From: a candidate division LCP-89 bacterium
Lineage (GTDB): Bacteria; Electryoneota; B3-LCP
Assembly (NCBI GenBank): GCA_025774555.1
Contig: JALGVT010000007.1
Coordinates: 17,327 to 81,326 of the forward strand
Direction of reading: 5' to 3'
Length of the DNA: 64,000 bases
Shown: positions 1-64,000 of the stretch, piece after piece
Layout: every line of letters begins with the position of its first letter
Position numbering within the stretch: position 1 is the stretch's first letter
Notes under the pieces: model-generated
The model's input: only the letters and a program-made list of their open reading frames with translations
Told to the model about the DNA's origin: nothing
Database searches by the model: none
Made by a program: the position numbers and the translations under genes

Positions 1-69
1 CTTGCCCGAAATATACCGCCAAACAAGGAAGTGCGCTTTTCTCATTAAATAAACAATGCGGAGGTTAAC

Positions 70-1773
70 ATGAGAAGCTACGGTTGCATTGTCCTGGTGA
101 TCCTCTTAATCCTCTCCCACCTGTCTATCGCAGGCAATGCGAAAACAAACGATCCTCAGACCGACATCGTCAGTTGGACAACGGGCGCGAATATGCCCAC
201 TTCACGGTATGCTGCCGTAACCGGTTGCGCCTTCGGCTATATGTTCGTCGCGCAGGGCGCCATCACCAATACCTTCATGCCCTTCCATACAGCCGTATGT
301 GAACGGTACGATATTGTCAACGATACCTGGAGCAACATGAATCCCGCCCCGACGGCACGCAGAGCGATGGGGCTGGGCCAGGTCCAGGTCGGCGACGTCA
401 TGTATTCAGTGGGCGGCATAACGGGAATGAACATGTACACCGGCGCCAACGAAGCCTATGACATGGGCGGAAATGCCTGGACCGTGTTAGCTCCCTGCAC
501 CCCCCGCGCCGCGCATGGAGCCGGCACAGCATTCTGGATCAACTCTCACGTTTATGTCTTCGGAGGAATCGATGCAACAGGAGCTTTGTTGACATCGACA
601 GAGCGTTATGATATCTTTGCCAATTTCTGGGGACCGGTTGCTCCACTCCCCGTCGCGACCGCCAATTGCGCGGGAGCCAGTTTGAACAATAAAATCTACT
701 GCATCGGAGGCGATACTGGCGGGGGAATGACGTCGGCAGCCTGGGTTTACGATCCCGCCTGGGACACCTGGTCAGCGATTGCCAACCTTCCCGCTCCGCG
801 CAGGTATTGCACCGCGGTAGGCGATCCGACAGGCAACAGAGTCTATGTGTTCGGCGGTGAGATCGCGGGATCATTTACAGCTTCAGTGCTTTCATACGAT
901 CCTACCACCGATATATGGGTGGATGAAGGGAATATGCCGGGAGCCCGGGGATGGGCGGCTTGTGGTCAGGATTACAATGGATATGGATATGTTTTTGGTG
1001 GCGGATCGGGGATTGTCATGGTCCCTAATTTCAATAATAATACTTGGATTGGTCAGTTTCCGCCGAGTATGGCCGTCGATATCACCTACGTTTCCGGTTC
1101 TCCCGTCCCGGCAAATGGAGGGAACATCAACTTTGACATCTACATCGCAAATACCAGTATGTCCGCGCTGGCTTTCGACGCCTGGCTGGATATCGTCTAT
1201 CAGGGTGGAGCGCCGTCAACCGTGGTGCTTCGGTCGTTTACTAACTACCTTCCGGGTTGGGCGATTAACCGGCCCAACATGTACTATCCCATTTCCGGGA
1301 GTTACGCCGGAGGGAATTATGACATGTATGTCCGTGTGGGCTCCAATCCGAATGTCATCTGGGCGCAGGACAGCTTCGCCTTCACGAAATCCGGCGCCGC
1401 TGAAGCAGGTATTCCTTTTATACCCTTCAAAACCACAGCACCTTTCCCTGATCCATTTGGTGAGATAGATAAGGGTGAGGGCTTGGCAGGGCGAGGAGAC
1501 CTCGCCCCTACGGAATTTGCTCTGCATGGGGCGTATCCCAATCCGTTCAATCCTTCAACGTCTATCTCATTTGACCTGCCTGAATCCTGTCATCTAAGTC
1601 TGACAATCTACGATTTACAAGGACGAGTAGTTGCTGAGTTAGTTGATGGTGTTAGGGATGCTGGCACTCATGAAATAAACTGGAATGCTTCAGGAATGGC
1701 ATCAGGTTTGTATTTCTACCGTCTTGAGGCAGGAGAATTCACCGCGTCAGGGAAGATGGTGCTGATGAAGTGA
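70..1773 (+). CDS. Secreted Kelch/beta-propeller-like protein with conserved pre-CTD module and T9SS (Por) C-terminal sorting domain
   Basis: RBS ggagg 6 nt upstream; N-terminal signal peptide; VYVFGG/IYCIGG Kelch-like motifs; C-terminal ...YPNPFNPSTSISF...GKMVLMK matches the T9SS CTD consensus; ~190-aa pre-CTD module shared with 22318..24279 and 29877..32810. Confidence 0.75.
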   Translation: MRSYGCIVLVILLILSHLSIAGNAKTNDPQTDIVSWTTGANMPTSRYAAVTGCAFGYMFVAQGAITNTFMPFHTAVCERYDIVNDTWSNMNPAPTARRAMGLGQVQVGDVMYSVGGITGMNMYTGANEAYDMGGNAWTVLAPCTPRAAHGAGTAFWINSHVYVFGGIDATGALLTSTERYDIFANFWGPVAPLPVATANCAGASLNNKIYCIGGDTGGGMTSAAWVYDPAWDTWSAIANLPAPRRYCTAVGDPTGNRVYVFGGEIAGSFTASVLSYDPTTDIWVDEGNMPGARGWAACGQDYNGYGYVFGGGSGIVMVPNFNNNTWIGQFPPSMAVDITYVSGSPVPANGGNINFDIYIANTSMSALAFDAWLDIVYQGGAPSTVVLRSFTNYLPGWAINRPNMYYPISGSYAGGNYDMYVRVGSNPNVIWAQDSFAFTKSGAAEAGIPFIPFKTTAPFPDPFGEIDKGEGLAGRGDLAPTEFALHGAYPNPFNPSTSISFDLPESCHLSLTIYDLQGRVVAELVDGVRDAGTHEINWNASGMASGLYFYRLEAGEFTASGKMVLMK

Positions 1774-1786
1774 CAGTCGAGCAGAC

Positions 1787-1851
1787 TGTCATCCTCCGAC
1801 CTGTCGGGGGATCCAAGTTGTGTAGGGGCGCACGGCTGTGCGCCCTTTTTT
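1787..1851 (+). terminator. 3' element: tgtcatcc motif + hairpin (cctccgac/gtcggggg) + GTAGGGGCGCAC-GGCT-GTGCGCCC hairpin + T6; rho-independent terminator-like
   Basis: perfect GC-rich stem followed by tttttt; member of the GTAG-headed palindrome family seen after other T9SS genes. Confidence 0.6.
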
Positions 1852-1854
1852 CAA

Positions 1855-1901
1855 CCCCCCTTTCTTTTTCAAGGGGAGATTAAGGGGGGATCTGTTTTAG
1901 G
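1855..1901. repeat. Repeat family R (cccccc-T-rich-caagggg..taaggggggatctgttttagg), copy 1
   Basis: near-identical ~45-nt motif recurs at 35826..35879 and partially at 58875..58895. Confidence 0.6.
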
Positions 1902-2137
1902 AGCGATTCCCGCCGCGCTTCGCTTGCGGGAATGACAGAAAATCACCATCGAATATACCGCAATAAGGAAGATAATTTTGCTGAAATAGGGGCTGCCATC
2001 ATCCGCGTTCGCCTGTAAATCTTCGACATCCAGGGATGCAATGTAGGGACGAGGCGTGCCTCGCCTTCTGCGCCGACCCGCATATTCTATTCTCTTCGGG
2101 AATTGCTTGAATTACTGCTTCCGGTTCATTATATTTT

Positions 2138-2683
2138 GTGATGATCAATCTTGAACTGATAGCCGTTGCCATTGCGCTGGGATGCGATGCTTTTTCGGTG
2201 GCGATTGGGGTGGGGGCGCTGGGTTTGACCAAACGCCGCATCTTTCGTCTCTCCTGGCACTTCGGGCTGTTCCAGTTTTTCATGCCGCTGATCGGATTGG
2301 GCATCGGGCAGACTGCCGCCGGAATCATCGGCAGAAGCGGACACTTGATCGCCGCCGCCTGCCTCGCCGCTATCGGTATCAACATGATCAGACAGGCGCT
2401 GAGTAAGCGCAAATCCAGACGCGACAAGGTCGATCCAACGAAAGGCTGGCAGCTTATCATCCTGTCCGTTTCAACCTCAATCGATGCGCTGATCGCCGGA
2501 TTCGGGCTGGGGCTTATGGGAGTGCATGTCCTGTTTTCCTGCATAGTTATCGGCATTACCGCAGGGATCATGACGATGATCGGAATGTTGATCGGCGCGG
2601 GAGCATCCGCCACTCTGGGGAAAGGTGCGGAGATCTTCGGCGGGGTTGTACTGACCGTACTGGCAGTCATATTTCTGATATAG
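2138..2683 (+). CDS. mntP: Manganese efflux pump MntP (DUF204 family)
   Basis: 181 aa, 6 TM helices, internal repeat, N-terminal AIALGCDAFSVAIG motif characteristic of MntP. Confidence 0.75.
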   Translation: MMINLELIAVAIALGCDAFSVAIGVGALGLTKRRIFRLSWHFGLFQFFMPLIGLGIGQTAAGIIGRSGHLIAAACLAAIGINMIRQALSKRKSRRDKVDPTKGWQLIILSVSTSIDALIAGFGLGLMGVHVLFSCIVIGITAGIMTMIGMLIGAGASATLGKGAEIFGGVVLTVLAVIFLI

Positions 2684-2715
2684 ATTCTTCCACGGAAACG
2701 TAATTAATAACATAG

Positions 2716-3864
2716 ATGGACATGAAATTAGCTGATCGTTATCTTAAACTTCCACCCTATCTCTTCGCAGGGTTAGAGCAGAAAACGGCAGCGATGAAAG
2801 CCGCCGGAGTCGATCTGATCGACCTCGGAATAGGAGATCCCGACCTGCCACCGCCCGCATTTTTCGTCGCTTCGATGCACAGACATCTGGACGATGCCGA
2901 TACTCACCTCTACCCCACCAGCCAGGGCGATCCCGCGGTGCGCCGAGTAATCGCTGAATGGTTCAAGAATCGCTTCGGCGTAACCTTAGACCCTGATAGG
3001 GAGATATGTGTGCTCATCGGCGCCAAGGAGGGATTGGCGAATTTCTCACGAATAATCGTGAATCCCGGCGAAAAGGTCGCCGTTCCTGATCCAGCTTATC
3101 CGGTTTATGCTCAAGCAGGAGCGATACTTAACGACGCCGAACCGGTCCGTCTGCCTCTCGACCCTGAAAAAGGCTTTATTCCCGATATATCCGCGGCAGA
3201 AGGATGTCGAATACTGTATCTAAATTACCCAAACAACCCGACTGGAGCTACCGCCCCTGATGAATTTTTCGATGAAGTTGCCGCCTTTGCTGAGAACCAT
3301 CCCGATACTGCCGTAGTACAGGACGCCGCCTATTCAGAGATGACTTTCGGCGGTTACCGATCCCCCTCGCTGCTGCAGTTCACGCGAAAAGCGATAGAGT
3401 TTCATTCCATATCGAAGCTGTTCAACGCTACCGGCTTCAGAGTGGGCTTCGCCGTTGGCAGCGCTTCATTGATCAAACCGCTGACAGCGTTAAAAACGCA
3501 ATTCGATTCGGGCGCGCCGCTTTTTATCCAGAGAGCCATGGCTGACGGCTTAACGCGATACGATGGAGCCACTCCCCCCCCGAAGATCATTCAAAACCTG
3601 AGAGAATACGAAAAGCGACGCTTACTCGTTGAAGATGGATTGGAATGGCTCGGCTGGGACGTGCTTAAATCGAAGGCTACGTTCTTCGTCTGGGCAAAGG
3701 TTGGCGATGACGAGCTGCCTGTCGTCAACGCCGCGATTGGTAAAGGCGTGGTGTTAACACCCGGCAGCGGTTTCGGGAAATCCGGAACAGGATATGTGCG
3801 CCTGGCGTTATGTCAACCTTATGACCGCATTGAAGAGGCAGTTGAGCGGTTAAAAGGGTTGTAA
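2716..3864 (+). CDS. Class I/II PLP aminotransferase, LL-diaminopimelate aminotransferase (DapL)-like
   Basis: LPPYLFAGLEQK...IDLGIGDPDLPPP N-terminus typical of DapL-type aminotransferases; SKLFNATGFRVGFAVG PLP-lysine region. Confidence 0.6.
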   Translation: MDMKLADRYLKLPPYLFAGLEQKTAAMKAAGVDLIDLGIGDPDLPPPAFFVASMHRHLDDADTHLYPTSQGDPAVRRVIAEWFKNRFGVTLDPDREICVLIGAKEGLANFSRIIVNPGEKVAVPDPAYPVYAQAGAILNDAEPVRLPLDPEKGFIPDISAAEGCRILYLNYPNNPTGATAPDEFFDEVAAFAENHPDTAVVQDAAYSEMTFGGYRSPSLLQFTRKAIEFHSISKLFNATGFRVGFAVGSASLIKPLTALKTQFDSGAPLFIQRAMADGLTRYDGATPPPKIIQNLREYEKRRLLVEDGLEWLGWDVLKSKATFFVWAKVGDDELPVVNAAIGKGVVLTPGSGFGKSGTGYVRLALCQPYDRIEEAVERLKGL

Positions 3865-4017
3865 CTGTATTTGCGCGGATCTTTAGTATAAAAATAACTG
3901 GGTCATTCAGGCTGTCCAAGAATATAGATTTGTGTGTCGTTGCACGCCCTCGTGCGACGAAATAACAAGTACTTAACAGTCAGACGGGGGCGTCTGACTG
4001 CACGATTATATAAACAA

Positions 4018-4046
4018 GCCCGGGTCATTTTGCCCGGGTTTGTTTT
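4018..4046 (+). terminator. Rho-independent terminator (gcccggg-tcatttt-gcccggg + T-tract), between convergent genes; preceded by two more hairpins at 3937..3960 and 3979..4002
   Basis: perfect 7-bp GC stem followed by tttgtttt. Confidence 0.6.
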
Positions 4047-4077
4047 ATCATGAAAAATCGCGCATTCTCTGCTGTCA

Positions 4078-4341
4078 TCACTTCATTCTCAGTTCAGGTG
4101 TGTACGTTTTGTAAGGTGTGTCGGGCCATTCATCGAACACACGCTCAGGTGACTCGTATTGGAAAGGAGACGTGGGCCATTCTTCAGGATGCGATAACAG
4201 ATATTTCCCGATAATCGGCAGTATGAAAAAAGCCTTTTCCTGTTTTGCCGTCTTCGCCGAAGCAACCCCCATGGAGACAGTGCCCAGTGCGAAGAAGGCG
4301 ACCAGCATCAGTGTTGCCAGTTTCATAATAACCTCCAGCAC
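4078..4341 (-). CDS. Small hypothetical secreted protein
   Basis: 87 aa, N-terminal signal peptide (MKLATLMLVAFFALGTVSMGVASA). Confidence 0.35.
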   Translation of the reverse strand: MLEVIMKLATLMLVAFFALGTVSMGVASAKTAKQEKAFFILPIIGKYLLSHPEEWPTSPFQYESPERVFDEWPDTPYKTYTPELRMK

Positions 4342-4549
4342 GTAGTTAATTTAATGCCTCCTGTCCACTAATTAGGCAAATGACATGCCAATAGTGTAAC
4401 TATCGCAATAACAATATAATACTGCGAACTTACCCACATAATTATTACGTGTTGCTACGCTTAAATTAAAGCTCTATTGTTGAAATCTATCAGAACGCTA
4501 CAACGGAATGTTCAAAACAGATCAAGTTTGTTAAGAATGTTTTTGTGGT

Positions 4550-5965
4550 TTATCTGGTGGGATGTTCTAAGGGTTCAGCGTGGATCAAGGCTCGGGATAA
4601 TTCGGGGATGGTTCTGCACAGTTCGTCTTCCAGTTCGGTCGTCTTCAGATGGACTTCTCGGACGGGAAGATCAGCGGGAAAGAGACAATGCATAGTGGCG
4701 GCAAGTCTGCCGGAATCATCATTCAGGAATATCTCATGGCATCTCCCCTCACCAAGAAAACGTTCGCAGACTGACTTAATTTTTTCTGTGATGTCTGGTC
4801 TGTCCAATCTAACGGTTTCCAGGTGTTGATGAAAACCGCCAGTTTCTTCAATGTGAATTTGTACTGATTTAATCTCATAATATTGATGCAAGAGTTTCAT
4901 TTCCAGGTCAGTCGCCAGTTTATGCGCATCACCCAATGTCTTATCGCCGGATACTTCGAGGTGTAGTTCCGCGATATATTGATGTCCGTCACGAAGCAGT
5001 GTGAGATGGTGTGCTTGAAATCCCTCGGAGTTGATGAAGTGAAGAATGCCTATATCGAGGGATTCATGGCGGTGCGCAGCCGGATTCATGTGAACCACAA
5101 CGTCCAGACCACTGATTTGCTGGCTCAATTTTCTCTCCAGAATGCGCGCAACATCGTGAGCTTCACTAAAAGAGAGAGTCCGGTCTATAGCCACCCGCAG
5201 ATCCGCAAAGATATTGGATCCTGACCTTCTCAATCGCAGTTTATCAATGGATAGGACTCCTGCTTCCGGTAAGACAACCTCGCGAATCTGCTGAATATAT
5301 TCTTCGGGGACGCGGTCGATCAGAATGTCCAGATTCTTCTTACCGAGACGAATTGCTAAGACACCAACCCAGATTGCGATCAGTAAAGCAGCGATAGCAT
5401 CCGCACGCGGATACCCCAGCGCTACGGCAGCTAAACCAACAATAACCAGACTTGAACTCAAGATATCTGAATAGAAGTGGATAGCGTCAGCTTCCAACGC
5501 CTGAGATTGATATTTTTTAGCGGTCCGCATCAAGGCACGGTAGCGATAAAAGTCCACGATAATAGCCAGCAGCAAGACCATGAAACTATAGATTGTGATC
5601 CGAGGGATTTCGACCGGGCTGGTCAACCTTGTAATAGCTTCCGAAAGAATCCAAAAGCAGGCAGCTAAAAGAAGAGCGGCTTCAAAAAGAGCTGAAAGAC
5701 TCTCGATCTTGCCGTGACCGTAATGGTGAGTCGCATCGGCGGGACGGTCAGCCGCTTTAACAGATAGAGCGGTGATCAGCGAAGCGAGAAAATCGAGTCC
5801 GGAATGAGCTGCTTCAGCCAGAAGCGCTAAAGACCCTGTCAGTATCCCAACAACTGCTTTTATAGCAATCAGAAAGAGAGATGCCCCGACGGAAATCAGG
5901 GCTACCTTTATCTTCTCAAAACCGCTTGAGACAGCATCGTTTTCGGAAGCACTGCGGTGCGTCAT
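4550..5965 (-). CDS. Cation diffusion facilitator (CDF) family metal efflux transporter with three tandem C-terminal cytoplasmic domains
   Basis: 6 TM helices, HYGHGKIESL motif; three successive CDF-CTD-like segments; start set at ATG 5965 because it forms an ATGA overlap with the stop of the upstream ORF (ORF-track start 5983 is an alternative). Confidence 0.7.
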   Translation of the reverse strand: MTHRSASENDAVSSGFEKIKVALISVGASLFLIAIKAVVGILTGSLALLAEAAHSGLDFLASLITALSVKAADRPADATHHYGHGKIESLSALFEAALLLAACFWILSEAITRLTSPVEIPRITIYSFMVLLLAIIVDFYRYRALMRTAKKYQSQALEADAIHFYSDILSSSLVIVGLAAVALGYPRADAIAALLIAIWVGVLAIRLGKKNLDILIDRVPEEYIQQIREVVLPEAGVLSIDKLRLRRSGSNIFADLRVAIDRTLSFSEAHDVARILERKLSQQISGLDVVVHMNPAAHRHESLDIGILHFINSEGFQAHHLTLLRDGHQYIAELHLEVSGDKTLGDAHKLATDLEMKLLHQYYEIKSVQIHIEETGGFHQHLETVRLDRPDITEKIKSVCERFLGEGRCHEIFLNDDSGRLAATMHCLFPADLPVREVHLKTTELEDELCRTIPELSRALIHAEPLEHPTR

Positions 5966-6282
5966 AGAAAATTCTCTTCCCATTCAATATCTTCTAAAAT
6001 AACCTCTTCACCTTCGGATTCATCCCAGATAGCCATAGGATTGACATACGATATCCAGTCAAGGAAATCATCGCGCCCTGAAAATCGATCGAGAAACCGA
6101 TAAATCATGCTCACATCGACTTCCATAATGTGCGGCGGTAATTGAGATCCCCGAAGGAGGCTATAATCGACGTCAGCGCCATTCTCCTCAGCCCAGTCTG
6201 CCATCATCCGCTTGAGCGTCCACCAATATTCACCAAAATTGACATAGGCTTCGGGATGCAACAATAGACCTTCCAGGATCAC
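5962..6282 (-). CDS. Hypothetical acidic protein, translationally coupled to the CDF transporter
   Basis: 106 aa; stop TGA overlaps the ATG of the downstream CDF gene. Confidence 0.35.
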   Translation of the reverse strand: MILEGLLLHPEAYVNFGEYWWTLKRMMADWAEENGADVDYSLLRGSQLPPHIMEVDVSMIYRFLDRFSGRDDFLDWISYVNPMAIWDESEGEEVILEDIEWEENFL

Positions 6283-6622
6283 GCCGAAATCCAGATCGGA
6301 AGCTGTATTGGTTGTTTTTTCCAGCGGTATACACTCCCATTATTTTTTAATAATGTAATAATCCCTTTATAGCTTGTCAAGTAAAATAATAAAGCAATGA
6401 GGGTGCGATGCTGCATTGTCATTGCCAAGGCAAAACAGAATTATCTTAATTCTCTAAATTCTTAGACATTCTATTTCATTGGGCTCCTCGCATGGGTTTC
6501 CACTCGTGGCTAATAATGGGTTCATCCTACGAAGGGGCTGTCTTTCTGACCTGCGGGATTATTCAGATCCCTGAAGGAGATCACCTACGGGCAGCTTTGG
6601 ATGGAAATCCATGGTGATTTTC

Positions 6623-6661
6623 GTCGGGGTTGGGGACACCATAAGCGGAGCCGACCACCGG
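6623..6661. repeat. Expanded P2-type REP-like palindrome (gtcggggttggggacacca..gcggagccgaccacc)
   Basis: homologous to the in-frame element at 53049..53092; lies in a 500-bp ORF-free intergenic region. Confidence 0.5.
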
Positions 6662-6759
6662 TTATGGAGGAAGTAACTGCTGGAGTCGAGAAAGTGAACG
6701 ACCACCCACTATGGAGATGTAGAGGCTGCTGTTAACAAAATAGAGTTAATCTCACATAA

Positions 6760-6801
6760 AGCAAAGAGGCTAACCCGTTGGATCAGCCTCTTCTTACTTT
6801 T
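6760..6801. terminator. Bidirectional rho-independent terminator (gaggctaacccgttggatcagcctc) after pilC
   Basis: 25-nt hairpin flanked by T-rich runs on both strands. Confidence 0.55.
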
Positions 6802-6817
6802 ATTTCTGTTTATACGC

Positions 6818-8068
6818 CTATAATCCATGCTGTACTGCCATACCGAGGTAGAAGATTGGCAAGTAGAGTGAGATAATGACAACCAGAACGACGGAACCGA
6901 TCAGCACAATCAGCAGCGGTTCGATCAAGGAAGTCAATCTTTCAACGATAGCATCGACCTGTTTTTCGTAGAAGTCGCCGGCTTTCATCAGCAGAGCGTC
7001 TATCTCACCGGTCTCTTCTCCTGTGGCGGCGAGCTGCACTAGCGTCGGTGGGAACACCTGTGATTTCTTCATGGCTACGGATATGGCGAAACCGTCCTTT
7101 ATCAGTACCTTAGATTCTCTGATTCCCTTCTCGACGACTTTATTGCCAACGACTTTCTGAATTTGTGTCAGTGAATCCAACACGGGCACACCAGCTCCCA
7201 GAAGAATACCGAAGGTTTTTGAGAACTTGTTCATGATAGAGTTGCTAAGCAGTGTGCCGAATACCGGGAATTTGAGTTTAATCGAGTCGAAGGCTAATCC
7301 GCCTTTTTCGGTCATGGAAATAATCCAGAGCAGAACAACGATTCCGAAGATGATGGCTGCTGAAAGCAGGAAGTTTTCCGATATTAATTGTGAGACAGCA
7401 ATTAATGTTCTAGTGGCTATAGGAAGCTTAGCGCCAAATTTTGCATACACATCCTGGAAAAGCGGCACGATAAAGACTAACAATACTGTCAGGATCAATG
7501 CAAGGAAGCAAATCGAAAAGACCGGATATGCCATTGCTGAAACAACCTTACGCCTGGTTTCAGCAATCGTTTCGAGGTAGTTTGACAGTTGTTCTAACGT
7601 TACGTGCAATGAACCGGAGATTTCGCCTGCGCGCACCAGCGCGACGTAAAGGTTGGAGAAAACACCTGGATGATTTGCCATGGCATCCGACAGCGCCATC
7701 CCCTTCTTCAGATCGTTGCTCACCTGCGCCAGGACTTTACGGAATTTCTTATTCTTCTCCTCAATCATCAAGTTTGCTACGGATTTCTCTAGCGTTAATC
7801 CGGCAGAGAACATGGTCGCAAGCTGTCTTGTAAAGAATACCAGGATATTCAGTGGAACGCGTGTCCGCAGTTTAAAGAAGAAGAGGTTGACCTGCTCAGG
7901 AATTGTGAGTCTTTCAGCCTGGAACTGGGATTTGACCTCACGGATGGAGATAATATCCGCTCCTTTTTTACGAAGGCTCTCCATCGCCGATTCAACGGTA
8001 GCGGAACGGATATAATCCTCTAAGCGGTTCCCAGCTTCGTCCTTGATTACATATGCAAAATTCGGCAT
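6818..8068 (-). CDS. pilC: Type IV pilus inner-membrane platform protein PilC (GspF family)
   Basis: 416 aa, two GspF repeats, three TM segments; adjacent to pilB. Confidence 0.85.
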   Translation of the reverse strand: MPNFAYVIKDEAGNRLEDYIRSATVESAMESLRKKGADIISIREVKSQFQAERLTIPEQVNLFFFKLRTRVPLNILVFFTRQLATMFSAGLTLEKSVANLMIEEKNKKFRKVLAQVSNDLKKGMALSDAMANHPGVFSNLYVALVRAGEISGSLHVTLEQLSNYLETIAETRRKVVSAMAYPVFSICFLALILTVLLVFIVPLFQDVYAKFGAKLPIATRTLIAVSQLISENFLLSAAIIFGIVVLLWIISMTEKGGLAFDSIKLKFPVFGTLLSNSIMNKFSKTFGILLGAGVPVLDSLTQIQKVVGNKVVEKGIRESKVLIKDGFAISVAMKKSQVFPPTLVQLAATGEETGEIDALLMKAGDFYEKQVDAIVERLTSLIEPLLIVLIGSVVLVVIISLYLPIFYLGMAVQHGL

Positions 8069-8084
8069 GCAGTCTCCTAAGAAG

Positions 8085-9821
8085 CTACACTTCGGTCACT
8101 GTGGAACGAAGAACTTCACTGATAGTTGTAATTCCCTGTTCTATCTTCATGATACCAGCTTCCCTCAAGGTAACCATACCGTGTTCCATGGCAAGCTCGC
8201 GGATATCTTCCTGATTCTTGTTGTCGAAAACGTACCGTCGGATATTTTGACGCATTTCGAGCATTTCAAAGATTCCGATTCGTCCGTAGAATCCTGTTCC
8301 CCGGCAACGATTACAACCTTTACCCCTGTAATATTTAATAGCTCTGCCGCGCTCATTGTTTAACCCCAGGGCTTCAAGGTCTTCAGTTCTGGGCTGATGC
8401 TCTTCTTTACATTTCAAACATATCCGCCGCACCAGACGCTGCGCCATAATCAGGTTTAAACATGATCCCACCAAGAATGGCGGCACACCGATATCTATCA
8501 AACGGGTGATTGTCGATGGCGCATCGTTGGCGTGCAGGGTTGTGAAGACCAGATGACCGGTGAGCGAGAATTTAACGGCGATATCAGCCGTTTCTGCGTC
8601 GCGGATTTCACCGATCAGCATTTTATCGGGGTCCTGACGAAGAATGCTTCGAAGCGCAGCCGAAAAGGTAAGTCCAATATTTGCTTTCACCTGCACCTGA
8701 TTGATTCCATCGAGGTGATATTCGACCGGATCTTCAACTGTGGTAATGTTGTCATCCGGGCTTTTAATCTCTTTTAAAGCTGCGTACAATGTTGTCGATT
8801 TACCTGAACCAGTTGGACCGGAGATAATCAGCATCCCATAAGGCTGAATGATCCAACGTCTGAAAATCTTCAGCATTTCAGGTTCAAAACCGAGGGTTTC
8901 GAGAGTCATAGCAAAGCCGGTCTTATCCAGCAGACGCATCACTATCTTTTCGCCGTTCACTGTTGGCAAAATACTTACGCGGACGTCCACTTCCTTCCCC
9001 GGAGCTTTGATTGTGAACCTGCCATCCTGCGAGAGACGTTTTTCAGCGATATTCAGACGGGATAGAATTTTTATCCTTGAGATGATCCCCGAATGAGCCG
9101 ATTTCGGCGGCGTCATGACCTCTTGCAATACGCCGTCGATGCGAAACCTGATGGAGACGTTATGATCCTGCATCTCAACGTGAATATCGGTGGCGCGCTC
9201 TTTCAAAGCGTCAGCCATCATCATATTACAGAGCTTGACAATGGGCGCATCGTCGATTCCGACCTGAGTCTTGGACATATCGACCAAGCCCTCTTCCTCA
9301 TCTTCGGATTCGGTGAAGAACTGCAGATCGCCGAAGACTTCAGAAACCTCGTCTGCTTGCCGGATACGAATATAAAGCTCTTCAATAGCCGCATTAATGG
9401 CATTTTTCGTGGCAAGCGCCGGCTCTATTTCAAGGTTGGTTAGATTCCGAAGTCCATCGATAGCTACAATATCGTCCGGGTCTGCCATTGCCACCTTCAA
9501 AACAGAATCATCCGAAGCAGCGGGGATAAGAATATGTTCAGCGGCGAATGGCTCCGGAACAAGACTCACAATCGCCTCGGGTATCTCGAGCAGTTTTTCG
9601 GCGTTAATGAAGGGTATCCCCATCTGTTTTGCCAATGCAAGCGCTACGTGTTCTTCGATGGCAAATCCGAGAGTCACAAGGATTTTGCCCAGTTTGCCTT
9701 TCTTTTCCTTCTGTTCATTCAGGCTCTGTCTGAGCTGATCCTCCGAGATAAAGCCTTCATTCAGGAGAATTTCACCCAGCTTTTTAAACTGCGGATTGTA
9801 GTTATTTTCAGCGAACATCAA
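8085..9821 (-). CDS. pilB: Type IV pilus assembly ATPase PilB (GspE family)
   Basis: N-terminal GSPII_E-N domain, Walker A GPTGSGKST, C-terminal tetracysteine (CLKCK...CNRCRGTG) motif. Confidence 0.9.
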   Translation of the reverse strand: MMFAENNYNPQFKKLGEILLNEGFISEDQLRQSLNEQKEKKGKLGKILVTLGFAIEEHVALALAKQMGIPFINAEKLLEIPEAIVSLVPEPFAAEHILIPAASDDSVLKVAMADPDDIVAIDGLRNLTNLEIEPALATKNAINAAIEELYIRIRQADEVSEVFGDLQFFTESEDEEEGLVDMSKTQVGIDDAPIVKLCNMMMADALKERATDIHVEMQDHNVSIRFRIDGVLQEVMTPPKSAHSGIISRIKILSRLNIAEKRLSQDGRFTIKAPGKEVDVRVSILPTVNGEKIVMRLLDKTGFAMTLETLGFEPEMLKIFRRWIIQPYGMLIISGPTGSGKSTTLYAALKEIKSPDDNITTVEDPVEYHLDGINQVQVKANIGLTFSAALRSILRQDPDKMLIGEIRDAETADIAVKFSLTGHLVFTTLHANDAPSTITRLIDIGVPPFLVGSCLNLIMAQRLVRRICLKCKEEHQPRTEDLEALGLNNERGRAIKYYRGKGCNRCRGTGFYGRIGIFEMLEMRQNIRRYVFDNKNQEDIRELAMEHGMVTLREAGIMKIEQGITTISEVLRSTVTEV

Positions 9822-9907
9822 TTTGTTTTCATCCTTATCTGCATAAGAAATCAGCCTGCCGATTCAAACTTGTAAATAGCAAGTCAGGTTCTTAGAATAC
9901 ACGTTAT

Positions 9908-11668
9908 CTATTTTACGTTTATGGTTACCACCAGAAGCCAGAGCGTCGCAAATTGAGTTATTACGAGCATAACGTCCTTGTAAGCCTTCCAGTAATTCTT
10001 TTCCGCCTTTTCAGGAATAAAGATGGTATCCCCTTCCTCAATAATGGTATGGTCAGGCTTCAACCACTTCCCTGAAACAGCTTTTATCACTCGTATCTTT
10101 GATTTATGGGCATTCCAGGAGAAACCGCCCGATCTTTCGATGTAGTATGTGTATGGCATCCCCGGTATAAAGGTGACTATTCCCGGATGATCCACTTGAC
10201 CGGTGACCTTCACAGCGACAGTTATCGGAGGAACCTCCAGAACGTCTCCATCTCTGAGAAGAACATTCTGGGTGGAATCATTCGCAAACAATAAAGTAAA
10301 AAGATCAACGACTACTTGACCGGATTTTTCGCGGCTTTTATTTTTATAATACTGAAACTCGATCTGTTTCATATCTGCGACTGGCGTTAGTTTCAATCGC
10401 TGGTATTCAAGATCAACGAGTTCGATACCGAGCTTCCGTGTCAGCGTCGCCTCTTTCAAACTAGCATTCAGGGTAACTCCCCCCGCTTTGTTGATAATAT
10501 CAAGAACTGAAGTGCCCTCTTCAGCAACCGGATAAAAGCCCGGTTTCATAAATTCGCCGCGTAATTCCACCTGGTGACGTGGATGGTAGTTTGGGATTGA
10601 ACGGATATAGATCCGATCATCGGGAAAAATCTCATTTCTCAACACTTCGGGGTCATTCAAGTCTATAAATATAGTGTGAAAAGCCGCTTCACTCCCTATA
10701 AAGCGCGTTATTTCAACAGAATCTCTTTGAGCACCCTGCGTAGTGCCGCCAGCCAGCAGCAGGACTGTTTCCAGATCATCGCCCTGCAGATGTTCAATGA
10801 TTCCCTGATGATTCACCGCTCCGTATATGCCAACAACGCCAGTATTTGGATTCAGCGGTGGAATCAGAAGGAAATCTCCGTCCTGCAGGTAAGGGTTGCC
10901 TTTATGCAGTCCGGCTCGAAGAAACAGCATCAGATCAACGTTCTCTTTTACGCCGTCTTTATGAATTAACTGAGCACGCCTGGCAGAATAACTGGGTAAT
11001 TTAGATATCTTCTCCTCTTCCTCCTCTACCATTTCAGCGACGGATTTAACCTTGCTTTGCTCCTCTTGTTCCTGGCGTCTGGTTGGGTTATAGAAGCCCC
11101 CTGCCCTCGCTAAAATTGAAACAACACGATCAGCGCCCGTCATGTTATAAGTGCCCGGCGCCCAAACCATACCGCCGACCGATGCTTTGAAGTTTCGCAG
11201 TTCGAGCAGCGAAATTGTCACCGTACCGGCTTGATAACGATTTGAAGCTGTGTCAATGATCTCTTTCTTTATGTCCGCCAGATATTTCCCTCGAGTATCG
11301 AAGATTCCGAGGGAACGCAGACGAAGAATTCCGTCTGCTCCGATGCGCGCCAGTATTTGATCCTCGACCTCACCCATCACGTACACTACGATGAGGTCTC
11401 CGGGTCCCAATCGATACTCTTCGGGATCAATTGCGCCTTCAAGGGATTGCGATTCTGTGAGCAGTTCTTCTCTGAGGAGTTGATGTAAAGGTCCTTCCAA
11501 AGGATCAACACCAACTTGCGGTACTGATTCCAGTGGATAGAACTCCTCCGACTTCTTGATCTCCTGCGCTTCGATCTCAAACTGTGGGAAAAACGCGAAA
11601 TAGAACAGGGTAATCCATGACAGACACCCTGTTCTGAGTAAAACTCGCAATTTTTTTGGTCCACTCAT
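9908..11668 (-). CDS. Polysaccharide export protein, Wza/KpsD-like (Poly_export + multiple SLBB domains)
   Basis: YRLGPGDLIVVYV Poly_export motif followed by at least four SLBB-like ...PG.Y......L..AGG repeats; N-terminal signal/TM. Confidence 0.6.
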   Translation of the reverse strand: MSGPKKLRVLLRTGCLSWITLFYFAFFPQFEIEAQEIKKSEEFYPLESVPQVGVDPLEGPLHQLLREELLTESQSLEGAIDPEEYRLGPGDLIVVYVMGEVEDQILARIGADGILRLRSLGIFDTRGKYLADIKKEIIDTASNRYQAGTVTISLLELRNFKASVGGMVWAPGTYNMTGADRVVSILARAGGFYNPTRRQEQEEQSKVKSVAEMVEEEEEKISKLPSYSARRAQLIHKDGVKENVDLMLFLRAGLHKGNPYLQDGDFLLIPPLNPNTGVVGIYGAVNHQGIIEHLQGDDLETVLLLAGGTTQGAQRDSVEITRFIGSEAAFHTIFIDLNDPEVLRNEIFPDDRIYIRSIPNYHPRHQVELRGEFMKPGFYPVAEEGTSVLDIINKAGGVTLNASLKEATLTRKLGIELVDLEYQRLKLTPVADMKQIEFQYYKNKSREKSGQVVVDLFTLLFANDSTQNVLLRDGDVLEVPPITVAVKVTGQVDHPGIVTFIPGMPYTYYIERSGGFSWNAHKSKIRVIKAVSGKWLKPDHTIIEEGDTIFIPEKAEKNYWKAYKDVMLVITQFATLWLLVVTINVK

Positions 11669-11738
11669 AATGGGTACTTTCCTGCCTCCTTATTACTATA
11701 ACACTCGAAAACTGCGAGCGGGTTTCCATCGAGTGAAA

Positions 11739-13163
11739 CTATTCTTCGTTCTCTTCCTCTGCCATGAAGACAACTTTGGGAGCAGTTCTATCAGTTCCAT
11801 CAATCAAAGGAGCGGCATCGGATAAATATTTGTCCTTCGTTTCTTGCAACGTTTCAGGAATCTCGCCACCGGGATTATCCGCCGATAGTATTCTGGGTGT
11901 GATTTGAATGATCAGATCGGTTTTCTTGATATTCTCGCTTTTGTGGCGGAAGAGACCGCCAATGATGGGAAGGTCGCCCAGGAACGGGAATTTATGATTT
12001 GTAACCTTCGTGTTGACACCGATCAGACCTGCAATAATGATTGACTGACCATCTTTGACTCGAACAGTGGTAGTCGAGGTACGACGCGTGACCCAGGGGA
12101 TATTCGTAGTGGTTCCGATCAACTGGAATACGTTGCTCACTTCAGGCGTTATCTCTGTCGTGATATATCCATCCGTATTGACATTCGGTCTAATTTCCAG
12201 TTTGATTCCGACTTCTTCTTTATACACTTGAACCTGTCCGCCCACGCCTCCTGCTGAGAGGATATAAGGAATCACGTCCACAACCTTCAGGATAGCGGTG
12301 CGGTTATTCATGGTTGCAATCTTGGTGTTTGCTAATACTTCTGCACGATTGTTTTTAATCAACCAGTCGAGTGTCACCTGGAATACGGTTGGCTGGCGAG
12401 CCATATAGCCTGCATCGAGGAAACCTTCAACTGGATAGAAATCTAATTCATCGGGCAATTCACGATACCTTGCCGCTTCGGGAACTAAGCTGGGCGTTCC
12501 GTATTCATCAGGTCCCATTTCGACGAATGAGGTGTTCAATTGAGCAAGTTTACCCCAGTCGATACCTAATTCCTCTTCATCCTCGACTGCAACCTCGATC
12601 AAGGTCGCTTCGAGCATGATCTGGAGAGCCGGCTTATCTACTTTTGCTATGACGTTCAGAATTTCGGCAATTACTTTGGGGCTGGTGATAACCAACAGAT
12701 TGTTGCCTGTGATGTCCACATTCACCTTCGCATTGAAATCACTCAGCAGGCTTTGCACGTCGGTAGCCAGTGCATACTGCAATTCAATAACGTATGAAGA
12801 GAGTCCAACTTCTTGCTTCAGTTTTTTAGCATCTGCGACGAGGAAAGAATTGCCAATTGTTTCGTAGGATAAACCTGCGGCGCGCACGACGAGGTTCATC
12901 GCCTGCTCAATCGGTGTATTCCGAAGGTGGACAGAGACCCTTTCTTCCTTGTTCACGCCGGGACCGGTTACGATATTGTATCCGCTCTCTTCAGCAAGGA
13001 TAGCTAAGATTGACGGCAGAAAGGCGTCTTCGGCATCGATGGTGACGAGTTTCTCCAAGCCAGCTTGTGATTCCGCGGCTTCGGGCTCTTCAACTTCTCC
13101 TGCAAAAGCGGCAGGCAGACTTGCGAAAAGGATGACCACTAAGATTGTAATCATTCTGTGCAT
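11739..13163 (-). CDS. pilQ: Type IV pilus secretin PilQ (GspD/secretin family)
   Basis: signal peptide, N0/N1-like domains, C-terminal secretin core ending ...FPFLGDLPIIGGLFRHKSENIKKTDLIIQITPRIL. Confidence 0.85.
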   Translation of the reverse strand: MHRMITILVVILFASLPAAFAGEVEEPEAAESQAGLEKLVTIDAEDAFLPSILAILAEESGYNIVTGPGVNKEERVSVHLRNTPIEQAMNLVVRAAGLSYETIGNSFLVADAKKLKQEVGLSSYVIELQYALATDVQSLLSDFNAKVNVDITGNNLLVITSPKVIAEILNVIAKVDKPALQIMLEATLIEVAVEDEEELGIDWGKLAQLNTSFVEMGPDEYGTPSLVPEAARYRELPDELDFYPVEGFLDAGYMARQPTVFQVTLDWLIKNNRAEVLANTKIATMNNRTAILKVVDVIPYILSAGGVGGQVQVYKEEVGIKLEIRPNVNTDGYITTEITPEVSNVFQLIGTTTNIPWVTRRTSTTTVRVKDGQSIIIAGLIGVNTKVTNHKFPFLGDLPIIGGLFRHKSENIKKTDLIIQITPRILSADNPGGEIPETLQETKDKYLSDAAPLIDGTDRTAPKVVFMAEEENEE

Positions 13164-13232
13164 AAGATTCTCCCAGAATTGATATCACCCCGGTTTTACG
13201 GGGCAGAGAAGCGACGCTTCTCCTGAAATGGT

Positions 13233-13817
13233 TTAAAAATTTCCGTTTGCTGGTGTACTGCTTATTTCTCCGACCGTGATAGGACCTTCCATCAGGCTCT
13301 TCTCATATTCGATCGTTTCTTGTGATTTCTCGGTATAAAGTTCGAGAGTCTCACCAGGGCTTCTCAGAGTCACACACTTCGGACCGATATCGATCACTTT
13401 ATAATCACCGATATCGTCGCCGATGCGTAAGACTTTAGATCTACCCTCATGCTTTATAACAGCAGCCGGTTCTGCGCCTATTACGGTGCAGGAGAGGCGC
13501 ATTTCACGCTGTGATTCTAGGCTTTCTGTGAATCCGAGCTTCGCCAGGAATCGTTTCCCCTGAATAACCTGCGATAATTCCAGCGGATCGTCTTCAATTT
13601 CAAAGGTATATTCCATCCGATCCCTGAGTTCAGCTTCTAATTTCTCAATTGTCGCTCGGAGCTGCGGATCCTCGGATCCCATGGCTTGCCGTTCTATAGC
13701 TTCCTGGTATTCGCGTACCTTAACTCCCATCTGATAGACGTTATACCCCATATATCCTGCGATAATCAGCAACAGAATAATCAGGACGCTCCATAACAAT
13801 CGTTCGCGTTCTTTCAT
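13233..13817 (-). CDS. PilP-like pilus assembly lipoprotein/periplasmic protein (hypothetical)
   Basis: position between pilO and pilQ, single N-terminal TM, coiled-coil then beta-rich C-terminus. Confidence 0.4.
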   Translation of the reverse strand: MKERERLLWSVLIILLLIIAGYMGYNVYQMGVKVREYQEAIERQAMGSEDPQLRATIEKLEAELRDRMEYTFEIEDDPLELSQVIQGKRFLAKLGFTESLESQREMRLSCTVIGAEPAAVIKHEGRSKVLRIGDDIGDYKVIDIGPKCVTLRSPGETLELYTEKSQETIEYEKSLMEGPITVGEISSTPANGNF

Positions 13818-13831
13818 TGATGCTCCAGAAC

Positions 13832-14386
13832 TTAATTTCTTTTGATCAGCGTCAAAGTGGAGATTTCCATTTCAATAACGTGATCTTCAGGATCCCTTGC
13901 CCCTTTATATCCCTGCGCCTTTCTGAAGCCGTTATCCACATTAAAGGATTCCACAGTTACCAACCGTTCGGACTTTTCGAGTTTGGTTACAAGTTTACCA
14001 AACTCTTCATACGAACAATCGATGATTAAGGCATAGGGTGTTTTAATATGATCGACCTGAGTCCGCCTCCGTTTAGGTTCGATAGCGATCAGCTTGATCT
14101 CGAGTTCTGCTAAAACCCCGGTAACGTAATTTAAGAAAGGCATGGAAGCGTCTTCAGCCAGAGAATCTTTAGTAGAAAGCGCCAGATTCCTCTCGATCAA
14201 CTTGGCGACCAGATCCATCTCCTGCGCGATGATTTCCGCCGAAATCAATCTCTCGTTTTTAACTTTAATCTCACGATCCAGTCTGCTGATATTTTCAGGG
14301 ATACCGAGATAGACCAAATTATAATAGACCCAGAATCCTCCCCCGAAGATAACTGCGATCAAGATCAGGATCAAAATCTTTTTCAT
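13832..14386 (-). CDS. pilO: Type IV pilus assembly protein PilO
   Basis: N-terminal TM + coiled coil + C-terminal alpha/beta domain; synteny pilM-N-O-P-Q. Confidence 0.6.
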   Translation of the reverse strand: MKKILILILIAVIFGGGFWVYYNLVYLGIPENISRLDREIKVKNERLISAEIIAQEMDLVAKLIERNLALSTKDSLAEDASMPFLNYVTGVLAELEIKLIAIEPKRRRTQVDHIKTPYALIIDCSYEEFGKLVTKLEKSERLVTVESFNVDNGFRKAQGYKGARDPEDHVIEMEISTLTLIKRN

Positions 14387-14429
14387 ATATTCCTCAAAGC
14401 TTCAGAAAATCGCTCTTTGATTATGTTGA

Positions 14430-15041
14430 CTAAGTGCCTGCTTTTCCAGTAGAGCTCTTGGCGAACTTGTTGGATTTTTCTATGGCACAGGTAATGGTTA
14501 TAGAGAGGATTTCCTGTGTTTCGATTTTAACTCGATGTGATTGACTGAAACGGATATTGGAAAACTCCCTGTAGAAGAAAGGCGTAGTTTTCAGCACATT
14601 CATGAGTTCGCTGACTTTATCGAATTCTTTTTCATCAGACATAATTTTGGAAATCGCCTTGATGCGAAGCTGCTTGTTATTGTATTCAAGCAATGTGATG
14701 ACGACGTCCTGGGGAAGGATCTCCGCCAACGCCTTAATTTTGTGCGCCCACAGAAAACGTTCTTTCTCCATGCGGGTCAGAGTGAGGACGTCATTCTTGG
14801 AGATATTTTTACCCGTCCTCTCCAGTTCGTCGAGGCGGCGGTCGATCTCAGCAATTTTCTGCTCTTTTTGATCGATAATGCGACATAGTTCCTGATGATT
14901 GCCGAATGCGTAAAGAGCAAGGAAGGCAAAGATCACTAAGAACGCACCTATAATGATGCGTTCGCGCCGCTTACGCCAGCGGGCTTCCCGTTCAGCGAGA
15001 CCTTCAGATTTGTTCAGGTTGATCGAAAAAACTTTGACCAT
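14430..15041 (-). CDS. pilN: Type IV pilus assembly protein PilN
   Basis: single TM after short cytoplasmic N-terminus, coiled coil; synteny. Confidence 0.6.
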   Translation of the reverse strand: MVKVFSINLNKSEGLAEREARWRKRRERIIIGAFLVIFAFLALYAFGNHQELCRIIDQKEQKIAEIDRRLDELERTGKNISKNDVLTLTRMEKERFLWAHKIKALAEILPQDVVITLLEYNNKQLRIKAISKIMSDEKEFDKVSELMNVLKTTPFFYREFSNIRFSQSHRVKIETQEILSITITCAIEKSNKFAKSSTGKAGT

Positions 15042-15046
15042 AACGA

Positions 15047-16111
15047 TTACTCCGCTCGAAGCGCCAGACCAACAGCAACGGCTAATTGAGATCCTTCATG
15101 AATCTCTTTGCCTGCTGTATCCAATGCAGCGCAGGGGTTGTATGTTGAAACCGGGAGGTTGAATTTCTTTTCAAAAAACTCGATAAGACCGGGCATATAA
15201 GCAGATCCACCGGTGAGTAGGATATTCTGGAAATAGGACTCTCCGGATTCCTTGACATAGTATCTTAATGATCGATTGATTTCGTCGCCGAGTTTGTCCA
15301 ATGCGCTCTTTTCTGCAAGATGAAGCCCTTTATCCCCGTTTGCTTGAACCAGAGGAAGGTCAGGGCTTAATCCATGGGAAGCTTTTATCTTTTCGGCTTT
15401 GTTATAATCTAAACCATATCTTTTCATCAGTTCTTGCGTAAACGCCCAGCCTGCGATGGGGATATCGCGCGTGAAGAAGAAGCTACGCCTGCCCAGAGCC
15501 GTAAGGGTTGTCTTGCGGCATCCGATCGTTAGAGATATAGTGACGCCGTCTTCCGGCAGGTCGTTTTGCGTGATGTACGAATTCAGCACTGCCATCTGAT
15601 CGATGTCAACAACTCCAGGGCGCAGTTCGATATCGCGCAGCATTTCCACATGATTCTCAAAATACTTGCGCGTTGCCGCGACTAAGAGAACGCGAACTTT
15701 ATCGGGTTCGGTGGGATCGTCACCCAGGATTTGAAAATCCACTATGGAATCACTGCCATCTAAGGGGAGGTGCTTTCTAGCTTCAAGCAGGAGGGAGGAA
15801 TCCATTTCTTCATCGGTCATTTGAATGGATTTGATCTCCTTCGCGGAAACAGCCTGTCCTCCTATGGCTGAAGCTAAATGTTTCACTTTACGGGGCGTTT
15901 GACCCAGATTTGTGAAAGCCGAAAGCATCCTGGGAACGACGACTGATCTTTTCGGTCCTTCAGGATCGAAGGATTCATCCGATCCATATAGTTGGAAAAC
16001 GCCGTGTTTGCTAAGCCGGTGACCCTGACTCGTTTTTTCAAGCACAGCAATCTTGATGCTGTGCGAACCGATGTCGAGTCCGACGCGCGGTTGACTGCCG
16101 AGTTTTATCAT
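15047..16111 (-). CDS. pilM: Type IV pilus assembly protein PilM (actin-like ATPase fold)
   Basis: 354 aa, GLDIGSHSIKIAVLE N-terminus typical of PilM/FtsA fold. Confidence 0.85.
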   Translation of the reverse strand: MIKLGSQPRVGLDIGSHSIKIAVLEKTSQGHRLSKHGVFQLYGSDESFDPEGPKRSVVVPRMLSAFTNLGQTPRKVKHLASAIGGQAVSAKEIKSIQMTDEEMDSSLLLEARKHLPLDGSDSIVDFQILGDDPTEPDKVRVLLVAATRKYFENHVEMLRDIELRPGVVDIDQMAVLNSYITQNDLPEDGVTISLTIGCRKTTLTALGRRSFFFTRDIPIAGWAFTQELMKRYGLDYNKAEKIKASHGLSPDLPLVQANGDKGLHLAEKSALDKLGDEINRSLRYYVKESGESYFQNILLTGGSAYMPGLIEFFEKKFNLPVSTYNPCAALDTAGKEIHEGSQLAVAVGLALRAE

Positions 16112-16269
16112 GTTTCCAGACTAAAAAAGATAATAGTTATGACTCATACAGGGGAGGCTTTCTATTGTATATAAAGCCTCTTCCGCTTATTATTATTTAC
16201 ACGATTGATGTACTTGATGCGCGTTCTGATATATGGTCTCTGGAAGCACCGTATGCCGGAGAAAACCGA

Positions 16270-17826
16270 CTAACGTTTGTCTCCCCAGCTTACGATTTGG
16301 AAGTGGGCGTGACCCTCTTCATCCGTTGCCTTGATAAAGTAGGGAGGTGTTATATAGCTCAACCGATCATCAAAATGATAGTCCTTGCCGTAACCCGTTC
16401 CGCCGTGATTGGAACGATGAACATAGCCTCTCCGACGCTGTGAAACAGCGCCCCAAAGGTGGATATCACCGCGCTCATCCGGTGAAGTTGGACTGGGACC
16501 ACCATATTCATAAGCTCCTGTGTACCATTCCCAGATAGTGGGATCGGGAGTAGTCCCGCCGTCTGCTTCGTTCTGATCTTCAAATGAAAAGCTGCCCCAG
16601 TATTGATATTCCTCTAACGCTTCATTCCCCAGGGCGACCATTGCAGCGGTGATAATGATATCCTGACCAAAGAAACGATTTTCCCTGCCGTTTTCCCAGG
16701 TATTGGCAATGGTGATATTACTTTCCGAAACTATACCCAATATGTCTGTATAACCGCCGGTCGTATCGTTGAATTCGCCGGTTATCCGGTCGGCGAACCA
16801 GTACCTGATATCATCTATAAGGCGGATACAATGTAACCCAAAATTCTGGGTAGGGTCGGGGGTGATGGGATGCCCCATAGCGCCCACTGTGACACAGCCT
16901 TTAACTTCACCAGCCAGTTCAAGATACCCATTAACGAAGATGGCGTCCCAGGCGGGTACTCCTCCAAATGCTACTGGTCCAGCAGAACTATCGAAAGGCA
17001 TTCCAGCATTCCATCTGTACATCTTCCAGCCACTTTGCCCTTCAAATATCAGCCGATGGAAAAATGCACCATTCTCACTATCAAAGTACTGCCCCATTGC
17101 GTTGGCGGCTTCGCGGATATCTGTTGCTTCCGTGGGTAGAAATATTTCCCTGTAATTGAAGACAGGCTCAACGTGAAATTCAGGACTGGCATTAATCAGA
17201 TTGAAAGCCGACGCGCAGGTGGTTACCTTGTCATAAAAGACGGGGTTTTCCATGATAGTTATGACATCGTTGGAGTGCACCCAACCTTCCAGGGTATCCT
17301 CATGCCAGAATTTGATGACTTCGCCGAAGGGGGTGGTTTCGTTGTCTGTCAGATAAAAATAATTAGCAAGGTCGTTTATCCCCACTTTTATCGTCATGGT
17401 ATCGGTAACCATGGCGTCATTGCCTTCGTAGTCTTTGAATTTCACCTTGCCGACAGCCCTGTAATCGAGGAAATTAAAGTCGCCATAAACGGTGCTCTTC
17501 TGGTTAATATCAGGCATGCGCCAGACTTCTGCGGTGGCAATAGCCTGCCCGGAGGAATTTACAAGGACTGAGATTCCCAGCGATTGTTCTTCACGAGGCA
17601 TGTTGAAATAATCCAGCGCCCTTAATTCCTTAAATCCCAAATCCATGATCCCGGCGTGTGCGGCATAATATGCTTGCAGCTTATGCTTCTCAAACATAGC
17701 CTCCCAGCCTTCATCAGCGCCCCATTTCATATAGCCCAAACCGGTGAAAATGAGAAGCCCCACCATAACGATAGCGAAATACTGGAAGAATCCGTCATCT
17801 TTCTGCATCTTTTTGATTGCTTTCAT
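16270..17826 (-). CDS. Hypothetical membrane-anchored pilus-associated protein (PilX/PilY1-position)
   Basis: 518 aa, N-terminal TM, located between minor pilins and pilM. Confidence 0.35.
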   Translation of the reverse strand: MKAIKKMQKDDGFFQYFAIVMVGLLIFTGLGYMKWGADEGWEAMFEKHKLQAYYAAHAGIMDLGFKELRALDYFNMPREEQSLGISVLVNSSGQAIATAEVWRMPDINQKSTVYGDFNFLDYRAVGKVKFKDYEGNDAMVTDTMTIKVGINDLANYFYLTDNETTPFGEVIKFWHEDTLEGWVHSNDVITIMENPVFYDKVTTCASAFNLINASPEFHVEPVFNYREIFLPTEATDIREAANAMGQYFDSENGAFFHRLIFEGQSGWKMYRWNAGMPFDSSAGPVAFGGVPAWDAIFVNGYLELAGEVKGCVTVGAMGHPITPDPTQNFGLHCIRLIDDIRYWFADRITGEFNDTTGGYTDILGIVSESNITIANTWENGRENRFFGQDIIITAAMVALGNEALEEYQYWGSFSFEDQNEADGGTTPDPTIWEWYTGAYEYGGPSPTSPDERGDIHLWGAVSQRRRGYVHRSNHGGTGYGKDYHFDDRLSYITPPYFIKATDEEGHAHFQIVSWGDKR

Positions 17827-17847
17827 GACCGCCTCACCAGGTTTTCA

Positions 17848-18522
17848 TCAATTGAGCGCTTCGATATAATTCTTCAAAAAGGTTGATATCCGATACTCCT
17901 TAATTAGAGTGTTATCCTTATTCGAGCCGCTCTGGGCAACATCTTCACCTCTGCGGTACTCAATAGTAAGATAAACCTCTGCCATAGATCTACTGAACAC
18001 ATCACCCAGATTCGGGTAGGTTTGAGTCCACGGCTTGTAGTAAAACTCCTTTATGCGGAAATCATGCTTATTTTTCCACCCGGGCGGCGGAAAACCATCT
18101 CTGCCGCGCGTTATATATGTATAGAATTCTTCAGGCGCGGCATTCGACTGTGCCATCATCACACCCACGGACGCATCCGCTGAAAAATTGTAGAAAACTG
18201 TATCAACAGTACTGGTTTCATAGACGTCAGAGCTAATTACTTTTATGGTAAAATAGCTGATGCCATTGGTGGGACCGCCGGTAATCTCAATGCCGACGCG
18301 CATTAAGCTGTCTATATTGGAAAGCACGTCGTTGGCGTATTGATCGACAACTCGAATAGCCCAGGACCGATCCATCCACTCTCGGAAAGAGAGCGTTGAA
18401 ACAGTAAATCCGAGGAAAATCAGCGAGATCAGAACGACTGATATCGTCGCTTCCAACAGCGTCCATCCCGAATCGCTTCTGACGCCGTTTTTTTTGGTAT
18501 TATGATCTGTCTGGTTCTTCAT
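17848..18522 (-). CDS. Minor pilin/pseudopilin (prepilin-type N-terminal domain)
   Basis: SGWTLLEATISVVLISLIFLG resembles prepilin cleavage/methylation motif G/FTLxE + hydrophobic helix. Confidence 0.55.
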   Translation of the reverse strand: MKNQTDHNTKKNGVRSDSGWTLLEATISVVLISLIFLGFTVSTLSFREWMDRSWAIRVVDQYANDVLSNIDSLMRVGIEITGGPTNGISYFTIKVISSDVYETSTVDTVFYNFSADASVGVMMAQSNAAPEEFYTYITRGRDGFPPPGWKNKHDFRIKEFYYKPWTQTYPNLGDVFSRSMAEVYLTIEYRRGEDVAQSGSNKDNTLIKEYRISTFLKNYIEALN

Positions 18523-18524
18523 TG

Positions 18525-19052
18525 TTAAAACCGGGCGCTGACATAGGTGCTTAAGGAGACTTCATTGCCATTGTTCTTGGAGAAACTCTGACCGTCCGGC
18601 TCATCCCATTCTGCATATACGGTAATAGTCCAGTAAGCCACTACGGGGTCACCGCTTTCGTTGCTCTGGTTGGGATCAATCACGGGAGTTATCGCTGATT
18701 TGGACAGCCAGACCCTGAATGGGGGATTATATTCCCCTTCATTGTCATCAATCAAGATGCCGCCGTAATGCGTCTTCGGTGCGAATTCATCGGGGGTCAT
18801 GGTAGTGTTCATGTAGATGCGCCCCACCCAATATTCCAGTTCCTGCTGGACTATTCGCATAACCTGCTGCTTGTGCATGTCAGTATCAAGCATGCGGTTA
18901 CCGAAGAAGAGTGAATGCGCCATGATAGCAGCTGCAGCCATCAGCATCACGAAGGTAACTATCGCGTCCATAAAGGTTATCCCATCATCGCGTTTGGCGA
19001 TGCGGAAAAGACGCGTCGGGAATACTGTGATTTTCGGGATGATGCGTTTCAC
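18525..19052 (-). CDS. Minor pilin/pseudopilin (PilV/PilW-like)
   Basis: DGITFMDAIVTFVMLMAAAAI N-terminal pilin-like hydrophobic helix; position in pilin operon. Confidence 0.45.
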   Translation of the reverse strand: MKRIIPKITVFPTRLFRIAKRDDGITFMDAIVTFVMLMAAAAIMAHSLFFGNRMLDTDMHKQQVMRIVQQELEYWVGRIYMNTTMTPDEFAPKTHYGGILIDDNEGEYNPPFRVWLSKSAITPVIDPNQSNESGDPVVAYWTITVYAEWDEPDGQSFSKNNGNEVSLSTYVSARF

Positions 19053-19103
19053 AATAAATCTTATTCGGATTCTGTGGATCTACTAACACCGGTCTGGAAA
19101 GCA

Positions 19104-20168
19104 TTAACCAGCTAAGTTGACTTCAAACAGCTTGGGATTTTCCGCAACGTGCTTTGCTACATCCCGGTCAATCACACCTTTATGCAGAAGTCTCATCAGA
19201 TCCTGATCCAGACTCTGCATACCAACTTTACCACTGGATTGGATCACTGAAGGAATCTGATAGATTTTATCTTCACGGATCAGATTTCTGACGGCGGTAT
19301 TTCCGATCATGATTTCCATAGCGGCGATACGACCGTTGCCATCCTTCAATGGAAGCAGCTTCTGGGCGATGACCGCTTCCAGCGATTCCGCCAGCATCGA
19401 ACGCACCTGCGTCTTCTGTGATGAGGGGAAGATATCGATGATACGGTCAATAGTCTTGGCTGCGCTGGAAGTGTGCAGCGTCGCCAGTACCAGGTGTCCG
19501 GTTTCAGCGGCTGTCAAAGCTAATGCAATAGTTTCAAGATCACGCATTTCACCGACGAGGATGACATCGGGATCTTCGCGCAGAGCCGCGCGCAGAGCAT
19601 TAGCAAAGGAGTGCGTGCTGGCGCCGAGTTCTCTCTGGTTAATAAGACAGTTACGGGTAGAATGGAAGAACTCAACAGGGTCCTCTATCGTAATGATATG
19701 GAGTTCCTTATACTCGTTGATATAGTCCACCATAGTCGCAAGCGTGGTGGATTTTCCACTACCAGTAGGTCCAGTCAGCAGGATAAGCCCGCGATCTCGG
19801 AGCGCCAGTTCCTTCATTATTTCGGGCAAGCCCAGCTCTTCGAAGGTTCTGATCTCTGTAGGGATCGTCCGGAATACTGCCGCAATACCCTGTATCTGCT
19901 GGAAGACATTAACACGGAAACGTGCTATGTCTCCCAGTTTGTACGAGAAGTCTAACTCCTTGACCTCTTCGAACCGTTCCAACTGCGGCTCACTCAGCAC
20001 AGGGAACACCAGTTTTTCCATCATCTCCTGATCCATCATGGGAAGCGCGAGTTTGCGCATCGTCCCATGTACGCGGATCATGGGAATAGACCCGGTGGAA
20101 ATATGGAGGTCGGATGCACCCTGATCAACAGCGAAATTCAGCAGCTGGTTAATGTCCTGGATTGCCAA
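19104..20168 (-). CDS. pilT: Twitching motility retraction ATPase PilT
   Basis: 354 aa, Walker A GPTGSGKSTT, Asp box, PilT-specific AIRNLIRE-like motif (AVRNLIRE). Confidence 0.9.
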   Translation of the reverse strand: MAIQDINQLLNFAVDQGASDLHISTGSIPMIRVHGTMRKLALPMMDQEMMEKLVFPVLSEPQLERFEEVKELDFSYKLGDIARFRVNVFQQIQGIAAVFRTIPTEIRTFEELGLPEIMKELALRDRGLILLTGPTGSGKSTTLATMVDYINEYKELHIITIEDPVEFFHSTRNCLINQRELGASTHSFANALRAALREDPDVILVGEMRDLETIALALTAAETGHLVLATLHTSSAAKTIDRIIDIFPSSQKTQVRSMLAESLEAVIAQKLLPLKDGNGRIAAMEIMIGNTAVRNLIREDKIYQIPSVIQSSGKVGMQSLDQDLMRLLHKGVIDRDVAKHVAENPKLFEVNLAG

Positions 20169-20195
20169 AACGTTCTGATCTCCGTTGGTAGCTAA

Positions 20196-20633
20196 CTAAA
20201 TCTCGCCTGTATCTGAGGGAAGACCATAACCGCTGAATCTGCCTTCTTTTACATTGTAGATAACGATTTCTCCGGCTCCACCCTTCATCTTCTCAGTAGA
20301 AGTACCCATGATCTGATCAAGCTGATCGTTAGATCCTACAATCTGGAACTCCCACTGGTCGAGGGTTGACAAATCGATGGTCAGGTACTCTTCATCTTCC
20401 AGAACCTGGACATCGGTCGGGTACTCGCCCTTATCCTGATAATACATTTTGGCAGAGTTGTAAATCGCGCCGATAGTTGATTGCGGATCAGCCGCTCTCG
20501 CGCCCTTGACATACTGTATGTAGATCGGCACCGAAATAGCAGCAAGAATTGCCACGATGACCACCACAATCAGAACTTCGATTAGTGTGAAGCCTGCATC
20601 CCTCTTCAGAAATCTTTGCAACATGTTACTCAC
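20196..20633 (-). CDS. pilA: Type IVa major pilin PilA
   Basis: leader ...KRDAG|FTLIEVLIVVVIVAILAAI with Glu5; 145 aa. Confidence 0.85.
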   Translation of the reverse strand: MSNMLQRFLKRDAGFTLIEVLIVVVIVAILAAISVPIYIQYVKGARAADPQSTIGAIYNSAKMYYQDKGEYPTDVQVLEDEEYLTIDLSTLDQWEFQIVGSNDQLDQIMGTSTEKMKGGAGEIVIYNVKEGRFSGYGLPSDTGEI

Positions 20634-20792
20634 CTCATTAAGCGTTGGTACAAATTTGATATATCATAGTATAATATAATATTTTTTTTGTAAAAAGCAA
20701 CAACAGAATTAAATAAAAACGATTTAACGGGAAATAAAATTTAGATGAGAGTATTACGATCTTAAAAGAAGGAAATCAAGCAATTATTGTAC

Positions 20793-20822
20793 CAAAAAAG
20801 AGCCGTGATTTTACGGCTCTTA
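20793..20822 (-). terminator. Rho-independent terminator after anti-sigma gene (agagccgtaaaatcacggctct + T6 on minus strand)
   Basis: 9-bp stem hairpin followed by tttttt on the minus strand. Confidence 0.55.
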
Positions 20823-20862
20823 CATAGAAAAAAAGTGTAAACTACTGCAAGGACATCAGCAA

Positions 20863-21366
20863 TTACGCAATAGTTGCACTTATCTTCGCAATGCTTTCAC
20901 CATTTGCCATAGTCCCCAACATAGTACAGTTCCAGTAATCAAAAGATTCAGCGCCACAATCCGATTGAGTGATTTGATTGATTTCCTCTACATTAGAGAA
21001 GAGGTCTATTTGTTCGAAGAAAGCAACGATCTTCTCTTTGAGGTTATTTATGGCTGGGGAAGCGTACTTACCGACCATTATACCAAAGAAAGTAACCAGC
21101 AACCCCACACCGAGCGCACTGATCCAGTCGGGCAGCAGACCGGCAAAACGGAGTTTCGGCAGGTCCTCCATGACCTCCTCAAGGAATCCTTCCGGCGCTT
21201 TCAAAATTTCCTGTCCGCGCAGCAGGGCGGCGAGAGTTCTCTCTTCTTCGAGGGTCGCCCGGCATTTGTCACAAACATCCAGATGCTCTTCTAATTTCTG
21301 TCGTGCAGCATCCGTTAATTCACCGTCCAGATAATCTTCGAGAAGCTGCCGGTCAGAGCATTTCAT
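20863..21366 (-). CDS. Anti-sigma factor, zinc-finger (ZAS-like) with one TM
   Basis: HLDVCDKCRATLEE zinc-finger motif, TM segment, 4-nt overlap with the upstream ECF sigma gene. Confidence 0.6.
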   Translation of the reverse strand: MKCSDRQLLEDYLDGELTDAARQKLEEHLDVCDKCRATLEEERTLAALLRGQEILKAPEGFLEEVMEDLPKLRFAGLLPDWISALGVGLLVTFFGIMVGKYASPAINNLKEKIVAFFEQIDLFSNVEEINQITQSDCGAESFDYWNCTMLGTMANGESIAKISATIA

Positions 21367-21947
21367 GGTGAAGTACTCCGAGTTTTCAGGTACATGTCCG
21401 CATTCCTCCTCATCTGTTCACGCGCACGATGCAGATATGCTTTTATGGTTCCTACAGGGTGCCCAAGCACTGCTGATATCTCTTTGCAATCGAGATCCTG
21501 GATATAAAACAGGACAACTATCGACCGGTACGCCGGGGGAAGTTCTTTAATCAATTTTTCCACCAGGTCTCGTTTTTCAAGTGTGGTTTCGATGTTCTCC
21601 GATTTAATACCAGCCGGCTTTACTTTATCTAACTCGATCTGCTCATATTGGTCAACCGGTTTACTCTTTTGCCTGAGTTCGCTCAGACAGGCGTTCACAG
21701 TAATGCGATAAAGCCAGCTTGAAAACTTACTTTGCCCTTTAAATCTGGAAATTGCCCTCCAGGCGCGAATGAACGCTTCTTGTGCTGTATCCTTAGCACG
21801 ATCGGGATCTCCCATCGTGCGGCAGGCAAGATTATATACCTGATCCTGATAGATTTGAACCAGTTCACCGAATGCATCGCGATCCCCCTCCTTAGCGCGC
21901 TGTATTAATGTATCCTCCGGAGAGGGTATCTGTTTATCGGGCGTCAT
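21363..21947 (-). CDS. RNA polymerase ECF-type sigma-70 factor
   Basis: region 2 (YQDQVYNLACRTMGDPDRAKDTAQEAFIRAW) and region 4 HTH (DLDCKEISAVLGHPVGTIKAYLHRAREQM). Confidence 0.85.
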   Translation of the reverse strand: MTPDKQIPSPEDTLIQRAKEGDRDAFGELVQIYQDQVYNLACRTMGDPDRAKDTAQEAFIRAWRAISRFKGQSKFSSWLYRITVNACLSELRQKSKPVDQYEQIELDKVKPAGIKSENIETTLEKRDLVEKLIKELPPAYRSIVVLFYIQDLDCKEISAVLGHPVGTIKAYLHRAREQMRRNADMYLKTRSTSP

Positions 21948-22270
21948 CTGTTTGTAAGACTCTTCGATAAAGGAAAAGGTTACATTGGATTGGTTTCTGG
22001 TGTGAAATCATCTGTTTACCCTTTTCATCATCCAGCCTGGAGATTGACCTTCTATCTCTCCTAGTGTCAGCATCTGACCGATCCGATGCTATAAATTAAG
22101 CACAAAAACCTGAAATGACAAGAAATAAATGAAGGGATTTACAAGTGAATCGATTAGACATGCTGTTTTTTATTAAGGAATTATGACATTTTTTCATCAA
22201 TCGTCAAATTATTGACATATCACTGGTTTTTCTATTGATCTTCGACCTCTTATTCCTTATATTATAAGGG

Positions 22271-22299
22271 TTGACAAATACCAGCATAAAAGCCATAAT
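22271..22299 (+). promoter_or_regulatory. Putative sigma70 promoter (TTGACA-17-CATAAT) for 22318 gene
   Basis: consensus -35 and -10 hexamers with 17-nt spacer. Confidence 0.4.
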
Positions 22300-22317
22300 C
22301 AACTGCGGAAATTTATA

Positions 22318-24279
22318 TTGACCAGATCGATCATCACAGCGATAATCTGCTTGATTACCCTTTCATACTCTCTGTTCGCCCAAACTATCATCCCCGGCGG
22401 TGAGGTTTATGGCACCTGGACAGCGGATGGTTCTCCCTACCTTATTGAAGGTGAAATAAATGTCCTTGAGATGCATTCGCTCACTATTACACCCGGTGTT
22501 GAAGTCATATTCCAAGGCTTTTATGAGTTCTTTATCGAAGGGATTCTCGATGCGTCAGGCGTTGAAAACGATTCGATCTTGTTCACCGCAGCCGACAGCA
22601 GCGCAGGTTGGGGCGGCATTACCTTCTTGAGTCAGCAGGAAGAAAGTTCACTGACATATTGTATCATACAGCACGGGCGGATGGGCAGCATCACTAATCA
22701 CGGAGGCGGCATTACCTGCAGCTATTCCAGCCCAACGATCAGGCACTGCTCCTTCAGATGGAATCACGTCGGCGCATATGGCGGCGCCATTTACTGCTTC
22801 CACTCCGAGGCAGTCATTTTAAACTGTGTCTTCACACATAACAGCGCAGGACATGGCGGCGGCATTCATAGTTTGAATTCTGATCCAACCATTACTGACT
22901 GTTCTTTCACTGATAATTGGGCTGCTGATTATGGCGGAGGCATTTACTGCTATATCTCCAATGCTGTAATATCGGGATGCACCCTTACCGAAAACAGCGC
23001 AAGTAATGGCGGCGGCATTTTTTGCAGGGCAGGTTCGGACGCAACCATATCAAACTGTGTGATTCGTGGAAATATCGCTATTACGGGTGGAGCCATTCAC
23101 TGCAATCTCTCCAACCCGACTTTTGAGAACTGCCTTATTGAGAACAATATCGCTGAAGAGGGCGGCGGTATTTACTGCTGGGTAGGTTCACAACCGAATA
23201 TATTGAACTGTTCCATTATCGGGAACAGCGCAACACTCAATGGGGGCGCTATCGTCTGTGAAGATTCATCCGGTATCAATGTTATCAACTCTACAATTTG
23301 GGATAATTCATCCCTGCAGATATACCCCGAAAATCTGCGAGTCCAATACTGCGACGTTCAGGAAGGATATGCAGGAAACGGCAATATCAATGCAGATCCC
23401 TTGTTCATTTCAGGACTGGGAGGCGATTACTATTTAAGTCAACTCATTGCCGGTCAAGCTCAGCAGAGCCCCTGCGTGGATGCAGGAAATCCGTCATCGG
23501 CAGTGATCTACGGAACGACGCGCACAGATGGCGTTCAGGATCAGGGGATCGTCGATATGGGTTATCATTATAGCGCATCTGTGACTTATCCTGACATGCA
23601 AATCATCCTCAGTTACCTTTCCGGTTCGCCCGTTCCTGCGGGTGGCGGGAATATCTACTTCGACGTCTATGCTGAAAACGCCGGATTGACGCCGTTGACC
23701 TTCGACGCCTGGCTGGAGATAGCCTATGAGGGTGGGACTCCTACGACGGTAGTGCAGCGGCACTTTGTCAACTATCAGCCGGATTGGGCGATCAACCGTC
23801 CCGGTATCTGGTACCCGGTGCCGGGCAGTTACGCTGCCGGCAACTACACTTTCATTGGCAAAGTGGGCGTTCATCCAGCAGTTGCATGGGATGAGAGCGG
23901 TTTCCCGTTTGTTAAATCCGGAACCGATTACATTGCAGGGTTTATACCGTGGGCACCGGACGGAGTGCCCAATCCGTTTGATAAAATTCAGAAGGGCGAC
24001 GCGCGCGTCGTACCTACGGAGTTGGTGTTGTTGGGAGCGTACCCCAATCCCTTCAATCCGACGACAACTATCAGCTATCAGCTTTCAGCGCTCAGCTTTG
24101 TGAATATGACGGTCTACGATATATCGGGAAGATTTGCTGTAGAGTTAGTCAAAGGCTGGAGAGATGCGGGTATGCATGAGGTGACGTTTGATGCGTCTGA
24201 TTTGGCGTCGGGGATATATATCTACCGCATGGAAGCAGGAGAGTTTGTGGCATCGGGGAAGATGCTGTTACTAAAATAG
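22318..24279 (+). CDS. Secreted right-handed parallel beta-helix repeat protein with pre-CTD module and T9SS C-terminal sorting domain
   Basis: TTG start, signal peptide, >10 NxxxxGGGI(Y/F)C PbH1-like repeats, C-terminal YPNPFNPTTTISYQLS...GKMLLLK. Confidence 0.8.
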   Translation: MTRSIITAIICLITLSYSLFAQTIIPGGEVYGTWTADGSPYLIEGEINVLEMHSLTITPGVEVIFQGFYEFFIEGILDASGVENDSILFTAADSSAGWGGITFLSQQEESSLTYCIIQHGRMGSITNHGGGITCSYSSPTIRHCSFRWNHVGAYGGAIYCFHSEAVILNCVFTHNSAGHGGGIHSLNSDPTITDCSFTDNWAADYGGGIYCYISNAVISGCTLTENSASNGGGIFCRAGSDATISNCVIRGNIAITGGAIHCNLSNPTFENCLIENNIAEEGGGIYCWVGSQPNILNCSIIGNSATLNGGAIVCEDSSGINVINSTIWDNSSLQIYPENLRVQYCDVQEGYAGNGNINADPLFISGLGGDYYLSQLIAGQAQQSPCVDAGNPSSAVIYGTTRTDGVQDQGIVDMGYHYSASVTYPDMQIILSYLSGSPVPAGGGNIYFDVYAENAGLTPLTFDAWLEIAYEGGTPTTVVQRHFVNYQPDWAINRPGIWYPVPGSYAAGNYTFIGKVGVHPAVAWDESGFPFVKSGTDYIAGFIPWAPDGVPNPFDKIQKGDARVVPTELVLLGAYPNPFNPTTTISYQLSALSFVNMTVYDISGRFAVELVKGWRDAGMHEVTFDASDLASGIYIYRMEAGEFVASGKMLLLK

Positions 24280-24422
24280 CAGTTAGCAGTTGGCTGTTAG
24301 CCGTTAGTTTGGGCGATCTTAGGATTGCCCATTTACCTATATAACGTTTGATTTTTATCAGTACGTGCGTTATATTGGGATGAAGTTCATCTACATGAAA
24401 TTTGATAAGGCAGGAGGATAAG

Positions 24423-25559
24423 TTGAATCTGTTAAATATTGGTGTGATTGCTAAATCTCAAAAGGAGAATGAACGGAGAGTTCCCATTCATCCGAATCAA
24501 CTGGAATGGATACCGGAAGAGATTCGCAGGTATCTCACATTCGAATACGGCTACGGAGTGCCATTCGGCGTCAATGATAATAAATTGGCTGGACTGTCCG
24601 GAGGATTGGCTGACAGGGAACAGATACTGAAAGAAGCGGACGTTGTACTGATATCCAAGCCACTAATAAAAGACTTTCAGTCCATCAAACAGAATGGTGT
24701 TCACTGGGGATGGGCGCATGTGGTTCAGCATACGGACCGAGCCCAGGTGGCAATAGATAACAAGCTGACATTGATCACCTGGGAATCGATGAACACATGT
24801 ACTCCTTCAGGCAGGCTGTCACACATCTTTTATAAGAACAACGAAATCGCAGGTTACGCGGGAGTTATGCATGCACTTAGCTTAACCGGATCAGATGGGC
24901 ACTATGGTCCGCGCCGCAAGGCGGTCGTCATCCATTTTGGATCCGTCAGCCACGGCGCCATTCACGCTCTACAGGGCAGGGGAATTCACGATATTTATGT
25001 CTACATAACAAACCCGATTGAAATGATCATAAACCAGGTGCCTGGAGTTTATTACCGACAGATTATAAAGGATGATTTTGACCAACTTCACGTCCAGAAT
25101 GAAGACGGTTCGGAAAAACCCTTGATCGACGATCTTTCTGAGGCTGATATAATCGTCAACGGGATCATGCAGGATACCGACAATCCCCTGATTTTCGTAC
25201 ACGAAAACGAAATTGATCGTTTGAAACCGGGAGCGCTGATTATTGATATCAGTTGCGACGAAGGGATGGGATTCTCGTTTGCCAAACCGACTACGTTCGA
25301 TAACCCAATGTTCATGGTAGAAGACATCCACTATTACGCAGTTGATCATACACCATCGTACCTCTGGAACAGCGCCTCCTGGGAAATATCGAAAAGCCTG
25401 ATTCCCTTTCTACCGACAGTGATGAAGGGACCTGAAGCCTGGGATCAAGACGAGGTGATTCAAAAGGCGATTGAGATACGTTCCGGTGAAGTTAAAAATG
25501 AGAAGATTCTGAACTTCCAGAACAGATCACCTGAATATCCACATCTTGTGATGGGGTAA
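24423..25559 (+). CDS. AlaDH/PNT-family NAD(P)-dependent dehydrogenase (saccharopine dehydrogenase / carboxyethyl-ornithine synthase-like)
   Basis: LNIGVIAKSQKENERRVPIHP N-terminus like alanine dehydrogenase; DISCDEG...NP segment like lysine-forming saccharopine dehydrogenase; start placed at TTG 24423 after AGGAGGA RBS (ORF-track start 24402). Confidence 0.5.
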   Translation: MNLLNIGVIAKSQKENERRVPIHPNQLEWIPEEIRRYLTFEYGYGVPFGVNDNKLAGLSGGLADREQILKEADVVLISKPLIKDFQSIKQNGVHWGWAHVVQHTDRAQVAIDNKLTLITWESMNTCTPSGRLSHIFYKNNEIAGYAGVMHALSLTGSDGHYGPRRKAVVIHFGSVSHGAIHALQGRGIHDIYVYITNPIEMIINQVPGVYYRQIIKDDFDQLHVQNEDGSEKPLIDDLSEADIIVNGIMQDTDNPLIFVHENEIDRLKPGALIIDISCDEGMGFSFAKPTTFDNPMFMVEDIHYYAVDHTPSYLWNSASWEISKSLIPFLPTVMKGPEAWDQDEVIQKAIEIRSGEVKNEKILNFQNRSPEYPHLVMG

Positions 25560-25577
25560 TTCATAAAGGAGGACACA

Positions 25578-27812
25578 ATGCGTCGTTTGATGATAATCTC
25601 CTTGCTTCTGATAGCTATATCCGCTTTTGCCCGTACAATCGACGACACCTACCACATGGGTTCAGCCGTCTTTGCCGGGGATTTCTACGATGTACTGTAC
25701 CACAACGGCTATGTCTGGATCGCCGACGGCGAGCAGGTCTATTCCGGAAACGTGAAGATCATGGACGTTTCCGATCCGGAAAATCCGTTCGTAGCGGCTC
25801 ATATCTCATACACAGACGGCTCTGCATTCCGGTTGGATGCTGAGGGCGATCTATTATTCGTCTCGGTCAAAGGGCACGGGGTGAAAATCTATAACGTCAG
25901 CGCCCCCCTCTTCCCTCTCTTTGTTGGTGAGTACACTGCAACCGAAACAATCAATGACATGGATGTTTTAGGTGATCTGCTCTGCGTCTTGGGCACGCAG
26001 ACGGGTCTTTCTATCCTGAACATCATCAATCTTTCAAATATCCAGACACTTTCACAGACAGCGATTTCAGGCAGCCGTTATTCACTGGCGGTAACCTCGG
26101 ACAGCCTGCTGAGCGTCGCCTCCGGTGCGACGGGACTTCAAATATTTACCATTGCCGATCCCGTCGCGCCGCGTCTTCTGGATACCGTCACCCTGGATCA
26201 GAAGACTTTCCACGACGTGGTCTGCAATGACACACACGCCTACGCCGTTTACCGCCGAACCATGATCAACAGCGGCGGATTTGCAGTAATAGACATCTCA
26301 AATCCTCCCAATTTCACTGTTTTAGCACAGCCTATAACCTTTGGGGTCGATCCTTTTCCAGACAACGGCTTATACCTGGCAGGAGATACTCTCTTTTTCG
26401 CTGCTACGCAGGGCGGATTCGGCGTGTGGAATATATCCGAACCTGAAAATCCATCGCGTTACGGCGGCTGGGGAGGAGCGGCTTTACCCGGGATTGTGGC
26501 GCGCTGGTCAACGAGGTGCACTTTCGGTGGAGGTTTTGCCTATAATATCTCCCCTGACCGCCTCCTGACGGATACAAAAAACGAAGCCTGTGTTTTCGAC
26601 CTATCCGACTTGACCGATCCACACCCTATCGGATTCTACGACGTTACAGACTGGGTAAAAGACGCGGTGGGATCAGGTGATTATGCCTATGTTGCTTCCG
26701 GCTCGGATGGTTTGCTGGTCGTAGATATTTCAGACCTGGAGAATCCGGTCATCGTTGGAGGCGAGGAACAGCACTTTATCAACTTGTCAGGCAGTAGTGT
26801 CCTGTATGAAAACGGTTACGCCTATGTCAGCGGCGGGTGGGTCGCCCTGAAGATATTCGATGTCATAAACCCTGAAAATCCCACTGTAGTCTCGACAGTC
26901 AATGAAGGTTGGGCATCCTACCGTGATATGGATAAACAGGATAGCCTGATTGCCGTTGTGGGGACGGGAATATCACCATCGCCGCCCGGCTGGTTAAGCA
27001 TCATTAACGTTACGGATGTTGCCAGCCCCCAGTGGATGGGGTATATCAATCTCGACGTCGGCGTTCACGGTATCGACCTAGTTGACACACTGGCTTTTAT
27101 TGGATACGCCGACGGTTTAGGAGTGTTGGATATCAGCATCCCGAATAATCCGGTATTGATAAGCTCGTATGATACCGGCGAAGGCGGGCAAGATGTGGTG
27201 GTAAGGGATAATATCGCTTTCGTGGCAGATCAATCCAACGGTCTGGTAATTCTGGACGTCAGCGATCCTTTCGATCCCCGTCCGATTTCATCACTGGACA
27301 CGCCCGGCTGGGCGATGGAATTCGAATTGGTCGGTGACTCTATATATGTAGCCGATTCAACAGCGCTGGTAATCATAGATGTATCAGATCTGCAAAACCC
27401 GGCAGTTGCCGATATTGTTCCGGTGCTGGGTTTCGCCCAAGGAATATCCGTTGATGATGGCCGCATATTCCTCTGTGATAATTACGGCTTTCACATCTAT
27501 ACACACGAATGGCTGGGTATAGCAGAGACAGGCGGAATATCTCAAATGCCAGTTGCATTTAATGTAAATTGTCATCCCAATCCCTTCAATCCGATCACAG
27601 CTATCAGCTTTCAGCTTTCAGCGGTCGGCTATGTGAATCTGGCGGTTTACGATGCTCAGGGGAGGCAGGTTGCTGAACTTATCAACGGCTGGCGGAATGC
27701 GGGTGTGCATGAAGTCACCTTCGATGCCTCGAATCTGGCGTCAGGTTTATATATCTACCGCTTGCAGGCAGATGACTTCACTGCCACCGGCAAGATGGTG
27801 CTGATGAAATAA
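25578..27812 (+). CDS. Secreted LVIVD-repeat beta-propeller protein with T9SS C-terminal sorting domain
   Basis: RBS aaggagg; signal peptide; repeated LVVVDISDLENP / LVILDVSDPFDP / LVIIDVSDLQNP LVIVD motifs; C-terminal HPNPFNPITAISFQLS...GKMVLMK. Confidence 0.8.
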   Translation: MRRLMIISLLLIAISAFARTIDDTYHMGSAVFAGDFYDVLYHNGYVWIADGEQVYSGNVKIMDVSDPENPFVAAHISYTDGSAFRLDAEGDLLFVSVKGHGVKIYNVSAPLFPLFVGEYTATETINDMDVLGDLLCVLGTQTGLSILNIINLSNIQTLSQTAISGSRYSLAVTSDSLLSVASGATGLQIFTIADPVAPRLLDTVTLDQKTFHDVVCNDTHAYAVYRRTMINSGGFAVIDISNPPNFTVLAQPITFGVDPFPDNGLYLAGDTLFFAATQGGFGVWNISEPENPSRYGGWGGAALPGIVARWSTRCTFGGGFAYNISPDRLLTDTKNEACVFDLSDLTDPHPIGFYDVTDWVKDAVGSGDYAYVASGSDGLLVVDISDLENPVIVGGEEQHFINLSGSSVLYENGYAYVSGGWVALKIFDVINPENPTVVSTVNEGWASYRDMDKQDSLIAVVGTGISPSPPGWLSIINVTDVASPQWMGYINLDVGVHGIDLVDTLAFIGYADGLGVLDISIPNNPVLISSYDTGEGGQDVVVRDNIAFVADQSNGLVILDVSDPFDPRPISSLDTPGWAMEFELVGDSIYVADSTALVIIDVSDLQNPAVADIVPVLGFAQGISVDDGRIFLCDNYGFHIYTHEWLGIAETGGISQMPVAFNVNCHPNPFNPITAISFQLSAVGYVNLAVYDAQGRQVAELINGWRNAGVHEVTFDASNLASGLYIYRLQADDFTATGKMVLMK

Positions 27813-27830
27813 AATACAACGGAGGATAGA

Positions 27831-29492
27831 ATGCGTAACACCGTCATTTCCATTCTCATACTGGGCGTGTTGACCGTTACGGGTAACTCCCAGACTATCG
27901 TCCCCGGTGGACCTGTGTCCGGGACCTGGACACAGGCGGGATCGCCCTACTTGATCGAAGGGGAAATTACCATCCCCGATGGAGAGACATTGAACGTAGC
28001 TCCTGCTGTGGAAGTCATTTTTCAGGGGCATCATAAGTTCATCGTTAATGGATACCTGGAAGCCACCGGGACAGCAGAGGATTCGATTATATTCACAGCA
28101 GCAGATACGAGCGAAGGCTGGCACGGCATTCGGTTCAACCATGCTCCTGATAGCAGCCACTTAATATTCTGCATCGTTCAATATGGTTATGCCACAGGGA
28201 GTGATCCTGAAGATTGGGGTGGTGGAATCCATATCTATAACTCAAATCCAGTCATTAGCCACTGCTTAATTGAGAGGAATTCGGCTGTGGTTGGCGGCGG
28301 GATTTGCTGCTGGTATTCCAATCCCACCATCGAAAACTGCATTATCAGCGAGAACACGGCTACGGGCGTCGGCGCCGTAGCTGGCGGTATTTATGGTTGG
28401 GAATCCAACCCAACCATCAATCAGTGTGTCATCACCGGGAATTTCGGCGGGGGAATCTACTCCTATGAGTCTGCTAACCCAATCATCAGTCAATGCACTA
28501 TTACCTGGAACGCCGGAGGGATTTATTGCAATGACTCTAGCCCAACCATTTCAAACTGCACGATTATTGGGAATTCGGCTAGTGATGCCGGAGGCGGGAT
28601 CACCTGTGCCTGGGGTTGCAACTCGATCATTTCTAACTGCATTATCAGCGGGAATTCGTCCATAAATGTTGGCGGCGGAATCGGCTGCTGGGATTCTGCC
28701 CCGACCATCGAAAACTGCACCATCAGTGGGAATTCAACTGGTATAGGTGGCGGTGGAATTTACTGCGAGCATGAACACGGCCCGACGATTGTGAATGTAA
28801 TTGTAGAAGGTAACATTGGAAATGGAGGCATTTACTTCAATGATTCCCCAAATGTGACTATCACCTACGGGGATTTTTACAACAACGAAGGGAGTAGTTT
28901 TATAGGAAATACCATACCTGCATATTTAGGTGAAATCGTAGCCATTAACACCAACGGCGATTCGTGTGACATTTTCTTCAATATCTACGAGGATCCATTG
29001 TTCGTTAACGAACCCTTAAGCGACTATCATCTCTCACCGGACTCTCCCTGTATAGACGCCGGGAATCCTTTTGTGCAATACAACGACCCGGAAGACCCTC
29101 TAACCCCCGGATATGCCCTCTGGCCAGCACAGGGAACGATCCTGAATGATATGGGAAACTCTGGAGGGCCTGGAGCAAGGGATTGGGTCGTAGGAATCAA
29201 GAAGAACCCCAGCTCGAGATCTGTGCCTTCTATTTTTAATTTACAGCAAAACTACCCCAATCCCTTTAATCCCTCGACGGTTCTCAGTTATCAGCTGTCA
29301 GTGGTCAGCAATGTTACCCTGTCGGTTTACGATGTGTCGGGGCGGAAGGTGGCCGAACTGGTGGATGGCTGGAGGGATGCGGGGCAATACGAGGTTACTT
29401 TCGATGCTTCCCACCTCCCTTCAGGTATCTATTTCGCTCGGCTGACGGCTGGAGATTTCACCTCTACTGGCAAGATGATTCTTATGAAATAA
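27831..29492 (+). CDS. Secreted parallel beta-helix repeat protein with T9SS C-terminal sorting domain
   Basis: paralogous N-terminus to 22318 gene (IVPGGPVSGTWTQAGSPYLIEGEI), GGGI(Y/C)C repeats, CTD YPNPFNPSTVLSYQLS...GKMILMK. Confidence 0.8.
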   Translation: MRNTVISILILGVLTVTGNSQTIVPGGPVSGTWTQAGSPYLIEGEITIPDGETLNVAPAVEVIFQGHHKFIVNGYLEATGTAEDSIIFTAADTSEGWHGIRFNHAPDSSHLIFCIVQYGYATGSDPEDWGGGIHIYNSNPVISHCLIERNSAVVGGGICCWYSNPTIENCIISENTATGVGAVAGGIYGWESNPTINQCVITGNFGGGIYSYESANPIISQCTITWNAGGIYCNDSSPTISNCTIIGNSASDAGGGITCAWGCNSIISNCIISGNSSINVGGGIGCWDSAPTIENCTISGNSTGIGGGGIYCEHEHGPTIVNVIVEGNIGNGGIYFNDSPNVTITYGDFYNNEGSSFIGNTIPAYLGEIVAINTNGDSCDIFFNIYEDPLFVNEPLSDYHLSPDSPCIDAGNPFVQYNDPEDPLTPGYALWPAQGTILNDMGNSGGPGARDWVVGIKKNPSSRSVPSIFNLQQNYPNPFNPSTVLSYQLSVVSNVTLSVYDVSGRKVAELVDGWRDAGQYEVTFDASHLPSGIYFARLTAGDFTSTGKMILMK

Positions 29493-29504
29493 ATCCCTCA
29501 GAAT

Positions 29505-29563
29505 TGTCATTCCGGGCGACGAACCGGGATCCGGTAGGGGCAACGCGTGCGTTGTCCTTTTTT
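29505..29563 (+). terminator. 3' element: tgtcattcc motif + GTAGGGGCAACGCGTGCGTTGTCC hairpin + T6
   Basis: same architecture as 1787..1851. Confidence 0.55.
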
Positions 29564-29876
29564 GTCTGTCTGCCGTCAATAATAAAATAATTCGATTTAG
29601 TGAAATATTTATCTTGTTTTCGTATGACATTTTACATATATTAATAGGATAAGTCATCTTTCAATTTGGTTTACCCGCTCAACTGGATTGAATTTTGCTT
29701 GTTACAATAAGATAAATGAGTGATATATCCACTCGTGAGATCGGTGTCGAACGCATCGGATGATGCCGAATCATGGTAATATCGAAGTAACTGCCACCGT
29801 GAAAGATACCGATATGAACTTGATGACAATAACATTAAAGGATAAATAACTGGAAAGAACTCAATCAGGAGGTGTT

Positions 29877-32810
29877 ATGAGAAGTTGCCTGCTTGCACTG
29901 TTTTGTGCATTGATTGCATTACCCGTAATTGCTGCTCCGGTGACTACCGCCGATCAAGCAGTAGATAAAATGGAAAAAATGGCTCTGCCTGACGGTAAAG
30001 ATGAAGTCATTCTTCAGGTGTGGGGTCCGGTTCCTGCCGGGACGGAAGTTCTGGGATGCAGTGAACACGTGATGACAACTCCCGCAGATGGGTACGTTAT
30101 CTTCATCGATGACTACCCGACCGCAAACCTGTTCCACCCGGTGCGCTATGCTTTCGTGAGTTCGGGTACCGGCGAGGTTACGGTTGTCGACGCGTCAAGT
30201 CCACCTGAGAATTATGCTGATTACGAAAGAATAGAGACGCGTATCTGGAACCAGCTATCCGCTCTTGAAAACCGCAGAGCGCCCAAGCCCGCCGCACCGC
30301 ACGAACCCATTGACAGCGACCGCTGGGCAGTTTTAATGAACGGCGGACACGATTCAGGCAACAACCATATCCGGTACTGGAACGATCTGTCGAATATCTA
30401 TATGGCTTTGAATGCGGTGTACGGTTTTGCTGATGACCACATCATCGTGCTCTGTTCTGACGGCTTGAATCCCGCGCCGGATCAATCGAACGGGCAGAAT
30501 TCCGATCCGGATTTGGACGGCGATGGCGATGATGACATCATGTTCCAGTGCGATCTGGCAAACGTGGATGCGGTATTCGCCAATCTGGTGACGACACTGG
30601 TGCCAGAAGATAAACTGTTCATATTTTCTACAGATCATGGCAGCAGCGATGGTGGCTGGAGCACTCATTTCAACCTCTGGAACCATGAAGAGCTGTTGGA
30701 TTCGCATTTCGCGTCTCTGCTGGCAGCCCTGCCCCAGTGTGAAGTCATCTGTACATTCGAACCCTGCTTTTCAGGCGGATTCTTAGATGACGTGGTCGTT
30801 CCTCCAGGACCGATAGTCGCTTCCTCCTCCTGCAGACATGATGAATATTCCTGGGCAATGCCGCCGGACTATATGTACGACACCTATGTATTTCACTGGA
30901 CAGCGGCAGTCAAGGGGGAAGACGCTTATGGTGTCGTCGTGGATGCTGATTACAACAGCGACGGCGTAGTTACCATGGACGAAGCGTTCATCTATGCCGA
31001 AATACATGATACTTCAGATGAAGAACCGCAATATGGCGACTATCCCGTTGGCATCGGGGCAGGGATTTCACTCTGGCCCACAGGAACGGGACCATTCCTG
31101 GTGGTGGCGGATAAGGAATTCGACGATATCGGCGGCAACAACAACGGCGCTCCGGATCCGGGTGAAACAGTGTCGATGTTGGTGACTTTGTCCAATGTCG
31201 GAAATGGAATAGCGGAAAACATTACCGGTACCCTTACAACAACAGATCCCTACTTGACAGTAACACAGAATTATGCCACATATCCGGATTTAGGGCAGTT
31301 TGAGCAGGGACAGGGAACACCCGAATATATGCTAGATATAAGTAGCGCCTGCCCGCAGGGTCAAAGCGTTGTCTGCGATATGCACATTACCGCTAACGGC
31401 GGCTACGAGAACGACGTGGTCGTGAGCTTCACAGTCGGAGACCCGGTGTACGATCCGTGCGGACCGGACAGTTACGGTTATATGGCGTACGACCCCTTCG
31501 ATGAACCGGAATTCCCGGTGTACGAATGGGTGGAAATCTGCGCTGATTCGGGTGGACCCGGGACGCTGGTCAACTTCACAATGGACGATGAAACCTTCCA
31601 ATTTGACCTGCCCTTCGATTTTCAGTATTACGGGCAGTCGTTCACGCGTTACACCATTGCGGCGAATGGCTGGATCGGTATGGGCGATATTCTAGAAGAC
31701 GATTACAGCAATTCCGGCATCCCTGACAGCGATGGACCGAACGGAATGATAGCGCTTTACTGGGAAGATCTGTCGCCGCAAAGAGTCAATTCGGGCAGAG
31801 TGTGGAACTGGTACGATGAAACCGATCACATGCTGATCGTGGAATACAACCACATCGAACAATACGCGCCGACGGGTTCGTTCGAGACCTTCCAAGTGAT
31901 CCTGCTGGATCCCGATTACTATCCAACTGGCACCAATGACGGACGCATAATATTCCAGTACAAAGATATGTCGGCGACCGCGCAGACTGAAGGAACTGTC
32001 GGCATTGAAAATCCCGGCGAAACGATAGGGTTGGAGTATCTCTACGACGGGTCGTATGATCTCCATGCATCGCAGATCAGGAATGAGATGGCGATTCTAT
32101 TCACCACGGTGGGCAGTGTGCCGGAAATGACTATCGCTCTGACCTATGTATCCGGATCGCCGGTTCCTGCCGGTGGCGGGAATATCTACTTCGACGTGTA
32201 TGTCGAAAACGCCGGATTGACGCCGTTGAGCTTCGATGCCTGGCTGGAGATAGTCTACGAGGGTGGCACGCCCAGTACGGTCGTGATGCGCTCCTTTACT
32301 AATTACCAACCCGGTTGGACGATCAACCGTCCCAATATGTTCTTCCCGGTGCCGGGCAGTTACGCCTCCGGCAATTACACCTTCACCGGCAAAGTCGGCG
32401 TTCACCCTTCAGTCGTCTGGGATGAGAGTGGTTTCCCGTTTGTTAAATCCGGGACCGATTACGTTGCAGGGTTTATACCGTGGGTGCCGGACGGTGTGCC
32501 CAACCCGTTTGATGAGATTGACAAGGGCGACGCACGCGTCGCCCCTACGGAGTTCACACTATTGGGCGCGTATCCCAATCCCTTTAATCCTACAACAGCT
32601 ATCAGCTATCAGCTTTCAGCGGTCAGTCTCGTAAACCTATCGGTTTACGATATATCTGGAAGAAAAGTAGCGGAACTGGTAGACGGTTGGAGAAATGCGG
32701 GTGTGCATGAGGCGACGTTTGATGCTTCTGATCTCGCTTCCGGCATCTACATCTACCGCATTGAAGCAGGTGATTTCAGTGCGGTGAGGAAGATGGTGTT
32801 GGTGAAATAA
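29877..32810 (+). CDS. Secreted caspase-fold cysteine peptidase (C25 gingipain-like) with pre-CTD module and T9SS C-terminal sorting domain
   Basis: RBS aggagg; signal peptide; FSTDHGSS (His) and CTFEPCFSGGF (Cys) dyad in gingipain/clostripain order; C-terminal 200 aa ~85-90% identical to 22318 gene module; CTD ...GIYIYRIEAGDFSAVRKMVLVK. Confidence 0.6.
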   Translation: MRSCLLALFCALIALPVIAAPVTTADQAVDKMEKMALPDGKDEVILQVWGPVPAGTEVLGCSEHVMTTPADGYVIFIDDYPTANLFHPVRYAFVSSGTGEVTVVDASSPPENYADYERIETRIWNQLSALENRRAPKPAAPHEPIDSDRWAVLMNGGHDSGNNHIRYWNDLSNIYMALNAVYGFADDHIIVLCSDGLNPAPDQSNGQNSDPDLDGDGDDDIMFQCDLANVDAVFANLVTTLVPEDKLFIFSTDHGSSDGGWSTHFNLWNHEELLDSHFASLLAALPQCEVICTFEPCFSGGFLDDVVVPPGPIVASSSCRHDEYSWAMPPDYMYDTYVFHWTAAVKGEDAYGVVVDADYNSDGVVTMDEAFIYAEIHDTSDEEPQYGDYPVGIGAGISLWPTGTGPFLVVADKEFDDIGGNNNGAPDPGETVSMLVTLSNVGNGIAENITGTLTTTDPYLTVTQNYATYPDLGQFEQGQGTPEYMLDISSACPQGQSVVCDMHITANGGYENDVVVSFTVGDPVYDPCGPDSYGYMAYDPFDEPEFPVYEWVEICADSGGPGTLVNFTMDDETFQFDLPFDFQYYGQSFTRYTIAANGWIGMGDILEDDYSNSGIPDSDGPNGMIALYWEDLSPQRVNSGRVWNWYDETDHMLIVEYNHIEQYAPTGSFETFQVILLDPDYYPTGTNDGRIIFQYKDMSATAQTEGTVGIENPGETIGLEYLYDGSYDLHASQIRNEMAILFTTVGSVPEMTIALTYVSGSPVPAGGGNIYFDVYVENAGLTPLSFDAWLEIVYEGGTPSTVVMRSFTNYQPGWTINRPNMFFPVPGSYASGNYTFTGKVGVHPSVVWDESGFPFVKSGTDYVAGFIPWVPDGVPNPFDEIDKGDARVAPTEFTLLGAYPNPFNPTTAISYQLSAVSLVNLSVYDISGRKVAELVDGWRNAGVHEATFDASDLASGIYIYRIEAGDFSAVRKMVLVK

Positions 32811-32819
32811 AATCTACCA

Positions 32820-32931
32820 TGTCATTCCGGCTTGTCCGGAGTCAGACATGGTTCATCCATCAGATACCCGGAAAGCGGGTATGACGGATGAACATAATAC
32901 GGTGGGTGATCCAAACGGGTCACCCTTTTTT
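32820..32931 (+). terminator. 3' element: tgtcattcc motif + two hairpins + terminator (gggtgatccaaacgggtcaccc + T6)
   Basis: stem-loops read directly; T-tract 32926..32931. Confidence 0.55.
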
Positions 32932-33040
32932 ACCCCTCTTTTTAAGAGGGATATGCTCGTCATTTTGTCAGGTCTTGTCCGTCGGCTAACGGATATGGCC
33001 CGACGCAACAGGTAATAATGTGGTATGGTTGAAAAAAAGC

Positions 33041-33069
33041 TTGACTTTTCGAAAAAAAACTCTTATATT
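33041..33069 (+). promoter_or_regulatory. Putative sigma70 promoter (gcTTGACTtttc-17-TATATT) followed by perfect palindrome cttaccccccggggggtaag (33082..33100)
   Basis: shares GCTTGACTTTC motif with promoters at 45150 and 47694. Confidence 0.45.
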
Positions 33070-33193
33070 ACTGTTAAGTTACTTACCCCCGGGGGGTAAG
33101 TCGATATTAAAAAACTTTATAACTCTTAAACTTCCACAGTATTTATTTCACGGATATTATATAAATAATCCAATACTGAATTCTTAATGACAG

Positions 33194-35778
33194 TTGAAAA
33201 AGGGGGTACAGATGAAAAAGACGAGTTTAGCATTACTGCTATGTACGCTGATAGCAGGACTGGGTTATACTCAGAATATCAGCGGACCGCAATCAGGGAC
33301 GCTCGGACCGGGAACCTACATTGTCGTAGGCGACATTTCTGTCCCGGCGAGTCAGACCCTGACGATTGTGCCGGGAACCTCGTTCCTGCACAACGGCGCC
33401 TGGAGATGGGATATCTCCGGAACGTTGAATGCTGAAGGGACCGAATCCGACAGTATTTACTTCATCCGACAGAATCCGACAGCCGCTAATCGCTGGAAGA
33501 GTATCCGCTTCCAGTCGGGCGCGTCCAGCGCGAGCACACTGGATTACTGCGTCATCGACAACTGTAACATCCCCAGCGGATCGTCCTACAATGACAAGGG
33601 CGGCGGTATCTATTCCAATGGTGTGTCCATAACGGTTACCAACAGCAGGATATCCAATTGCGATGCTTACTGGGATGGCGGCGGCATTTAAACTGCCTGA
33701 TCGTGGATAACACCGCTACATCCGGCGCTAATGGTGGCGGTATTTACCTGAACAACTCAGATGGAGCGTTCATCGCCTACAATGTAATTGCACGTAACTC
33801 TGCAACCGGCACGTGAGGCACCTGTGGAGGTGGCGGGATCCGCTGCTACAACTCAGATGCTGTAATTGCCTACAATCAGATTTACGACAACACTTCCGTG
33901 TACTACGGCGCTGGTGTATTAATCTACGGATGCACTCCGAATGTAGTTAATAACACCATCACACAGAACAGGTGCACATCCACATCTACGTCCGCAAAAG
34001 GTGGCGGGACCTATGCTGCAAGTGGAAGCCTTGCCGGTCGCAACAACATCATTTACAACAACATTGCCACGACCAATCCAGAAACCTATGGAACTGTCAA
34101 TGTCACCTATTCGTGCTGCTCGACAGTTTTGACCGGAACGGGCAACATCACAGATGATCCGATGTTTGAAGACGATTTCAACCTGACCTGGGGATCGCCC
34201 TGCATCAATACCGGCGATCCGAATGCTCCTTTAGATCCTGATGGAACCCGCGCCGACATGGGCGCGCTCTACTTCCACATGGGACCCGGCTTCGAGGAAC
34301 GTCCTGATGAACCGACCGATTTCACGGTTTCGCACAACAACGCGCTGTTGACGGCTACGCTCGATTGGACTAATCCAAGCATGACTGTCGGCGGCAGCAC
34401 ACTGACGGAGTTGACAGGCGTTCTCGTCTATCGAGATGAAGCGTTAGTTGATGACGTCACCGACGTTGTCATCGGCGCTCCGTACAGCTATGACGACACC
34501 ACGGTTCCGGTCGCGGGTATTTACGATTACGTGATTGTGCCTTACAACTCCTACGGTGAAGGTCTGGATGCGGATGCGTCTGCCTGGATTGGATTGGACA
34601 CGCCAGCAGAAGCGCAAAATGCCGCAGCCTTCCCGCATTGGGGTTATGAACTGAGCTGCTTTTTGACATGGGAGAATCCGTTGGTTGGTGAACATGGCGG
34701 GTATTGGCCCCAAGGAAGTTACCTCGGTCAAAAGGTATATCGTGACGATGTGGAAATAGCTGATTTAGCGGGAAGTAATAACTACTACACCGATGCAACC
34801 ATCCCGGAAACAGGGTTTTACACGTACAGCATATCCTATTATAACGAAACCGGAGAAGGTGTGGTTGTCGATTGCGATCCGGCTCCTGTCTATGTGGGTA
34901 TGCCGCAATTTGAGCAGATTCCGTATGACTGGGTCGAAATCAGCGTAATTGGGACGAATACCGGCGTCACCGGCGACGATCAGACTCTGGGACCGTTTAA
35001 CATCGGCTTCAATTTCCCCTTCTACAACGAAGAAGAATTTAACCGTGTCTGGATCTGTTCAAACGGCTGGATGTCCTTCCAGTTAACCACTTCAACGGCG
35101 TACACTAACGCGGCAATTCCCAACGGGCAGACTCCCAATAATCTGCTGTGCCCCTACTGGGATGACTTGACTCCGTACACAGGCAGCGGGATCTACTATT
35201 ATCATGACGTCGCCAATGAGCGTTTCATCGTTCAGTACGACGATGTGCCGCACTATAGCACAGGCGGATCATATACATTTGAAGTGATCTTATACACCGA
35301 TGGAAAGATCGACTTTATGTACAATGAAATGATCCACGGCACGGCAAATTCCGCGACAGTTGGATGCGAAAACGCTGCAGGAGACGAGGGACATCAGGTG
35401 ACGTATAACGGTTCCGGTCCCCTTAACCCTGAAAACGAAATGGGAATACGTCTCTATGTTGCCGCGGAACCGCCCACTGACGTTACCACTGACCCGGGAT
35501 TGGAAACGACGCCGGATGAATTCGCATTATATCAAGCGTATCCCAACCCCTTTAATCCGACGACAGCTATCAGCTATCAGCTTGCAGCGAGTAGCCTTGT
35601 CAACCTGACAGTCTACGACATCGCAGGGCGAAAGGTGGCTGAGCTGGTCAACGGCTGGCGGAATGCAGGTATGCATGAAGTCAACTTCGATGCATCTAAC
35701 CTGGCATCAGGCATATACCTCTATCGCCTGAGTGCCGGTGATTTCACTGCATCCGGCAAAATGGTGCTGATGAAGTAA
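33194..35778 (+). pseudogene. Disrupted beta-helix / T9SS-CTD cargo gene (frameshift ~33688 and in-frame TGA at 33814..33816)
   Basis: ORF 33194..33691 ends within GGGIY repeat; beta-helix repeats continue in the -1/+2 frame (LNCLIVDNTATSGANGGGIYLNN...), interrupted by TGA, then continue as ORF 33898..35778 ending in T9SS CTD. Confidence 0.55.
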
Positions 35779-35825
35779 GGTAAAACTAAAAACTTAGAAC
35801 TCAAAACTTAAAAAATACCCCCCAG

Positions 35826-35879
35826 CCCCCCTTTTTTTCAAGGGGGGAGTAAGGGGGATTTGTTTTAGGGACAGCCCCG
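35826..35879. repeat. Repeat family R copy 2
   Basis: gccccccTTTTTTTCAAGGGGGGAGTAAGGGGGATTTGTTTTAGG matches 1855..1901. Confidence 0.6.
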
Positions 35880-35929
35880 GAAAAAACAAACATCAATTGA
35901 AAAATTAATTTCGGATTAGCAAATATTCC

Positions 35930-35959
35930 TTGACAAAGCGCAAATTTTGTGTTATACTA
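35930..35959 (+). promoter_or_regulatory. Putative sigma70 promoter (TTGACA-18-TATACT) for 36006 gene
   Basis: consensus hexamers. Confidence 0.45.
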
Positions 35960-36005
35960 TATTCCAACTCACACCTTGTGATTTTACTAACCGTGGAGGT
36001 TTACC

Positions 36006-37523
36006 ATGTCGAAGCTAATTACTTTCTTCATCGCTTTCGCGATATTGATCCCTTCTTCCTTTGCTGCAACGATTCATGTCCCCGGGAATTATGCCACAAT
36101 ACAAGCTGGTGTAAACGCAGCAGCCAATGGTGATACCGTACTTGTTGGACCGGGAACGTACACCGAAAGCGTTACCATTCAGAACGTTACCATCCATCTT
36201 CTTACCTCAAACGGACCGGACGCGACCAAGATTATAAGAACCGGCTCCGGATTGATCAGCTGTCTGACCGTCTATACATCTTCTGAAATCAGAGGTTTCA
36301 CGCTTGAGCGATCTGGCGCGTATTTGACGGCTGCTACACTCCAGGTTCTCGATGGAAGCCCGCTCGTTCATCACAATCTCATCAAATGTATCGCAGAAGG
36401 TGTGATCTGCGTGGAGATTGCAGGATCCGGCTCGCCTCAATTTCTGAACAATACTCTGTATGGATTGGATGATGACTTCAATTACGGATTCAAAGTCACT
36501 TCATCGGCAGTCTGCCCGACGATAAAAAACAACATCGTCTACTTGAATCCTTCGATTTTCGGGCCGGAATACGGTATTTACAATCAGGCTGGCGCCGCCA
36601 TCATTCATACGTACAATGATTTCTACCAATGCACTTTATCCGGAACCTCTCTGGGGTTGGGTGAGATTCAAACCAATCCACTGTTTGTCGGGGGAAGTCC
36701 GTACTCCTATCACCTTCAATCAAACTCCCCCTGCATTGACACGGGAGTCCCTATATTTACCGACCCGGACTTCACGCGAAGCGACATGGGATGCTTCTAT
36801 TATGATCAGGGCACATTATCCGTCAATGTAACCGTAACCCTGACACCGGATACCATTCCTGTGCAGATTCCTGCTTCTGGAGGTAGTTTTGACTATAACA
36901 TCGCCGTTGCGAACCCTGAAGCCTTCTCGGTTCCAGCTAATGTGTGGTTTATGATAACTCTTCCGAGCGGTGTGTTGTGGGGCCCTATACAGAACCCAAT
37001 TAACGTGAACCTAAATGCTGGTTTTAGCGGCAATCGTGACAGGACCCAATTTATACGAGGCTCCATATCGCCAGGCAGCTATACTTATCACGCGTATATC
37101 GGTCTTTACCCCGGCATAATCTGGGATCACTCCTGCTTTGGCTTTGAGAAATTGATCACCGGCGGTGAATCAGAAGTGTATGATTGGTACTGCACTGGTG
37201 AAAGCTTCGATGAGTGGCAGACTACACCTGAGATTGATATCTCAGCTGAATTTAACTTGCGAGGCGCGTACCCCAATCCCTTTAATCCCTCGACAGCTAT
37301 CAGCTATCAGCTTTCAGCGCTCAGCTTTGTGAACCTTGCTGTTTATGATCTATCGGGACGGAAAGTTGCCGAACTGGTCAATGGCTGGCGGGATATTGGC
37401 AGCCACGAAGTAACCTTTGACGCTTCTGATCTGTCATCCGGCATGTATTTGTACAAACTTCATGTGTCGGGGTCAGGGGTGATCCCGACTATTGATACCG
37501 GTAAGATGGTGCTTATGAAATAA
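36006..37523 (+). CDS. Secreted pectate-lyase-fold beta-helix protein with pre-CTD module and T9SS C-terminal sorting domain
   Basis: TIHVPGNYATIQAGVNAAANGDTVLVGPGTY N-terminus; CTD YPNPFNPSTAISYQLS...GKMVLMK. Confidence 0.8.
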   Translation: MSKLITFFIAFAILIPSSFAATIHVPGNYATIQAGVNAAANGDTVLVGPGTYTESVTIQNVTIHLLTSNGPDATKIIRTGSGLISCLTVYTSSEIRGFTLERSGAYLTAATLQVLDGSPLVHHNLIKCIAEGVICVEIAGSGSPQFLNNTLYGLDDDFNYGFKVTSSAVCPTIKNNIVYLNPSIFGPEYGIYNQAGAAIIHTYNDFYQCTLSGTSLGLGEIQTNPLFVGGSPYSYHLQSNSPCIDTGVPIFTDPDFTRSDMGCFYYDQGTLSVNVTVTLTPDTIPVQIPASGGSFDYNIAVANPEAFSVPANVWFMITLPSGVLWGPIQNPINVNLNAGFSGNRDRTQFIRGSISPGSYTYHAYIGLYPGIIWDHSCFGFEKLITGGESEVYDWYCTGESFDEWQTTPEIDISAEFNLRGAYPNPFNPSTAISYQLSALSFVNLAVYDLSGRKVAELVNGWRDIGSHEVTFDASDLSSGMYLYKLHVSGSGVIPTIDTGKMVLMK

Positions 37524-37534
37524 AACGCAGAATG

Positions 37535-37589
37535 TGTCATCCCGGACTAGATCCGGGATTGAGTAGGGGCGAGATCACCTCGCCCCTAC
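37535..37589 (+). repeat. 3' element: tgtcatcc motif + hairpin (tcccgga/tccggga) + P1-variant GTAGGGGCGAGATCACCTCGCCCCTAC
   Basis: perfect 12-bp GTAG-headed palindrome. Confidence 0.6.
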
Positions 37590-37684
37590 AAGTGAAAATA
37601 TACAGCCCGGTCATGTGCCGCACACAACCGGACAAGAGGATAAACGGCAAATATTAATAATCTCATAATTACTAGGGCAAGACC

Positions 37685-40600
37685 GTGAAAAAGATAATCG
37701 CTGTTACTATTGCGCTTTTATCGATGGCTGCAGTATCATACGCTATCACGCTTCATGTTCCAGGAGAATATCAGACCATTCAGGGTGCGGTTGATGCAGC
37801 TAACCATGGAGACACTGTACTCGTTGCCGCAGGAACCTATGAGGAGAGCGTCATCATTGAGGATGCTGCTATATGCCTCATGAGCGAGGATGGTGCGCGC
37901 GTTACCAGAATTATGGTGATGGGCAGCAGCAACGACCACGTTGTTGCAGTGCACAACTCTTCCGAGATTTCAGGCTTCTACCTTTATCGTGCTGCGTCTT
38001 ATTGGTCGGGCGCTTCACTCAAGGTGTACGATGGAAGTCCTTACGTCCATCACAACCTCATAGTATGTAATTCCGAAGGCGCATGCTGTGTTGAAATCGC
38101 CGGTTCTGGAACGCCCTTATTCCTTAACAATTCACTGGACTGCCCGGTAACTCCTGACGCTACTTATGCCTGGGGCTTTCATATCTCTTCAGCGGATGCT
38201 GTCCCGACCATGAAGAATAATATCGTACGCGCGCCTGACTGGGGATGGGATCCGGGTTATTGTATTTACAATCAGGCTTACGCAGATCTCAATCATACCT
38301 ACAACGATTACTACATCGGCACTCTGTACGGCACACAGCTTGGATTAGGCGAAATTCAGGAAAATCCGCTATGGGGCGGTGTATGGCCCTCATACGATCT
38401 GACGTCGAATTCACCCTGCATCGATGCTGGTATTCCTACCTTACTTGATCCCGATTCGACACGGAGCGATATGGGGTGTTTTTACTATCATCAAATAACC
38501 TACCCCCCAACCATCACATCAACACCCGATACGATGGGTTTCGCCGGTCTTCCGTATTCCTACCAATTAGTTTTTGATGCTAACCCGTTTCCAGAATTTG
38601 AATTGTTGACATATCCAGCAGGAATGACAGTTGATACTGCCGGTCTGATTGAGTGGAATATACCTGTCACTGCCGTGTACGATACCGTTGTCAGTGTGCG
38701 AGCCTACAATATCTTTGGTGAGGATTTGCAGGAATATCCCCTGCATGTTCTTGAAAATACCAACCATCCTCCAGAAATCACTACCTATTCACCATTAGTT
38801 CTGGACAGCCTGGATTATCGCGATGAAGTCGAATTCTCAATCACGGCGATCGATCCAGATCTCGATCCCTTGACCTATTCCTGGGAATTGAATGGTGAGG
38901 AGATATCTACTGATACGAGTTGTACGATCAGCTTTTCAGTACTTGGCAATAATGAACTCACAGCCCGTGTCTCCGATCCCTGGGAATCGGACAGCGTTAG
39001 TTGGCAGCCGTTTGTTCGGGGTACAGCTGTGAGTGGTAATGTGAGCGGCACCTGGATCAGTGCTGCGAGTCCGTACGTTGCCTCATCGGATATCACCATT
39101 CCAACCGGCGCTACACTCGTTATGGCGCCCGGTACAGTTCTATATCTCGGCGATAGTACTCATTTGATTGTACAGGGACACTTAGAGGTGGTGGGTGTTG
39201 AAGCCGACTCCGTTTATATACTAAAGGACGGGATGGCTTCCAGCGGCGGTGTCAGGCACGTCCAATCAGCTACATCTTCATCTTTGATTTCATATTGCAG
39301 AATTGAGGCTGGAAGCTGGTGTGTTTCAGCGGATAATGTTGGAGCCCAATCGATTGCAGTTTATAACAGCCATCTCCAGGCTGCCTATGGTATCCATACT
39401 GCGAATGTGGAAAACATTGAGGCGCGGGATTGCCGGATTATCGCCTTGAATACCGGTGTTTATTCATATTCTATAAATATAGTTACTGTTGTGGATTGTG
39501 AATTCAGCATAGGTAAAGGAGTCTATATTAATGGGGCATATAATGTACAAGTAATCAATAACGTATTTGACGTTAACAATATCGCAATCAGTGTGCATGG
39601 CGGGTCAAGTATCTGTCTTATTGAAGGTAATGAGATTCACACTTCGTATTATATCGGTATCGAAGCGTGGGGATGTCTGCAGGATATATTGCTGACGCGA
39701 AATATGCTCTACGTGGTAGGAACGCCTGCCTGGGATTCTTATGCATTCCATATTGTGGATAGCGACGTCGAAATCCTGAATAATACTGTCGTATTAGAAT
39801 ACCCGGGGCGAGTTGTCACTATCGGATCAACCTATGGATCGGTGAATGTTCGTAATAATATCATGTACGGTGCAGGGGGAGGACCTGCCATCTATGCCTA
39901 CGCTGTAAGTCCAAACAGTGTCATCGAATATAACGATTTTTTTGGATTCGATTCACTGTATTACCACGTCTCACCCGGCGAAGGTAATGTTACCGAAGAT
40001 CCTCTCTTTGTGGGCGGTGATCCGTATTCCTACGAATTGCAGGCGGGCTCACCCTGTATCGATGCAGGCGATCCAACCAGTCCGCCTGATCCGGATTACA
40101 CCAGGGCGGATATGGGTGCTTACTACTTCAATCAAGGATTTGCACCATCACTTGAAGTGAACCTGACACCTTATAATCCACCTGTTCAGGTACCGGCTTC
40201 CGGTGGAAATATCGATTTCAACATCGAAGCAGGCAATACCGGATCGAGCCTTGCTACTTTCAGTATCTGGTGTGATATTACACTTCCCAACGGTAACAGC
40301 TATGGGCCAGTGCTGGGTCCGCTTAGCGTCACAATGAATGCAGGGTGGAGTGCTGATCGTGATCGAATCCAACAGATTCCTGCGATTGCTCCGGCAGGTG
40401 TTTACAGTTACAGCGCCTACGTGGGGATCTACCCGGACATTGTGGCTGATATGGACAGTTTTGATTTCGAGAAGCTGACAACGGGTGATGGGCCGGTCGT
40501 TATCGGGTGGTTGAACAGTGGTGGAGATTTCGATCTCTGGATGGTGGGCACGCCTGATCTGATTCCCGCAGAATTTTCGTTAGAGACAGCCTATCCCAAT

Positions 40601-40831
40601 CCGTTCAATCCTACGACAATTTTAAATCTACAGTTGCCTGAAGCTGCTGACGTGAAACTACACGTCTATAACATCAGAGGCAGTCTGGTGGCAGTATTGA
40701 TAAATGGCTGGAGAGATGCGGGATCCCACGAAGTGGTATTCGATGGTTCGACTCTCTCTTCCGGTATCTACATCTATCGCCTGCAAGCCGGCGAACACCA
40801 CGAGGTCGGCAGGATGGTGCTGATGAAGTAA
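37685..40831 (+). CDS. Large secreted beta-helix protein (paralogue of 36006 gene) with T9SS C-terminal sorting domain
   Basis: GTG start, signal peptide, ITLHVPGEYQTIQGAVDAANHGDTVLVAAGTY, pre-CTD module homologous to 36006 gene, CTD YPNPFNPTTILNLQLP...GRMVLMK. Confidence 0.8.
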   Translation: MKKIIAVTIALLSMAAVSYAITLHVPGEYQTIQGAVDAANHGDTVLVAAGTYEESVIIEDAAICLMSEDGARVTRIMVMGSSNDHVVAVHNSSEISGFYLYRAASYWSGASLKVYDGSPYVHHNLIVCNSEGACCVEIAGSGTPLFLNNSLDCPVTPDATYAWGFHISSADAVPTMKNNIVRAPDWGWDPGYCIYNQAYADLNHTYNDYYIGTLYGTQLGLGEIQENPLWGGVWPSYDLTSNSPCIDAGIPTLLDPDSTRSDMGCFYYHQITYPPTITSTPDTMGFAGLPYSYQLVFDANPFPEFELLTYPAGMTVDTAGLIEWNIPVTAVYDTVVSVRAYNIFGEDLQEYPLHVLENTNHPPEITTYSPLVLDSLDYRDEVEFSITAIDPDLDPLTYSWELNGEEISTDTSCTISFSVLGNNELTARVSDPWESDSVSWQPFVRGTAVSGNVSGTWISAASPYVASSDITIPTGATLVMAPGTVLYLGDSTHLIVQGHLEVVGVEADSVYILKDGMASSGGVRHVQSATSSSLISYCRIEAGSWCVSADNVGAQSIAVYNSHLQAAYGIHTANVENIEARDCRIIALNTGVYSYSINIVTVVDCEFSIGKGVYINGAYNVQVINNVFDVNNIAISVHGGSSICLIEGNEIHTSYYIGIEAWGCLQDILLTRNMLYVVGTPAWDSYAFHIVDSDVEILNNTVVLEYPGRVVTIGSTYGSVNVRNNIMYGAGGGPAIYAYAVSPNSVIEYNDFFGFDSLYYHVSPGEGNVTEDPLFVGGDPYSYELQAGSPCIDAGDPTSPPDPDYTRADMGAYYFNQGFAPSLEVNLTPYNPPVQVPASGGNIDFNIEAGNTGSSLATFSIWCDITLPNGNSYGPVLGPLSVTMNAGWSADRDRIQQIPAIAPAGVYSYSAYVGIYPDIVADMDSFDFEKLTTGDGPVVIGWLNSGGDFDLWMVGTPDLIPAEFSLETAYPNPFNPTTILNLQLPEAADVKLHVYNIRGSLVAVLINGWRDAGSHEVVFDGSTLSSGIYIYRLQAGEHHEVGRMVLMK

Positions 40832-40842
40832 CACACAGAGTG

Positions 40843-40937
40843 TGTCATCCTGGACTTGATCCGGGATCCAGAAAATGTCGGAGTCGGGGACGACTCCGAC
40901 TACGGAGAGGTAGGGACGCACGCTGGTGCGCCTTTTT
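40843..40937. terminator. 3' element: tgtcatcc + hairpin + P2 palindrome (40877..40905) + GTAGGGACGCAC-GCTG-GTGCGCC + T5; bidirectional terminator with convergent leuC
   Basis: stem-loops and T-tract read directly. Confidence 0.55.
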
Positions 40938-40959
40938 ATTACGTCACTAATCTGACGAC

Positions 40960-42201
40960 TTATAATCCTGCTATCTCACCTTGCAGCGCTGACAACGCTG
41001 CTGTAACCGGAGAACAGAGGTAGGTCTCCCCCGCTCCCTGTTTGCCAGCGAAATTACGGTTGGAGGTCGATAGCTGCACTTCGCCTTTACCGGTCATCCC
41101 CACCTGCCCGGAAGCGCATCCCCCGCACCCGGCGCCAGTGATAATAGCTCCAGCATTGAAAAGGTCGTTCAGCAGGTCTTCTGCCAGCATCTGACGATAG
41201 ACTTCTCGCGTGGCGGGTACTATCTTCAACATCACACCTGAAGCGATTCTATTTCCGCGCAGGACATCAGCAACGGCGCGTATGTCCTCGATACGTCCGT
41301 TGGTACACGATCCAATGAATACCGAATCGATCTTTCTACCGGCAACTTCACGCACCGGCACCACGTTATCGGGACTGGGCGGGCAAGCGATCATCGGTTC
41401 TAAATTGGAAATGCCGATTTCGATGGTATCGACGTAATCTGCGCCATCATCCGCGATGAACGGCTTAATGCCCGATTTACCGCTTCTCTGCTCACAATAT
41501 TCGATCACCTCCATAGAAGGATAAATAAAGTAGCTGATTGCGCCTGTCTCCGTCGCCATCGAAGCCAAAGTTATGCGTCCGGAGAGGTTCAACGCATTGA
41601 CCGCTGCTCCTTCGATTTCAACGGCGCGCCCTAAAGCTCCAGCGGAACCGAGAGTGCCGACGAGTTTTAAGGTCAGGTCTCGTGGGGTGCAGTTTCCCGG
41701 CAGTTTTCCCTTGAAAATCACCTTCATCGTAGGCGGGACTTCAAACCAGGTTTTTCCCGCTTTAAAAATAAACGCTATATCCTGGTCGCCCATTCCCTGA
41801 CCGAAAGCTCCGATAGCGCCCATGATGTTGAAGTGGCTGTCAGTGCCGACGCCGGTGGCTCCGGGCCAGACCAGACCCTCTTCGATGGCGGTATGAGTGC
41901 CGATGCCGCGGTCCACGTCGAAGACTTTGATATCGTTCTCGCGGGCAAAACAGCGGCAGATATGCTGATTGTCCGCATAACCGATGGTGTTCGCCGGAGC
42001 GTTCGTATCGAAGGTGAAATAGGTCTTCGAAACGTCTCCAACCGGATCATCTGAGTAGTTTTTCTTCAGGTTTCCAACGACGTTGGCTCCACCGAAATCC
42101 CTTGCCGAACGGTAGTCTATATCCATCCAGACGATGTCGCCGGGTTTCGGATCGCTGCTGCTGTGAGCGCTGATGATTTTCTCAATTATTGTTTGTGGCA
42201 T
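40960..42201 (-). CDS. leuC: 3-isopropylmalate/homoaconitate dehydratase large subunit, short (archaeal-type) LeuC/HacA
   Basis: aconitase-family motifs GTDSHFNIMGAIGAFGQGMG, IGSCTNGRIEDI, STSNRNFAGKQG; 413 aa; no adjacent small subunit. Confidence 0.75.
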   Translation of the reverse strand: MPQTIIEKIISAHSSSDPKPGDIVWMDIDYRSARDFGGANVVGNLKKNYSDDPVGDVSKTYFTFDTNAPANTIGYADNQHICRCFARENDIKVFDVDRGIGTHTAIEEGLVWPGATGVGTDSHFNIMGAIGAFGQGMGDQDIAFIFKAGKTWFEVPPTMKVIFKGKLPGNCTPRDLTLKLVGTLGSAGALGRAVEIEGAAVNALNLSGRITLASMATETGAISYFIYPSMEVIEYCEQRSGKSGIKPFIADDGADYVDTIEIGISNLEPMIACPPSPDNVVPVREVAGRKIDSVFIGSCTNGRIEDIRAVADVLRGNRIASGVMLKIVPATREVYRQMLAEDLLNDLFNAGAIITGAGCGGCASGQVGMTGKGEVQLSTSNRNFAGKQGAGETYLCSPVTAALSALQGEIAGL

Positions 42202-42241
42202 AATAATTATTCAGATTTATTTATCTTTGTCATTTACTGGT

Positions 42242-42266
42242 GGGGCAGACATTCCTGTCTGCCTAT
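42242..42266 (+). repeat. RAYT-flanking hairpin (left copy)
   Basis: ggtggggcagacattcctgtctgcc. Confidence 0.6.
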
Positions 42267-42745
42267 TTGTCAGATTATCAGTATCTTGTATGCAAATATA
42301 AAGAGCAGAATATTCCTCTGGGACACTGCACAATTCTGCTTTTATAGGATTATTATAGATATAATTGAGTTTCTCTAGAAATTCGTTATAATCTCTTATG
42401 ATTCGATCAAAAGATTCATCCTGCCAGATTGAGCCTGTTTTACGACGAAGTTGATTGATTTTTCTTGCAGATACTCCCTTGATTCCTTTCATAATCCTAG
42501 AAAGAGGAAACTGCGTAAAAGGTGTAATAATAAGATGAACATGGTCTGGCATTATTACCGCAGCAGATAATCTGTAATATTTTTGATCTCCATTTAGTAT
42601 GTGATTTAACACCGCAACTCGCTCAGAATATGAGATATTATCGTGTTTAACTCGAAAGGTAATATAATAGGCAGCATCTTCAAGTATCCAATGTGGAAGC
42701 CTCCGATGGGCGATCTGAAAAACAGGTTTTTCAGTGGCAGACAAG

Positions 42746-42774
42746 AATGTCTGCCCCACCCTTTTCTTGGTTTC
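42746..42774 (-). repeat. RAYT-flanking hairpin (right copy, inverted)
   Basis: revcomp reads gggtggggcagacattcttgtctgccactg. Confidence 0.6.
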
Positions 42775-42854
42775 ATTCACCCAAGCCCCACCATTTCCTT
42801 GCTTTCAGCAATCCAATTCTCTGTTAATATAATTTCCTACTGCATTGTTACCTT

Positions 42855-43973
42855 TTATTTCCTCACCCAGTTCCTGAATTTCTGATAGCTGATGCTTGCG
42901 GTCAAATCAAAGCGGAGTTCATCGATAAAATCGACGTCGCTGCCGGGTTCATATTCGCGGACTACGTTCAGTCTTGCCCATTCGGGTCCAAGACCAATTC
43001 CGGTATATATGAACGAACGGTGCGCCTTATGATCTACTGACCAGCCAACGCGTCCACTAAACAGACAGTACAGATTCGCCTCAAAACCGAGGCGTGAGGT
43101 CCAGCCACCTTCATGGTCGCCTCCGCCCCATGCTTGAAAGAGCGCATCCGTGGCTTTGTTGTATCCACCGAGAGGATGATCCGGGTCGTCGCTCTTCTTG
43201 CGTGATACGAGTAGCTTCTGCAGTTGTGCGGCAACTCTGAAATCCCAGATTCGCCCCTCATAGACGCCCCATAAAATATCGCTGCGGAAGGTCTGGGGCA
43301 GCATTTCATAATCAGGCGAGTAATCATATTCAATTCTGCCGCCTAAGTTCTGAAATGCCAATCCAACGGCAATACCTCTCGAGAATGGTCTGCCGAATCT
43401 GAAACGTGGATCCCGCTTCCTGATTTCCGGTTTGCCTATCGTGATTTGTGGGAAAAGATTGCTGTAGACCGCTCCAAAATCAAAAGCCATCTTGTAGGAT
43501 TTTGACCAGGATTCGTTCAAAGGTGTAAACCCAGCCTTGCTGGTGGTGAGAATTTTAAAAGCCAACCCGAGTGACAGATCCACCCTCCTGGATGGTTTTC
43601 CCGCGATAATTAAAGCTGAACCTTCCTCATCAGGATAATCTGTTCCCTCGATACCCTGCCGGAAGTAATAGCTAAAGCCCAGGTATCCGAATTCGCTGTG
43701 CGCGCCGAAGATCACGTTGAAGTAATCGTAATTGGGACCTGAATGTGGATGCGGATTCAGATATGCCGATCCATTTAAATCAGCCGTCAATGCCTGAGCA
43801 GCGGGATTATACAGTCCGCCTGATGCATCTCCCAGCAGCGTTCCGCAGCCTCCCATACCGAGCGATCTCGCACCAGTTTCAAGCACAAGAATCTTCCCGG
43901 CGGTGTTAATGTCATACGACCAGGCTGGCAGGGAAAGCAATATACTGAATAGAATGACGAGGGGCTTTTTCAT
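42855..43973 (-). CDS. Outer-membrane beta-barrel protein, PorV(LptO)/FadL-like
   Basis: signal peptide; ETGARSLGMGGCGTLLGDASGGLYNPAA resembles the conserved N-terminal motif of PorV/FadL-type barrels; aromatic C-terminus ...FRNWVRK. Confidence 0.4.
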   Translation of the reverse strand: MKKPLVILFSILLSLPAWSYDINTAGKILVLETGARSLGMGGCGTLLGDASGGLYNPAAQALTADLNGSAYLNPHPHSGPNYDYFNVIFGAHSEFGYLGFSYYFRQGIEGTDYPDEEGSALIIAGKPSRRVDLSLGLAFKILTTSKAGFTPLNESWSKSYKMAFDFGAVYSNLFPQITIGKPEIRKRDPRFRFGRPFSRGIAVGLAFQNLGGRIEYDYSPDYEMLPQTFRSDILWGVYEGRIWDFRVAAQLQKLLVSRKKSDDPDHPLGGYNKATDALFQAWGGGDHEGGWTSRLGFEANLYCLFSGRVGWSVDHKAHRSFIYTGIGLGPEWARLNVVREYEPGSDVDFIDELRFDLTASISYQKFRNWVRK

Positions 43974-44776
43974 CAGGAAATATCCCTCTGCGCAGGACCG
44001 TCATATTCAAACGGAGGCGGTCCCAATTTTCGCATGGTTTTTTCACGAGTCCATTCTTCGATGACATGAGCGATCAAACCGGGAACGCGGCTGATGATGA
44101 AGAAGCCTTTGCCCAAGCGCCAGTCGAATCCCATCTCGCTGATGACCGCGGCAATAGCGCCGTCCACGTTCAGCGGAAGGTCTCTGCCGGAGGTACGTTC
44201 CAGCTCGTCCTGAACGGCTACAGCCAATTCGATGATCCTGCCCTTATATCCGATTCTTTCAGCGATTTCCAGCATCTTGACGGTGCGAGGATCCCGCTTA
44301 TGGATGCGGTGACCGTAACCGGGCATACGGATTTTCTTTTCCTTTAAATCGGCGACAAGCTGCACCGCCAGTTCTTCAGGCGTCCCCTCCTTTTGCACCC
44401 ATTCCTGTAGGATTTTCGCGCATTTTTCAATGGCTCCGCCGTGTGAATCGCCGATAGTCAGTACTCCGGCTGCGACGGCTGCGTTCAGGGAATTGCCTCC
44501 CGAGAAAACGGTGCGCGCGGCGAGATTCGAGGGCGGCGTGGGACCGTGATCGATCGATGAGACGAGCATCGCTTCTATCATTCTGCGCTGCTGGTTATCA
44601 GGAAGTTCGCCCTTGAGAATCAGATATATTACGTCGGAGAATGACAGATGCTCCATGATGTCGGCGATATCGTAGCCGCGCACTCGTATCTGACCGCCGC
44701 CGATATCGGTTATGGCAGTTTTCCAGGTTGGTTCTGACATGATTTCCTCTCTGAAATCCGTTAATTCCAGTTCCAA
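43973..44776 (-). CDS. Citrate synthase family short-form protein (citryl-CoA lyase-like)
   Basis: 267 aa; GYGHRIHK signature of the citrate synthase active site, homologous to the C-terminal domain of citrate synthase/ATP-citrate lyase. Confidence 0.55.
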   Translation of the reverse strand: MELELTDFREEIMSEPTWKTAITDIGGGQIRVRGYDIADIMEHLSFSDVIYLILKGELPDNQQRRMIEAMLVSSIDHGPTPPSNLAARTVFSGGNSLNAAVAAGVLTIGDSHGGAIEKCAKILQEWVQKEGTPEELAVQLVADLKEKKIRMPGYGHRIHKRDPRTVKMLEIAERIGYKGRIIELAVAVQDELERTSGRDLPLNVDGAIAAVISEMGFDWRLGKGFFIISRVPGLIAHVIEEWTREKTMRKLGPPPFEYDGPAQRDIS

Positions 44777-44967
44777 TCGTCGGATTCCTCCGATGGAGAC
44801 ACTTCGTGGTGGGAATCCGACCTATGGTTCTGTTCAATAATACGAAATTATGCGGCAAATTGCAAGTAAATTCCGCAGGGGAGTTGTACCCCGCCATAAA
44901 TGACGGGTTTACGAATAAACAAATCCTCTGAAGAGGGCTTCTTTCAAGGAATAAGTCGGATTCAGGG

Positions 44968-45068
44968 GAATCCAACCTACAAAAGCTGGATCACGGAAAA
45001 ACTCGGATTATTCGGATTGCGCGGATGAATGTTACGTGGTGGTAGGGGCGAGGTTACCTCGCCCCTAC
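44968..45068 (+). repeat. 101-bp direct repeat copy 1 (ends with P1 REP 45042..45068)
   Basis: ~95% identical to 47234..47334; flanks the 45262..47160 gene. Confidence 0.7.
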
Positions 45069-45149
45069 CATTACTACATGGAAAATGGTGATCGTAAGCG
45101 CGCACAGCATGCCGAATTCCAGATATCGGTCTATGGCAAAATATTGCGC

Positions 45150-45178
45150 TTGACTTTCTAAAAAGAAATAATTATATT
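45150..45178 (+). promoter_or_regulatory. Putative sigma70 promoter (attgcgcTTGACTttct-17-TATATT)
   Basis: same attgcgcttgactttct block as at 47686. Confidence 0.45.
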
Positions 45179-45261
45179 GCACGAGAAAAGCATTGCTTTT
45201 CATCCAGATAATAAATATATTTAGCAAACCCAAATCCGTCCCAACTAATTTGAGGTGCAAA

Positions 45262-47160
45262 ATGCAGAGACAACTCTACCTACTACTACTAATTCTTCTA
45301 ATCATTCCAACGCTCCTGATTGCTGCTCCAGCGAATGTAAGACCAATGTATCCCCTGCCGCCTATCTTCACCGGGCTTGAGGATGTGCCGGATAACATTC
45401 CAGTCGTTCATCCGCCCTATAATCTATCTGATATCGATGGTATCGACATATTGGGTGATACCGTCACAGTGGGCGACACCTGGTATGAATACCAGCATAA
45501 CGCTACGATCGGCAGACAGATCAGGTTAAGCGATGACGGTTACATTCACATGGTCTGGACCAAAGGTGAAGATGAACCATCCAACAACCGGCATATCTAT
45601 TACAACTACATCGATCCATCAGGTCAACAGGGTTGGCAAGGCAGTGGATATGCCGTAGAATCTTCACAACGCGGTGGTTTTACCAGCCTTGCAGTAGGCT
45701 GGGATGGCATCGCATTCCCGGCTTTTCACCAGGTTACAGGAACGAATGCTCACACAGCGGTCGCCACTGACTTCTTCCCCCATGCGGGAGCGTTCCTAGT
45801 TTATGAAATACCTTGGTACAACGGGCAAGACCTGGAATATATCTGGCCCAGAATTACGATGAAAACGGATGGTGAAATACTCGTCACCAGCGTAGGCAAC
45901 TCCGATCCCACGGGCGCTTCAGGCATGACCTGGTCAATGGGAACCTATGATCCTCTGACATACAGCATAAGTTATACTCCACAGATATTATGCGGACCTT
46001 TTACCCATATTTCTAATGAAGTCGGGGCATCGCGAGTGTCCAACCGAGTCGGTAGCGCTTACTGCGCACCGCTTGAAAACGACGTAGGTGGATGGGATGT
46101 CCACGCGATGATTGACAACGATGGTCTGGACTTGAATTTCGATAACTACTGGAACGTTACGAAGTTCATGGAGCCTGATCTCGCCTGGCTGCCGGATACT
46201 CTTATGGCTAATGCGGACACACTTCGAGCCTACTGTGACGTTTCCATGTTTTACGACATGGATGACTACTGCCACATCGCTTTCACAACCTGCCGCTGGT
46301 TTGAACTGGAAGGCGGTCTGGTTTATTGGAACGCTTCGCTGATCTGGCACTGGTCGGAACGCTGGCCCAACGATTATCATGTCATCGCAAACGCCTTTGA
46401 CCCAGATAGTTTTGTCGATTGCGGCGGTTGGAATTTCCGTGGTCAACGCCCGTCCCTTGGTCAGGATCCTGAAACCGGTTACCTCTATTGTATGTACCAG
46501 GAATTCGACGTCGATTCAACTGCGATTTCTCTGGGCGGTTGGCCCTCAGGCGAGGTTAAAATATCGGTTTCGACCGATAACGGCGCGACCTGGTCAGTGG
46601 GAACGAACATCACCAATACGGTTACACCAGAAAATGCTCCCCCAGGAGAATGCCTCTCTGAAGCGTATCCCTCTATGGCGGAAGTAGTTGACGGCAACTG
46701 TCATGTCCTGTATGTTCTCGACTTAGATGCAGGCGCATTCCTTCAGACTGAAGGAACCATTACACTTAATCCCATCATCTACCACAAAGTGCCGGTCGAT
46801 CTCATTCCGACGTCGCCGACAGTGGAGAACCTGACATTCCACGTGGCGCATACCGGACCGGTAGTATCGACAGAGCCGGAAGATGAAGCAAAACTAACGA
46901 AGTTTGCGCTACAGCAGAACAATCCCAATCCTTTCAATCCGAACACGACGATACAGTTTTCGCTGGAAACCATAAGCGATATCCGTCTATCGGTGTACAA
47001 TCTGAGGGGTGAGCTGATATCCACACTCGCTGATGGAGCTTTTTCAGCCGGGATACACACCATCGCTTTCGACGGCAGCCGTCTCTCTTCAGGCTTGTAC
47101 GTTTACCGTCTTGAAACGGAAGGCAAATGTCTCCAGAAGAAGATGCTGTTACTAAAGTAG
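45262..47160 (+). CDS. Secreted BNR-repeat protein with T9SS C-terminal sorting domain
   Basis: RBS gaggtg; signal peptide MQRQLYLLLLILLIIPTLLIAAPA; SVSTDNGATWSVG BNR motif; CTD NPNPFNPNTTIQFSLE...KKMLLLK (ORF-track start 45193 is upstream, in-frame). Confidence 0.65.
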   Translation: MQRQLYLLLLILLIIPTLLIAAPANVRPMYPLPPIFTGLEDVPDNIPVVHPPYNLSDIDGIDILGDTVTVGDTWYEYQHNATIGRQIRLSDDGYIHMVWTKGEDEPSNNRHIYYNYIDPSGQQGWQGSGYAVESSQRGGFTSLAVGWDGIAFPAFHQVTGTNAHTAVATDFFPHAGAFLVYEIPWYNGQDLEYIWPRITMKTDGEILVTSVGNSDPTGASGMTWSMGTYDPLTYSISYTPQILCGPFTHISNEVGASRVSNRVGSAYCAPLENDVGGWDVHAMIDNDGLDLNFDNYWNVTKFMEPDLAWLPDTLMANADTLRAYCDVSMFYDMDDYCHIAFTTCRWFELEGGLVYWNASLIWHWSERWPNDYHVIANAFDPDSFVDCGGWNFRGQRPSLGQDPETGYLYCMYQEFDVDSTAISLGGWPSGEVKISVSTDNGATWSVGTNITNTVTPENAPPGECLSEAYPSMAEVVDGNCHVLYVLDLDAGAFLQTEGTITLNPIIYHKVPVDLIPTSPTVENLTFHVAHTGPVVSTEPEDEAKLTKFALQQNNPNPFNPNTTIQFSLETISDIRLSVYNLRGELISTLADGAFSAGIHTIAFDGSRLSSGLYVYRLETEGKCLQKKMLLLK

Positions 47161-47233
47161 CCTTAAGACTCTAACAAAAAAGGGGCATGCGATGCATGCC
47201 TCTTTTTCTATTAGGTTGCTTGTCGGTTTCGGA

Positions 47234-47334
47234 GAATCCTACCTACAAAAGCTGGATCACGGATAAGATCGGATTATTCGGATTGCGCGGATGAATGTTG
47301 CGTGGTGGTAGGGGCGAGGTTACCTCGCCCCTAC
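47234..47334 (+). repeat. 101-bp direct repeat copy 2 (ends with P1 REP 47308..47334, followed by CTAC-rich tail)
   Basis: see copy 1. Confidence 0.7.
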
Positions 47335-47410
47335 CCCTACCACTACCATTACCACTGAGGATGGCTGCGCCACACAGGAATTAATCCTCTTACTGAGTGA
47401 CTTAAACGTT

Positions 47411-47506
47411 GCGTCAGGTCCTAAGCGCAGCGGAGACCTGACGCCGAAACGCTTGCAAATAAAAGTGTCAGGTCACATCCGTCAACCGACGGACAGGACC
47501 TGACAC
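47411..47506. repeat. Two P3-family hairpins (gcgtcaggtcc...ggacctgacgc and gtgtcaggtcacatccgtcaaccgacggacaggacctgacac) bracketed by 13-nt direct repeats actgagtgactt(a/c)a at 47392 and 47515
   Basis: second P3 copy at 58787..58822. Confidence 0.55.
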
Positions 47507-47693
47507 AACAGATAACTGAGTGACTTCACAGCAAAGCATCCCCACCAAATGGAACGATCCAATTATTAACAGCTTTCAGCAGCAATTATAAAATTTCTGC
47601 CGTTTCGGAAAAAAAGGTTTGCAAAATCAATAGAAATTTTGTAATTTTATAGTATAGAAATCCATTTAGCCCGGAGGTGCAAAAAATTGCGCT

Positions 47694-47721
47694 TGACTTT
47701 CTCACATAAAAGCCTTATACT
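47694..47721 (+). promoter_or_regulatory. Putative sigma70 promoter (attgcgcTTGACTttct-16-TATACT) for 47770 operon
   Basis: consensus hexamers; conserved upstream block. Confidence 0.45.
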
Positions 47722-47769
47722 ATTACCTAAGATGGAGATTGGTAACCTGAAGCCAACGAGGAGGCAGGT

Positions 47770-48777
47770 ATGCAGGTGAGAGATAACGAAACCCAACTAC
47801 TCTATGGATTATTCCAGGGGATATGTACCTGGGCCATGGAAAAAGGGTACAAAGACATCTCGGGGATGAAGAACCTCCTGAAACTGGCGATGGTTGACAC
47901 CTGCCGACAGAAGCATGCCGACAAGTCATCTTTTGCGACGCAGATGGCAATCGTCACCGATCTGGGCATTTCACTGCGAAACGTCCAGTACACGCTGAAA
48001 AGGCTGGAAGATCTGAAAGATATTTCCAGCGATTACGTCAAAATCCGCGAGATACAGAAGGAGATAACGGTCACTCTGCTGCGCGCGCCGCAAACGGATG
48101 AAGAGATCCTTGCTGAAGTTTCCTATCTCATCCATGCACCCCACGATCTGCAGAAACGGACTCTGCGAACAATCCTGACCGATATGGTGCAAAAGGGTGT
48201 TATCACCGCTGAAGTTGAAGATGGCATAACATCTTACAAAACGGAAAAATCACATGTCGACCTTTTCGACATGACCGATCTTTCCGCCCGAGTATCCGGG
48301 CTGCTCACGCACATTGACGTATTCAACCACACTGTGGGAAAACCAGTCTATAAAACCTTCCAGCTTGAAGAAGATCAGGCGAGGGGACTGCAGACTGCCA
48401 TCAACGAGTTTCTACGGGGCACAGGTAACGCTTTAGAACATGAATGCCGCGAGGCGAAAGAGGTGACCAAGCCCTATTATTTCTATCTGGGGAGCGCGCC
48501 GGTACCGGAAATGGAGCATCCACCGCCTTTGCCAGACGCAATACTGAAAGTAGTCCAGGCGCGTTTTGCTGATCCGGAATCAGCCTCGTTGCTGAGAAAT
48601 CACTGGTACCAGTTGACTCCGGCGAGCGCTAAAGCTGTCTTCAATGAAGTCAGCAGTTTCCTCAAGAGAGAGGGGGTATCTGCCATGAACAATGGAAATG
48701 CCGCGAAGAATGACCCGTTCGTTTTCTATTTTGGCATGGCGGATCGTCAATTAATGAAATCAGAAGAGGAGATATAA
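47770..48777 (+). CDS. Hypothetical cytoplasmic protein with N-terminal winged-HTH-like segment
   Basis: 335 aa; FATQMAIVTDLGISLRNVQYTLKRLEDL resembles a wHTH recognition helix; no recognisable catalytic motifs. Confidence 0.35.
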   Translation: MQVRDNETQLLYGLFQGICTWAMEKGYKDISGMKNLLKLAMVDTCRQKHADKSSFATQMAIVTDLGISLRNVQYTLKRLEDLKDISSDYVKIREIQKEITVTLLRAPQTDEEILAEVSYLIHAPHDLQKRTLRTILTDMVQKGVITAEVEDGITSYKTEKSHVDLFDMTDLSARVSGLLTHIDVFNHTVGKPVYKTFQLEEDQARGLQTAINEFLRGTGNALEHECREAKEVTKPYYFYLGSAPVPEMEHPPPLPDAILKVVQARFADPESASLLRNHWYQLTPASAKAVFNEVSSFLKREGVSAMNNGNAAKNDPFVFYFGMADRQLMKSEEEI

Positions 48778-48779
48778 TC

Positions 48780-49103
48780 ATGCTGCGGAAAAAAAGAATA
48801 TTACTCACTGTCTTTATCGGCTCGCTAACACTGCTCTTTATCATAGTACCTGCTTCGATGGCGAAAGACACCCGGATCCCGCCCAAGAATGACGAAACGT
48901 CTCTGGCACGCATCACAACCAGCACAGTTGAAATCGTTGAGGATTCCTTCTTCTTCAACCTCTGGCAGTTGCTGAACGGCAATAGTAACCATGATGTGAG
49001 AACGAATTATCTGAATTCAAAGGATAATCCCGGGCACGGCTCGTCTCCATATAAACCGTGCGGCGGCGAAAATGGGTGTATTATGATGACTGACAAACCG
49101 TGA
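48780..49103 (+). CDS. Small hypothetical secreted protein, translationally coupled to 47770 gene
   Basis: 107 aa, signal peptide, C-terminal CGGENGC. Confidence 0.35.
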   Translation: MLRKKRILLTVFIGSLTLLFIIVPASMAKDTRIPPKNDETSLARITTSTVEIVEDSFFFNLWQLLNGNSNHDVRTNYLNSKDNPGHGSSPYKPCGGENGCIMMTDKP

Positions 49104-49136
49104 TCTGATCCTAATAATAAATAGATAGTCGATTGA

Positions 49137-49168
49137 CAGAGTGAACCCCGGTTCACTCTGTTTTTTTT
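49137..49168 (+). terminator. Rho-independent terminator (cagagtgaaccccggttcactctg + T8)
   Basis: 10-bp stem + tttttttt. Confidence 0.7.
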
Positions 49169-49405
49169 GCTGAATAGTTTAACGCATTTAAATCGTGCAG
49201 GGATTGCCATAATCTCATTATTCTTAAGTAATTATATTCAAGCAGTACGATACTGGATAATGCACAATGTGCATAATCAATCTAGCGCTTATTCCGATCT
49301 GACAGCATTTATTATTTGAATTAATCTTGATAATACTGGCAGGTACAAATTTTGCTTAAGTATTTGTAAGTTACGAAAATAGAAACACTCAAAAAGGGGG
49401 TCATC

Positions 49406-51151
49406 ATGGTAATAAAGATATACGGTTTTTGTATGCGCGTATCAGCCCTCCTGATATTCGTTCTTACGGTTAGCTCTCCTTTATCCGCCCAGGTCATCGA
49501 AGAATGGGTTATAAGAGAAAACGGACGCGGCAACGGTCCGGATTATGCGAAGGATATAGTTATCGATCAAGATGGCAACATTATTGTTACCGGCTATTGC
49601 GATCGTTCGCTTCATCCTGATTGGGTTGACTATGATTTTGCCACAGCAAAATATGACAATTCCGGCAATACTATCTGGATTGCGCGTTATCCCGGTCTCG
49701 TTGACGAAAACGATAAAGCTTACGCGTTAGCCCTGGATGAAGCGGGCAACGTCTATGTGACCGGCGCTGGCAGCGGTCACGCTGATGATTACACTACGAT
49801 CAAATATAACTCCGATGGAGTTCAACAGTGGATGGCGCAATATACGAGTCCAGGCAATTACTATGATAAACCTAATGCGATAGCTGTGGACTCTGAAGGC
49901 AACGTCTACGTTACGGGATACAGTAACACGAGATCGTTCTATAATCACGATTACACCACTATTAAGTACAACTCCTCGGGTCAAGAGCAGTGGATAGCAA
50001 TTTATGATGGCACTGGCGGTGAAGATGATGAAGCGAAAGCAATTGTAGTTGACACAGACGGAAACGTCTACGTTACAGGTGATTGTTATGACGAGCATTT
50101 TTCCAACTACTGCATGACCATCAAGTATGATCCCGGGGGCAACAGAGTCTGGACAGCAGCTTACCATTTCCAGTTTGCCAACATAGGCTATGCCATAGCT
50201 GAAGATATGGTGCTGGACAACGCGGGCAACGTCTATATTGCCGGCTATCACGGTGATGAACGAGACTCCGAATTCCTCGTCGTGAAGTATGATTCGTTCG
50301 GCGTGGAACAGTGGGCTGAGCATATAAGTGCCAGCGGGGGCAGTTATGATTACTGTCATGCCATGACGATCGACGCTGACGCCAATCTGTACGTCACTGG
50401 TGAAGGATTCTGCAGTACCACAGATTATGTTACTATCAAACTTGATTCCGATGGAAATGTGGAGTGGATATCGTCATACGACGGGAACTGGGGTGGAGAT
50501 GATAGCGCGAACGATATAGTGGTAGATGCTGAAGGTAATGTCTACGTTACGGGAGAAAGTGAGATAGGGGCATATACTTACGAGTACGCTACTGTGAAGT
50601 ACGATCCCAACGGAGATGAAGAATGGGTTATGATTTATCCGGACAACTTGCCGGATTTCTATAGCAGCAGAGCCAGCGCTATTGCTATGGATAATGAAGG
50701 CAGCGTCTATGTTACCGGAAATTCCTATGTAGCTGAGACAAATTATGATTTTGCCACTGTAAAATACAGCCAGCCATCAGGGATAAAGGATAAAACCGTT
50801 ATCAGCGCCGAACCGTCGAAATTCAGCATAATCAGCGTTTATCCCAATCCATTCAACCCGGCAACAGTTATCAGCTTCGAGTTGCAAGCTGCAAGTTGGA
50901 TTAGATTGGATGTGTTTGGTATAAACGGGCGGAATGTAGGGACGGTAGGGGCGAGGTTACCTCGCCCCTACACGTCGGGGTCAGGGACGACCCCGACTAC
51001 GGGATTCTATCCCCCCGGCATGAACGCCATTACTTTCGATGGAACGGAGCTGACATCGGGGATATATATTTATCGACTTACTGCCGATAATGTGTCGGGG
51101 TCAGGGGCGACCCCGACTACGGCGAGTGGGAAGATAGTGCTGATTAAATAG
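49406..51151 (+). CDS. Secreted SBBP/beta-propeller repeat protein with T9SS C-terminal sorting domain interrupted in-frame by REP-like palindromes
   Basis: RBS aaggggg; signal peptide; ~8 repeats ...GN(V/I)YVTG...; CTD YPNPFNPATVISFELQ... then inserted VGARLPRPY/TSGSGTTPTT and VSGSGATPTTA segments encoded by P1/P2 palindromes; ends GKIVLIK. Confidence 0.7.
   Translation: MVIKIYGFCMRVSALLIFVLTVSSPLSAQVIEEWVIRENGRGNGPDYAKDIVIDQDGNIIVTGYCDRSLHPDWVDYDFATAKYDNSGNTIWIARYPGLVDENDKAYALALDEAGNVYVTGAGSGHADDYTTIKYNSDGVQQWMAQYTSPGNYYDKPNAIAVDSEGNVYVTGYSNTRSFYNHDYTTIKYNSSGQEQWIAIYDGTGGEDDEAKAIVVDTDGNVYVTGDCYDEHFSNYCMTIKYDPGGNRVWTAAYHFQFANIGYAIAEDMVLDNAGNVYIAGYHGDERDSEFLVVKYDSFGVEQWAEHISASGGSYDYCHAMTIDADANLYVTGEGFCSTTDYVTIKLDSDGNVEWISSYDGNWGGDDSANDIVVDAEGNVYVTGESEIGAYTYEYATVKYDPNGDEEWVMIYPDNLPDFYSSRASAIAMDNEGSVYVTGNSYVAETNYDFATVKYSQPSGIKDKTVISAEPSKFSIISVYPNPFNPATVISFELQAASWIRLDVFGINGRNVGTVGARLPRPYTSGSGTTPTTGFYPPGMNAITFDGTELTSGIYIYRLTADNVSGSGATPTTASGKIVLIK
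50945..50971 (+). repeat. P1 REP-like palindrome GTAGGGGCGAGGTTACCTCGCCCCTAC inside CDS (27 nt = 9 codons)
   Basis: identical to intergenic copies at 45042 and 47308. Confidence 0.8.
50974..51002 (+). repeat. P2 REP-like palindrome GTCGGGGTCAGGGACGACCCCGACTACGG inside CDS
   Basis: second copy inside same CDS at 51094..51122; intergenic variant at 40877..40905. Confidence 0.8.
51094..51122 (+). repeat. P2 REP-like palindrome (second intragenic copy)
   Basis: GTCGGGGTCAGGGGCGACCCCGACTACGG. Confidence 0.8.
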
Positions 51152-51225
51152 ATGGTTAAATAGAATGAAGGAAGAAAAAAGACAAGCCCGGGCTTGTCTT
51201 TTTCTTTATCCTAAAAATAATTCCC

Positions 51226-51254
51226 TTGACAAATGGGAAATATTACTTTATATT
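51226..51254 (+). promoter_or_regulatory. Putative sigma70 promoter (TTGACA-17-TATATT) for 51304 gene
   Basis: consensus hexamers. Confidence 0.45.
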
Positions 51255-51303
51255 AGCAGAAGAACCAAACCCGTTAACCAGATGTATCGAGGAGGTTATC
51301 ATA

Positions 51304-53121
51304 ATGCGCAGGTCTGTTCTGATCGTTTCATGTTTCAGTCTATTACTAATCGCTGCTTACAGTGAGGCACAGCCGCAAATCAGCGGACAGTTGAACGGCA
51401 CACTGCGAGCAGGGACGTACATTGTCGTTGGCGATATCGAAGTGGGGGTTACAGATTCATTAATTGTCGAGCCCGGCGTAACCTGTCTCTTCGACAGTAT
51501 TTTCAGCATCCGCATTTATGGATATCTGTACGCGGTCGGCACAGAGACTGACAGCATCATATTTCGTCCCAATGACGGAGTGGAAAGTTTCAACAGCATC
51601 ATCTTCCAGGACGGATCGTCTAACAACAGCGAACTTGGATACACATTCATAACCGGCGCCGCGGGAAGCGCCATCAACGCGTACTATGTCAACGTAACAA
51701 TTTCGCATTGCACGATTTCCGCAAACAGAGCCAACTGGGGCGGCGGGATATACTTTTCAAGCTCTAACGGCGTCATCTCTGATTGTGTCGTCACCGACAA
51801 TACCGCCATCCACAACGGTGGGGGCATTTACTGCACTCACTCCTCGCCAACCATTGAAAACTGCATTGTGCTGCAAAACTATTCCAATTATACTGGCGGT
51901 AACGGCAGCGGCAGGGGAGGCGGAGGTATATGCGCAAATCACGTTTCCAGTCCTTCTATAACGAACTGTATCGTTGATGATAACGTCACTGAGGCGAACG
52001 GCGGCGGCATTGCCGTTAATGACAATTCCAACGTGACTATTCTGAACTGCACGATGAACAACAACAGCGCCGACAGCAGCGGTGGGGGTCTTTACATCAG
52101 CGCCAACTGTACGCCTGTCGTCCGCAACTGTGAAATGCACTCCAATTCCACCGAGATGAACGGCGGGGGAATCTGCCTTGAAACCAACGTTCCGGCGATC
52201 ATTGATAGCTGCACCGTTCATTCGAACACAGCGGCTTGGAATGGCGGAGGGGTCGCTCTCCTGTACACCGATCCAGAAATCAGCCGCTGCGAAATTTATG
52301 ACAATGAGGCAACTCACGGCGGCGGTTTATATTCATTTAAAAATGATTCAACCGAGATCATCCACTGCACTTTCAGCGGTAACGACGCGTTGCAGCAGGG
52401 CGGCGGAGTAGAACTGGATAGCAGCAAGGTGCAGATCAGTAACACAATCGTCGAAGGAAGCACCGGCAATGGCGGAATACACTTTTCTGACTCGGACACG
52501 TCAACGGTGGCATACTGTGATTTCCACGATAATTTAAATGGTGATTTCACAGGAACGCCGCCGGCAAATTTAGGTATTATAACGACTGTCAATGCCAACG
52601 GCGATACCTGCGATGATTTCTTTAACATCTTCCTCGATCCGCTCTTCGTCGACCCCGTAAGCGGGGATTTCAATCTGCAGGAGAACTCGCCGTGCATTGA
52701 TGCGGGTGACCCGGAAAGTCCACAAGATCCTGACGGTACTGTTGCGGATATTGGTGTTCATTATTATGAGATCACCAGCATTCGAGATCAGCAGGAATCT
52801 CATCTGCCTGCGATGATTTCTGTATCAAATTACCCCAATCCCTTCAATCCCACCACCACCATCCGCTTTGATCTGCCGGTTGCCAGCCAGGTCAGGTTGG
52901 AGGTGTTTGATATTAATGGGCGGAATGTTACCAGCAGCCAGCCACCAGCAACCAGCAACTCTTACCCCCCCGGCAAGCAAGCCATCACCTTCGATGGATC
53001 GGGGCTGGCATCGGGAATATACATTTATCGACTTACTGCTGATAAATTGTCGGGGTCAGGGGCACCACAGGCGGAACCGACCACGACTACGGCGAGTGGC
53101 AAGATGGTGCTGATTAAATAG
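51304..53121 (+). CDS. Secreted parallel beta-helix repeat protein with T9SS C-terminal sorting domain carrying degenerate in-frame REP insert
   Basis: start at ATG 51304 after ggagg RBS (ORF-track start 51226); ISGQLNGTLRAGTYIVVGDI N-terminus paralogous to 33194 gene; GGGI(Y/C) repeats; CTD with low-complexity insert TSSQPPATSNS and expanded P2 at 53049..53092. Confidence 0.75.
   Translation: MRRSVLIVSCFSLLLIAAYSEAQPQISGQLNGTLRAGTYIVVGDIEVGVTDSLIVEPGVTCLFDSIFSIRIYGYLYAVGTETDSIIFRPNDGVESFNSIIFQDGSSNNSELGYTFITGAAGSAINAYYVNVTISHCTISANRANWGGGIYFSSSNGVISDCVVTDNTAIHNGGGIYCTHSSPTIENCIVLQNYSNYTGGNGSGRGGGGICANHVSSPSITNCIVDDNVTEANGGGIAVNDNSNVTILNCTMNNNSADSSGGGLYISANCTPVVRNCEMHSNSTEMNGGGICLETNVPAIIDSCTVHSNTAAWNGGGVALLYTDPEISRCEIYDNEATHGGGLYSFKNDSTEIIHCTFSGNDALQQGGGVELDSSKVQISNTIVEGSTGNGGIHFSDSDTSTVAYCDFHDNLNGDFTGTPPANLGIITTVNANGDTCDDFFNIFLDPLFVDPVSGDFNLQENSPCIDAGDPESPQDPDGTVADIGVHYYEITSIRDQQESHLPAMISVSNYPNPFNPTTTIRFDLPVASQVRLEVFDINGRNVTSSQPPATSNSYPPGKQAITFDGSGLASGIYIYRLTADKLSGSGAPQAEPTTTTASGKMVLIK
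53049..53092 (+). repeat. Expanded/degenerate P2 element inside CDS
   Basis: gtcggggtcaggggcaccacaggcggaaccgaccacgactacgg; homologous to intergenic 6623..6661. Confidence 0.6.
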
Positions 53122-53148
53122 CCGTTAGCCGTTGGCAGTTAGTGTTTA

Positions 53149-53175
53149 GTAGGGGCGAGGTAACCTCGCCCCTAC
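53149..53175 (+). repeat. P1-variant REP GTAGGGGCGAGGTAACCTCGCCCCTAC just after stop codon, convergent with AsmA-like gene
   Basis: perfect 12-bp palindrome. Confidence 0.75.
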
Positions 53176-53198
53176 TTTAATAAATATAAGTACTTATC

Positions 53199-56100
53199 TT
53201 ACAGGTTGGCTGTTACAGGTGTGTTTAAGAAGAACTTAAGGGGAACTCTCCCGAATGTTATCGACTTGCCCAAACCGATCAGGCGGGAGAGGATAAACAT
53301 ATCCAGTTTGGTGATGGGAGGCTTCAAGGGTATAATTGAAGTATAGACAAAATCGTCTTTGACGCCGAAGGTGAAGACTTTGACGCCCCATCCCCTTTTC
53401 AAGTAGCCGCGATAGGTCTGGATGGATGGATCGGTTTGATTCGGGTCCATAAAGCGGAGCAGGTTGTCTGCAACCTGTCTTCCAATGCGGGTAATGTCAA
53501 CGCTGCCTGCAAGGTCGAAGTGTCCATTTGGATTGATCCCCTGACCTGAGAATCTGGCGAAGGCAGATATCTGATTGTCTTCGCCTTTTTTCGCCTTCGA
53601 TTGACGAAGCAATGCAGTATTTATTTCATGCGCGCTGACTCGCATCCAGTACCCGATTGAATCCGGGATCATAACCGGAAAACTTACTTCAAATGCTCCT
53701 TTTAACACCCCGTCATAAGCATCCACCTTAAGCCCGGGAGATTCCAGTCGGTCCTGTTGAAAACTGATAATCCCTTCTAAATTGCTCACATTATAATCTG
53801 TATAGCGCAGCAGTCCGCAAGATACCGTTCCATAGGTTTTGTTCGCTGGAAAGAGGTGTTCATTGCTTGCAAATAGAACAGGGTCGCTGGACGTAGCATA
53901 GGTATCGGAATTAGCGCCGAAAGCAACGCCGTTCGAATCAATTACAAACGTCGTTTCATAGGGCATATACAGGTTCAAGTCTTCAAGTCTAAATTCATCT
54001 GCATAAGTAGCTGTCAGATTATTGCATTCTATCTCTCCGGTTAATTCATACTTTCCACTTTCTGAAAGCAGTAAATCACAAGCCAGTTCGCTTTCTCCCG
54101 CTAACTGCACCTCATTAGTGAGGTTGATCAGACTATCTGAGTGAAACTGCAGCCCCAACTTCGCCTGTCCCAGTATTTCTTCCTTACTGATCTTTAAGAT
54201 TACGTCACCGGAAGTTTCCAATCCAAGCTGTGACAGATTCGTTTGGAAGGAGACAGAGGCTTCCTGTTCCTCGAGATCGAAACTGCCATCCCAGCTCGCT
54301 TTGATCTGTCTGTAAGGTTTACTGCTGACCATCTCACTGACCAGTTTTCCAATCTCGATTTCGCCGCTCGACGACAGACAGTCCTTATTCCCGGCGAATG
54401 TGGAAGAGAATACGATTGAATCAACCGTAGATTTATAATAAGGCAGCTTTAAGGCGATATTTTCCGTATCGACGTCTATCTGATGATGAAACTCCGCTTT
54501 ATCGGGATTTAAGTTTCCAGATGCCTCGCCTGAAAAATGCAGATCGCCGGTCAGGATCAGATCGGTGAGGTTTTCAGGCAGCAAAGTATTAAACAGCGGG
54601 GCGATTTCGGTGAAATCAGCTTCCAAATCAAGCGAACTTATATCCCATGATCCATCGGTTTTGTAGGAGCAGACCAGGGAGGCATCTCCGTAAGGATCAA
54701 TTTCTACTTTTAACTCTTCAAACTTCAATTGACCAAAGTTTTCAGATAGGTTCCAGCGTGACTCGCTATGCGCCATCAGAGGCGGAATACTTACTGTATC
54801 AGTATCAATGCAGAGAGTCAAATCGGGGCACAACACCCCGATTCCCACTTCAATATCGTTTAAACCACGAAAAACAAAATCAGCCGCAGCTGACAGACTG
54901 CCGGATCCCCTATCCCGAACGAATTTATCCAATGGGAGATCCTTAATTGAACAGCCTCCGCGAATTGCCAGACCGGAGGATGCAAGTGGATCTTCTCTAT
55001 TCAAGCGTTTAATCTGTATATTTACGTCACCTTTTTGATCGCTTTGGAAGGGACCTTTTCCCGCCCAGCGCAATTCGACGTCGAGGTTCTCCAAGTCCTT
55101 ATCTGCGCTGGCAGTCAGCGATGATTTCAGATCGGTGATCACTAACGGTTCGGCGTCAATTCCCGTGGTTTCCACAGAACAGAGATAGGCGTCAGCGTCC
55201 AGTATGAAACTAATATTTTCTGCTGGATAAACAGCGCCGCGGTAAGATAGATCAAAATTAAAGCCCTGCGCTCGCAGGGGTAAAGAGCCGTGAGTTAAAC
55301 CAGCGTTAATTATTGCCAAGTTCACAACTGCTTCCAGTTCAGGATTCGCTCCCAGCATGGTTCCGGTCAGGAGCGAGTTTTCAATTCTGATCAATCCCGT
55401 AATATTAACATCATCAAGGATAGATTCCCAGCCGATCATCGATAAGAAACCGCGGATTATAGGAAGCCAATCATCGATAAAAACTTTTCCTTCATGAACC
55501 TGCAGATTCAAACGCGGATATCCCAGAATATCACCAATCTCAGCAGAAGCGACTAAGATTGTATCTCCTCCGAAAAGCAGCCTGATATCATCGATATTCA
55601 GATCATTGAAGTCTATCAGGTTAGCATTGGCAGATAATGCAATTTCCGATAAACTGAAATCATTGATGGCATTGTCGAGCAATACAGCGTTAAATTCCGG
55701 CAGGCATCGTAAAGCTATATTCAGAGATTTAAGCGCGGGATCAAGCGATCCCGTGGCGTTCAGGTTGAAATACGATCTCGAATTCAGGTTGAAAACATCG
55801 CTTATATATGCCAGGGTTATCGTGTCTTCTGAACCCAAGGTGAACTGCCCGGAATAATCGGTAGAATCTACGATATGGATTTGCTTCGCTTCAAGGAATA
55901 TTCCATTTAATTCGGTTTTAATAGTACCTTCAGTTGAATGAGCTGTAATCGCCGCTCTGGCATTTTCAACGGTCAGGTTATCGATTTCAAGCTTAATGGG
56001 TAAACTGAATCCGAAGGAGGGTTGTGTTACATCGTTGGAAGCTAATTGGATGACCGATTCTTTATCTGAATCGCGCGAAGACGAGTGTAGATCGGCGCTC

Positions 56101-56480
56101 TTCCCAGATTCGATTACATGATCATAAGTTACTTGGGGATTGACGATTGTGAGTCGTAGGATCACCAATTTCCGCTGGAATAATGGCAGCAGTCTATAAC
56201 GCAGGGAAATGCTCTCAATCGCGGCAATCCGCGCTCCTGTTGAGTCTTTCAGAGTGATCCCTTCGAGGCGCGTGTCACTGAGAAAATGAAAACTACCGTC
56301 CTCGATGTCAAGCTGCATACCGAGAGCGGCAGATACATTTTTTTCAATTTTGTGAATAATGAATGAATCAGGAAGGTATAACCGGCGACCGAGAATCAAG
56401 AAGAGAAATAGACAGAAGCCGATAATAAGCGCGTAGATAAATCTCTTTTTCCAGACTTTTCTCTCCATTACATTATCCAA
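53199..56480 (-). CDS. Large membrane-anchored AsmA/TamB-like protein (hypothetical)
   Basis: 1093 aa, single N-terminal TM, long beta-rich D/S/N/L-rich body; 22-nt gap to purL suggests co-transcription. Confidence 0.4.
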   Translation of the reverse strand: MDNVMERKVWKKRFIYALIIGFCLFLFLILGRRLYLPDSFIIHKIEKNVSAALGMQLDIEDGSFHFLSDTRLEGITLKDSTGARIAAIESISLRYRLLPLFQRKLVILRLTIVNPQVTYDHVIESGKSADLHSSSRDSDKESVIQLASNDVTQPSFGFSLPIKLEIDNLTVENARAAITAHSTEGTIKTELNGIFLEAKQIHIVDSTDYSGQFTLGSEDTITLAYISDVFNLNSRSYFNLNATGSLDPALKSLNIALRCLPEFNAVLLDNAINDFSLSEIALSANANLIDFNDLNIDDIRLLFGGDTILVASAEIGDILGYPRLNLQVHEGKVFIDDWLPIIRGFLSMIGWESILDDVNITGLIRIENSLLTGTMLGANPELEAVVNLAIINAGLTHGSLPLRAQGFNFDLSYRGAVYPAENISFILDADAYLCSVETTGIDAEPLVITDLKSSLTASADKDLENLDVELRWAGKGPFQSDQKGDVNIQIKRLNREDPLASSGLAIRGGCSIKDLPLDKFVRDRGSGSLSAAADFVFRGLNDIEVGIGVLCPDLTLCIDTDTVSIPPLMAHSESRWNLSENFGQLKFEELKVEIDPYGDASLVCSYKTDGSWDISSLDLEADFTEIAPLFNTLLPENLTDLILTGDLHFSGEASGNLNPDKAEFHHQIDVDTENIALKLPYYKSTVDSIVFSSTFAGNKDCLSSSGEIEIGKLVSEMVSSKPYRQIKASWDGSFDLEEQEASVSFQTNLSQLGLETSGDVILKISKEEILGQAKLGLQFHSDSLINLTNEVQLAGESELACDLLLSESGKYELTGEIECNNLTATYADEFRLEDLNLYMPYETTFVIDSNGVAFGANSDTYATSSDPVLFASNEHLFPANKTYGTVSCGLLRYTDYNVSNLEGIISFQQDRLESPGLKVDAYDGVLKGAFEVSFPVMIPDSIGYWMRVSAHEINTALLRQSKAKKGEDNQISAFARFSGQGINPNGHFDLAGSVDITRIGRQVADNLLRFMDPNQTDPSIQTYRGYLKRGWGVKVFTFGVKDDFVYTSIIPLKPPITKLDMFILSRLIGLGKSITFGRVPLKFFLNTPVTANL

Positions 56481-56502
56481 TTATCCATCAGTATGGATGC
56501 TT

Positions 56503-58749
56503 TCACTCAGCCGCCTGTGTCTGTTTGAACATCGCGGGCAGTGAAGAGAAATAGACTTCCTGCATCTTTGCAAGGTCGAGGTCGATTAAGCCGTCAATCT
56601 TCAAATGGTTTGAGCCTACCTTTCCGATATCCTTTGCATAGACCTCCATCGACGCCGCAAGAGCGAACAGATCATCGACATGTTTCACAGGAACAGATAG
56701 AATGATTCGCGAAGGCGTTTCCGCAAAAAGGAGATCAGTGGTGTGCAGGTCTCCCTGTTTGAGATTTACGACTGCTCCGAATCCGCTGCGATTATCTGAG
56801 ATACAGCATTCAGCCAGCGCCACCGCCAGACCGCCATCGCTGCAATCGTGCGCGGAATGGATCCAGCCCCGGTCGATGGCTTCACGAATACAATCCTGTG
56901 TGCGTTTTTCAAGATCGAGATCGAGCGCGGGAGCATCTCCGGCTATCACCTGATGCAGATGATAGAGATATTCGCTGCCACCCAGATCCGGCGCGGTTTT
57001 GCCGAGGAGAATGATTCTGTCACCTTCCTGCTGGAAATTAGAGCGAACCGCTTTATCGACGTTTTCGATGATTCCTACCATGCCGATAACTGGCGTGGGC
57101 AGGATCGATCCATCCTCTGACTCATTATAGAAAGAGACGTTTCCACCGGTAACCGGTGTATCGAATGCTCTGCAGGCTTCACCCATGCCCGCCACTGCTT
57201 CCTTGAAGAAATAGAAGGATTCGGGCTTATAGGGATTACCGAAGTTCAGACAGTTGGTGATGGCAATGGGTTCTGCGCCGGTACAGCTTACGTTTCTGGC
57301 AGCTTCCGCGACGGCTAACGCCGCCCCGCGACGCGGATTCAGATAGACGAAACGCGGGTTGCAATCCGTCGTCATGGCTATACCAATGTCAGTGCCTTTT
57401 ACTAAAAGAAGCGCGGCGTCGCCGCCGGGTCCGAAGACGGTATTGGTGCGCACTGTGGAATCGTATTGATCGGTCACCCAGGATTTGTCGCAGATATCAG
57501 GTGATGACAATAATTGCAACAGCACGGCATTCCAGTCGCGATCCTGACGGTAAGGCGACAAATCTGTTTCGTTGGTCTCATCGAGGTAGGCTGGTCTTTT
57601 GGATTCACGGTGATAGACCGGCGTTTCACCGCCCAGCGCCAGCGTTTGTGAAGGAATCTCGCAGACCTTCTCACCTCTGGAAAAGACCCGCATCAGACCA
57701 TCGTTTTTTACTTCACCAATTTGGGAATAGAGCAACTCCCAACGATCGAATATGGCTATTACCTCCTCTTCCCTGCCCTTCTTCACAACTGCCAGCATCC
57801 TCTCCTGGGATTCGGAGAGCAGTATCTCATAGGAAGACATGTTGTCTTCCCGCAGCGGTACTTTATCCAGATTTATCTCGATGCCGGCTTTACCGTGAGC
57901 GGACATTTCGGCGGAACTGCAGGTGATACCGGCGGCTCCCATATCCTGAATGCCGACCAGAGCGCCCGATTTCACGAGATCCAATGTGGCTTCCAGCAGC
58001 AGTTTCTCGGTGAAGGGATCGCCTACCTGAACGGAGCTACGTTTGGATTCGCTCTCTTCTGAGATCTCCTCGGAGGCGAAGGTGGCGCCATGAATACCGT
58101 CCCTGCCGGTGCGCGAACCGAAAATAAAAACCGGATTGCCTTCGCCTTCAGCTATAGCTGAGGCGATGCTGTCTTTCTTGACGATTCCCAAAGCCATGCA
58201 GTTGATAATAGGATTGCCGCTGTAACCGCTGTGGAAAACCACTTCACCGGCGATAGTTGGAATTCCCAGGCAGTTACCGTAATCGCCGATGCCTCGCACT
58301 ACACCATCCATCAGAAAGCGATTGCGCGGAACGTCCAGCGATCCAAAGTGCAGCGAATCTAAAGACGCTATGGGGCGCGCGCCCATGGTAAATATGTCCC
58401 GCATGATGCCTCCCACGCCGGTAGCCGCCCCCTGGTAAGGTTCGACCGCGCAGGGGTGATTGTGGGATTCGATCTTGAAGGCGACTGCTAAGCCGTGCCC
58501 AATGTCAACCAGACCGGCATTCTCTTCGCCAGCTTCAGCCAGCATACGCGGACTATTACGCGGCAGTTTCTTCAGTTCGGCGATGGAGTTTTTATAGCTG
58601 CAATGCTCAGACCACATCACGGAAAAAACGCCCAGTTCTGAGAAAGTCGGCGTGCGTCCGAGGATGTCGCATATACGGTCGTATTCTTCTTCATTCAGCC
58701 CGTGCTGCAGGGCTAAGTCTAAGTTGACGGGGGGCTGGGAATTGTTCAT
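56503..58749 (-). CDS. purL: Phosphoribosylformylglycinamidine synthase subunit PurL
   Basis: 748 aa; [13 protein letters not shown] and AIR-synthase-related tandem domains typical of PurL. Confidence 0.9.
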
Positions 58750-58786
58750 CGCTTGCTTCGTGGAATATTGTTGTATTCTATCTGCA

Positions 58787-58822
58787 TCAGGTCACATCCG
58801 TCAGCCGACGGACTAGACCTGA
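58787..58822. repeat. P3 hairpin copy 2 (tcaggtcacatccgtcagccgacggactagacctga)
   Basis: matches 47467..47504. Confidence 0.6.
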
Positions 58823-58874
58823 CGTAACAGGGAACATGTCTAATATACTTTTTAGAAGTGGAAAAAGCAAGCGG

Positions 58875-58895
58875 CAAGGGGGGAATCTGTTTTAG
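58875..58895. repeat. Partial repeat family R copy 3 (caaggggggaatctgttttag)
   Basis: matches cores of 1855..1901 and 35826..35879. Confidence 0.5.
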
Positions 58896-58909
58896 ACGAT
58901 GGGTTCAGA

Positions 58910-60613
58910 TCACATCTTCAAATCGCCATTCAAGGCATTCAAACCCATTTTAAGAGGTATGAGTGTCGCCACTACGCCCAGGGCGATGAATATTATCACC
59001 GAAGTGGTCCATTCAGACAATGGGAATACAGCCTGAAAGGTCATTGACTTATAATGCAGGTAGGTGGGCCAGGCAAAAATCGTAGTCATCATTATCATGA
59101 AAACCAGACTGATGAATATGCATAGCATTCCACCTGGAGAGTTGGCTATCTTCATGGGATTGCTCTGAGAAAAATCAGCGTGCAGCGCGCCCATCCCTAA
59201 AGATATAGCTGTCAGTGCGATAGTGATAATGAAGATGCACAGCAGGGATGCCTGGAGGAGCGCCGCATGGACGCCCAGAACCATGTTTCCGATGACCAGC
59301 ATCGATCCGGAGAGCGCAAAGAGGGGAATAAACGCCTGCCAGAATTTCGACCAGAGGAAGCTTTCCATGGCAAGTGGAGCTGATTTCAGTACCCAGAAGG
59401 TCTCGCCTTCCAGGCTGATGATTGGGAAGACAAAACGTCCAGCCAAAGCGGCGGTAAAAAAGCATGTATAGGAAAAATTGGCATAAAAGAGCAGCATCTG
59501 CCAGAAATCTCTCTGCACGTCAAAATATTGATTGATATTACAAACATTGATTACATAGAGCGCCCAGAAACCGAATAGAATAAACGCCTGCCCCCAACGC
59601 AGCGGATAGCGGCGGAACTCGAGAAAGTCTTTACGGAAAAGCGCTCGATAGATAGGCGATATCCACCGTTCGAGTGTCCAGAAGCTGATTTTAAAGAGAG
59701 CTGACGGTCTGCCTTTAGTTGGAGATCTGTCGCTCCCTTTTAACCAACTGCGATAATAGAGAAATTGACCCAGATTAAGTGTAACGATAGTCACCAAAGC
59801 AGACAACCCGAGCATGGTGATTATGACATGCCGGAACAGCTCCCAACGCACTTCCAAAATCGATAATAAACCGCGGGAAATCAGTCTGTGCGGCATAAGA
59901 GACAGTTCATGATAACTGCCTGATTCAAGGTATGATAAGAGATAGGCGGCTCCTCTGATACCGCGAGGCTGTTTGAAATAGAAAAAAGCGAAGATCAATG
60001 CAAGCGCAATTCCAAACGTCCAGACGCCCCACTGTAAGAGACGCCGGCGCGAAACGCCTCCAAATATCCACCTGATCAAGAGTGCTGTGGCAATACCCAA
60101 CGATCCGGAGATAATCACCAGAGGAAGCATCAATCCGGCGAATAGTAATAGGTAAATTTGCCAATGAACTTCAAAATAGACCGCATACGATAGAATAAAA
60201 GGAATCGTCAAGGCAATTAACGCCCACGAACTGAAAAGCATAATTTCAAAATACTTCACGATAAAAATCGTATTGTGCGATACCGGAAGCGACAATAGAA
60301 ATGAGAGCTCATCTTCCTTGTACAGCATGGACAGGGCAGACAGAGCGGTTGAAATGATCAACATCAGAAAGAACATCAGAAAAGCCAGTTCAAAAAATCT
60401 GGCAATAACCAATCTACCCAGTTCGGGAACTCCCATCAGGTAATCGAAAACGTAGAGATCGAAACGATAAATGAGGGCAGCGATGATGGTGATAATTAAA
60501 ACGGAGAACAGCATCCCCATGAGCCTTGATAGAGACATCCCTTTAAAAGCGCCGGAAAGATCGGCAAGTTTGAGGTCGAGGAGAAGGAGAAGTGATTTGA
60601 TTTCCCTCAGCAT
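58910..60613 (-). CDS. ABC-2-type exporter permease (multi-TM) cognate to adjacent ATPase
   Basis: 567 aa, >10 predicted TM helices, 7-nt overlap with ABC ATPase gene. Confidence 0.55.
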   Translation of the reverse strand: MLREIKSLLLLLDLKLADLSGAFKGMSLSRLMGMLFSVLIITIIAALIYRFDLYVFDYLMGVPELGRLVIARFFELAFLMFFLMLIISTALSALSMLYKEDELSFLLSLPVSHNTIFIVKYFEIMLFSSWALIALTIPFILSYAVYFEVHWQIYLLLFAGLMLPLVIISGSLGIATALLIRWIFGGVSRRRLLQWGVWTFGIALALIFAFFYFKQPRGIRGAAYLLSYLESGSYHELSLMPHRLISRGLLSILEVRWELFRHVIITMLGLSALVTIVTLNLGQFLYYRSWLKGSDRSPTKGRPSALFKISFWTLERWISPIYRALFRKDFLEFRRYPLRWGQAFILFGFWALYVINVCNINQYFDVQRDFWQMLLFYANFSYTCFFTAALAGRFVFPIISLEGETFWVLKSAPLAMESFLWSKFWQAFIPLFALSGSMLVIGNMVLGVHAALLQASLLCIFIITIALTAISLGMGALHADFSQSNPMKIANSPGGMLCIFISLVFMIMMTTIFAWPTYLHYKSMTFQAVFPLSEWTTSVIIFIALGVVATLIPLKMGLNALNGDLKM

Positions 60614-61347
60614 TCCTTTCCTTCCATCGGTTGCTGTTCTTCGGTTATGCGCAGGAAAGCAGCTTCAAGATTTGGATCGTTTTTCCCTTTTAATTCATCA
60701 AATGCGCCTACGGCTAATAGCTTGCCTTTCGAGATAATAGCCAGCCGACCGCACATCTCCTGTGCGATTGATAGGACATGCGTTGAAAAAAAGATGGTCA
60801 CACCTTCAGAGGCGCGTTTTTTCAAGATTTCCTTGAGTATTTTTGTCGATCTCGGATCCAATCCCAGCAGCGGTTCATCGAGAACAAGCAGAGGTGGATT
60901 ATGAATCAGAGCGGCTGCCATCGTAGTTTTCTGCCTCATTCCCTGCGAATAGCTTTCAATGCGTTCATCCAACCAGTCAGCCATGACCAGCAACTCAGAC
61001 AGTTCTTCGAGTCCCGGCTGGAAATCTGCGGGTCGCAGCAGATGCAGTTGCGCTTGAAATTCAATGAATTCTCTGCCTGAAAGACGTTCGTACATATAGG
61101 GCATATCAGGCACATAACCGATGGACTGCTTTGCCCACCTCGGTCTCACCGCCATATCCTCGCCGTTAATGACAACTTTCCCTTCAGTCGGCTGCAGAAT
61201 ACCGGTTATAAGGCGAATCGCCGTGGTCTTTCCCGCGCCGTTGGGTCCGAGAAAGCCGACTATTTCACCTTTTTCAACATGCAGATTCAGACTATCGACA
61301 GCTCTGACTCGGGCAAAGTCTTTGGTCAGGTTTTCCAGCTTGATCAT
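60607..61347 (-). CDS. ABC transporter ATP-binding protein
   Basis: Walker A GPNGAGKTT, signature LSGGMRQK-like (YSQGMRQK), Walker B LLVLDEP; start at ATG 61347 (MIKLENLTKDF); ORF-track GTG 61491 is a likely 5' over-extension. Confidence 0.85.
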   Translation of the reverse strand: MIKLENLTKDFARVRAVDSLNLHVEKGEIVGFLGPNGAGKTTAIRLITGILQPTEGKVVINGEDMAVRPRWAKQSIGYVPDMPYMYERLSGREFIEFQAQLHLLRPADFQPGLEELSELLVMADWLDERIESYSQGMRQKTTMAAALIHNPPLLVLDEPLLGLDPRSTKILKEILKKRASEGVTIFFSTHVLSIAQEMCGRLAIISKGKLLAVGAFDELKGKNDPNLEAAFLRITEEQQPMEGKEC

Positions 61348-61556
61348 CGAACTAAATGTTTTTCTGTATGGTAATGTGCTATATGAAAAAGAAATATACC
61401 ACACCTCTTTGACAAAGACAAGCGAAATATGATTGGAATTTGGGATCGGTGGGAGGATACGGCGGTAAGTAAAAGCATTTAACTGAAACACTAAAAAACT
61501 AATTTCGAGATTTCACTTGACACAGAATAAAAAATTAAGTAAATTGTTTGTTTATT

Positions 61557-61627
61557 TGGGCGGTCGTCCAATGGCAGGACGCATGGCTCTGGACCATGTA
61601 ATCGGGGTTCGAATCCCTGCCGTCCAG
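61557..61627 (+). tRNA. tRNA-Gln (anticodon CTG)
   Basis: cloverleaf folds: acceptor TGGGCGG/CCGTCCA with U1-A72 and G73 discriminator (Gln identity elements), D arm GTCC/GGAC, anticodon stem CATGG/CCATG with loop CTCTGGA, T arm CGGGG-TTCGAAT-CCCTG; CCA not encoded. Confidence 0.8.
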
Positions 61628-61724
61628 CACGGATATATAAGTATCATAAAATCAATATCATAAGGCACTAGCGCATAATCCGAAGGTCAAAGATTCAATC
61701 TTTCCTCCGTTGCTATATAAAAAT

Positions 61725-61760
61725 AGGGGCTTAGAAGCAATTCTAAGCCCCTATTTTTTT
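61725..61760 (+). terminator. Rho-independent terminator (aggggcttagaagcaattctaagcccct + T7) downstream of tRNA-Gln
   Basis: 11-bp stem followed by attttttt. Confidence 0.7.
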
Positions 61761-62177
61761 ATTTCCTTAAAATTCGATTTTCAACCGTGTTTCCCACCTT
61801 CTAAGTCGATCTCAACTAAAGATTGGAGCCTTGAAGCGAATTAATAATCAATTTATTCAGGTTCAATACCGACTTCCATGGTGTACTATAATTGCTACAC
61901 TAAAGCCTTGAATAATCGCAATAATGCAACTATAAGATTATCCGATGTTTCGATTGCGGTATATAATTGACTGTAAAATATGAATTAACAAATGATCTAT
62001 AATTTCATCCAAATGGCATCTATTTTGCGCTATCGTGTATAGAAATCAACTCAAGGACATGGTTTATCTCTTAGAGGGGTAACGACACCCAGGAAGAGTA
62101 GCAATATCTTCATCAAAAGACAGATGAAGCGCTGAAAAAGCAATTGAAGACATTATTCTTTAACTTGAACTGTAATT

Positions 62178-63200
62178 ATGCTTAGGGACATTTTTCAACA
62201 GAGCGTGATGATCACGAGCTTCATATTCATGATGATGCTCTTGATCGAATATCTCAATGTCTTAACACGCGGTAGCTGGCAGTGCCGTCTTCGCGAAAGT
62301 TATTGGGGGCAGTATCTGTTCGCCGCTCTGATGGGCGCTATTCCCGGCTGTTTGGGCGCTTTCACCGTCGTTTCGCTGTATGCCCATGGAATAGTAACGA
62401 TGGGGGCTTTAGTCACCGTAATGATCGCCACTAGCGGCGATGACGCTTTTGTGATGCTGGCGATGATACCCGATAAATTTATCCTGATTACGGTGATTCT
62501 CGCGGTAGTCGCCCTGGCAGCAGGGATGCTGACTGATGTGATATTCCACAGACATATTACCAGGAAAACAGCTAATTGTGACGGATTTACTCTTCACGAT
62601 AATAATGAATACACATGTTTCTCATCAAAGAATATCATTCCGCAACTCAAAGACTGCTCTCCGACTCGTGGATTTCTCTTTGTTTTCATAGCTGTTATAA
62701 CGCTATTCTTTATATTCGGTATCTTAGGACCAACAGAATGGAATTGGATCAGATTTACTTTGGTACTAGTCTCTCTATTCGGTCTGTTCATTGTCATTAC
62801 TGTGCCTGATCACTTTCTGGAGGAGCATCTCTGGGATCATGTAACCAAGCGCCACCTCCCTAAGATTTTTCTGTGGACCTTCGGTGCGCTGCTGTTCCTG
62901 GCTTACCTATCCCAGTATATAGATGTGGAATCGTGGATTCAAAAGAGCCAATTTGTTGTACTCGTTTTAGCTTGCTTAATTGGACTTATTCCTGAATCTG
63001 GACCCCATCTGATATTTGTTACAATGTATGCCCAGGGAATACTGCCATTGAGCGTGTTGTTGGCAAGTTCAATTGTCCAGGACGGCCACGGCATGCTTCC
63101 GATGTTAGCTCATTCCAGAAAAGGCTTTATCTTCGTAAAGGTTATAAACCTCATAGTAGGTCTGATGATTGGATTTCTCGGGTTTTGGTGCGGCTGGTAA
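62178..63200 (+). CDS. Hypothetical polytopic membrane protein with internal duplication (possible metal exporter-like)
   Basis: 340 aa, ~10 TM helices; N- and C-halves share IPGCLGAF.../IPESGPHLIF... repeat. Confidence 0.4.
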   Translation: MLRDIFQQSVMITSFIFMMMLLIEYLNVLTRGSWQCRLRESYWGQYLFAALMGAIPGCLGAFTVVSLYAHGIVTMGALVTVMIATSGDDAFVMLAMIPDKFILITVILAVVALAAGMLTDVIFHRHITRKTANCDGFTLHDNNEYTCFSSKNIIPQLKDCSPTRGFLFVFIAVITLFFIFGILGPTEWNWIRFTLVLVSLFGLFIVITVPDHFLEEHLWDHVTKRHLPKIFLWTFGALLFLAYLSQYIDVESWIQKSQFVVLVLACLIGLIPESGPHLIFVTMYAQGILPLSVLLASSIVQDGHGMLPMLAHSRKGFIFVKVINLIVGLMIGFLGFWCGW

Positions 63201-63218
63201 AAAATGGAGTCTTAAGCA

Positions 63219-64000
63219 ATGTTCACATATGGTCCAGTACCATCCAGACGATTGGGGCGTTCACTGGGGGTGAGCCTCATCCCACCTAAGACGTGCTCGT
63301 ATTCCTGTGTTTACTGTCAGTTAGGCAGGACGAATCGTCTTCAATTAAAAAGAGAGAGCTTTTTCCCCAAGGAAGAAGTACTTTCAGAAATCGAGAGACA
63401 ATTAGCGAATGCTGAAGTGGATTTTATCACCTTTGTGGGAGATGGCGAACCGACTTTATCGGCAGATCTGGGTTGGTTAATCAGAAAATGCAAGGAATCT
63501 ACGAGTAAACAGGTAGCTGTCATTACAAACGGATCTCTCCTATTCAAATCCGATGTGAGGAAGGATTTGCTAGAAGCGGACATCGTGATTCCCAGTTTGG
63601 ATGCAGGGACCGAGGAAATATTTAGGAGAATAAACCGTCCTCATGGCACGAGTAAATTTGATGCTATGCTTCAGGGTCAGGTGGATTTCCGGAATCAGTA
63701 CCATGGTCAGATTTGGTTGGAAGTCATGCTCGTCCATGGTATGAATGATACTGAATCCGCGCTCCAAGATATTCACACTGCCATTAATCGGATTGAGCCT
63801 GATAGAGTTTACATCATCACACCAATTCGACCGCCAGCCGAACCTTGGGTTATGCCTCCCCTGGCTGAAAGAATCCTCAGGGCGCAAGAAATTCTGGGAC
63901 AGCCAGTCACCTTCGACAATATTGAATCAGGCGCTTTCGGACTTAATGCCTTTATCAATGCTCGGGAAGCCATTTTGGAGATCGGCTCCCGTCATCCTCT
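63219..64000 (+). CDS. Radical SAM domain protein (3'-truncated by window end)
   Basis: MFTYGPVPSRRLGRSLGVSLIPPKTCSYSCVYCQ with CxxxCxxC 4Fe-4S/SAM motif; ORF open to position 64000; not in ORF track because no stop. Confidence 0.7.
   Translation, partial: MFTYGPVPSRRLGRSLGVSLIPPKTCSYSCVYCQLGRTNRLQLKRESFFPKEEVLSEIERQLANAEVDFITFVGDGEPTLSADLGWLIRKCKESTSKQVAVITNGSLLFKSDVRKDLLEADIVIPSLDAGTEEIFRRINRPHGTSKFDAMLQGQVDFRNQYHGQIWLEVMLVHGMNDTESALQDIHTAINRIEPDRVYIITPIRPPAEPWVMPPLAERILRAQEILGQPVTFDNIESGAFGLNAFINAREAILEIGSRHP

Follow-up and report, generated by a model that had tools for sequence, protein, structure and literature searches.

The RAYT gene analysed here and the two inverted hairpins at its ends very probably make up a small REPtron, that is, an intact RAYT bracketed by its own cognate REPs and most likely inserted at its present site, while the GTAG palindromes scattered around it would belong to other RAYT lineages. 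The window, by which we mean the whole stretch of 64,000 nucleotides (64 kb) of LCP-89 DNA, carries this unit in a single intergenic spacer (Table 1).

Table 1. Positions in the window of the REP-RAYT-REP unit, its neighbouring genes and the dispersed palindromes
Feature	Position	Strand	Remarks
Spacer with the whole REP-RAYT-REP unit	42202..42854		653 nt, versus 21 nt in the closest relatives
Downstream neighbour, aconitase-family large subunit (homoaconitase / isopropylmalate dehydratase type)	40960..42201	-	Synteny anchor; P0121 100% identical; PF00330
Upstream neighbour, 372-aa protein, labelled OMP-like	42855..43973	-	Syntenic with 366-367-aa genes in L124-L126
Citrate-synthase-like gene	43973-44776		Precedes the 372-aa gene
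RAYT / TnpA-REP ORF as called	42217..42780	-	187 aa, GTG start
RAYT conserved core	42301-42726	-	About residues 19-160
HUH codons H80-V81-H82 of MPDHVHL	42535..42543	-	Invariant in the alignment; match H59/H61 of 4ER8
Y-motif codons Y140-I-Y-N-N144 (YIYNNP)	42349..42363	-	Y140, N144 and P145 invariant; align with Y115 and N119 of 4ER8
5' REP, gene orientation, GGTGGGGCAGACA-TTCT-TGTCTGCC	42736..42760	-	Foot outward; overlaps codons 8-15 (VGQTFLSA)
3' REP, GGTGGGGCAGACA-TTCC-TGTCTGCC	42239..42263	+	Foot outward; encodes the C-terminal RQTGMSAPP tail
Two tandem 32-nt units, 5' leader	42753..42816	-	78% identical; each ends in the foot GGTGGGGC
Double-foot REP GTAGGGGCGAGG-tta-CCTCGCCCCTAC, representative	45040..45070		Predicted separate family from the RAYT hairpins
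Further double-foot REP copies	37563-37589, 47307-47335, 50945-50971, 53148-53176		
Half copies and variants of the double-foot REP	1489-1511, 1826-1845, 2043-2054, 29534-29545, 32525-32548		
GTCGGRGTC...GACYCCGAC-TAC type	40877-40900, 50974-50997, 51094-51117		

An earlier note on this DNA had described the ORF with its RRLPHW and YYITF block and its MPDHVHLII motif; the ORF is real and lies on the minus strand, which that note had left unstated. Its proposed place among the Y1 transposases is borne out by a significant match to the Pfam model Y1_Tnp (E 1.4e-9, 38.5 bits against a cutoff of 23), and its assignment to the RAYT clade by the NCBIfam model NF047646 (REP_Tyr_transpos), which residues 32-158 pass by a narrow margin (84.5 bits, cutoff 80) and for which the relatives P0040 and P0055 reach 95-96 bits. 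The clade profile has the E. coli TnpA-REP structure 4ER8 as its top PDB match over nearly its full length (E 2.8e-11); from the single sequence, the similarity to it is remote (E 0.002). The catalytic residues align to those of the E. coli protein, and in an alignment of 19 sequences H80/H82, W119-Q120, Y140 and N144-P145 are invariant, with Y140 the presumed catalytic tyrosine and N144 a presumed metal ligand. Since homologues are only about 150 aa long, the first and last ~20 codons of the called ORF are best read as hairpin read-through. Two candidate alternative starts, GTG (V8) and TTG (L13), lie inside the 5' REP. The set of motifs (DHVH, WQ and YIYNNP on a core of ~150 aa) has no exact counterpart in the published table of subclasses (PMC6006769). 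By sequence criteria, the locus is a genuine RAYT (TnpA-REP, class 2) and an ordinary member of a known family.

Two inverted GTGG-footed hairpins bracket the gene, which is the layout expected of a RAYT with its cognate REPs. The earlier note had seen this arrangement, and its consensus, GGTGGGGCAGACA-TTCY-TGTCTGCC, was right, its Y standing for the difference between the two loops, TTCC and TTCT; the positions that it gave for the arms (42242..42266 and 42746..42774) were off and are replaced by those in Table 1. The arms are 25 nt each and 96% complementary, with 472 nt between them, and both fall within the ORF as called. Folded as single-stranded DNA, each arm is predicted to close a 4-nt loop with a stem of 8 bp, and its GGTGG foot stays outside the pairing (dG -8.8 to -9.4 kcal/mol, z -3.7 to -4.5). 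Only the gene-proximal one of the two tandem 32-nt units in the 5' leader runs on into a hairpin. Within the 64 kb, the 13-mer GGTGGGGCAGACA has two exact matches, both at the RAYT gene, and allowing up to three mismatches gives a count at chance level (14 found versus 12.0 expected). Away from the gene, the window holds no hairpin with the unpaired GTGG foot and the GGCAGACA stem. In the searched literature, a 16-mer of the hairpin gave no match, and 8-mers matched unrelated primers only.

The same hairpin accompanies relatives of this RAYT in other phyla, even where protein identity is only ~50%. The 25-mer recurs unchanged on both sides of P0022 (Terriglobia, L001) and P0055 (L002, with several copies per side), and a variant of it, in reversed orientation, brackets P0040 (KSB1, L003); in these three loci the CAGACA flanks were confirmed in the DNA. 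Furthermore, 31 of the 120 best homologues have hairpin-derived termini (17 N-termini and 14 C-termini), about 80% of them with the foot outward, and terminal peptides derived from GTAGGGGCGAGG were found in none of these 120. The hairpin is also dispersed in at least 120 genome stretches of Planctomycetota, Latescibacterota, Tepidisphaeraceae, Acidobacteriota, Gemmatimonadota and others, with no RAYT gene within the stretches among the matches listed. At least 214 hairpins were counted in these listed stretches; where two lie side by side, their feet point outward in 54 of 75 cases, the modal spacer being 20 nt, an arrangement that resembles REPIN doublets. One stretch, L022, carries a variant of the hairpin with a GGTAGGG foot. 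As such, the CAGACA hairpin is the predicted cognate REP of the whole RRLPHW clade, a single REP conserved to the base across many phyla, whereas REP families of Proteobacteria are usually specific to a species or genus.

How did the unit come to lie where it does? Its spacer has a GC content of ~0.35, some 15 points below the ~0.50-0.53 of the flanks. In L125 and L126, where the neighbour protein is 83% identical, the citrate-synthase-like gene is followed by a 367-aa gene, 21 nt and the aconitase-family gene, without a RAYT, and homology to the relatives resumes at window position 42207. The equivalent spacer holds a different, truncated RAYT in the sister genome L124 and a REP only in L127. 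Since its occupancy differs among these genomes, the site turns over: the spacer is syntenic, and the gene with its hairpins is polymorphic there. The nearest relatives have nothing in this spacer, and its GC is well below that of the surroundings, which makes arrival by insertion or horizontal transfer most likely. The evidence suggests that the REP-RAYT-REP unit was acquired by insertion. RAYTs are typically present once per genome and passed on vertically; simple vertical descent of this one is made less likely by its low GC and by the vacant orthologous site in L125/L126. At 83% protein identity the intergenic DNA has diverged too far to set insertion apart with certainty from precise loss in the relatives by base-level junctions. 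Low GC was rejected as proof of recent transfer, as the offset is common to all RAYTs examined, those of the clade as well as those of L124; it may be intrinsic to RAYT genes of this kind and not a sign that they arrived recently.

If the unit was inserted, it could be an autonomous, IS-like cassette that transposes or transfers whole, with the hairpins as its ends, and that recently entered between the 372-aa and aconitase-family genes. We regard this as possible, if unlikely. The turnover at the spacer just described is what such a cassette would leave, and RAYT genes lie 10-16 GC points below their host in 4/4 genomes examined; the identity of the 25-mer across phyla despite ~50% protein identity, and tandem duplications at the 5' end both in the window and in L002, point the same way. 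However, the nearest of 567 matches among 5.8 billion clustered proteins is only 57-59% identical, giving no sign of recent spread, and the inverted ends, with foot-first hairpins on opposite strands, are unlike the LE and RE of IS200/IS605. Moreover, REPtrons are held not to transpose as a unit (PMC6006769), the hairpin is nearly absent from viral contigs (three stretches, with no RAYT), and neither junctions nor target-site features could be located. A still more tentative extension would make the RRLPHW RAYT and its identical 25-nt hairpin a whole REP-RAYT-REP cassette that is still mobile and crosses phyla (Planctomycetota, Acidobacteriota, Latescibacterota, LCP-89 and others), seeding REPINs in some hosts and remaining solitary in others. 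If true, this would go against the prevailing picture, in which RAYTs are sedentary genes inherited vertically and REPtrons do not move as one piece. With its shared REP, polymorphic spacer and GC offset, the RRLPHW clade is a reasonable test case for whether RAYTs are still mobile or domesticated.

More doubtful again is the opposite reading, in which the RAYT is a dormant or domesticated relic without current REP mobilisation and the hairpins are a gene-linked structure, for instance RNA stem-loops that affect expression. The lack of further hairpin copies in the 64 kb would fit a relic, as would the position of the hairpins, one of which overlaps the probable start region, while the other, 38 nt upstream of the start codon of the next gene, overlaps the transcript's 3' end. 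Against this, the ORF is intact and retains every residue that is invariant in the RRLPHW clade. No T-run follows the hairpins, no Rfam family matches them, and the sole terminator-like call is on the non-coding strand, although the promoter and terminator scan is uninformative in such an AT-rich stretch.

The second repeat system of the window consists of GTAG palindromes, which the earlier note had rightly called abundant: GTAGGGGCGAGG with up to two mismatches has 17 matches versus 3.1 expected, a count reached in 0 of 100 shuffles, and palindromes are perfect at 37563, 45040, 47307, 50945 and 53148. Their head is indeed shared with the RAYT hairpins, but a GT[AG]G foot characterises the REP superfamily at large, so a shared foot is no evidence of a specific link. 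In stem and architecture the two kinds of element differ, and the kinship between them that the note had supposed is not upheld: the dispersed palindromes have another stem (GGGCGAGG and variants) and pair GTAG with CTAC over 12-18 bp, as opposed to the 8-bp stem with an unpaired foot at the RAYT.

In a reciprocal scan, metagenomes were searched for GTAGGGGCGAGG with a P-[DN]-H-x-H codon pattern 201-261 nt further on. Of the 38 loci obtained, 29 encode Y1 proteins, all of other lineages; RxLPHW occurred in none of the 38. Among intact RAYTs associated with GTAGGGGCGAGG, 12/17 also have a GTAGGGGCG-type REP at the 3' end. The 3' partner is often in direct orientation, its GTAG overlapping the TAG stop codon, and the inverted 12-mer alone was present in 4/24. 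The sister genome L124 has two further RAYT lineages, which share 30% and 43% identity with the RAYT of the window, and both are flanked by GTAG-footed hairpins. Each tnpA-REP has its own REP family, and double-foot REPs have been assigned to subclass 2.4 / Group 4 (PMC6006769). As far as sequence can tell, the GTAG...CTAC palindromes are a REP family apart, served by RAYTs that the window does not encode, namely subclass 2.4 / Group 4-like and YIKENP-type lineages.

The suggestion that the RAYT is the probable mobiliser of these palindromes is therefore not borne out. It would require a single protein that recognises a generic GT[AG]G foot with a GC-rich hairpin and so mobilises the palindromes along with its own hairpins, which we consider highly improbable. 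It is true that tblastn with three RAYT lineages found no second Y1 gene or remnant in the 64-kb window, that GT[AG]G and a GGGGC-like 5' end are common to both element types, that the CAGACA hairpin has the GGTAGGG variant in L022, and that one E. coli TnpA-REP serves several REP subfamilies (PMC6006769). Nevertheless, the difference in architecture, the lack of GTAG-derived flanks in all 120 clade members, the outcome of the reciprocal scan and the GTAG hairpins at other RAYTs in L124 all stand against a generic foot, and binding by E. coli TnpA-REP requires hairpin bases besides the foot (PMC3479197). In annotation, the two repeat systems that reside together here, and that their GT[AG]G foot makes easy to confuse, can now be kept apart, and the case illustrates that proximity is no evidence of a partnership between transposase and repeat.

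Lastly, an ordinary IS200/IS605 insertion sequence (class 1 TnpA) is effectively refuted: Pfam names only the generic Y1_Tnp ('Transposase IS200 like') and ISDra2 TnpA is among the single-sequence PDB matches, but NF033573 (transpos_IS200) stays at 31.8 bits under its cutoff of 55 where the RAYT model passes, the Y-motif is YxxNNP (here YIYNNP) and not Y---Q, the profile's top PDB match is TnpA-REP, the hairpins are inverted and not direct, and there is neither a tnpB-like neighbour nor a second copy in the window.

For the small REPtron that we favour, the following mode of action can be proposed. The REP comprises the 8-bp GGCAGACA stem, the TTCY loop and the unpaired 5' GTGG foot, and two such REPs, inverted and with their feet outward, are arranged like the halves of a REPIN doublet whose spacer is the transposase gene. 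If it works as E. coli TnpA-REP does, the protein would bind the foot and hairpin in single-stranded DNA, cleave nearby through Y140 with a metal held by H80/H82/N144, and rejoin the ends, and this cleavage and rejoining may copy or move REP or REPIN units. The likely substrate of the clade is the CAGACA hairpin and not the GTAG palindromes, because that hairpin is nucleotide-identical around relatives in other phyla and forms dispersed doublets in some genomes. In its LCP-89 host, the unit appears to have built no local REP population, the only copies in 64 kb being the two that flank the gene.

How does this unit compare with known systems? With IS200/IS605 (IS608 and ISDra2 TnpA) it shares the HUH/Y1 catalytic core and subterminal hairpins with a 5' guide tetranucleotide recognised in single-stranded DNA, and it differs in its score below the IS200 cutoff, its Y-motif without Q, its inverted hairpins and the lack of TnpB; nor is there any sign of multiple identical copies of the RAYT. 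The GTAG-tagged REP superfamily of REPtrons and TIRtrons (Di Nocera et al. 2013, PMC3733652) offers parallels in a foot mutated to GTGG (O. terrae GTAG-20), REP dimers, intragenic REPs, and flanks of Tyr-transposases that overlap ORF ends ('5'ov/3'ov'). However, its RAYT/TIRYT alignment contains no RRLPHW-type protein, for which reason the GGGGWSAS 'TIR' motif of that study was dropped as a lead, and the CAGACA hairpin is not printed there. Subclass 2.4 / Group 4 is characterised by NH[IFV]H, YIxNNP and a median HUH-to-Tyr distance of ~88 aa that includes a variable insert, often derived from a REP (Quentin et al. 2018, PMC6006769). It is the dispersed palindromes of the window that resemble it, with their 5' GT[AG]G ... 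C[TC]AC 3' double foot (PMC6006769) and REP insertions inside tnpA and unrelated genes. The RAYT itself, in contrast, has DHVH and only 60 aa from H80 to Y140, with no insert, so that only YIxNNP fits, and its flanks are short, single-foot GTGG hairpins instead of long or double-foot GTAG REPs.

The REPtron of E. coli K-12 (TnpA-REP/YafM, 4ER8, with GTAG-footed REP/BIME) is alike in that the HUH, Tyr and Asn ligand align (PMC3479197) and in having inverted flanking REP hairpins with an unpaired 5' GT[AG]G foot. Yet the similarity is only remote, the foot is GTGG and not GTAG, and the perfect 8-bp stem contrasts with the long, bulged and imperfect one of E. coli; the RAYT of the window moreover lacks the residues of the C-terminal extension (H123 corresponds to A148 here), and no local REP population is seen in its 64 kb. 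Also comparable is the RAYT/REPIN system of Pseudomonas fluorescens (Bertels & Rainey 2011; subclass 2.5 / Group 3), with short REPs of foot plus stem of ~12 nt, dispersed inverted doublets with a fixed spacer, and a protein of ~150 aa with WQ and a DHxH-type HUH. Here the window has YIYNNP versus YI[VI]ANP and DHVH versus DH[LF]H. The RRLPHW hosts are Planctomycetota, Acidobacteriota and FCB-group MAGs as against pseudomonads and xanthomonads, and the REP of the RRLPHW clade, rather than being species-specific, is common across phyla.

The earlier note's reading of this gene as an open reading frame with Y1 transposase motifs is borne out: the protein includes RRLPHW, YYITFR and MPDHVHLII, and it matches both Pfam Y1_Tnp (38.5 bits, E 1.4e-9, cutoff 23) and the NCBIfam RAYT equivalog NF047646 (84.5 bits, cutoff 80). 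Identity as an IS200 transposase was rejected, with model NF033573 reaching 31.8 bits against a cutoff of 55. Using a profile of the window protein and 18 homologues, the best match among solved structures was E. coli TnpA-REP (PDB 4ER8), with an almost full-length alignment at E 2.8e-11. The active site of that enzyme comprises Y115, H59/H61 and N119 (Messing et al., PMC3479197), with which Y140, H80/H82 and N144 of the window RAYT align, all of them invariant across the homologue alignment. The gene is intact, and from these conserved residues the protein is predicted to be catalytically competent. Homologues are usually ~150 aa long and span only ~76% of the ORF, of which the terminal ~20 codons at each end are hairpin read-through (VGQTFLSA... 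first, ...RQTGMSAPP last). No ATG lies between the 5' hairpin and the conserved core, and the 5' hairpin holds an in-frame GTG (V8) and TTG (L13).

A repeat search returned a single 25-nt inverted pair, 96% complementary; the inverted hairpins noticed earlier are real, but the coordinates first assigned to them need correcting by 3 nt and 10-14 nt. The sequence of each arm is GGTGG + GGCAGACA + TTCY + TGTCTGCC; as single-stranded DNA it forms an 8-bp stem with a 4-nt loop and leaves the GGTGG foot unpaired (dG about -9 kcal/mol, z -3.7 to -4.5). In gene orientation the order is 5'-foot-hairpin, gene, hairpin-foot-3', so that the feet face outward. A hairpin that has 5' GT[AG]G as its foot and lies close to a tnpA-REP gene counts as a REP (PMC6006769); by this criterion the window hairpin is a canonical REP, and the locus fits the term REPtron as used by Ton-Hoang, Di Nocera and Quentin. 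The RAYT tests on family model, catalytic motifs and flanking hairpins came out positive, those for IS200 and subclass 2.4 negative. In the window, the unit has a tandem duplication at its 5' end, the foot GGTGGGGC ending each copy and the proximal copy alone running on into the hairpin. This duplication, and a similar one at L002, could have been left by cleavage and rejoining where foot meets stem, or could stem from slippage.

Features of the window and of the loci compared with it
Feature	Location	Strand	Description
RAYT ORF	42217..42780	minus	187 aa, GTG start
Inverted hairpin pair	42239-42263 / 42736-42760		25-nt arms
RAYT core	42264-42735		GC 0.35
Spacer with RAYT	42202-42854		653 nt
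Tandem 5' end	42753-42816		two 32-nt units
In-frame palindrome	1489-1511		in ORF 70-1773 (+)
In-frame palindrome	32525-32548		in ORF 29877-32810 (+)
In-frame palindromes	50945-50997; 51094-51117		in ORF 49406-51151 (+)
Short repeat family	~29500-29530; ~37535-37560; ~40850-40875		itself a hairpin
Longer unit	45000-45070; 47265-47335		~70 nt, two copies
tRNA gene	61557-61627		Rfam RF00005, 58.8 bits
Perfect-stem hairpin	61719-61758		18-bp stem
P0022	L001, Terriglobia MAG		identical 25-mer on both sides
P0055	L002		identical 25-mer on both sides: two copies upstream, two to three downstream
KSB1 homologue	L003		flanked by variant AGTGGGACAGACATTCCTGTCTGTC, orientation reversed
Tandem hairpin + leader	L002 8858-8970		two 57-nt units
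Variant doublet	L022 6945-7016		Ignavibacteria MAG
Truncated RAYT	L124 5250-6000		97 aa, starts MPDHVH

The same hairpin, in a variant form at L003, brackets clade relatives at L001-L003, whose proteins share just 48-59% identity with the window RAYT. Hairpin-derived N-termini (VGQTFLSA-type) occur in 17 of the 120 best homologues and hairpin-derived C-termini (QTGMSAPP, GRQECLPH or ADRNVCPT-type) in 14; all such terminal peptides are reading frames of one 25-mer, and a GTAGGGGCGAGG-derived peptide was found in none of the 120. The entire RRLPHW clade has the CAGACA hairpin as its cognate, and the proposal of a RAYT with its own hairpins is supported. With one genome scanned per species, the exact hairpin was present in at least 120 stretches, with hosts including Planctomycetota, Latescibacterota, Tepidisphaeraceae, Acidobacteriota, Gemmatimonadota, Ignavibacteria and Ktedonobacterales, among others. 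These copies are dispersed, as the listed stretches, 882 kb together, contained no RAYT gene. Among the matches listed, 54 of 75 adjacent pairs have their feet facing outward, the modal spacer being 20 nt, and so share the geometry of REPINs; 130 copies have the loop TTCC and 65 have TTCT, the same two as at the window gene. The hairpin sequence was not found printed in the searchable literature. The 25-nt REP GGTGGGGCAGACATTCCTGTCTGCC is base-identical around RAYTs that are ~50% identical, and dispersed in genomes of no fewer than eight phylum-level groups. A REP family is usually confined to one species or genus, which makes this cross-phylum conservation unusual. The L022 doublet has feet GGTAGGG / CCCTACT instead of GGTGGGG / CCCCACC, and is a natural GTGG-to-GTAG foot variant inside one REP family.

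Within the window the hairpin is solitary: its 13-mer has two exact matches, both at the gene, with looser matches at chance level; a 25-mer scan allowing 4 substitutions gave no further copy in the window, and 271 kb of further loci, LCP-89-like and others, likewise yielded none. The abundant GTAG palindromes, which the earlier note tied to this RAYT by their GTAG/GTGG head and GC-rich stem, are a different family, with a double foot and a 12-18-bp stem (dG about -18) versus a single foot and an 8-bp stem. Allowing up to 2 mismatches, GTAGGGGCGAGG has 17 matches in the window against 3.1 expected, and full copies, GTAGGGGCGAGG-tta-CCTCGCCCCTAC, are perfect palindromes of 27 nt whose GTAG is paired with CTAC; related types occur as well, e.g. 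GTCGGGGTC...GACCCCGAC-TAC. Most lie in intergenic spacers, and some inside long ORFs directly before T9SS-type C-terminal tails (e.g. ...GRGDLAPTEFALHGAYPNPFNP and ...DARVAPTEFTLLGAYPNPFNP). Intragenic REPs are on record, and the recurrent position at the linker before a sorting domain is striking. In intergenic spacers the short repeat GTGTCATCC(C/T)GGACT(A/T)GATCCGGGAT often directly precedes a GTAG-type palindrome, and a double-foot palindrome forms the 3' part of the longer unit CGGATTATTCGGATTGCGCGGATGAATGTTRCGTGGTGGTAGGGGCGAGGTTACCTCGCCCCTACC. Some 90 nt downstream of the tRNA gene, the hairpin AAAAATAGGGGCTTAGAA-gcaa-TTCTAAGCCCCTATTTTT, with A and T runs alongside, is consistent with a bidirectional terminator.

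The suggestion that the window RAYT mobilizes the GTAG palindromes was not supported. Metagenomes were scanned for GTAGGGGCGAGG with, 201-261 nt downstream, the codon pattern P-[D/N]-H-x-H, which favours no RAYT clade and covers the PDHVH of the RRLPHW clade. Of 38 loci, 29 encode Y1 proteins, most with the subclass 2.4 signature (RL..YDYS..GAYFVT..VMPNHxHGI..YIxNNP and a REP-like internal insert); a second group has PDHFH/YIKENP, four are IS200-like, and RxLPHW occurs in no protein from the 38 loci. A GTAGGGGCG-type REP is also found at the 3' end, direct or inverted, in 12 of 17 intact scan RAYTs (background density 1 per 1.7 kb), and in direct orientation its GTAG often overlaps the TAG stop codon. 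At L132, L143, L149, L158 and L160 (subclass 2.4-like), the foot of the direct REP provides the transposase stop (...gtgTAGgggcgaggcatgcctcgccc), and the inserts that follow HUH have the sequence of REP peptides (RARHASPLQ, GEACLAPT, GGACPAPT).

The aconitase-family neighbour is 100% identical to its match P0121, and shares 78-83% identity with proteins from 'candidate division LCP-89' relatives. At L125/L126 (83% identical), a citrate-synthase-like gene and a 367-aa gene are followed after 21 nt by the aconitase-family gene, with no RAYT, while the window spacer holds the entire REP-RAYT-REP unit and homology picks up again at 42207; the unit thus shows presence/absence polymorphism. The 150-nt spacer of L127 contains only a REP, a different, CTAC-tailed hairpin. 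In L124 (LCP-89 B3_LCP), the equivalent spacer carries a 5'-truncated RAYT of another lineage, 43% identical to the C-terminal half of the window RAYT (NF047646, 71 bits), with GTAG-TCGGGGTC hairpins in arrays around it. A second RAYT of L124, intact and 160 aa long, is encoded downstream of the aconitase-family gene; it is 30% identical, scores 97 bits and has GTAGGGGTCGG hairpins on both sides. In the LCP-89 lineage, GTAG-footed REPs therefore partner other RAYT lineages, and the differing contents of the spacer make it a recurrent landing or turnover site. The GC of the window RAYT core compares with 0.50-0.53 in its neighbours, and clade members differ likewise from their surroundings (L001 0.55 vs 0.70, L002 0.55 vs 0.64, L003 0.31 vs 0.42). 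Low GC is typical of mobile DNA; as a 10-16-point deficit is found in every RAYT gene examined, including both of L124, whatever the host GC, it gives no date for the arrival of the gene.

By analogy with E. coli TnpA-REP (PMC3479197; PMC6006769), the window RAYT would bind foot and hairpin in single-stranded DNA, Y140 would cleave with the help of a metal bound by H80/H82/N144, and rejoining would then move REPs or REPINs. The inverted arms place the foot-first hairpins on opposite strands, which makes an IS608-style single-strand circle unlikely for the whole cassette; it could conceivably move by a REPIN-like route. RAYTs of subclass 2.4 (Bertels Group 4) have long 'double foot' REPs, with REP insertions in the tnpA-REP gene and in unrelated genes (Quentin et al. 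2018, PMC6006769), a description that the dispersed palindromes of the window match exactly. Di Nocera's alignment has no RRLPHW protein among its sequences. The motif set of the window RAYT itself (DHVH / WQ / YIYNNP, ~150-aa core, 60 aa from HUH to Tyr, short GTGG-foot REP) has no exact counterpart in the 2018 subclass table, where 2.5 and 2.7 come closest.

Follow-up and report, generated by a model that had tools for sequence, protein, structure and literature searches.

A REP/BIME-like repeat unit in both spacers around a T9SS cargo gene

Two copies of a 123-nt repeat, here called E-up and E-down, lie in the same orientation on either side of a gene for a T9SS cargo protein in a 64-kb stretch of DNA, referred to below as the window. 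The repeat is a REP/BIME-like intergenic repeat cluster, and it probably colonised both spacers around a gene that was already present. The nearest named relatives are MAGs of candidate division LCP-89 and Zixibacteria, at 43-63% protein identity. The locus documents clusters of REP-type repeats in an uncultured lineage of the FCB group and is an example of such repeats inflating and diversifying the spacers around conserved genes. It also illustrates that a flanking pair of direct repeats is insufficient to call a cassette.

The repeat pair and the gene between the copies

The two copies, the gene and the signals in its spacers are the following.

44955..45077, + strand: E-up, the upstream copy of the composite repeat, 123 nt (direct sequence comparison and local alignment)
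47222..47343, + strand: E-down, the downstream copy of the composite repeat, 122 nt (direct sequence comparison and local alignment)
45262..47160, + strand: the bracketed gene, an Asp-box (BNR-like) protein with a T9SS C-terminal sorting domain
45150..45178, + strand: promoter-like site TTGACT-17-TATATT, within the conserved motif TTGCGCTTGACTTT
47693..47721: twin promoter-like site before the next gene
47177..47207, + strand: hairpin with A and T tracts that resembles an intrinsic terminator, immediately following the stop codon and upstream of E-down
44924..44946, + strand: weak orphan terminator-like hairpin with a T-rich tail, which precedes E-up by 18 nt

The first-pass annotation had described two same-orientation segments of 101 nt, about 95% identical, at 44968..45068 and 47234..47334. 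These segments indeed differ at 5 of 101 positions (95% identity), but the repeat is longer: local alignment gives copies of 123 and 122 nt that are about 91% identical, with one 1-nt indel. The match has a BLAST E-value of 2e-26 within the window and contains exact shared blocks of 23, 31 and 35 nt, and 21- and 31-nt sub-blocks occur twice each in the window where 100 shuffles lead one to expect none. The borders are sharp, with GTCGG on the left and a right end in CTACYAC, and the left and right flanks are unrelated even with soft scoring. The CGGATT-rich block common to both copies is seen as TCGGATTATTCGGATTGCGCGGATGAAT, the palindrome expected at their ends is found in each as GGTAGGGGCGAGGTTACCTCGCCCCTACC, and the CTAC-rich tail reported after the downstream copy is a tandem array of a 6-nt motif (47328..47356). 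Paralogy of the whole spacers was considered and rejected, because the alignment is limited to the unit and a short promoter motif, and relatives without the unit keep that motif.

The bracketed gene had been read as a BNR-repeat T9SS cargo. The T9SS domain stands, with Por_Secre_tail at 32.2 bits (cutoff 27), and so does the Asp-box, which is canonical (STDNGATW); the Pfam BNR_4 match is below threshold. The repeats enclose the promoter as well as the gene, as had been proposed, with the promoter-like site at 45150 inside the bracket. Only two TTGCGCTTGACTTT promoters are present in the window, and the motif is conserved in relatives. E-up is located between the divergent promoter-like sites of a citrate-synthase-like operon (- strand) and of the T9SS gene (+ strand), and E-down starts 15-22 nt past the terminator hairpin of the T9SS gene, so neither copy is expected within an mRNA. 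Terminator-like sites do not outnumber those expected from shuffles.

Within each copy lie a small GTCGGATTC/GAATCC hairpin, a set of three CGGATK half-sites and a perfect 27-nt palindrome, P1.

44955..44976, + strand: left module of E-up, a small P3-like hairpin, GTCGGATTC-AGGG-GAATCCAAC (folding, alignment)
44779..44821: P3-like relative of the left hairpin, standing alone, GTCGGATTCC..GGAATCCGAC
45003..45030, + strand: array of three CGGATK half-sites in direct orientation, with a spacing of 9 nt, TCGGATTAT TCGGATTGC GCGGATGAAT
45042..45068, no strand: P1 in E-up (GTAGGGGCGAGGTTACCTCGCCCCTAC), with a perfect 13-bp stem, a 1-nt loop and a GTAG head on both strands
47308..47334, no strand: P1 in E-down, the surrounding 35 nt being identical to E-up
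47328..47356, + strand: hexamer slippage tail (CCCCTA/CTACCA, about 4 copies), which extends the 3' arm of P1

The half-site block is identical in E-down (47269..47296), and the slippage tail is found in the downstream copy only. In the E-down equivalent of the left hairpin (47222..47242) the stem has a mismatch and the loop is 1 nt shorter, and therefore this hairpin is not maintained there. Outside P1 the two copies diverge at about 9% of positions, which, together with the uncompensated break in the E-down hairpin, fits decay and not selection on structure. When the unit is folded, both the MFE and the centroid structures show two independent terminal hairpins, with no long-range or end-to-end pairing. 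On the - strand both hairpins start with GTAG, which is the motif read by tyrosine (HUH-Y1) REP transposases. These two independent hairpins point to a modular build, as does the fact that P1 and the P3-like hairpin are each also found alone; in one relative (L042) a P3-like hairpin directly follows P1.

P1, the 5' block and the neighbouring RAYT gene

Further copies of P1, a gene for a REP-associated tyrosine transposase (RAYT) and other palindrome families lie in the same region.

37563..37589, no strand: P1 copy within the spacer following the T9SS gene 36006..37523
50945..50971: P1 copy in frame inside the gene 49406..51151
53149..53175: P1 copy in a spacer
42217..42780, - strand: RAYT gene (NCBIfam, Pfam, flanking palindromes)
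42244..42263 and 42736..42755: inverted palindromes GGCAGACA-nnnn-TGTCTGCC, overlapping both ends of the RAYT gene
47408..47509, no strand: second repeat family in the E-down spacer, two GTCAGGTC..GACCTGAC hairpins with outer arms inverted (REPIN-like doublet)

P1 occurs five times in the window, four times in spacers and once in frame within a gene, and at 37563, 50945 and 53149 it stands alone with unrelated flanks. All five copies read GTAGGGGCGAG..CTCGCCCCTAC, which gives GTAG on both strands, and their folding z-scores range from -3.4 to -4.8. Between 36 and 54 kb, P1 is present in 4 of about 10 spacers, beside other GT(A/C)G..C(T/G)AC palindromes, and single copies of the GTCAGGTC..GACCTGAC hairpin lie at about 32966 and at 58787. 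The spacers of this genome generally seem to have been colonised by palindromes. A genome scan found the exact P1 sequence at more than 119 foreign loci in many phyla. Its sole match in the literature was an irrelevant human sequence.

The 5' block of the unit (82 nt) was found nowhere else in the window and is absent at the 119 listed P1 loci of other genomes. A 20-mer query of JGI metagenome contigs gave 18 matches to it, all of them chance matches within unrelated coding sequences; viral contigs matched neither the block nor P1, and blastn of the whole unit against plasmids found no match. The full unit is known in two copies only, E-up and E-down, and with the 5' block not found in the collections searched the mobility of the family is putative, which counts against colonisation. 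No Rfam family reached its gathering threshold in the window, nor was there a credible match at E<=1 between 44850 and 47600, and Rfam thus gives no support for a known RNA. It was also considered whether the block is a decayed fragment of a T9SS C-terminal domain, as an nhmmer match to P1 at 50886..50973 extended into it. This was rejected as chance: the extension gains only about 2-4 bits, and the flank in question is outside the best 13 of 237 P1 flanks, which themselves score 10-15 where true copies score 52-60.

The ORF at 42217..42780 matches NCBIfam NF047646 (84.5 bits, cutoff 80) and Pfam Y1_Tnp (38.5 bits, cutoff 23), and this curated model match and the flanking inverted palindromes identify it as a RAYT gene. 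It lies 2.2 kb away, and relatives are without the RAYT unit; as a lineage-specific insertion it shows that tyrosine-transposase activity has acted in the neighbourhood. P1 was considered as the cognate REP of this RAYT and rejected, since the RAYT and its homologues in other lineages carry the GGCAGACA..TGTCTGCC palindrome instead. Peptides of the GGCAGACA-type palindrome were found in 19 of the 120 listed homologues (24 matches) and P1-derived peptides in none of them. A RAYT-like gene is present at only 2 of the 119 listed foreign P1 loci. A further observation against colonisation is that the one RAYT in view is cognate to another palindrome.

The orthologous locus and the explanations weighed

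Orthologues of the bracketed gene have about 70% amino-acid and 68% nucleotide identity to it. The gene order (citrate-synthase-like operon, the gene, and genes of 337 and 106 aa) is kept in the relatives L138/L139, L140 and L141-144, and judging from this synteny the bracketed gene is ancestral at its position. Aligned with these relatives, the window loses DNA homology precisely in the two spacers. In L138 and L140 the spacers are short, with terminator and promoter present and the flanking repeat pair absent; downstream of the gene they measure 210-340 nt versus 610 nt in the window. The L138 spacers hold no repeat whatsoever, and L140 has a single unrelated palindrome downstream of the gene. 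The sister species (L141-144) has an unrelated repeat on either side of the orthologous gene, seen nowhere else in 12 kb. Its unit number varies between samples. In two of them the flanking copies match each other at 96-98% over 56 nt, and in the other two the downstream copy is shorter. The idea that the gene might vary in presence among related genomes was borne out, with 0, 1 or 2 copies at the syntenic site depending on the species.

According to the colonisation reading, one discrete non-coding unit of about 123 nt, built of REP-type modules, would have given rise to both copies by inserting, each time with the same orientation, into the two adjacent spacers open to it. The gene was present first, and the repeats would have arrived later in its flanking spacers, each copy coming to sit just downstream of a hairpin and T-tract and upstream of the next promoter. 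Spread would most likely have been by local duplicative insertion, a single-strand process dependent on a transposase or on replication. The unit is probably without a dedicated function, and as a side effect homologous recombination between its two copies could remove the gene or double it in tandem. The sister species has reached the same outcome with an unrelated repeat, which fits generic local spread into adjacent spacers. The recurrence of the pattern around that orthologue, with the repeat seen nowhere else in 12 kb, speaks against colonisation in turn, since it could point to something more specific than a neutral process.

The first-pass annotation had offered recombination between the repeats and mobilisation of the gene as a RAYT cassette, and the two ideas fared differently. 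RecA-dependent deletion or duplication is open to the repeats in principle, given their direct orientation and their exact blocks of 23, 31 and 35 nt, and the copy number of 0, 1 or 2 across species makes recombination between E-up and E-down, with loss or tandem duplication of the gene, possible. It is decidedly less likely that the repeats are kept for this purpose, as a selected architecture through which the gene for a secreted T9SS cargo could be reversibly deleted or amplified in tandem, like a contingency locus. Orientation, exact blocks and copy number would all suit such an architecture, as would the unrelated repeat confined to the same place in L141-144, where the difference between samples with near-identical flanking copies and samples with a shorter downstream copy may mean exchange. 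But all four sister-species samples have exactly one gene copy, the tandem paralogues of L147 are old (56% aa identity) and have no such repeats between them, the L138 and L140 lineages do without the flanking pair, and about 9% of positions outside P1 differ between the window copies. The cassette idea, in which the repeats are att-like or RAYT-processed ends of an element that imported the gene and its promoter, fails on the syntenic orthologues in L138 and L140, relatives free of the flanking repeats, where the gene keeps its neighbours on both sides, and we give it almost no credence. That a single gene is enclosed by the repeats, promoter and terminator included, and that a RAYT gene lies 2.2 kb away would speak for it; the RAYT and its homologues elsewhere are bordered by another palindrome, the core sites of an attC are missing (RYYYAAC in one copy, GTTRRRY in neither), and the viral and plasmid collections gave no matches.

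A past tandem duplication is improbable too, if slightly less so than the selected architecture. Here the gene and its downstream repeat would have been doubled and the upstream gene lost, its 3' repeat being left before the surviving gene. A relative (L147/L148) does have two tandem paralogues at the site, and the weak orphan terminator-like hairpin stands 18 nt before E-up, a spacing similar to that of the real terminator before E-down. Against this, the two terminator hairpins differ in sequence, such sites are no more numerous than in shuffles, and the flanks beyond the sharp unit borders are unalignable, although at 91-95% identity duplicated flanks should remain recognisable. It is similarly doubtful that the CGGATK half-sites and hairpins form a module that binds a regulator or nucleoid protein, in the way that BIMEs are bound by IHF or gyrase, and thereby insulates or co-regulates both TTGCGCTTGACTTT promoters. 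The three half-sites with their 9-nt spacing are identical in both copies, each copy is upstream of one of the only two such promoters in the window, and JGI annotates the downstream gene family as a winged-helix regulator. The copies, though, stand at different distances from the -35 box, 73 nt and 350 nt, relatives keep the promoters but not the unit, and other promoters in the window have no CGGATK array.

A bolder possibility, which we regard as a long shot, is that the paired placement is non-accidental. The spacers around this T9SS gene would then repeatedly gain the same direct repeat (two unrelated repeats in two species) and form a copy-number switch (0, 1, 2) for a secreted surface protein, with repeats that come from a cross-phylum P1 system and are mobilised by an enzyme other than the neighbouring RAYT. 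The locus would carry greater weight if population data had the repeats driving gain or loss of the gene for the secreted protein, if P1 proved identical across phyla through horizontal spread by another enzyme, or if in-frame insertion of P1 in secretion-signal domains proved tolerated or functional.

Likeness to known repeat systems

P1 has the size and shape of a REP, a stem-loop palindrome of 20-40 nt (27 nt, 13-bp stem, 1-nt loop), and carries 5' GTAG at the foot of the hairpin (PMC3479197); no cognate RAYT flanked by P1 itself was found. In E. coli the GTAG head is needed for binding and cleavage by the RAYT, and the REPs are imperfect palindromes with a bulge that is essential to RAYT binding (PMC3479197), whereas P1 is a perfect palindrome. 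The likeness to enterobacterial and pseudomonad REPs and BIMEs lies in short GC-rich GTAG-headed palindromes that sit after gene ends, P1 being present in five copies in 64 kb with four of them intergenic, in their clustering with other palindromes and linkers into mosaics, and in a RAYT gene with inverted palindromes in the same genome region. They differ in that the palindromes of this RAYT belong to another family than P1, in that exact P1 is found across many phyla where classical REPs are lineage-specific, and in that some P1 copies are in frame inside genes.

The description of the repeat as a BIME-like composite holds in part: it is built of REP-like hairpins, and P1 is GTAG-headed, with four of its five copies in the window intergenic, but the unit is neither a strict BIME nor a REPIN. 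A BIME has two inverted copies of one REP; here the P3-like hairpin and P1 differ in sequence and there is no REP/iREP pair, and P1, being symmetric, is without orientation. A REPIN is a REP doublet with complementary ends that folds as one long hairpin (PMC3337134), whereas the unit has two unrelated short hairpins that fold separately, and only two copies of it are known. It resembles REPINs in being of the kind of non-autonomous, RAYT-dependent spacer units of about 100 nt described by Bertels and Rainey (PMC3116915, PMC3337134), and P1 resembles the 'long palindromic REP singlets' described there as REPIN derivatives.

The ends of the unit do not have the inverted repeats of a MITE, as 5 of 10 positions agree between GTCGGATTCA and GTAGTAATGG, the right end in reverse complement, and the flanks show no target-site duplication (GGAATAA/ATGGAAA and GTTGCTT/TGAGGAT or TACCATT). 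The absence of both is an observation against colonisation. As for attC sites, RYYYAAC is present (as ATCCAAC) in E-up only, and GTTACGT and GTTGCGT do not fit GTTRRRY; the gene also has its own promoter and is syntenic in relatives, unlike an integron cassette. Palindrome-associated mini-elements derived from IS200/IS605 have two different subterminal hairpins on one strand and insert in a specific orientation, without terminal inverted repeats or target duplication. The unit is like them in its two different hairpins, in lacking terminal inverted repeats and target duplication, and in the same orientation of its copies; it differs in that no conserved target tetranucleotide is readable from the two copies and no related full-length IS was found. 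In the same spacer as E-down, the GTCAGGTC doublet at 47408..47509 has REPIN geometry.

Extent and anatomy of the repeat unit

The two ~95% identical 101-nt segments reported in the first-pass annotation are present in the same orientation, with 5 mismatches (95% identity). When the two spacers are aligned locally with gaps, the full repeat proves longer: a unit of 123 nt upstream (E-up) and 122 nt downstream (E-down), with ~91% identity across the full-length copies and one 1-nt indel. The similarity ends abruptly on both sides, even with soft scoring. Chance is excluded as the origin of this likeness, because the pair gives E = 2e-26 in BLAST within the window and the 21-nt and 31-nt sub-blocks examined each occur exactly twice, with 0 expected from shuffles. 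The copies and the sites around them are:

44865..44837, - strand, promoter-like TTGCAA-17-TATTAT of the citrate-synthase-like operon
44955..45077, E-up
45150..45178, promoter-like TTGACT-17-TATATT of the bracketed gene
45262..47160, + strand, the bracketed Asp-box/T9SS gene
47177..47207, terminator-like hairpin after that gene's stop codon
47222..47343, E-down
47408..47509, inverted doublet of a second palindrome family
47693..47721, promoter-like site of the next gene, 3' of the REPIN-like doublet

Each unit has three modules, read here on the + strand:

Left, a small (P3-like) hairpin, GTCGGATTC-AGGG-GAATCCAAC
Middle, a linker whose 3' end is three direct CGGATK half-sites at 9-nt spacing
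Right, the perfect palindrome P1, GTAGGGGCGAGGTTACCTCGCCCCTAC

Folded as DNA or as RNA, the unit forms a separate hairpin at each terminus, and its two ends do not pair with one another. Both hairpins open on the - strand with GTAG, the tetranucleotide which an E. coli REP-associated transposase needs to bind and cleave (PMC3479197). All differences between E-up and E-down fall outside P1, the 35 nt around P1 are shared exactly, and the CGGATK block does not differ. The left hairpin is intact in E-up; in E-down, as folding shows, a mismatch in the stem and a deletion in the loop disrupt it. The differences between the copies do not keep this hairpin, a pattern more suggestive of decay than of selection for its structure. 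The CTAC-rich tail noted behind the downstream copy consists of a short run of 6-nt tandem repeats, CCCCTA/CTACCA (47328..47356), which lengthens the palindrome's 3' arm by slippage.

The unit behaves like enterobacterial REP/BIME clusters and resembles REPIN derivatives (PMC3116915, PMC3337134, PMC3479197). Strictly defined, a BIME or a REPIN pairs two copies of the same REP in inverted orientation and folds into one long hairpin, and the unit is neither. It is not a MITE, having no TIR and no TSD, and it is not an integron cassette. P1 has the shape and the GTAG of a REP, but no cognate RAYT is in view. The earlier description of a REP-like composite holds, given the hairpin modules and a P1 with REP shape and GTAG.

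Setting of the copies and spread of their parts

In consensus scans, E-up sits between two divergent promoter-like sites and E-down starts 15-22 nt 3' of the terminator-like hairpin, so neither copy would be expected in a normal transcript. The two + strand promoters have the motif TTGCGCTTGACTTT in common (45144, 47687), and it occurs nowhere else in the 64-kb window. Its extended form, (A)TTGCGCTTGACTTT, is kept in all relatives examined (L138-L146). Since relatives without the unit conserve it too, the motif belongs to the promoters and not to the repeat. Its restriction to these two promoters, together with its conservation, suggests co-regulation of two conserved neighbours, the Asp-box/T9SS gene and the 335-aa winged-helix-like gene after it. 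The second palindrome family (GTCAGGTC..GACCTGAC, enclosing a CCGTC..GACGG hairpin) forms the doublet 3' of E-down, which is inverted with REPIN geometry, and two singlets (32966-33016, 58787-58835). All of its sites are placed after the end of one gene and before the promoter that comes next.

The window has P1 at five sites, four of them in spacers (37563, 45042, 47308, 53149) and one within ORF 49406..51151 (50945). In a scan of one genome per species, the exact 27-mer GTAGGGGCGAGnTnACCTCGCCCCTAC, with the loop base free, was found at more than 119 loci among the matches listed, and the flanks of L001-L119 are always unrelated. The MAG labels of these listed loci include Poribacteria, Anaerolineales, Zixibacteria, Acetothermia, Planctomycetes, Nitrospirae, Fimbriimonadales, Armatimonadota, Stahlbacteria, Uhrbacteria, CPR, a cyanobacterium and others; no P1 was found in the scan of viral contigs. 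Classical REPs are lineage-specific; the cross-phylum identity of P1 is unusual against this background, as is its in-frame presence in T9SS sorting domains.

In the collections searched, no copy of the unit's 82-nt 5' block turned up beyond E-up and E-down. It is absent elsewhere in the window (nhmmer), at the 119 foreign P1 loci, in viral contigs, in plasmids and in JGI metagenome contigs, where all 18 of 18 matches to a 20-mer were chance coding matches. The P3-like hairpin has an extra copy in the same upstream spacer (44779..44821) and stands directly 3' of a P1 copy in a related MAG (L042); the modules can thus stand apart, and in some places they are neighbours.

Palindromes were also seen in coding sequence. 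T9SS C-terminal sorting domains contain P1 and a second palindrome, GTCGGGGTCAGGGnCGACCCCGAC, in their reading frame (in gene 49406..51151, at 50920-51000 and 51090-51120), and these palindromes take the place of loop residues (..GRNVGTVGARLPRPYTSGSGTTPTT.., ..VSGSGATPTT..); two other MAGs have the same arrangement (L042 2060-2150; L112). The linker just 5' of several sorting domains is encoded by P1-like palindromes (KGDARVAPT, GRGDLAPT). The remaining listed sites in or next to sorting domains are 37462-37490 and 53045-53080.

The bracketed gene in related genomes

The bracketed gene had been called a BNR-repeat cargo gene. Its protein has a T9SS sorting domain above the Pfam threshold and a canonical Asp-box, but the BNR_4 match is sub-threshold. 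Comparison of related genomes, as the first-pass annotation proposed, found orthologues with ~70% identity and a conserved gene order. The - strand has aconitase-like, PorV-like (sub-threshold match) and citrate-synthase-like genes; the + strand has the Asp-box/T9SS gene, then genes of 335-350 aa and 101-107 aa, after which L141/L142 have genes for a beta-helix T9SS protein and a DUF748 protein. At the DNA level the orthologous loci match the window at 68-78% along the genes, and this similarity is lost precisely in the two spacers. In L138/L139 the spacers are short, carry a terminator and a promoter of the same kind, and lack any repeat; L140 has one unrelated palindrome, downstream only, with no flanking pair. 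The gene preceded the repeats, which were added to its spacers later, and it is not the mobilised cassette that was suggested.

One sister species, seen in four samples (L141-L144), also has the orthologous gene bracketed by a direct repeat, of sequence unrelated to the unit (L141 4010-4215 and 6400-6620, with equivalents in L142-L144). This repeat is a hairpin, CTGCCGAGT-GCGGGG-ACTCGGCAG, followed by 24-nt units repeating the right arm. In two samples the flanking copies agree at 96-98% of positions over 56 nt, and the repeat was not found beyond these two spacers within 9-12 kb. The number of 24-nt units varies among the samples, with the downstream copy shorter in two, and one gene copy is kept in 4/4. 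The single downstream palindrome of L140 is related to this element.

In the same species a PDDEXK_3 (GxxExxY) gene lies between the citrate-synthase-like and T9SS genes (L141 3449-3832; also L142-L144). A ~60-nt remnant is left in L140 (3555-3620), and the gene is absent from the window (44742-44835). It is edged by short CGCGGAT/CGCAGAT direct repeats which resemble the unit's CGGATK iterons.

Gene number at the site has changed during evolution, since among more distant relatives L147/L148 (2853-6760) have two tandem Asp-box/T9SS paralogues, 56% identical, and L146 (6685-7002) and L145 (5729-7001) have no such gene 5' of the 337-aa gene. None of these changes is tied to the repeats. In L146, the place expected for the gene holds two copies of the promoter motif, 50 nt long, 80% identical and 109 nt apart.

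The neighbouring RAYT and the origin of the repeat

ORF 42217..42780 (- strand) scores 84.5 bits against a cutoff of 80 with the NCBIfam curated REP-associated tyrosine transposase model, and also matches Pfam Y1_Tnp. It is flanked by its own inverted palindromes:

42244 and 42736, GGCAGACA-nnnn-TGTCTGCC, overlapping both ORF ends

These occur nowhere else in the window. Among the 120 best RAYT homologues, 19 have termini with peptides from the same palindrome (VGQTFLSA, GQTGMSAPP, GRQECLPH; 24 matches), and none has P1-encoded peptides. A RAYT is present, but P1 is not its cognate palindrome, because its own palindromes differ and its homologues lack P1 peptides. The proposal that the gene is RAYT-mobilised finds no direct support.

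The usual description of RAYTs is of genes present in a single copy and passed on vertically. This one and its palindromes are missing in relatives, in which a gap of only 21-24 nt separates the two neighbouring genes; it is inserted, with its own palindromes, inside an otherwise conserved operon. The homologues with VGQTFLSA or GQTGMSAPP termini come from Planctomycetes, Ignavibacteria, KSB1, Zixibacteria and others.

Based on its sharp borders, its modular build, the independent occurrence of its modules and the ancestral gene, and on a genome whose spacers are generally colonised by GT(A/C)G..C(T/G)AC palindromes, the unit is best explained as a discrete REP/BIME-like repeat cluster that entered two permissive, adjacent spacers by copying, both times in one orientation. 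Insertion that is local, strand-specific and duplicative would also explain why the sister species has the same layout with another repeat. Simple segmental duplication is disfavoured because the flanks of E-up and E-down do not align. The two copies share exact homology blocks of 23, 31 and 35 nt, and it is possible that this homology could mediate deletion or duplication of the bracketed gene. Support for a selected "copy-number switch" is circumstantial, as is that for a protein-binding role of the CGGATK iterons.

Follow-up and report, generated by a model that had tools for sequence, protein, structure and literature searches.

In-frame REP palindromes in type IX secretion C-terminal domain genes of a candidate division LCP-89 bacterium

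Genes and palindromic elements of the window

The 64-kb stretch of DNA that we analysed, referred to here as the window, contains 11 genes for proteins with a T9SS type A C-terminal domain (CTD), nine of which have a canonical CTD. With the RgpB CTD structure (PMC4804311) and the translocon complexes (PMC10994853) as references, the window CTDs resemble the TIGR04183 / PF18962 family: they bear the PNPFNP...GR.V...G.H.V.FD...SG.Y.YRL...KMVL.K signature and are predicted to form a seven-strand sandwich at the C terminus of signal-peptide proteins. Gene 1 (49406..51151, + strand) encodes an SBBP beta-propeller cargo (Pfam SBBP match) and gene 2 (51304..53121, + strand) a parallel beta-helix cargo (Beta_helix match). 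Both proteins carry a signal peptide and end in a type A CTD, which is broken at two sites in gene 1 and bears inserts at both of these sites in gene 2.

The palindromes of the window belong to three REP families (type-1, type-2 and type-3), all tagged with GTAG/CTAC. Eight REPs are read in frame, spread over six of the 11 CTD genes, and they are restricted to three positions: the linker that leads into the CTD (site 0), the s3-s4 region (site A) and the s6-s7 hairpin loop (site B). At site A, gene 1 carries a type-1 REP of 27 nt with 13-bp arms (GTAG...CTAC; GTAGGGGCGAGGTTACCTCGCCCCTAC, 50945..50971, +), translated as VGARLPRPY, and a type-2 REP consisting of a 24-nt palindrome plus TACGG (GTCGGGGTCAGGGRCGACCCCGACTACGG, 50974..51002, +), translated as SGSGTTPTT. 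The type-2 unit recurs at site B of the same gene (51094..51122, +), where it is read as SGSGATPTT. In gene 2, site B holds an expanded type-2 relative (53049..53092, +) with SGSGAPQAEPTTT in frame and a weak hairpin (z -1.4), and site A holds a non-palindromic, low-complexity insert, TSSQPPATSNS (52930..52962, +), of which no second copy was found elsewhere in the window.

An earlier note on this DNA had reported the four palindromes of genes 1 and 2, together with intergenic copies at 45042, 47308, 53149, 40877 and 6623. The palindromes are real, their positions are correct, all four are translated through in frame and the intergenic copies are present. The observation was in fact understated; a search of the window for additional in-frame copies, all on the + strand, found four that had been overlooked. 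These are a type-2 REP at site B of CTD gene 36006..37523 (37466..37492), whose stem is retained by a G.U pair and which is read as VSGSGVIPT, and three elements at site 0: a type-1-like REP, GGGCGAGG-AGA-CCTCGCCC-CTAC (1489..1511), read as GRGDLAPT in gene 70..1773; a partially decayed type-3 REP (23994..24017), read as GDARVVPT in gene 22318..24279; and a type-3 REP, GGGCGACGC-A-CGCGTCGCCC-CTAC (32525..32548), read as GDARVAPT in gene 29877..32810. All eight in-CDS REPs lie inside CTDs or within about 15 codons of one. We estimate that CTDs proper make up ~5% of the coding DNA in the window, or ~6% with the short upstream linker, and the chance probability of this placement is ~1e-6, assuming five independent events.

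Seven further REPs are intergenic, mostly shortly 3' of the stop codons of CTD genes (28-148 nt in five of the seven). Four are type-1 and have no assigned strand: a variant at 37563..37589, 40 nt past the stop of CTD gene 36006..37523, and copies at 45042..45068, at 47308..47334 (148 nt past CTD gene 45193..47160) and at 53149..53175 (28 nt past gene 2, and kept in the strain contig L118). Copies of GTAGGGGCGAGGTTACCTCGCCCCTAC at 45042, 47308 and 53149 are identical or have one mismatch and that at 37563 has two, while 100 shuffles of the sequence yielded none. The remaining three are a type-2 REP at 40877..40905 (+, 46 nt past CTD gene 37685..40831), which has three mismatches to GTCGGGGTCAGGGRCGACCCCGACTACGG and whose stem is preserved because G>A and C>T changes compensate each other; an expanded type-2 relative at 6623..6658 (+), which matches 53049..53084 in sequence; and a type-3 REP at 29534..29557 (-, 42 nt past CTD gene 27831..29492).

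REPs are small, non-autonomous hairpin repeats for which mobilisation in trans, by Y1 (HUH) transposases of the RAYT type, has been proposed. The REP-like nature proposed in the earlier note is borne out: the window elements are GC-rich, GTAG/CTAC-tagged hairpins with many copies, mainly intergenic, and 129 metagenomic type-2 copies share the palindrome and TAC and nothing outside them. In other DNA (L194), a RAYT gene that matches NCBIfam NF047646 at 101.9 bits (cut-off, 80 bits) is bracketed by inverted copies of a 29-mer identical to that of gene 1 (51094..51122). No RAYT gene was found within the 64-kb window, so that RAYT-mediated transposition in this organism is inferred. The type-1 27-mer is present at >114 loci in many phyla, and at some loci it lies within a RAYT-like ORF. 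A bias toward 3' ends is shared by REPs in general (PMC3733652).

Insertion into the CTD and recurrence at the same sites

Alignment of the two broken CTDs with the nine canonical CTDs of the window places the inserts at s3-s4 and s6-s7. Gene 1 has 16 additional residues after GRNV and eight before TASGK, and gene 2 has four and 13, respectively; each insert is flanked on both sides by CTD sequence that keeps frame and register. The full gene 1 protein falls below the cut-offs of both Por_Secre_tail (22.1 bits; cut-off, 27) and TIGR04183 (20.9; cut-off, 23), while gene 2 scores 37.2 bits and 34.9, respectively. When the inserts are excised in silico, the TIGR04183 match improves to 38.5 bits in gene 1 (26 with inserts) and to 45 in gene 2 (38.3 with inserts), and it then spans the full profile in both.

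That the elements were inserted in frame, as the earlier note held, is also indicated by an empty site. P0303, a full-length orthologue of gene 2 with 63% identity, has an empty and canonical site B: its sequence there is ...AAGDF|TASGKMVLMK, without the 13 additional residues of gene 2. In other, metagenomic CTDs (L115 and L119), a type-2 element sits between GRRV and an intact ALV(N/D)GWR.AG strand. For gene 1, no empty-site orthologue was found, its closest relatives being <47% identical.

Site A is an insertion hot spot, in agreement with the suggestion made from TSSQPPATSNS. That insert does occupy the same loop in gene 2, and P0303 has a decayed type-3 REP, GTAGGAGCGACGCGTGCGTCGCCC, at the corresponding codon. 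Across CTDs from many assemblies, at least six distinct palindrome-derived peptides begin at one Val codon after GRxV. The exact 27-mer begins at this codon in L017, L043 and L116, whose CTD flanks share only 60-71% nucleotide identity and are saturated at synonymous sites. REP-like peptides occupy the post-GRxV position in 42 of 165 retrieved CTDs, a clustering that is inflated by a search profile built from insert-bearing sequences. Overall, the in-frame architecture is seen in dozens of unrelated assemblies (NCBI, JGI, ENA and Logan).

Selection, structure and competing explanations

The frames of genes 1 and 2 are continuous and their signal peptides are intact. Comparison of their CTD flanks gives a dS of 0.74 and a dN of 0.13 (dN/dS ~0.17), indicating that purifying selection still acts on the CTD flanks of insert-bearing genes. 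An AlphaFold2 model, guided by an alignment of canonical CTDs, keeps the seven-strand beta-sandwich and renders the insert as a disordered loop (residues 44-59), with a pLDDT of <50 for VGARLPRPY. In this model s4 is reduced from KVAELVNGWR to TTGF; at site A a canonical strand is replaced rather than extended, which is a larger change than a loop insertion. Insert-bearing members differ from other type A CTDs in their disordered s3-s4 loop of 16-20 residues, vestigial s4 and longer s6-s7 loop, and they are scored too low by the curated HMMs. The insert sites fall in regions of known flexibility (PMC4804311), and the translocon pocket is plastic, with conserved CTD motifs that specify the fold (PMC10994853). 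Taken together, these data lead us to favour tolerated loop extension over abolished secretion, and the inserts are probably neutral or tolerated for export. Gene 1 could nevertheless be a decaying or non-secreted copy, since a near-identical strain contig (L118) lacks segment 49190..51197 and the CTD with its inserts lies below the HMM cut-offs.

We consider it probable (roughly three chances in four) that REP insertions have been filtered by selection into the permissive parts of a cleavable signal domain. REPs would build up at the 3' ends of transcription units in this lineage, and since about one gene in four here ends in a CTD, which takes up its last ~240 nt, some would fall inside this domain. 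Only copies that pass four filters would persist. Since the unit of 27 nt equals nine codons, simple insertion would keep the reading frame. A further filter would be a phase and orientation without stop codons; the only CTD frames seen are VGARLPRPY for type 1 and the Gly/Ser/Thr/Pro-rich SGSG(A/T)TPT for type 2. The insert would also have to fall in a structurally permissive place, namely the linker between passenger and CTD, the turn between s3 and s4 together with edge strand s4, or the hairpin loop of s6-s7. Finally, the host domain is a disposable signal, which is cleaved off once export is complete and whose shape, not its sequence, is recognised. Once occupied by a REP, the s3-s4 site would pass down within a CTD sub-family while its content turned over through more REP insertion, replacement or decay, which may be what produced a hot spot with several REP families.

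The hairpins are perfectly conserved within coding DNA and use one reading frame exclusively, which could reflect function or targeting at the nucleotide level instead of passive tolerance. It is unlikely, in our estimation, that they are selected for a function in the mRNA or DNA of the cargo genes, such as stabilising the 3' end of the mRNA, pausing ribosomes or controlling translation close to the stop, attenuating transcription, or providing recombination sites for exchange of CTD cassettes. REPs reportedly make the mRNA upstream of them more stable and, near stop codons, reduce translation (Newbury 1987; Liang, Rudd and Deutscher 2015). Such a function would fit hairpins that are still perfect and very stable (-44.5 kcal/mol, z -5.7, for 50945..50971 with its neighbouring element; -19.6 kcal/mol, z -3.5, for another), the stems retained at 37466 and 40877, the 27/27 identity of the 27-mer in CTDs with saturated synonymous sites, and a collapsed pseudo-CTD (L117) that resembles a deletion from the site-A REP to the 3' end. 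However, recent insertion or gene conversion from intergenic copies explains identical copies equally well, nine CTD genes of the window have no hairpin at site A or B, and in many copies the palindrome has decayed while the peptide is kept (for example site B of gene 2, P0106, P0064 and site A of P0303), a pattern expected of ageing neutral inserts.

A little less likely again is integration targeted by sequence or structure, with post-insertion selection playing the lesser part, whether by a RAYT-like enzyme favouring GTA-G (Val-Gly/Ala/Asp) after GRx or by a resident REP that attracts others. All site-A inserts do begin exactly at the Val codon (GTAGG encoding V-G), REP families stand there in BIME-like tandem (gene 1, L017, P0064 and P0076), three of the nine canonical window CTDs already have GTAG at the insert position, and other mobile DNA is known to target REPs (PMC3733652). 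Yet GTAG in the REP/RAYT literature is part of the element and no demonstrated target, the 129 type-2 copies have no conserved flanking sequence on either side, and type-2 copies in CTDs occur at three different positions, also after non-GTAG codons. Moreover, the Val start can be accounted for by selection for the conserved GRxV strand, and the profile derived from insert-bearing sequences inflates the clustering. Least credible by far is an artefact, either assembly chimeras at repeats or dead pseudogenes with frames open by chance. The assemblies are metagenomic, CTD and REP sequences are both repeated, and gene 1, with its sub-threshold CTD, is on one contig only (a public contig of 208,667 bp, as the identical protein P0179). 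Against this stand the register kept on both flanks of each insert, the identical gene 2 CTD in strain variant P0300 on the near-identical, independently assembled L118, the recurrence in unrelated assemblies, the low dN/dS and the intact signal peptides.

Comparison with known systems

In-frame REPs as such are already known. The recurrent CTD target and the presence of several REP families at a single codon seem not to have been described before, and they extend the phenomenon to a removable secretion-tag domain, here and in many uncultured relatives. The parallel that the earlier note drew with RPEs (Rickettsia palindromic elements; Ogata et al. 2000, cited in PMC3733652) is apt: RPEs, too, are palindromic repeats that lie in frame in genes that still function, and their inserts are found on protein surfaces. 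We do not claim that the window elements are RPEs. Classical RPE-1 elements are longer (about 100-150 bp), belong to other sequence families and strike many unrelated genes once each, and they are not known to be concentrated in one domain or to have a demonstrated RAYT partner.

A closer precedent is provided by the intragenic GTAG REPs of Di Nocera, De Gregorio and Rocco 2013 (PMC3733652), which are likewise short, GC-rich, RAYT-linked stem-loops found mostly in intergenic DNA 3' of genes. Some lie wholly within ORFs, singly or grouped, where they encode roughly 9-30 residues and are similarly argued to occupy flexible linkers or loops. Most of the targets reported in that study, however, were genes for DNA replication and repair, in cultured organisms such as Proteobacteria and Opitutus. 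It describes neither a secretion-signal domain, nor a recurrent hot spot at one codon in different lineages, nor a beta-strand that had been replaced. In the present case, several REP families take turns at a single site in a single domain family, and the hosts are uncultured bacteria of the FCB group.

The window elements also resemble the REPIN/RAYT and REPtron systems in their tag, hairpin and high copy number, and in both L194 and L132 the identical type-2 unit is found, inverted, at the flanks of a RAYT gene. These systems are reportedly those of Nunvar 2010, Bertels and Rainey 2011 and Ton-Hoang 2012. Window-type units differ in being mostly singletons or mixed BIME-like clusters, not REPIN doublets. 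REPINs are usually lineage-specific and inherited vertically, whereas the type-1 27-mer recurs without change in many phyla.

Palindromes inside and beside the sorting domains

Eleven ORFs in the window terminate in a type A C-terminal sorting domain (CTD) for type IX secretion (T9SS), which has the signature PNPFNP...GR.V...G.HEVTFD...SGIY.YRL...GKMVLMK; nine of the eleven are canonical and span 78 residues between PNPF and their C-terminus. An earlier note, made from the sequence alone, had placed inserts after GRNV and before TASGK in the CTDs of a beta-propeller cargo gene (gene 1, 49406..51151) and a parallel beta-helix cargo gene (gene 2, 51304..53121), and alignment against the canonical CTDs of the window puts them at exactly these positions. 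Gene 1 has 16 additional residues after GRNV, between strands s3 and s4 (site A), and 8 between YRL.A.. and TASGK, in the s6-s7 loop (site B). The corresponding additions in gene 2 are 4 and 13 residues, while a third gene, 36006..37523, has no insert at site A and 5 additional residues at site B. Three otherwise canonical CTD genes carry an in-frame REP-type palindrome in the linker directly before the CTD (site 0): at 1489..1511, where it reads GRGDLAPT, at 23994..24017 (GDARVVPT) and at 32525..32548 (GDARVAPT). An intergenic relative of these site-0 palindromes lies at 29534..29557.

The coordinates given in the earlier note proved exact. The type-1 palindrome, GTAGGGGCGAGGTTACCTCGCCCCTAC (27 nt), lies inside gene 1 at 50945..50971, and the type-2 29-mer, GTCGGGGTCAGGGRCGACCCCGACTACGG, occurs twice inside the same gene, at 50974 and 51094. 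Gene 2 contains a longer element at 53049. The claim that the same palindromes also occur between genes was likewise confirmed, for type 1 at 45042, 47308 and 53149 (37563 being a variant copy), for type 2 at 40877, where paired G>A/C>T changes preserve the stem, and for the longer element at 6623. The four in-frame elements that had been reported are real, but that inventory had overlooked the site-B element of 36006..37523 and the three site-0 copies. None of the type-1, type-2 and longer patterns was found in shuffled sequence. Altogether the window holds 15 REP copies in three families: seven are intergenic, and eight are in frame, spread over 6 of the 11 CTD genes. All eight copies within coding sequences are inside a CTD or no more than about 15 codons from one, although CTDs proper account for only about 5% of coding DNA, or, by our own estimate, about 6% once the short upstream linker is included. 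Five of the seven intergenic copies are located 28-148 nt past the stop codon of a CTD gene. Two further short repeat families, GTGTCATCCYGGACTWGATCCGGGAT and TCGGATTATTCGGATTGCGCGGATGAATGTT, share intergenic clusters with the REPs, with sites at ~37530-37556 and ~40838-40866 and at ~45000-45030 and ~47266-47296, and together with them form BIME-like mosaics 3' of CTD genes.

The CTDs of gene 2 (PF18962, 37.2 bits; TIGR04183, 34.9 bits; both matches C-terminal) and of 36006..37523 (34.6 and 37.5 bits) score above the cut-offs of the curated profiles, which are 27 bits for PF18962 (Por_Secre_tail) and 23 bits for TIGR04183. The full gene 1 protein reaches 22.1 and 20.9 bits, both sub-threshold, and its precomputed public Pfam record (P0179) contains propeller repeats only, with PF18962 missing. 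The REP inserts conceal the gene 1 sorting domain from routine annotation. By inspection, gene 1 and gene 2 have signal peptides (MRVSALLIFVLTVSSPLSAQ and MRRSVLIVSCFSLLLIAAYSEAQ, respectively), and both proteins end in ...SGK(I/M)VLIK; the role of the conserved Lys near the CTD C-terminus is described in PMC10994853. Of the window proteins that were scanned, none was recognised as part of the T9SS machinery. A putative type II secretion or type IV pilus-like set (PilC-, PilB- and secretin-like, judged by eye from C-terminal sequences) lies upstream, at 6818..13163 on the minus strand, and ORF 53199..56480 gives a weak, sub-cut-off N-terminal GspN-like match of 32 bits.

REP identity and evidence for insertion

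By the definition of Di Nocera et al. (2013, PMC3733652), the palindromes qualify as GTAG-tagged REPs. Type 1 opens with GTAG and closes with CTAC, and type 3 closes with CTAC; the stems are GC-rich, with the tag at their foot and arms of 13 bp in type 1 and 9-10 bp in types 2 and 3, and RNA folds of the hairpins give z scores of -3.5 to -6.8. Among 129 metagenomic copies of the type-2 palindrome, the bases that follow are T in 127, A in 128 and C in 108. A longer type-2 unit reaching into GGGATTCT, a sequence common to site A of gene 1 and the left end of contig L194, was considered and ruled out, since the 129 copies conserve nothing past TAC(GG). The majority of public REP copies are intergenic. 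On L194, a gene for a REP-associated tyrosine transposase (RAYT) at 424-952 scores 101.9 bits against NF047646, above the cut-off of 80. Here and on a second contig, L132, inverted copies of GTCGGGGTCAGGGGCGACCCCGACTACGG border the RAYT on both sides. This sequence equals window positions 51094..51122 letter for letter, and the arrangement is a classical REPtron. A scan for the HUH motif found no RAYT gene in the window itself.

Presence/absence polymorphism is seen at an orthologous site when gene 2 is compared with P0303, a full-length orthologue with 63% identity across 589 residues. Site B, occupied in gene 2, is empty and canonical in P0303 (...YRLAAGDF-TASGKMVLMK). At site A, P0303 carries a decayed type-3 REP, GTAGGAGCGACGCGTGCGTCGCCC, and gene 2 a low-complexity insert; this latter insert is unique in the window and unstructured, which rules it out as a repeat family. 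In two metagenomic CTDs (L115 and L119), GRRV is followed by the type-2 element and then by an intact canonical strand, ALV(N/D)GWR.AG. When the palindrome-encoded residues are excised in silico, the TIGR04183 score goes up from 26 bits to 38.5 for gene 1, taken as an isolated CTD, and from 38.3 to 45 bits for gene 2, and a whole-profile match is regained. Because types 1 and 2 with their tags measure 27 nt, or nine codons, simple insertion cannot shift the reading frame. The REP-like nature proposed for the palindromes is thus borne out by their tags, stems, multiple copies and the RAYT flanked by the exact 29-mer, and their proposed in-frame insertion by the empty site, the intact strand and the gains in score on excision. 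For gene 1, no empty-site orthologue was found, its best relatives being 38-47% identical and of longer architecture. A diversity-generating retroelement or other programmed variation was rejected, as the sequences read in frame do not differ from ordinary intergenic REPs; nor did a template/variable repeat pair or a reverse transcriptase come to notice incidentally.

Recurrence at GRxV and across phyla

A CTD profile search returned thousands of CTDs, of which we examined 165. In 42 of these, a REP-like peptide starts at the Val of GRxV (for example VGARLPRPY, VGARHAVPLQ, VGAKLASPL, VGVGLAPTR, VGAIHELPL, VGFGESDL or SGSGATPT), present singly or stacked, and either as a net addition or with the canonical length retained. 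The exact 27-mer begins at the identical codon on contigs L017, L043 and L116, whose CTD flanks share 60-71% nucleotide identity with gene 1 and are saturated at synonymous sites. At this divergence, the chance of 27/27 identity is ~1e-6 to 1e-4. Therefore, the palindrome either arrived anew each time or was kept uniform by conversion or selection; judged from these sequence comparisons, the site-A 27-mer is no old, neutrally drifting insert. Both the insertion hot spot suggested in the earlier note and the further in-frame copies that it proposed to search for were found, the latter in metagenomic CTDs and in unrelated proteins. Only one reading frame per element is seen in CTDs; for type 2, which has four open frames, it is the linker-like SGSG(A/T)TPT. 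The flanks of insert-bearing CTDs resemble one another, with nearest-neighbour clustering of 88% against a null of 25%, but we do not rely on this value because the hits came from a profile built from insert-bearing CTDs and are biased accordingly.

A collapsed pseudo-CTD lies downstream of the stop codon of protein P0064 on contig L117 (437-600), where ...VFDIAGKRV is joined via a REP, GTAGGGGTCGGGGGCGACCCCGAG, almost directly to ...KMVLMK*. The arrangement resembles the outcome of a deletion running from a site-A REP to the CTD 3' end, hinting that resident REPs may promote rearrangements.

The exact type-1 27-mer, GTAGGGGCGAGGTWACCTCGCCCCTAC, occurs letter-perfect at more than 114 loci on genome contigs (L001-L114 among the matches listed). 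Among the matches listed, its hosts include Poribacteria, Anaerolineae/Chloroflexota, Planctomycetota, Zixibacteria, Latescibacterota, Calditrichota, CPR (Uhrbacteria), Acetothermia, Nitrospiria, Thermodesulfobacteriota and one cyanobacterial isolate. This letter-perfect distribution across phyla is striking because REP families are usually lineage-specific. An origin of the palindromes from CTD coding sequence was ruled out, since the 27-mer is abundant in phyla without T9SS CTDs (e.g. Chloroflexota, CPR and Cyanobacteria). About one third of the listed copies lie within long ORFs, several of which are clearly real proteins, and there the 27-mer reads VGARLPRPY or RGEVTSPL.

The RGEVTSPL frame is also found in RAYT/IS200-like Y1 transposase ORFs, straight after the HUH motif (MPNH.HGII...), on the plus strand at L101:42-641, L039:3012-3400 and L062:2494-2862. 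The ORF on L101 is complete and reaches 72.5 bits against NF047646, under the 80-bit cut-off. On L039 and L062 the transposase reading frame stops at the palindrome; related ORFs on L039 and L048 have other palindrome-like peptides in the same linker. Housing of a REP in its own transposase gene could account for the conservation of the 27-mer across phyla. In-frame REPs are further present in unrelated, clearly real proteins on seven contigs (L178, L227, L198, L142, L206, L054 and L088). The proteins on L178 and L227 are orthologous and carry type 2 plus differing type-1 variants. By eye, other REP-bearing proteins are an FlhF-like GTPase, a histidine kinase with a tandem VVGVVPDPD unit, a UvrD-like helicase and an FNR-like reductase. 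These cases agree with the intragenic REPs of PMC3733652.

Probable tolerance, proposed origin and comparison with known elements

Over the 70 non-insert CTD codons of gene 1 and gene 2, dS is 0.74 and dN is 0.13, a ratio of ~0.17. Both lineages bear inserts, and therefore purifying selection has acted with inserts present. AlphaFold2, run with the same alignment, models seven strands both in a canonical neighbouring CTD (pLDDT 86.5) and in the gene 1 CTD (pLDDT 78.5). In the gene 1 model, residues 44-59 (VGARLPRPYTSGSGTT) are predicted to form a low-confidence loop, strand s4 is reduced from KVAELVNGWR to TTGF, and the site-B insert merely extends the s6-s7 turn. A Foldseek search of the PDB with this model gave nothing but generic Ig-like sandwiches at E >1e-3, and its top hits included no T9SS CTD. 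In the CTD of RgpB, the s6-s7 loop is protease-accessible and able to extend for strand swapping, and insertions are tolerated in the linker ahead of the CTD (PMC4804311). In translocon complexes, it is the fold that the conserved CTD motifs specify, and a plastic binding pocket contacts a poorly conserved surface (PMC10994853). We infer that the insert-bearing CTDs are competent for secretion.

A strain contig 98-99% identical to the window (L118; JGI 3300033143, Ga0366829_1139843) carries gene 2 with the same CTD at 99.7% nucleotide identity but lacks gene 1. Window positions 49190..51197, which take in gene 1 together with a promoter region and a terminator of its own, are replaced there by ~40 unrelated bp (786-826), and the REP-laden gene 1 is therefore a strain-variable accessory gene. 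Two other segments are missing from this contig: a 34-codon beta-helix repeat of gene 2 (52165..52265) and a 169-nt segment (53264..53432) whose absence from the 3' end of ORF 53199..56480, on the minus strand, alters the C-terminus of the encoded protein.

As a mechanism, we propose that a RAYT would mobilise REPs in trans and that these would build up at the 3' ends of transcription units. With about one quarter of genes ending in a CTD, some REPs would land in one. The survivors would be those with a stop-free phase and an innocuous peptide at one of three flexible positions, in a host domain removed once export has taken place. A REP already in residence would then mark its site, which would be inherited among CTD paralogues and orthologues while its content turned over.

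Other explanations would account for the same inserts differently. It is improbable that the hairpins are selected for a function at the RNA or DNA level; their strong folds and the paired changes at 40877 would suit such a function, as might the single reading frame seen in CTDs. Integration directed to GTA-G or to REPs already in place could produce the shared codon of the 27-mer, with stacking as a possible mark of the latter, and we rate it as quite unlikely. An artefact or a pseudogene is very improbable, even with the caveats that gene 1 is absent from L118, is without a close orthologue and has a CTD that is sub-threshold in the full protein; the presence of the gene 2 CTD in the strain contig and the dN/dS ratio both speak against it. 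Beyond the mechanism of RAYT-driven landing and survival, the elements might be domesticated and not merely tolerated, with s4 swapped for a heritable REP 'landing pad' in a widespread CTD lineage of uncultured FCB-group bacteria and rewritten by RAYT-driven turnover. We consider this stronger reading improbable. If it were true, the sorting signal itself would be a hypervariable, hairpin-encoding module, which could adjust cargo expression (via mRNA stability, or via a ribosome pause shortly ahead of the signal's completion), adjust the handling of CTDs by translocon and sortase, and promote the exchange of CTD cassettes among cargo genes.

The REP-bearing CTDs constitute a natural, highly replicated 'experiment', in which dozens of paralogous or orthologous CTDs hold differing REP families at the same codon and others have empty sites or decayed copies, so that insertion, turnover and selection are measurable. 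They are consistent with recognition of the CTD by shape and indicate positions for engineered tags. Since the inserts drive real CTDs under the thresholds of curated HMMs, the T9SS cargo of uncultured FCB phyla is likely under-counted.

Current concepts are not overturned by these data. In-frame REPs are established: Rickettsia palindromic elements (RPEs) are one case, and GTAG/CGTC REPs located within repair genes are another (PMC3733652). Thus this kind of event was already known. A limited literature search found no paper linking REPs to T9SS CTDs. What is new is a recurrent, cross-lineage REP target in one small signal domain, with three defined insertion sites inside the CTD, a single codon occupied alternately by several REP families, a beta-strand replacement predicted by the model, and curated HMMs that in practice miss insert-bearing CTDs. 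The parallel with RPEs drawn in the earlier note holds for the behaviour, in-frame insertion being common to both, but it does not extend to sequence family or length: RPEs are characteristically about 100-150 bp long, whereas the units in the window measure 27-44 nt and are members of GTAG REP families.
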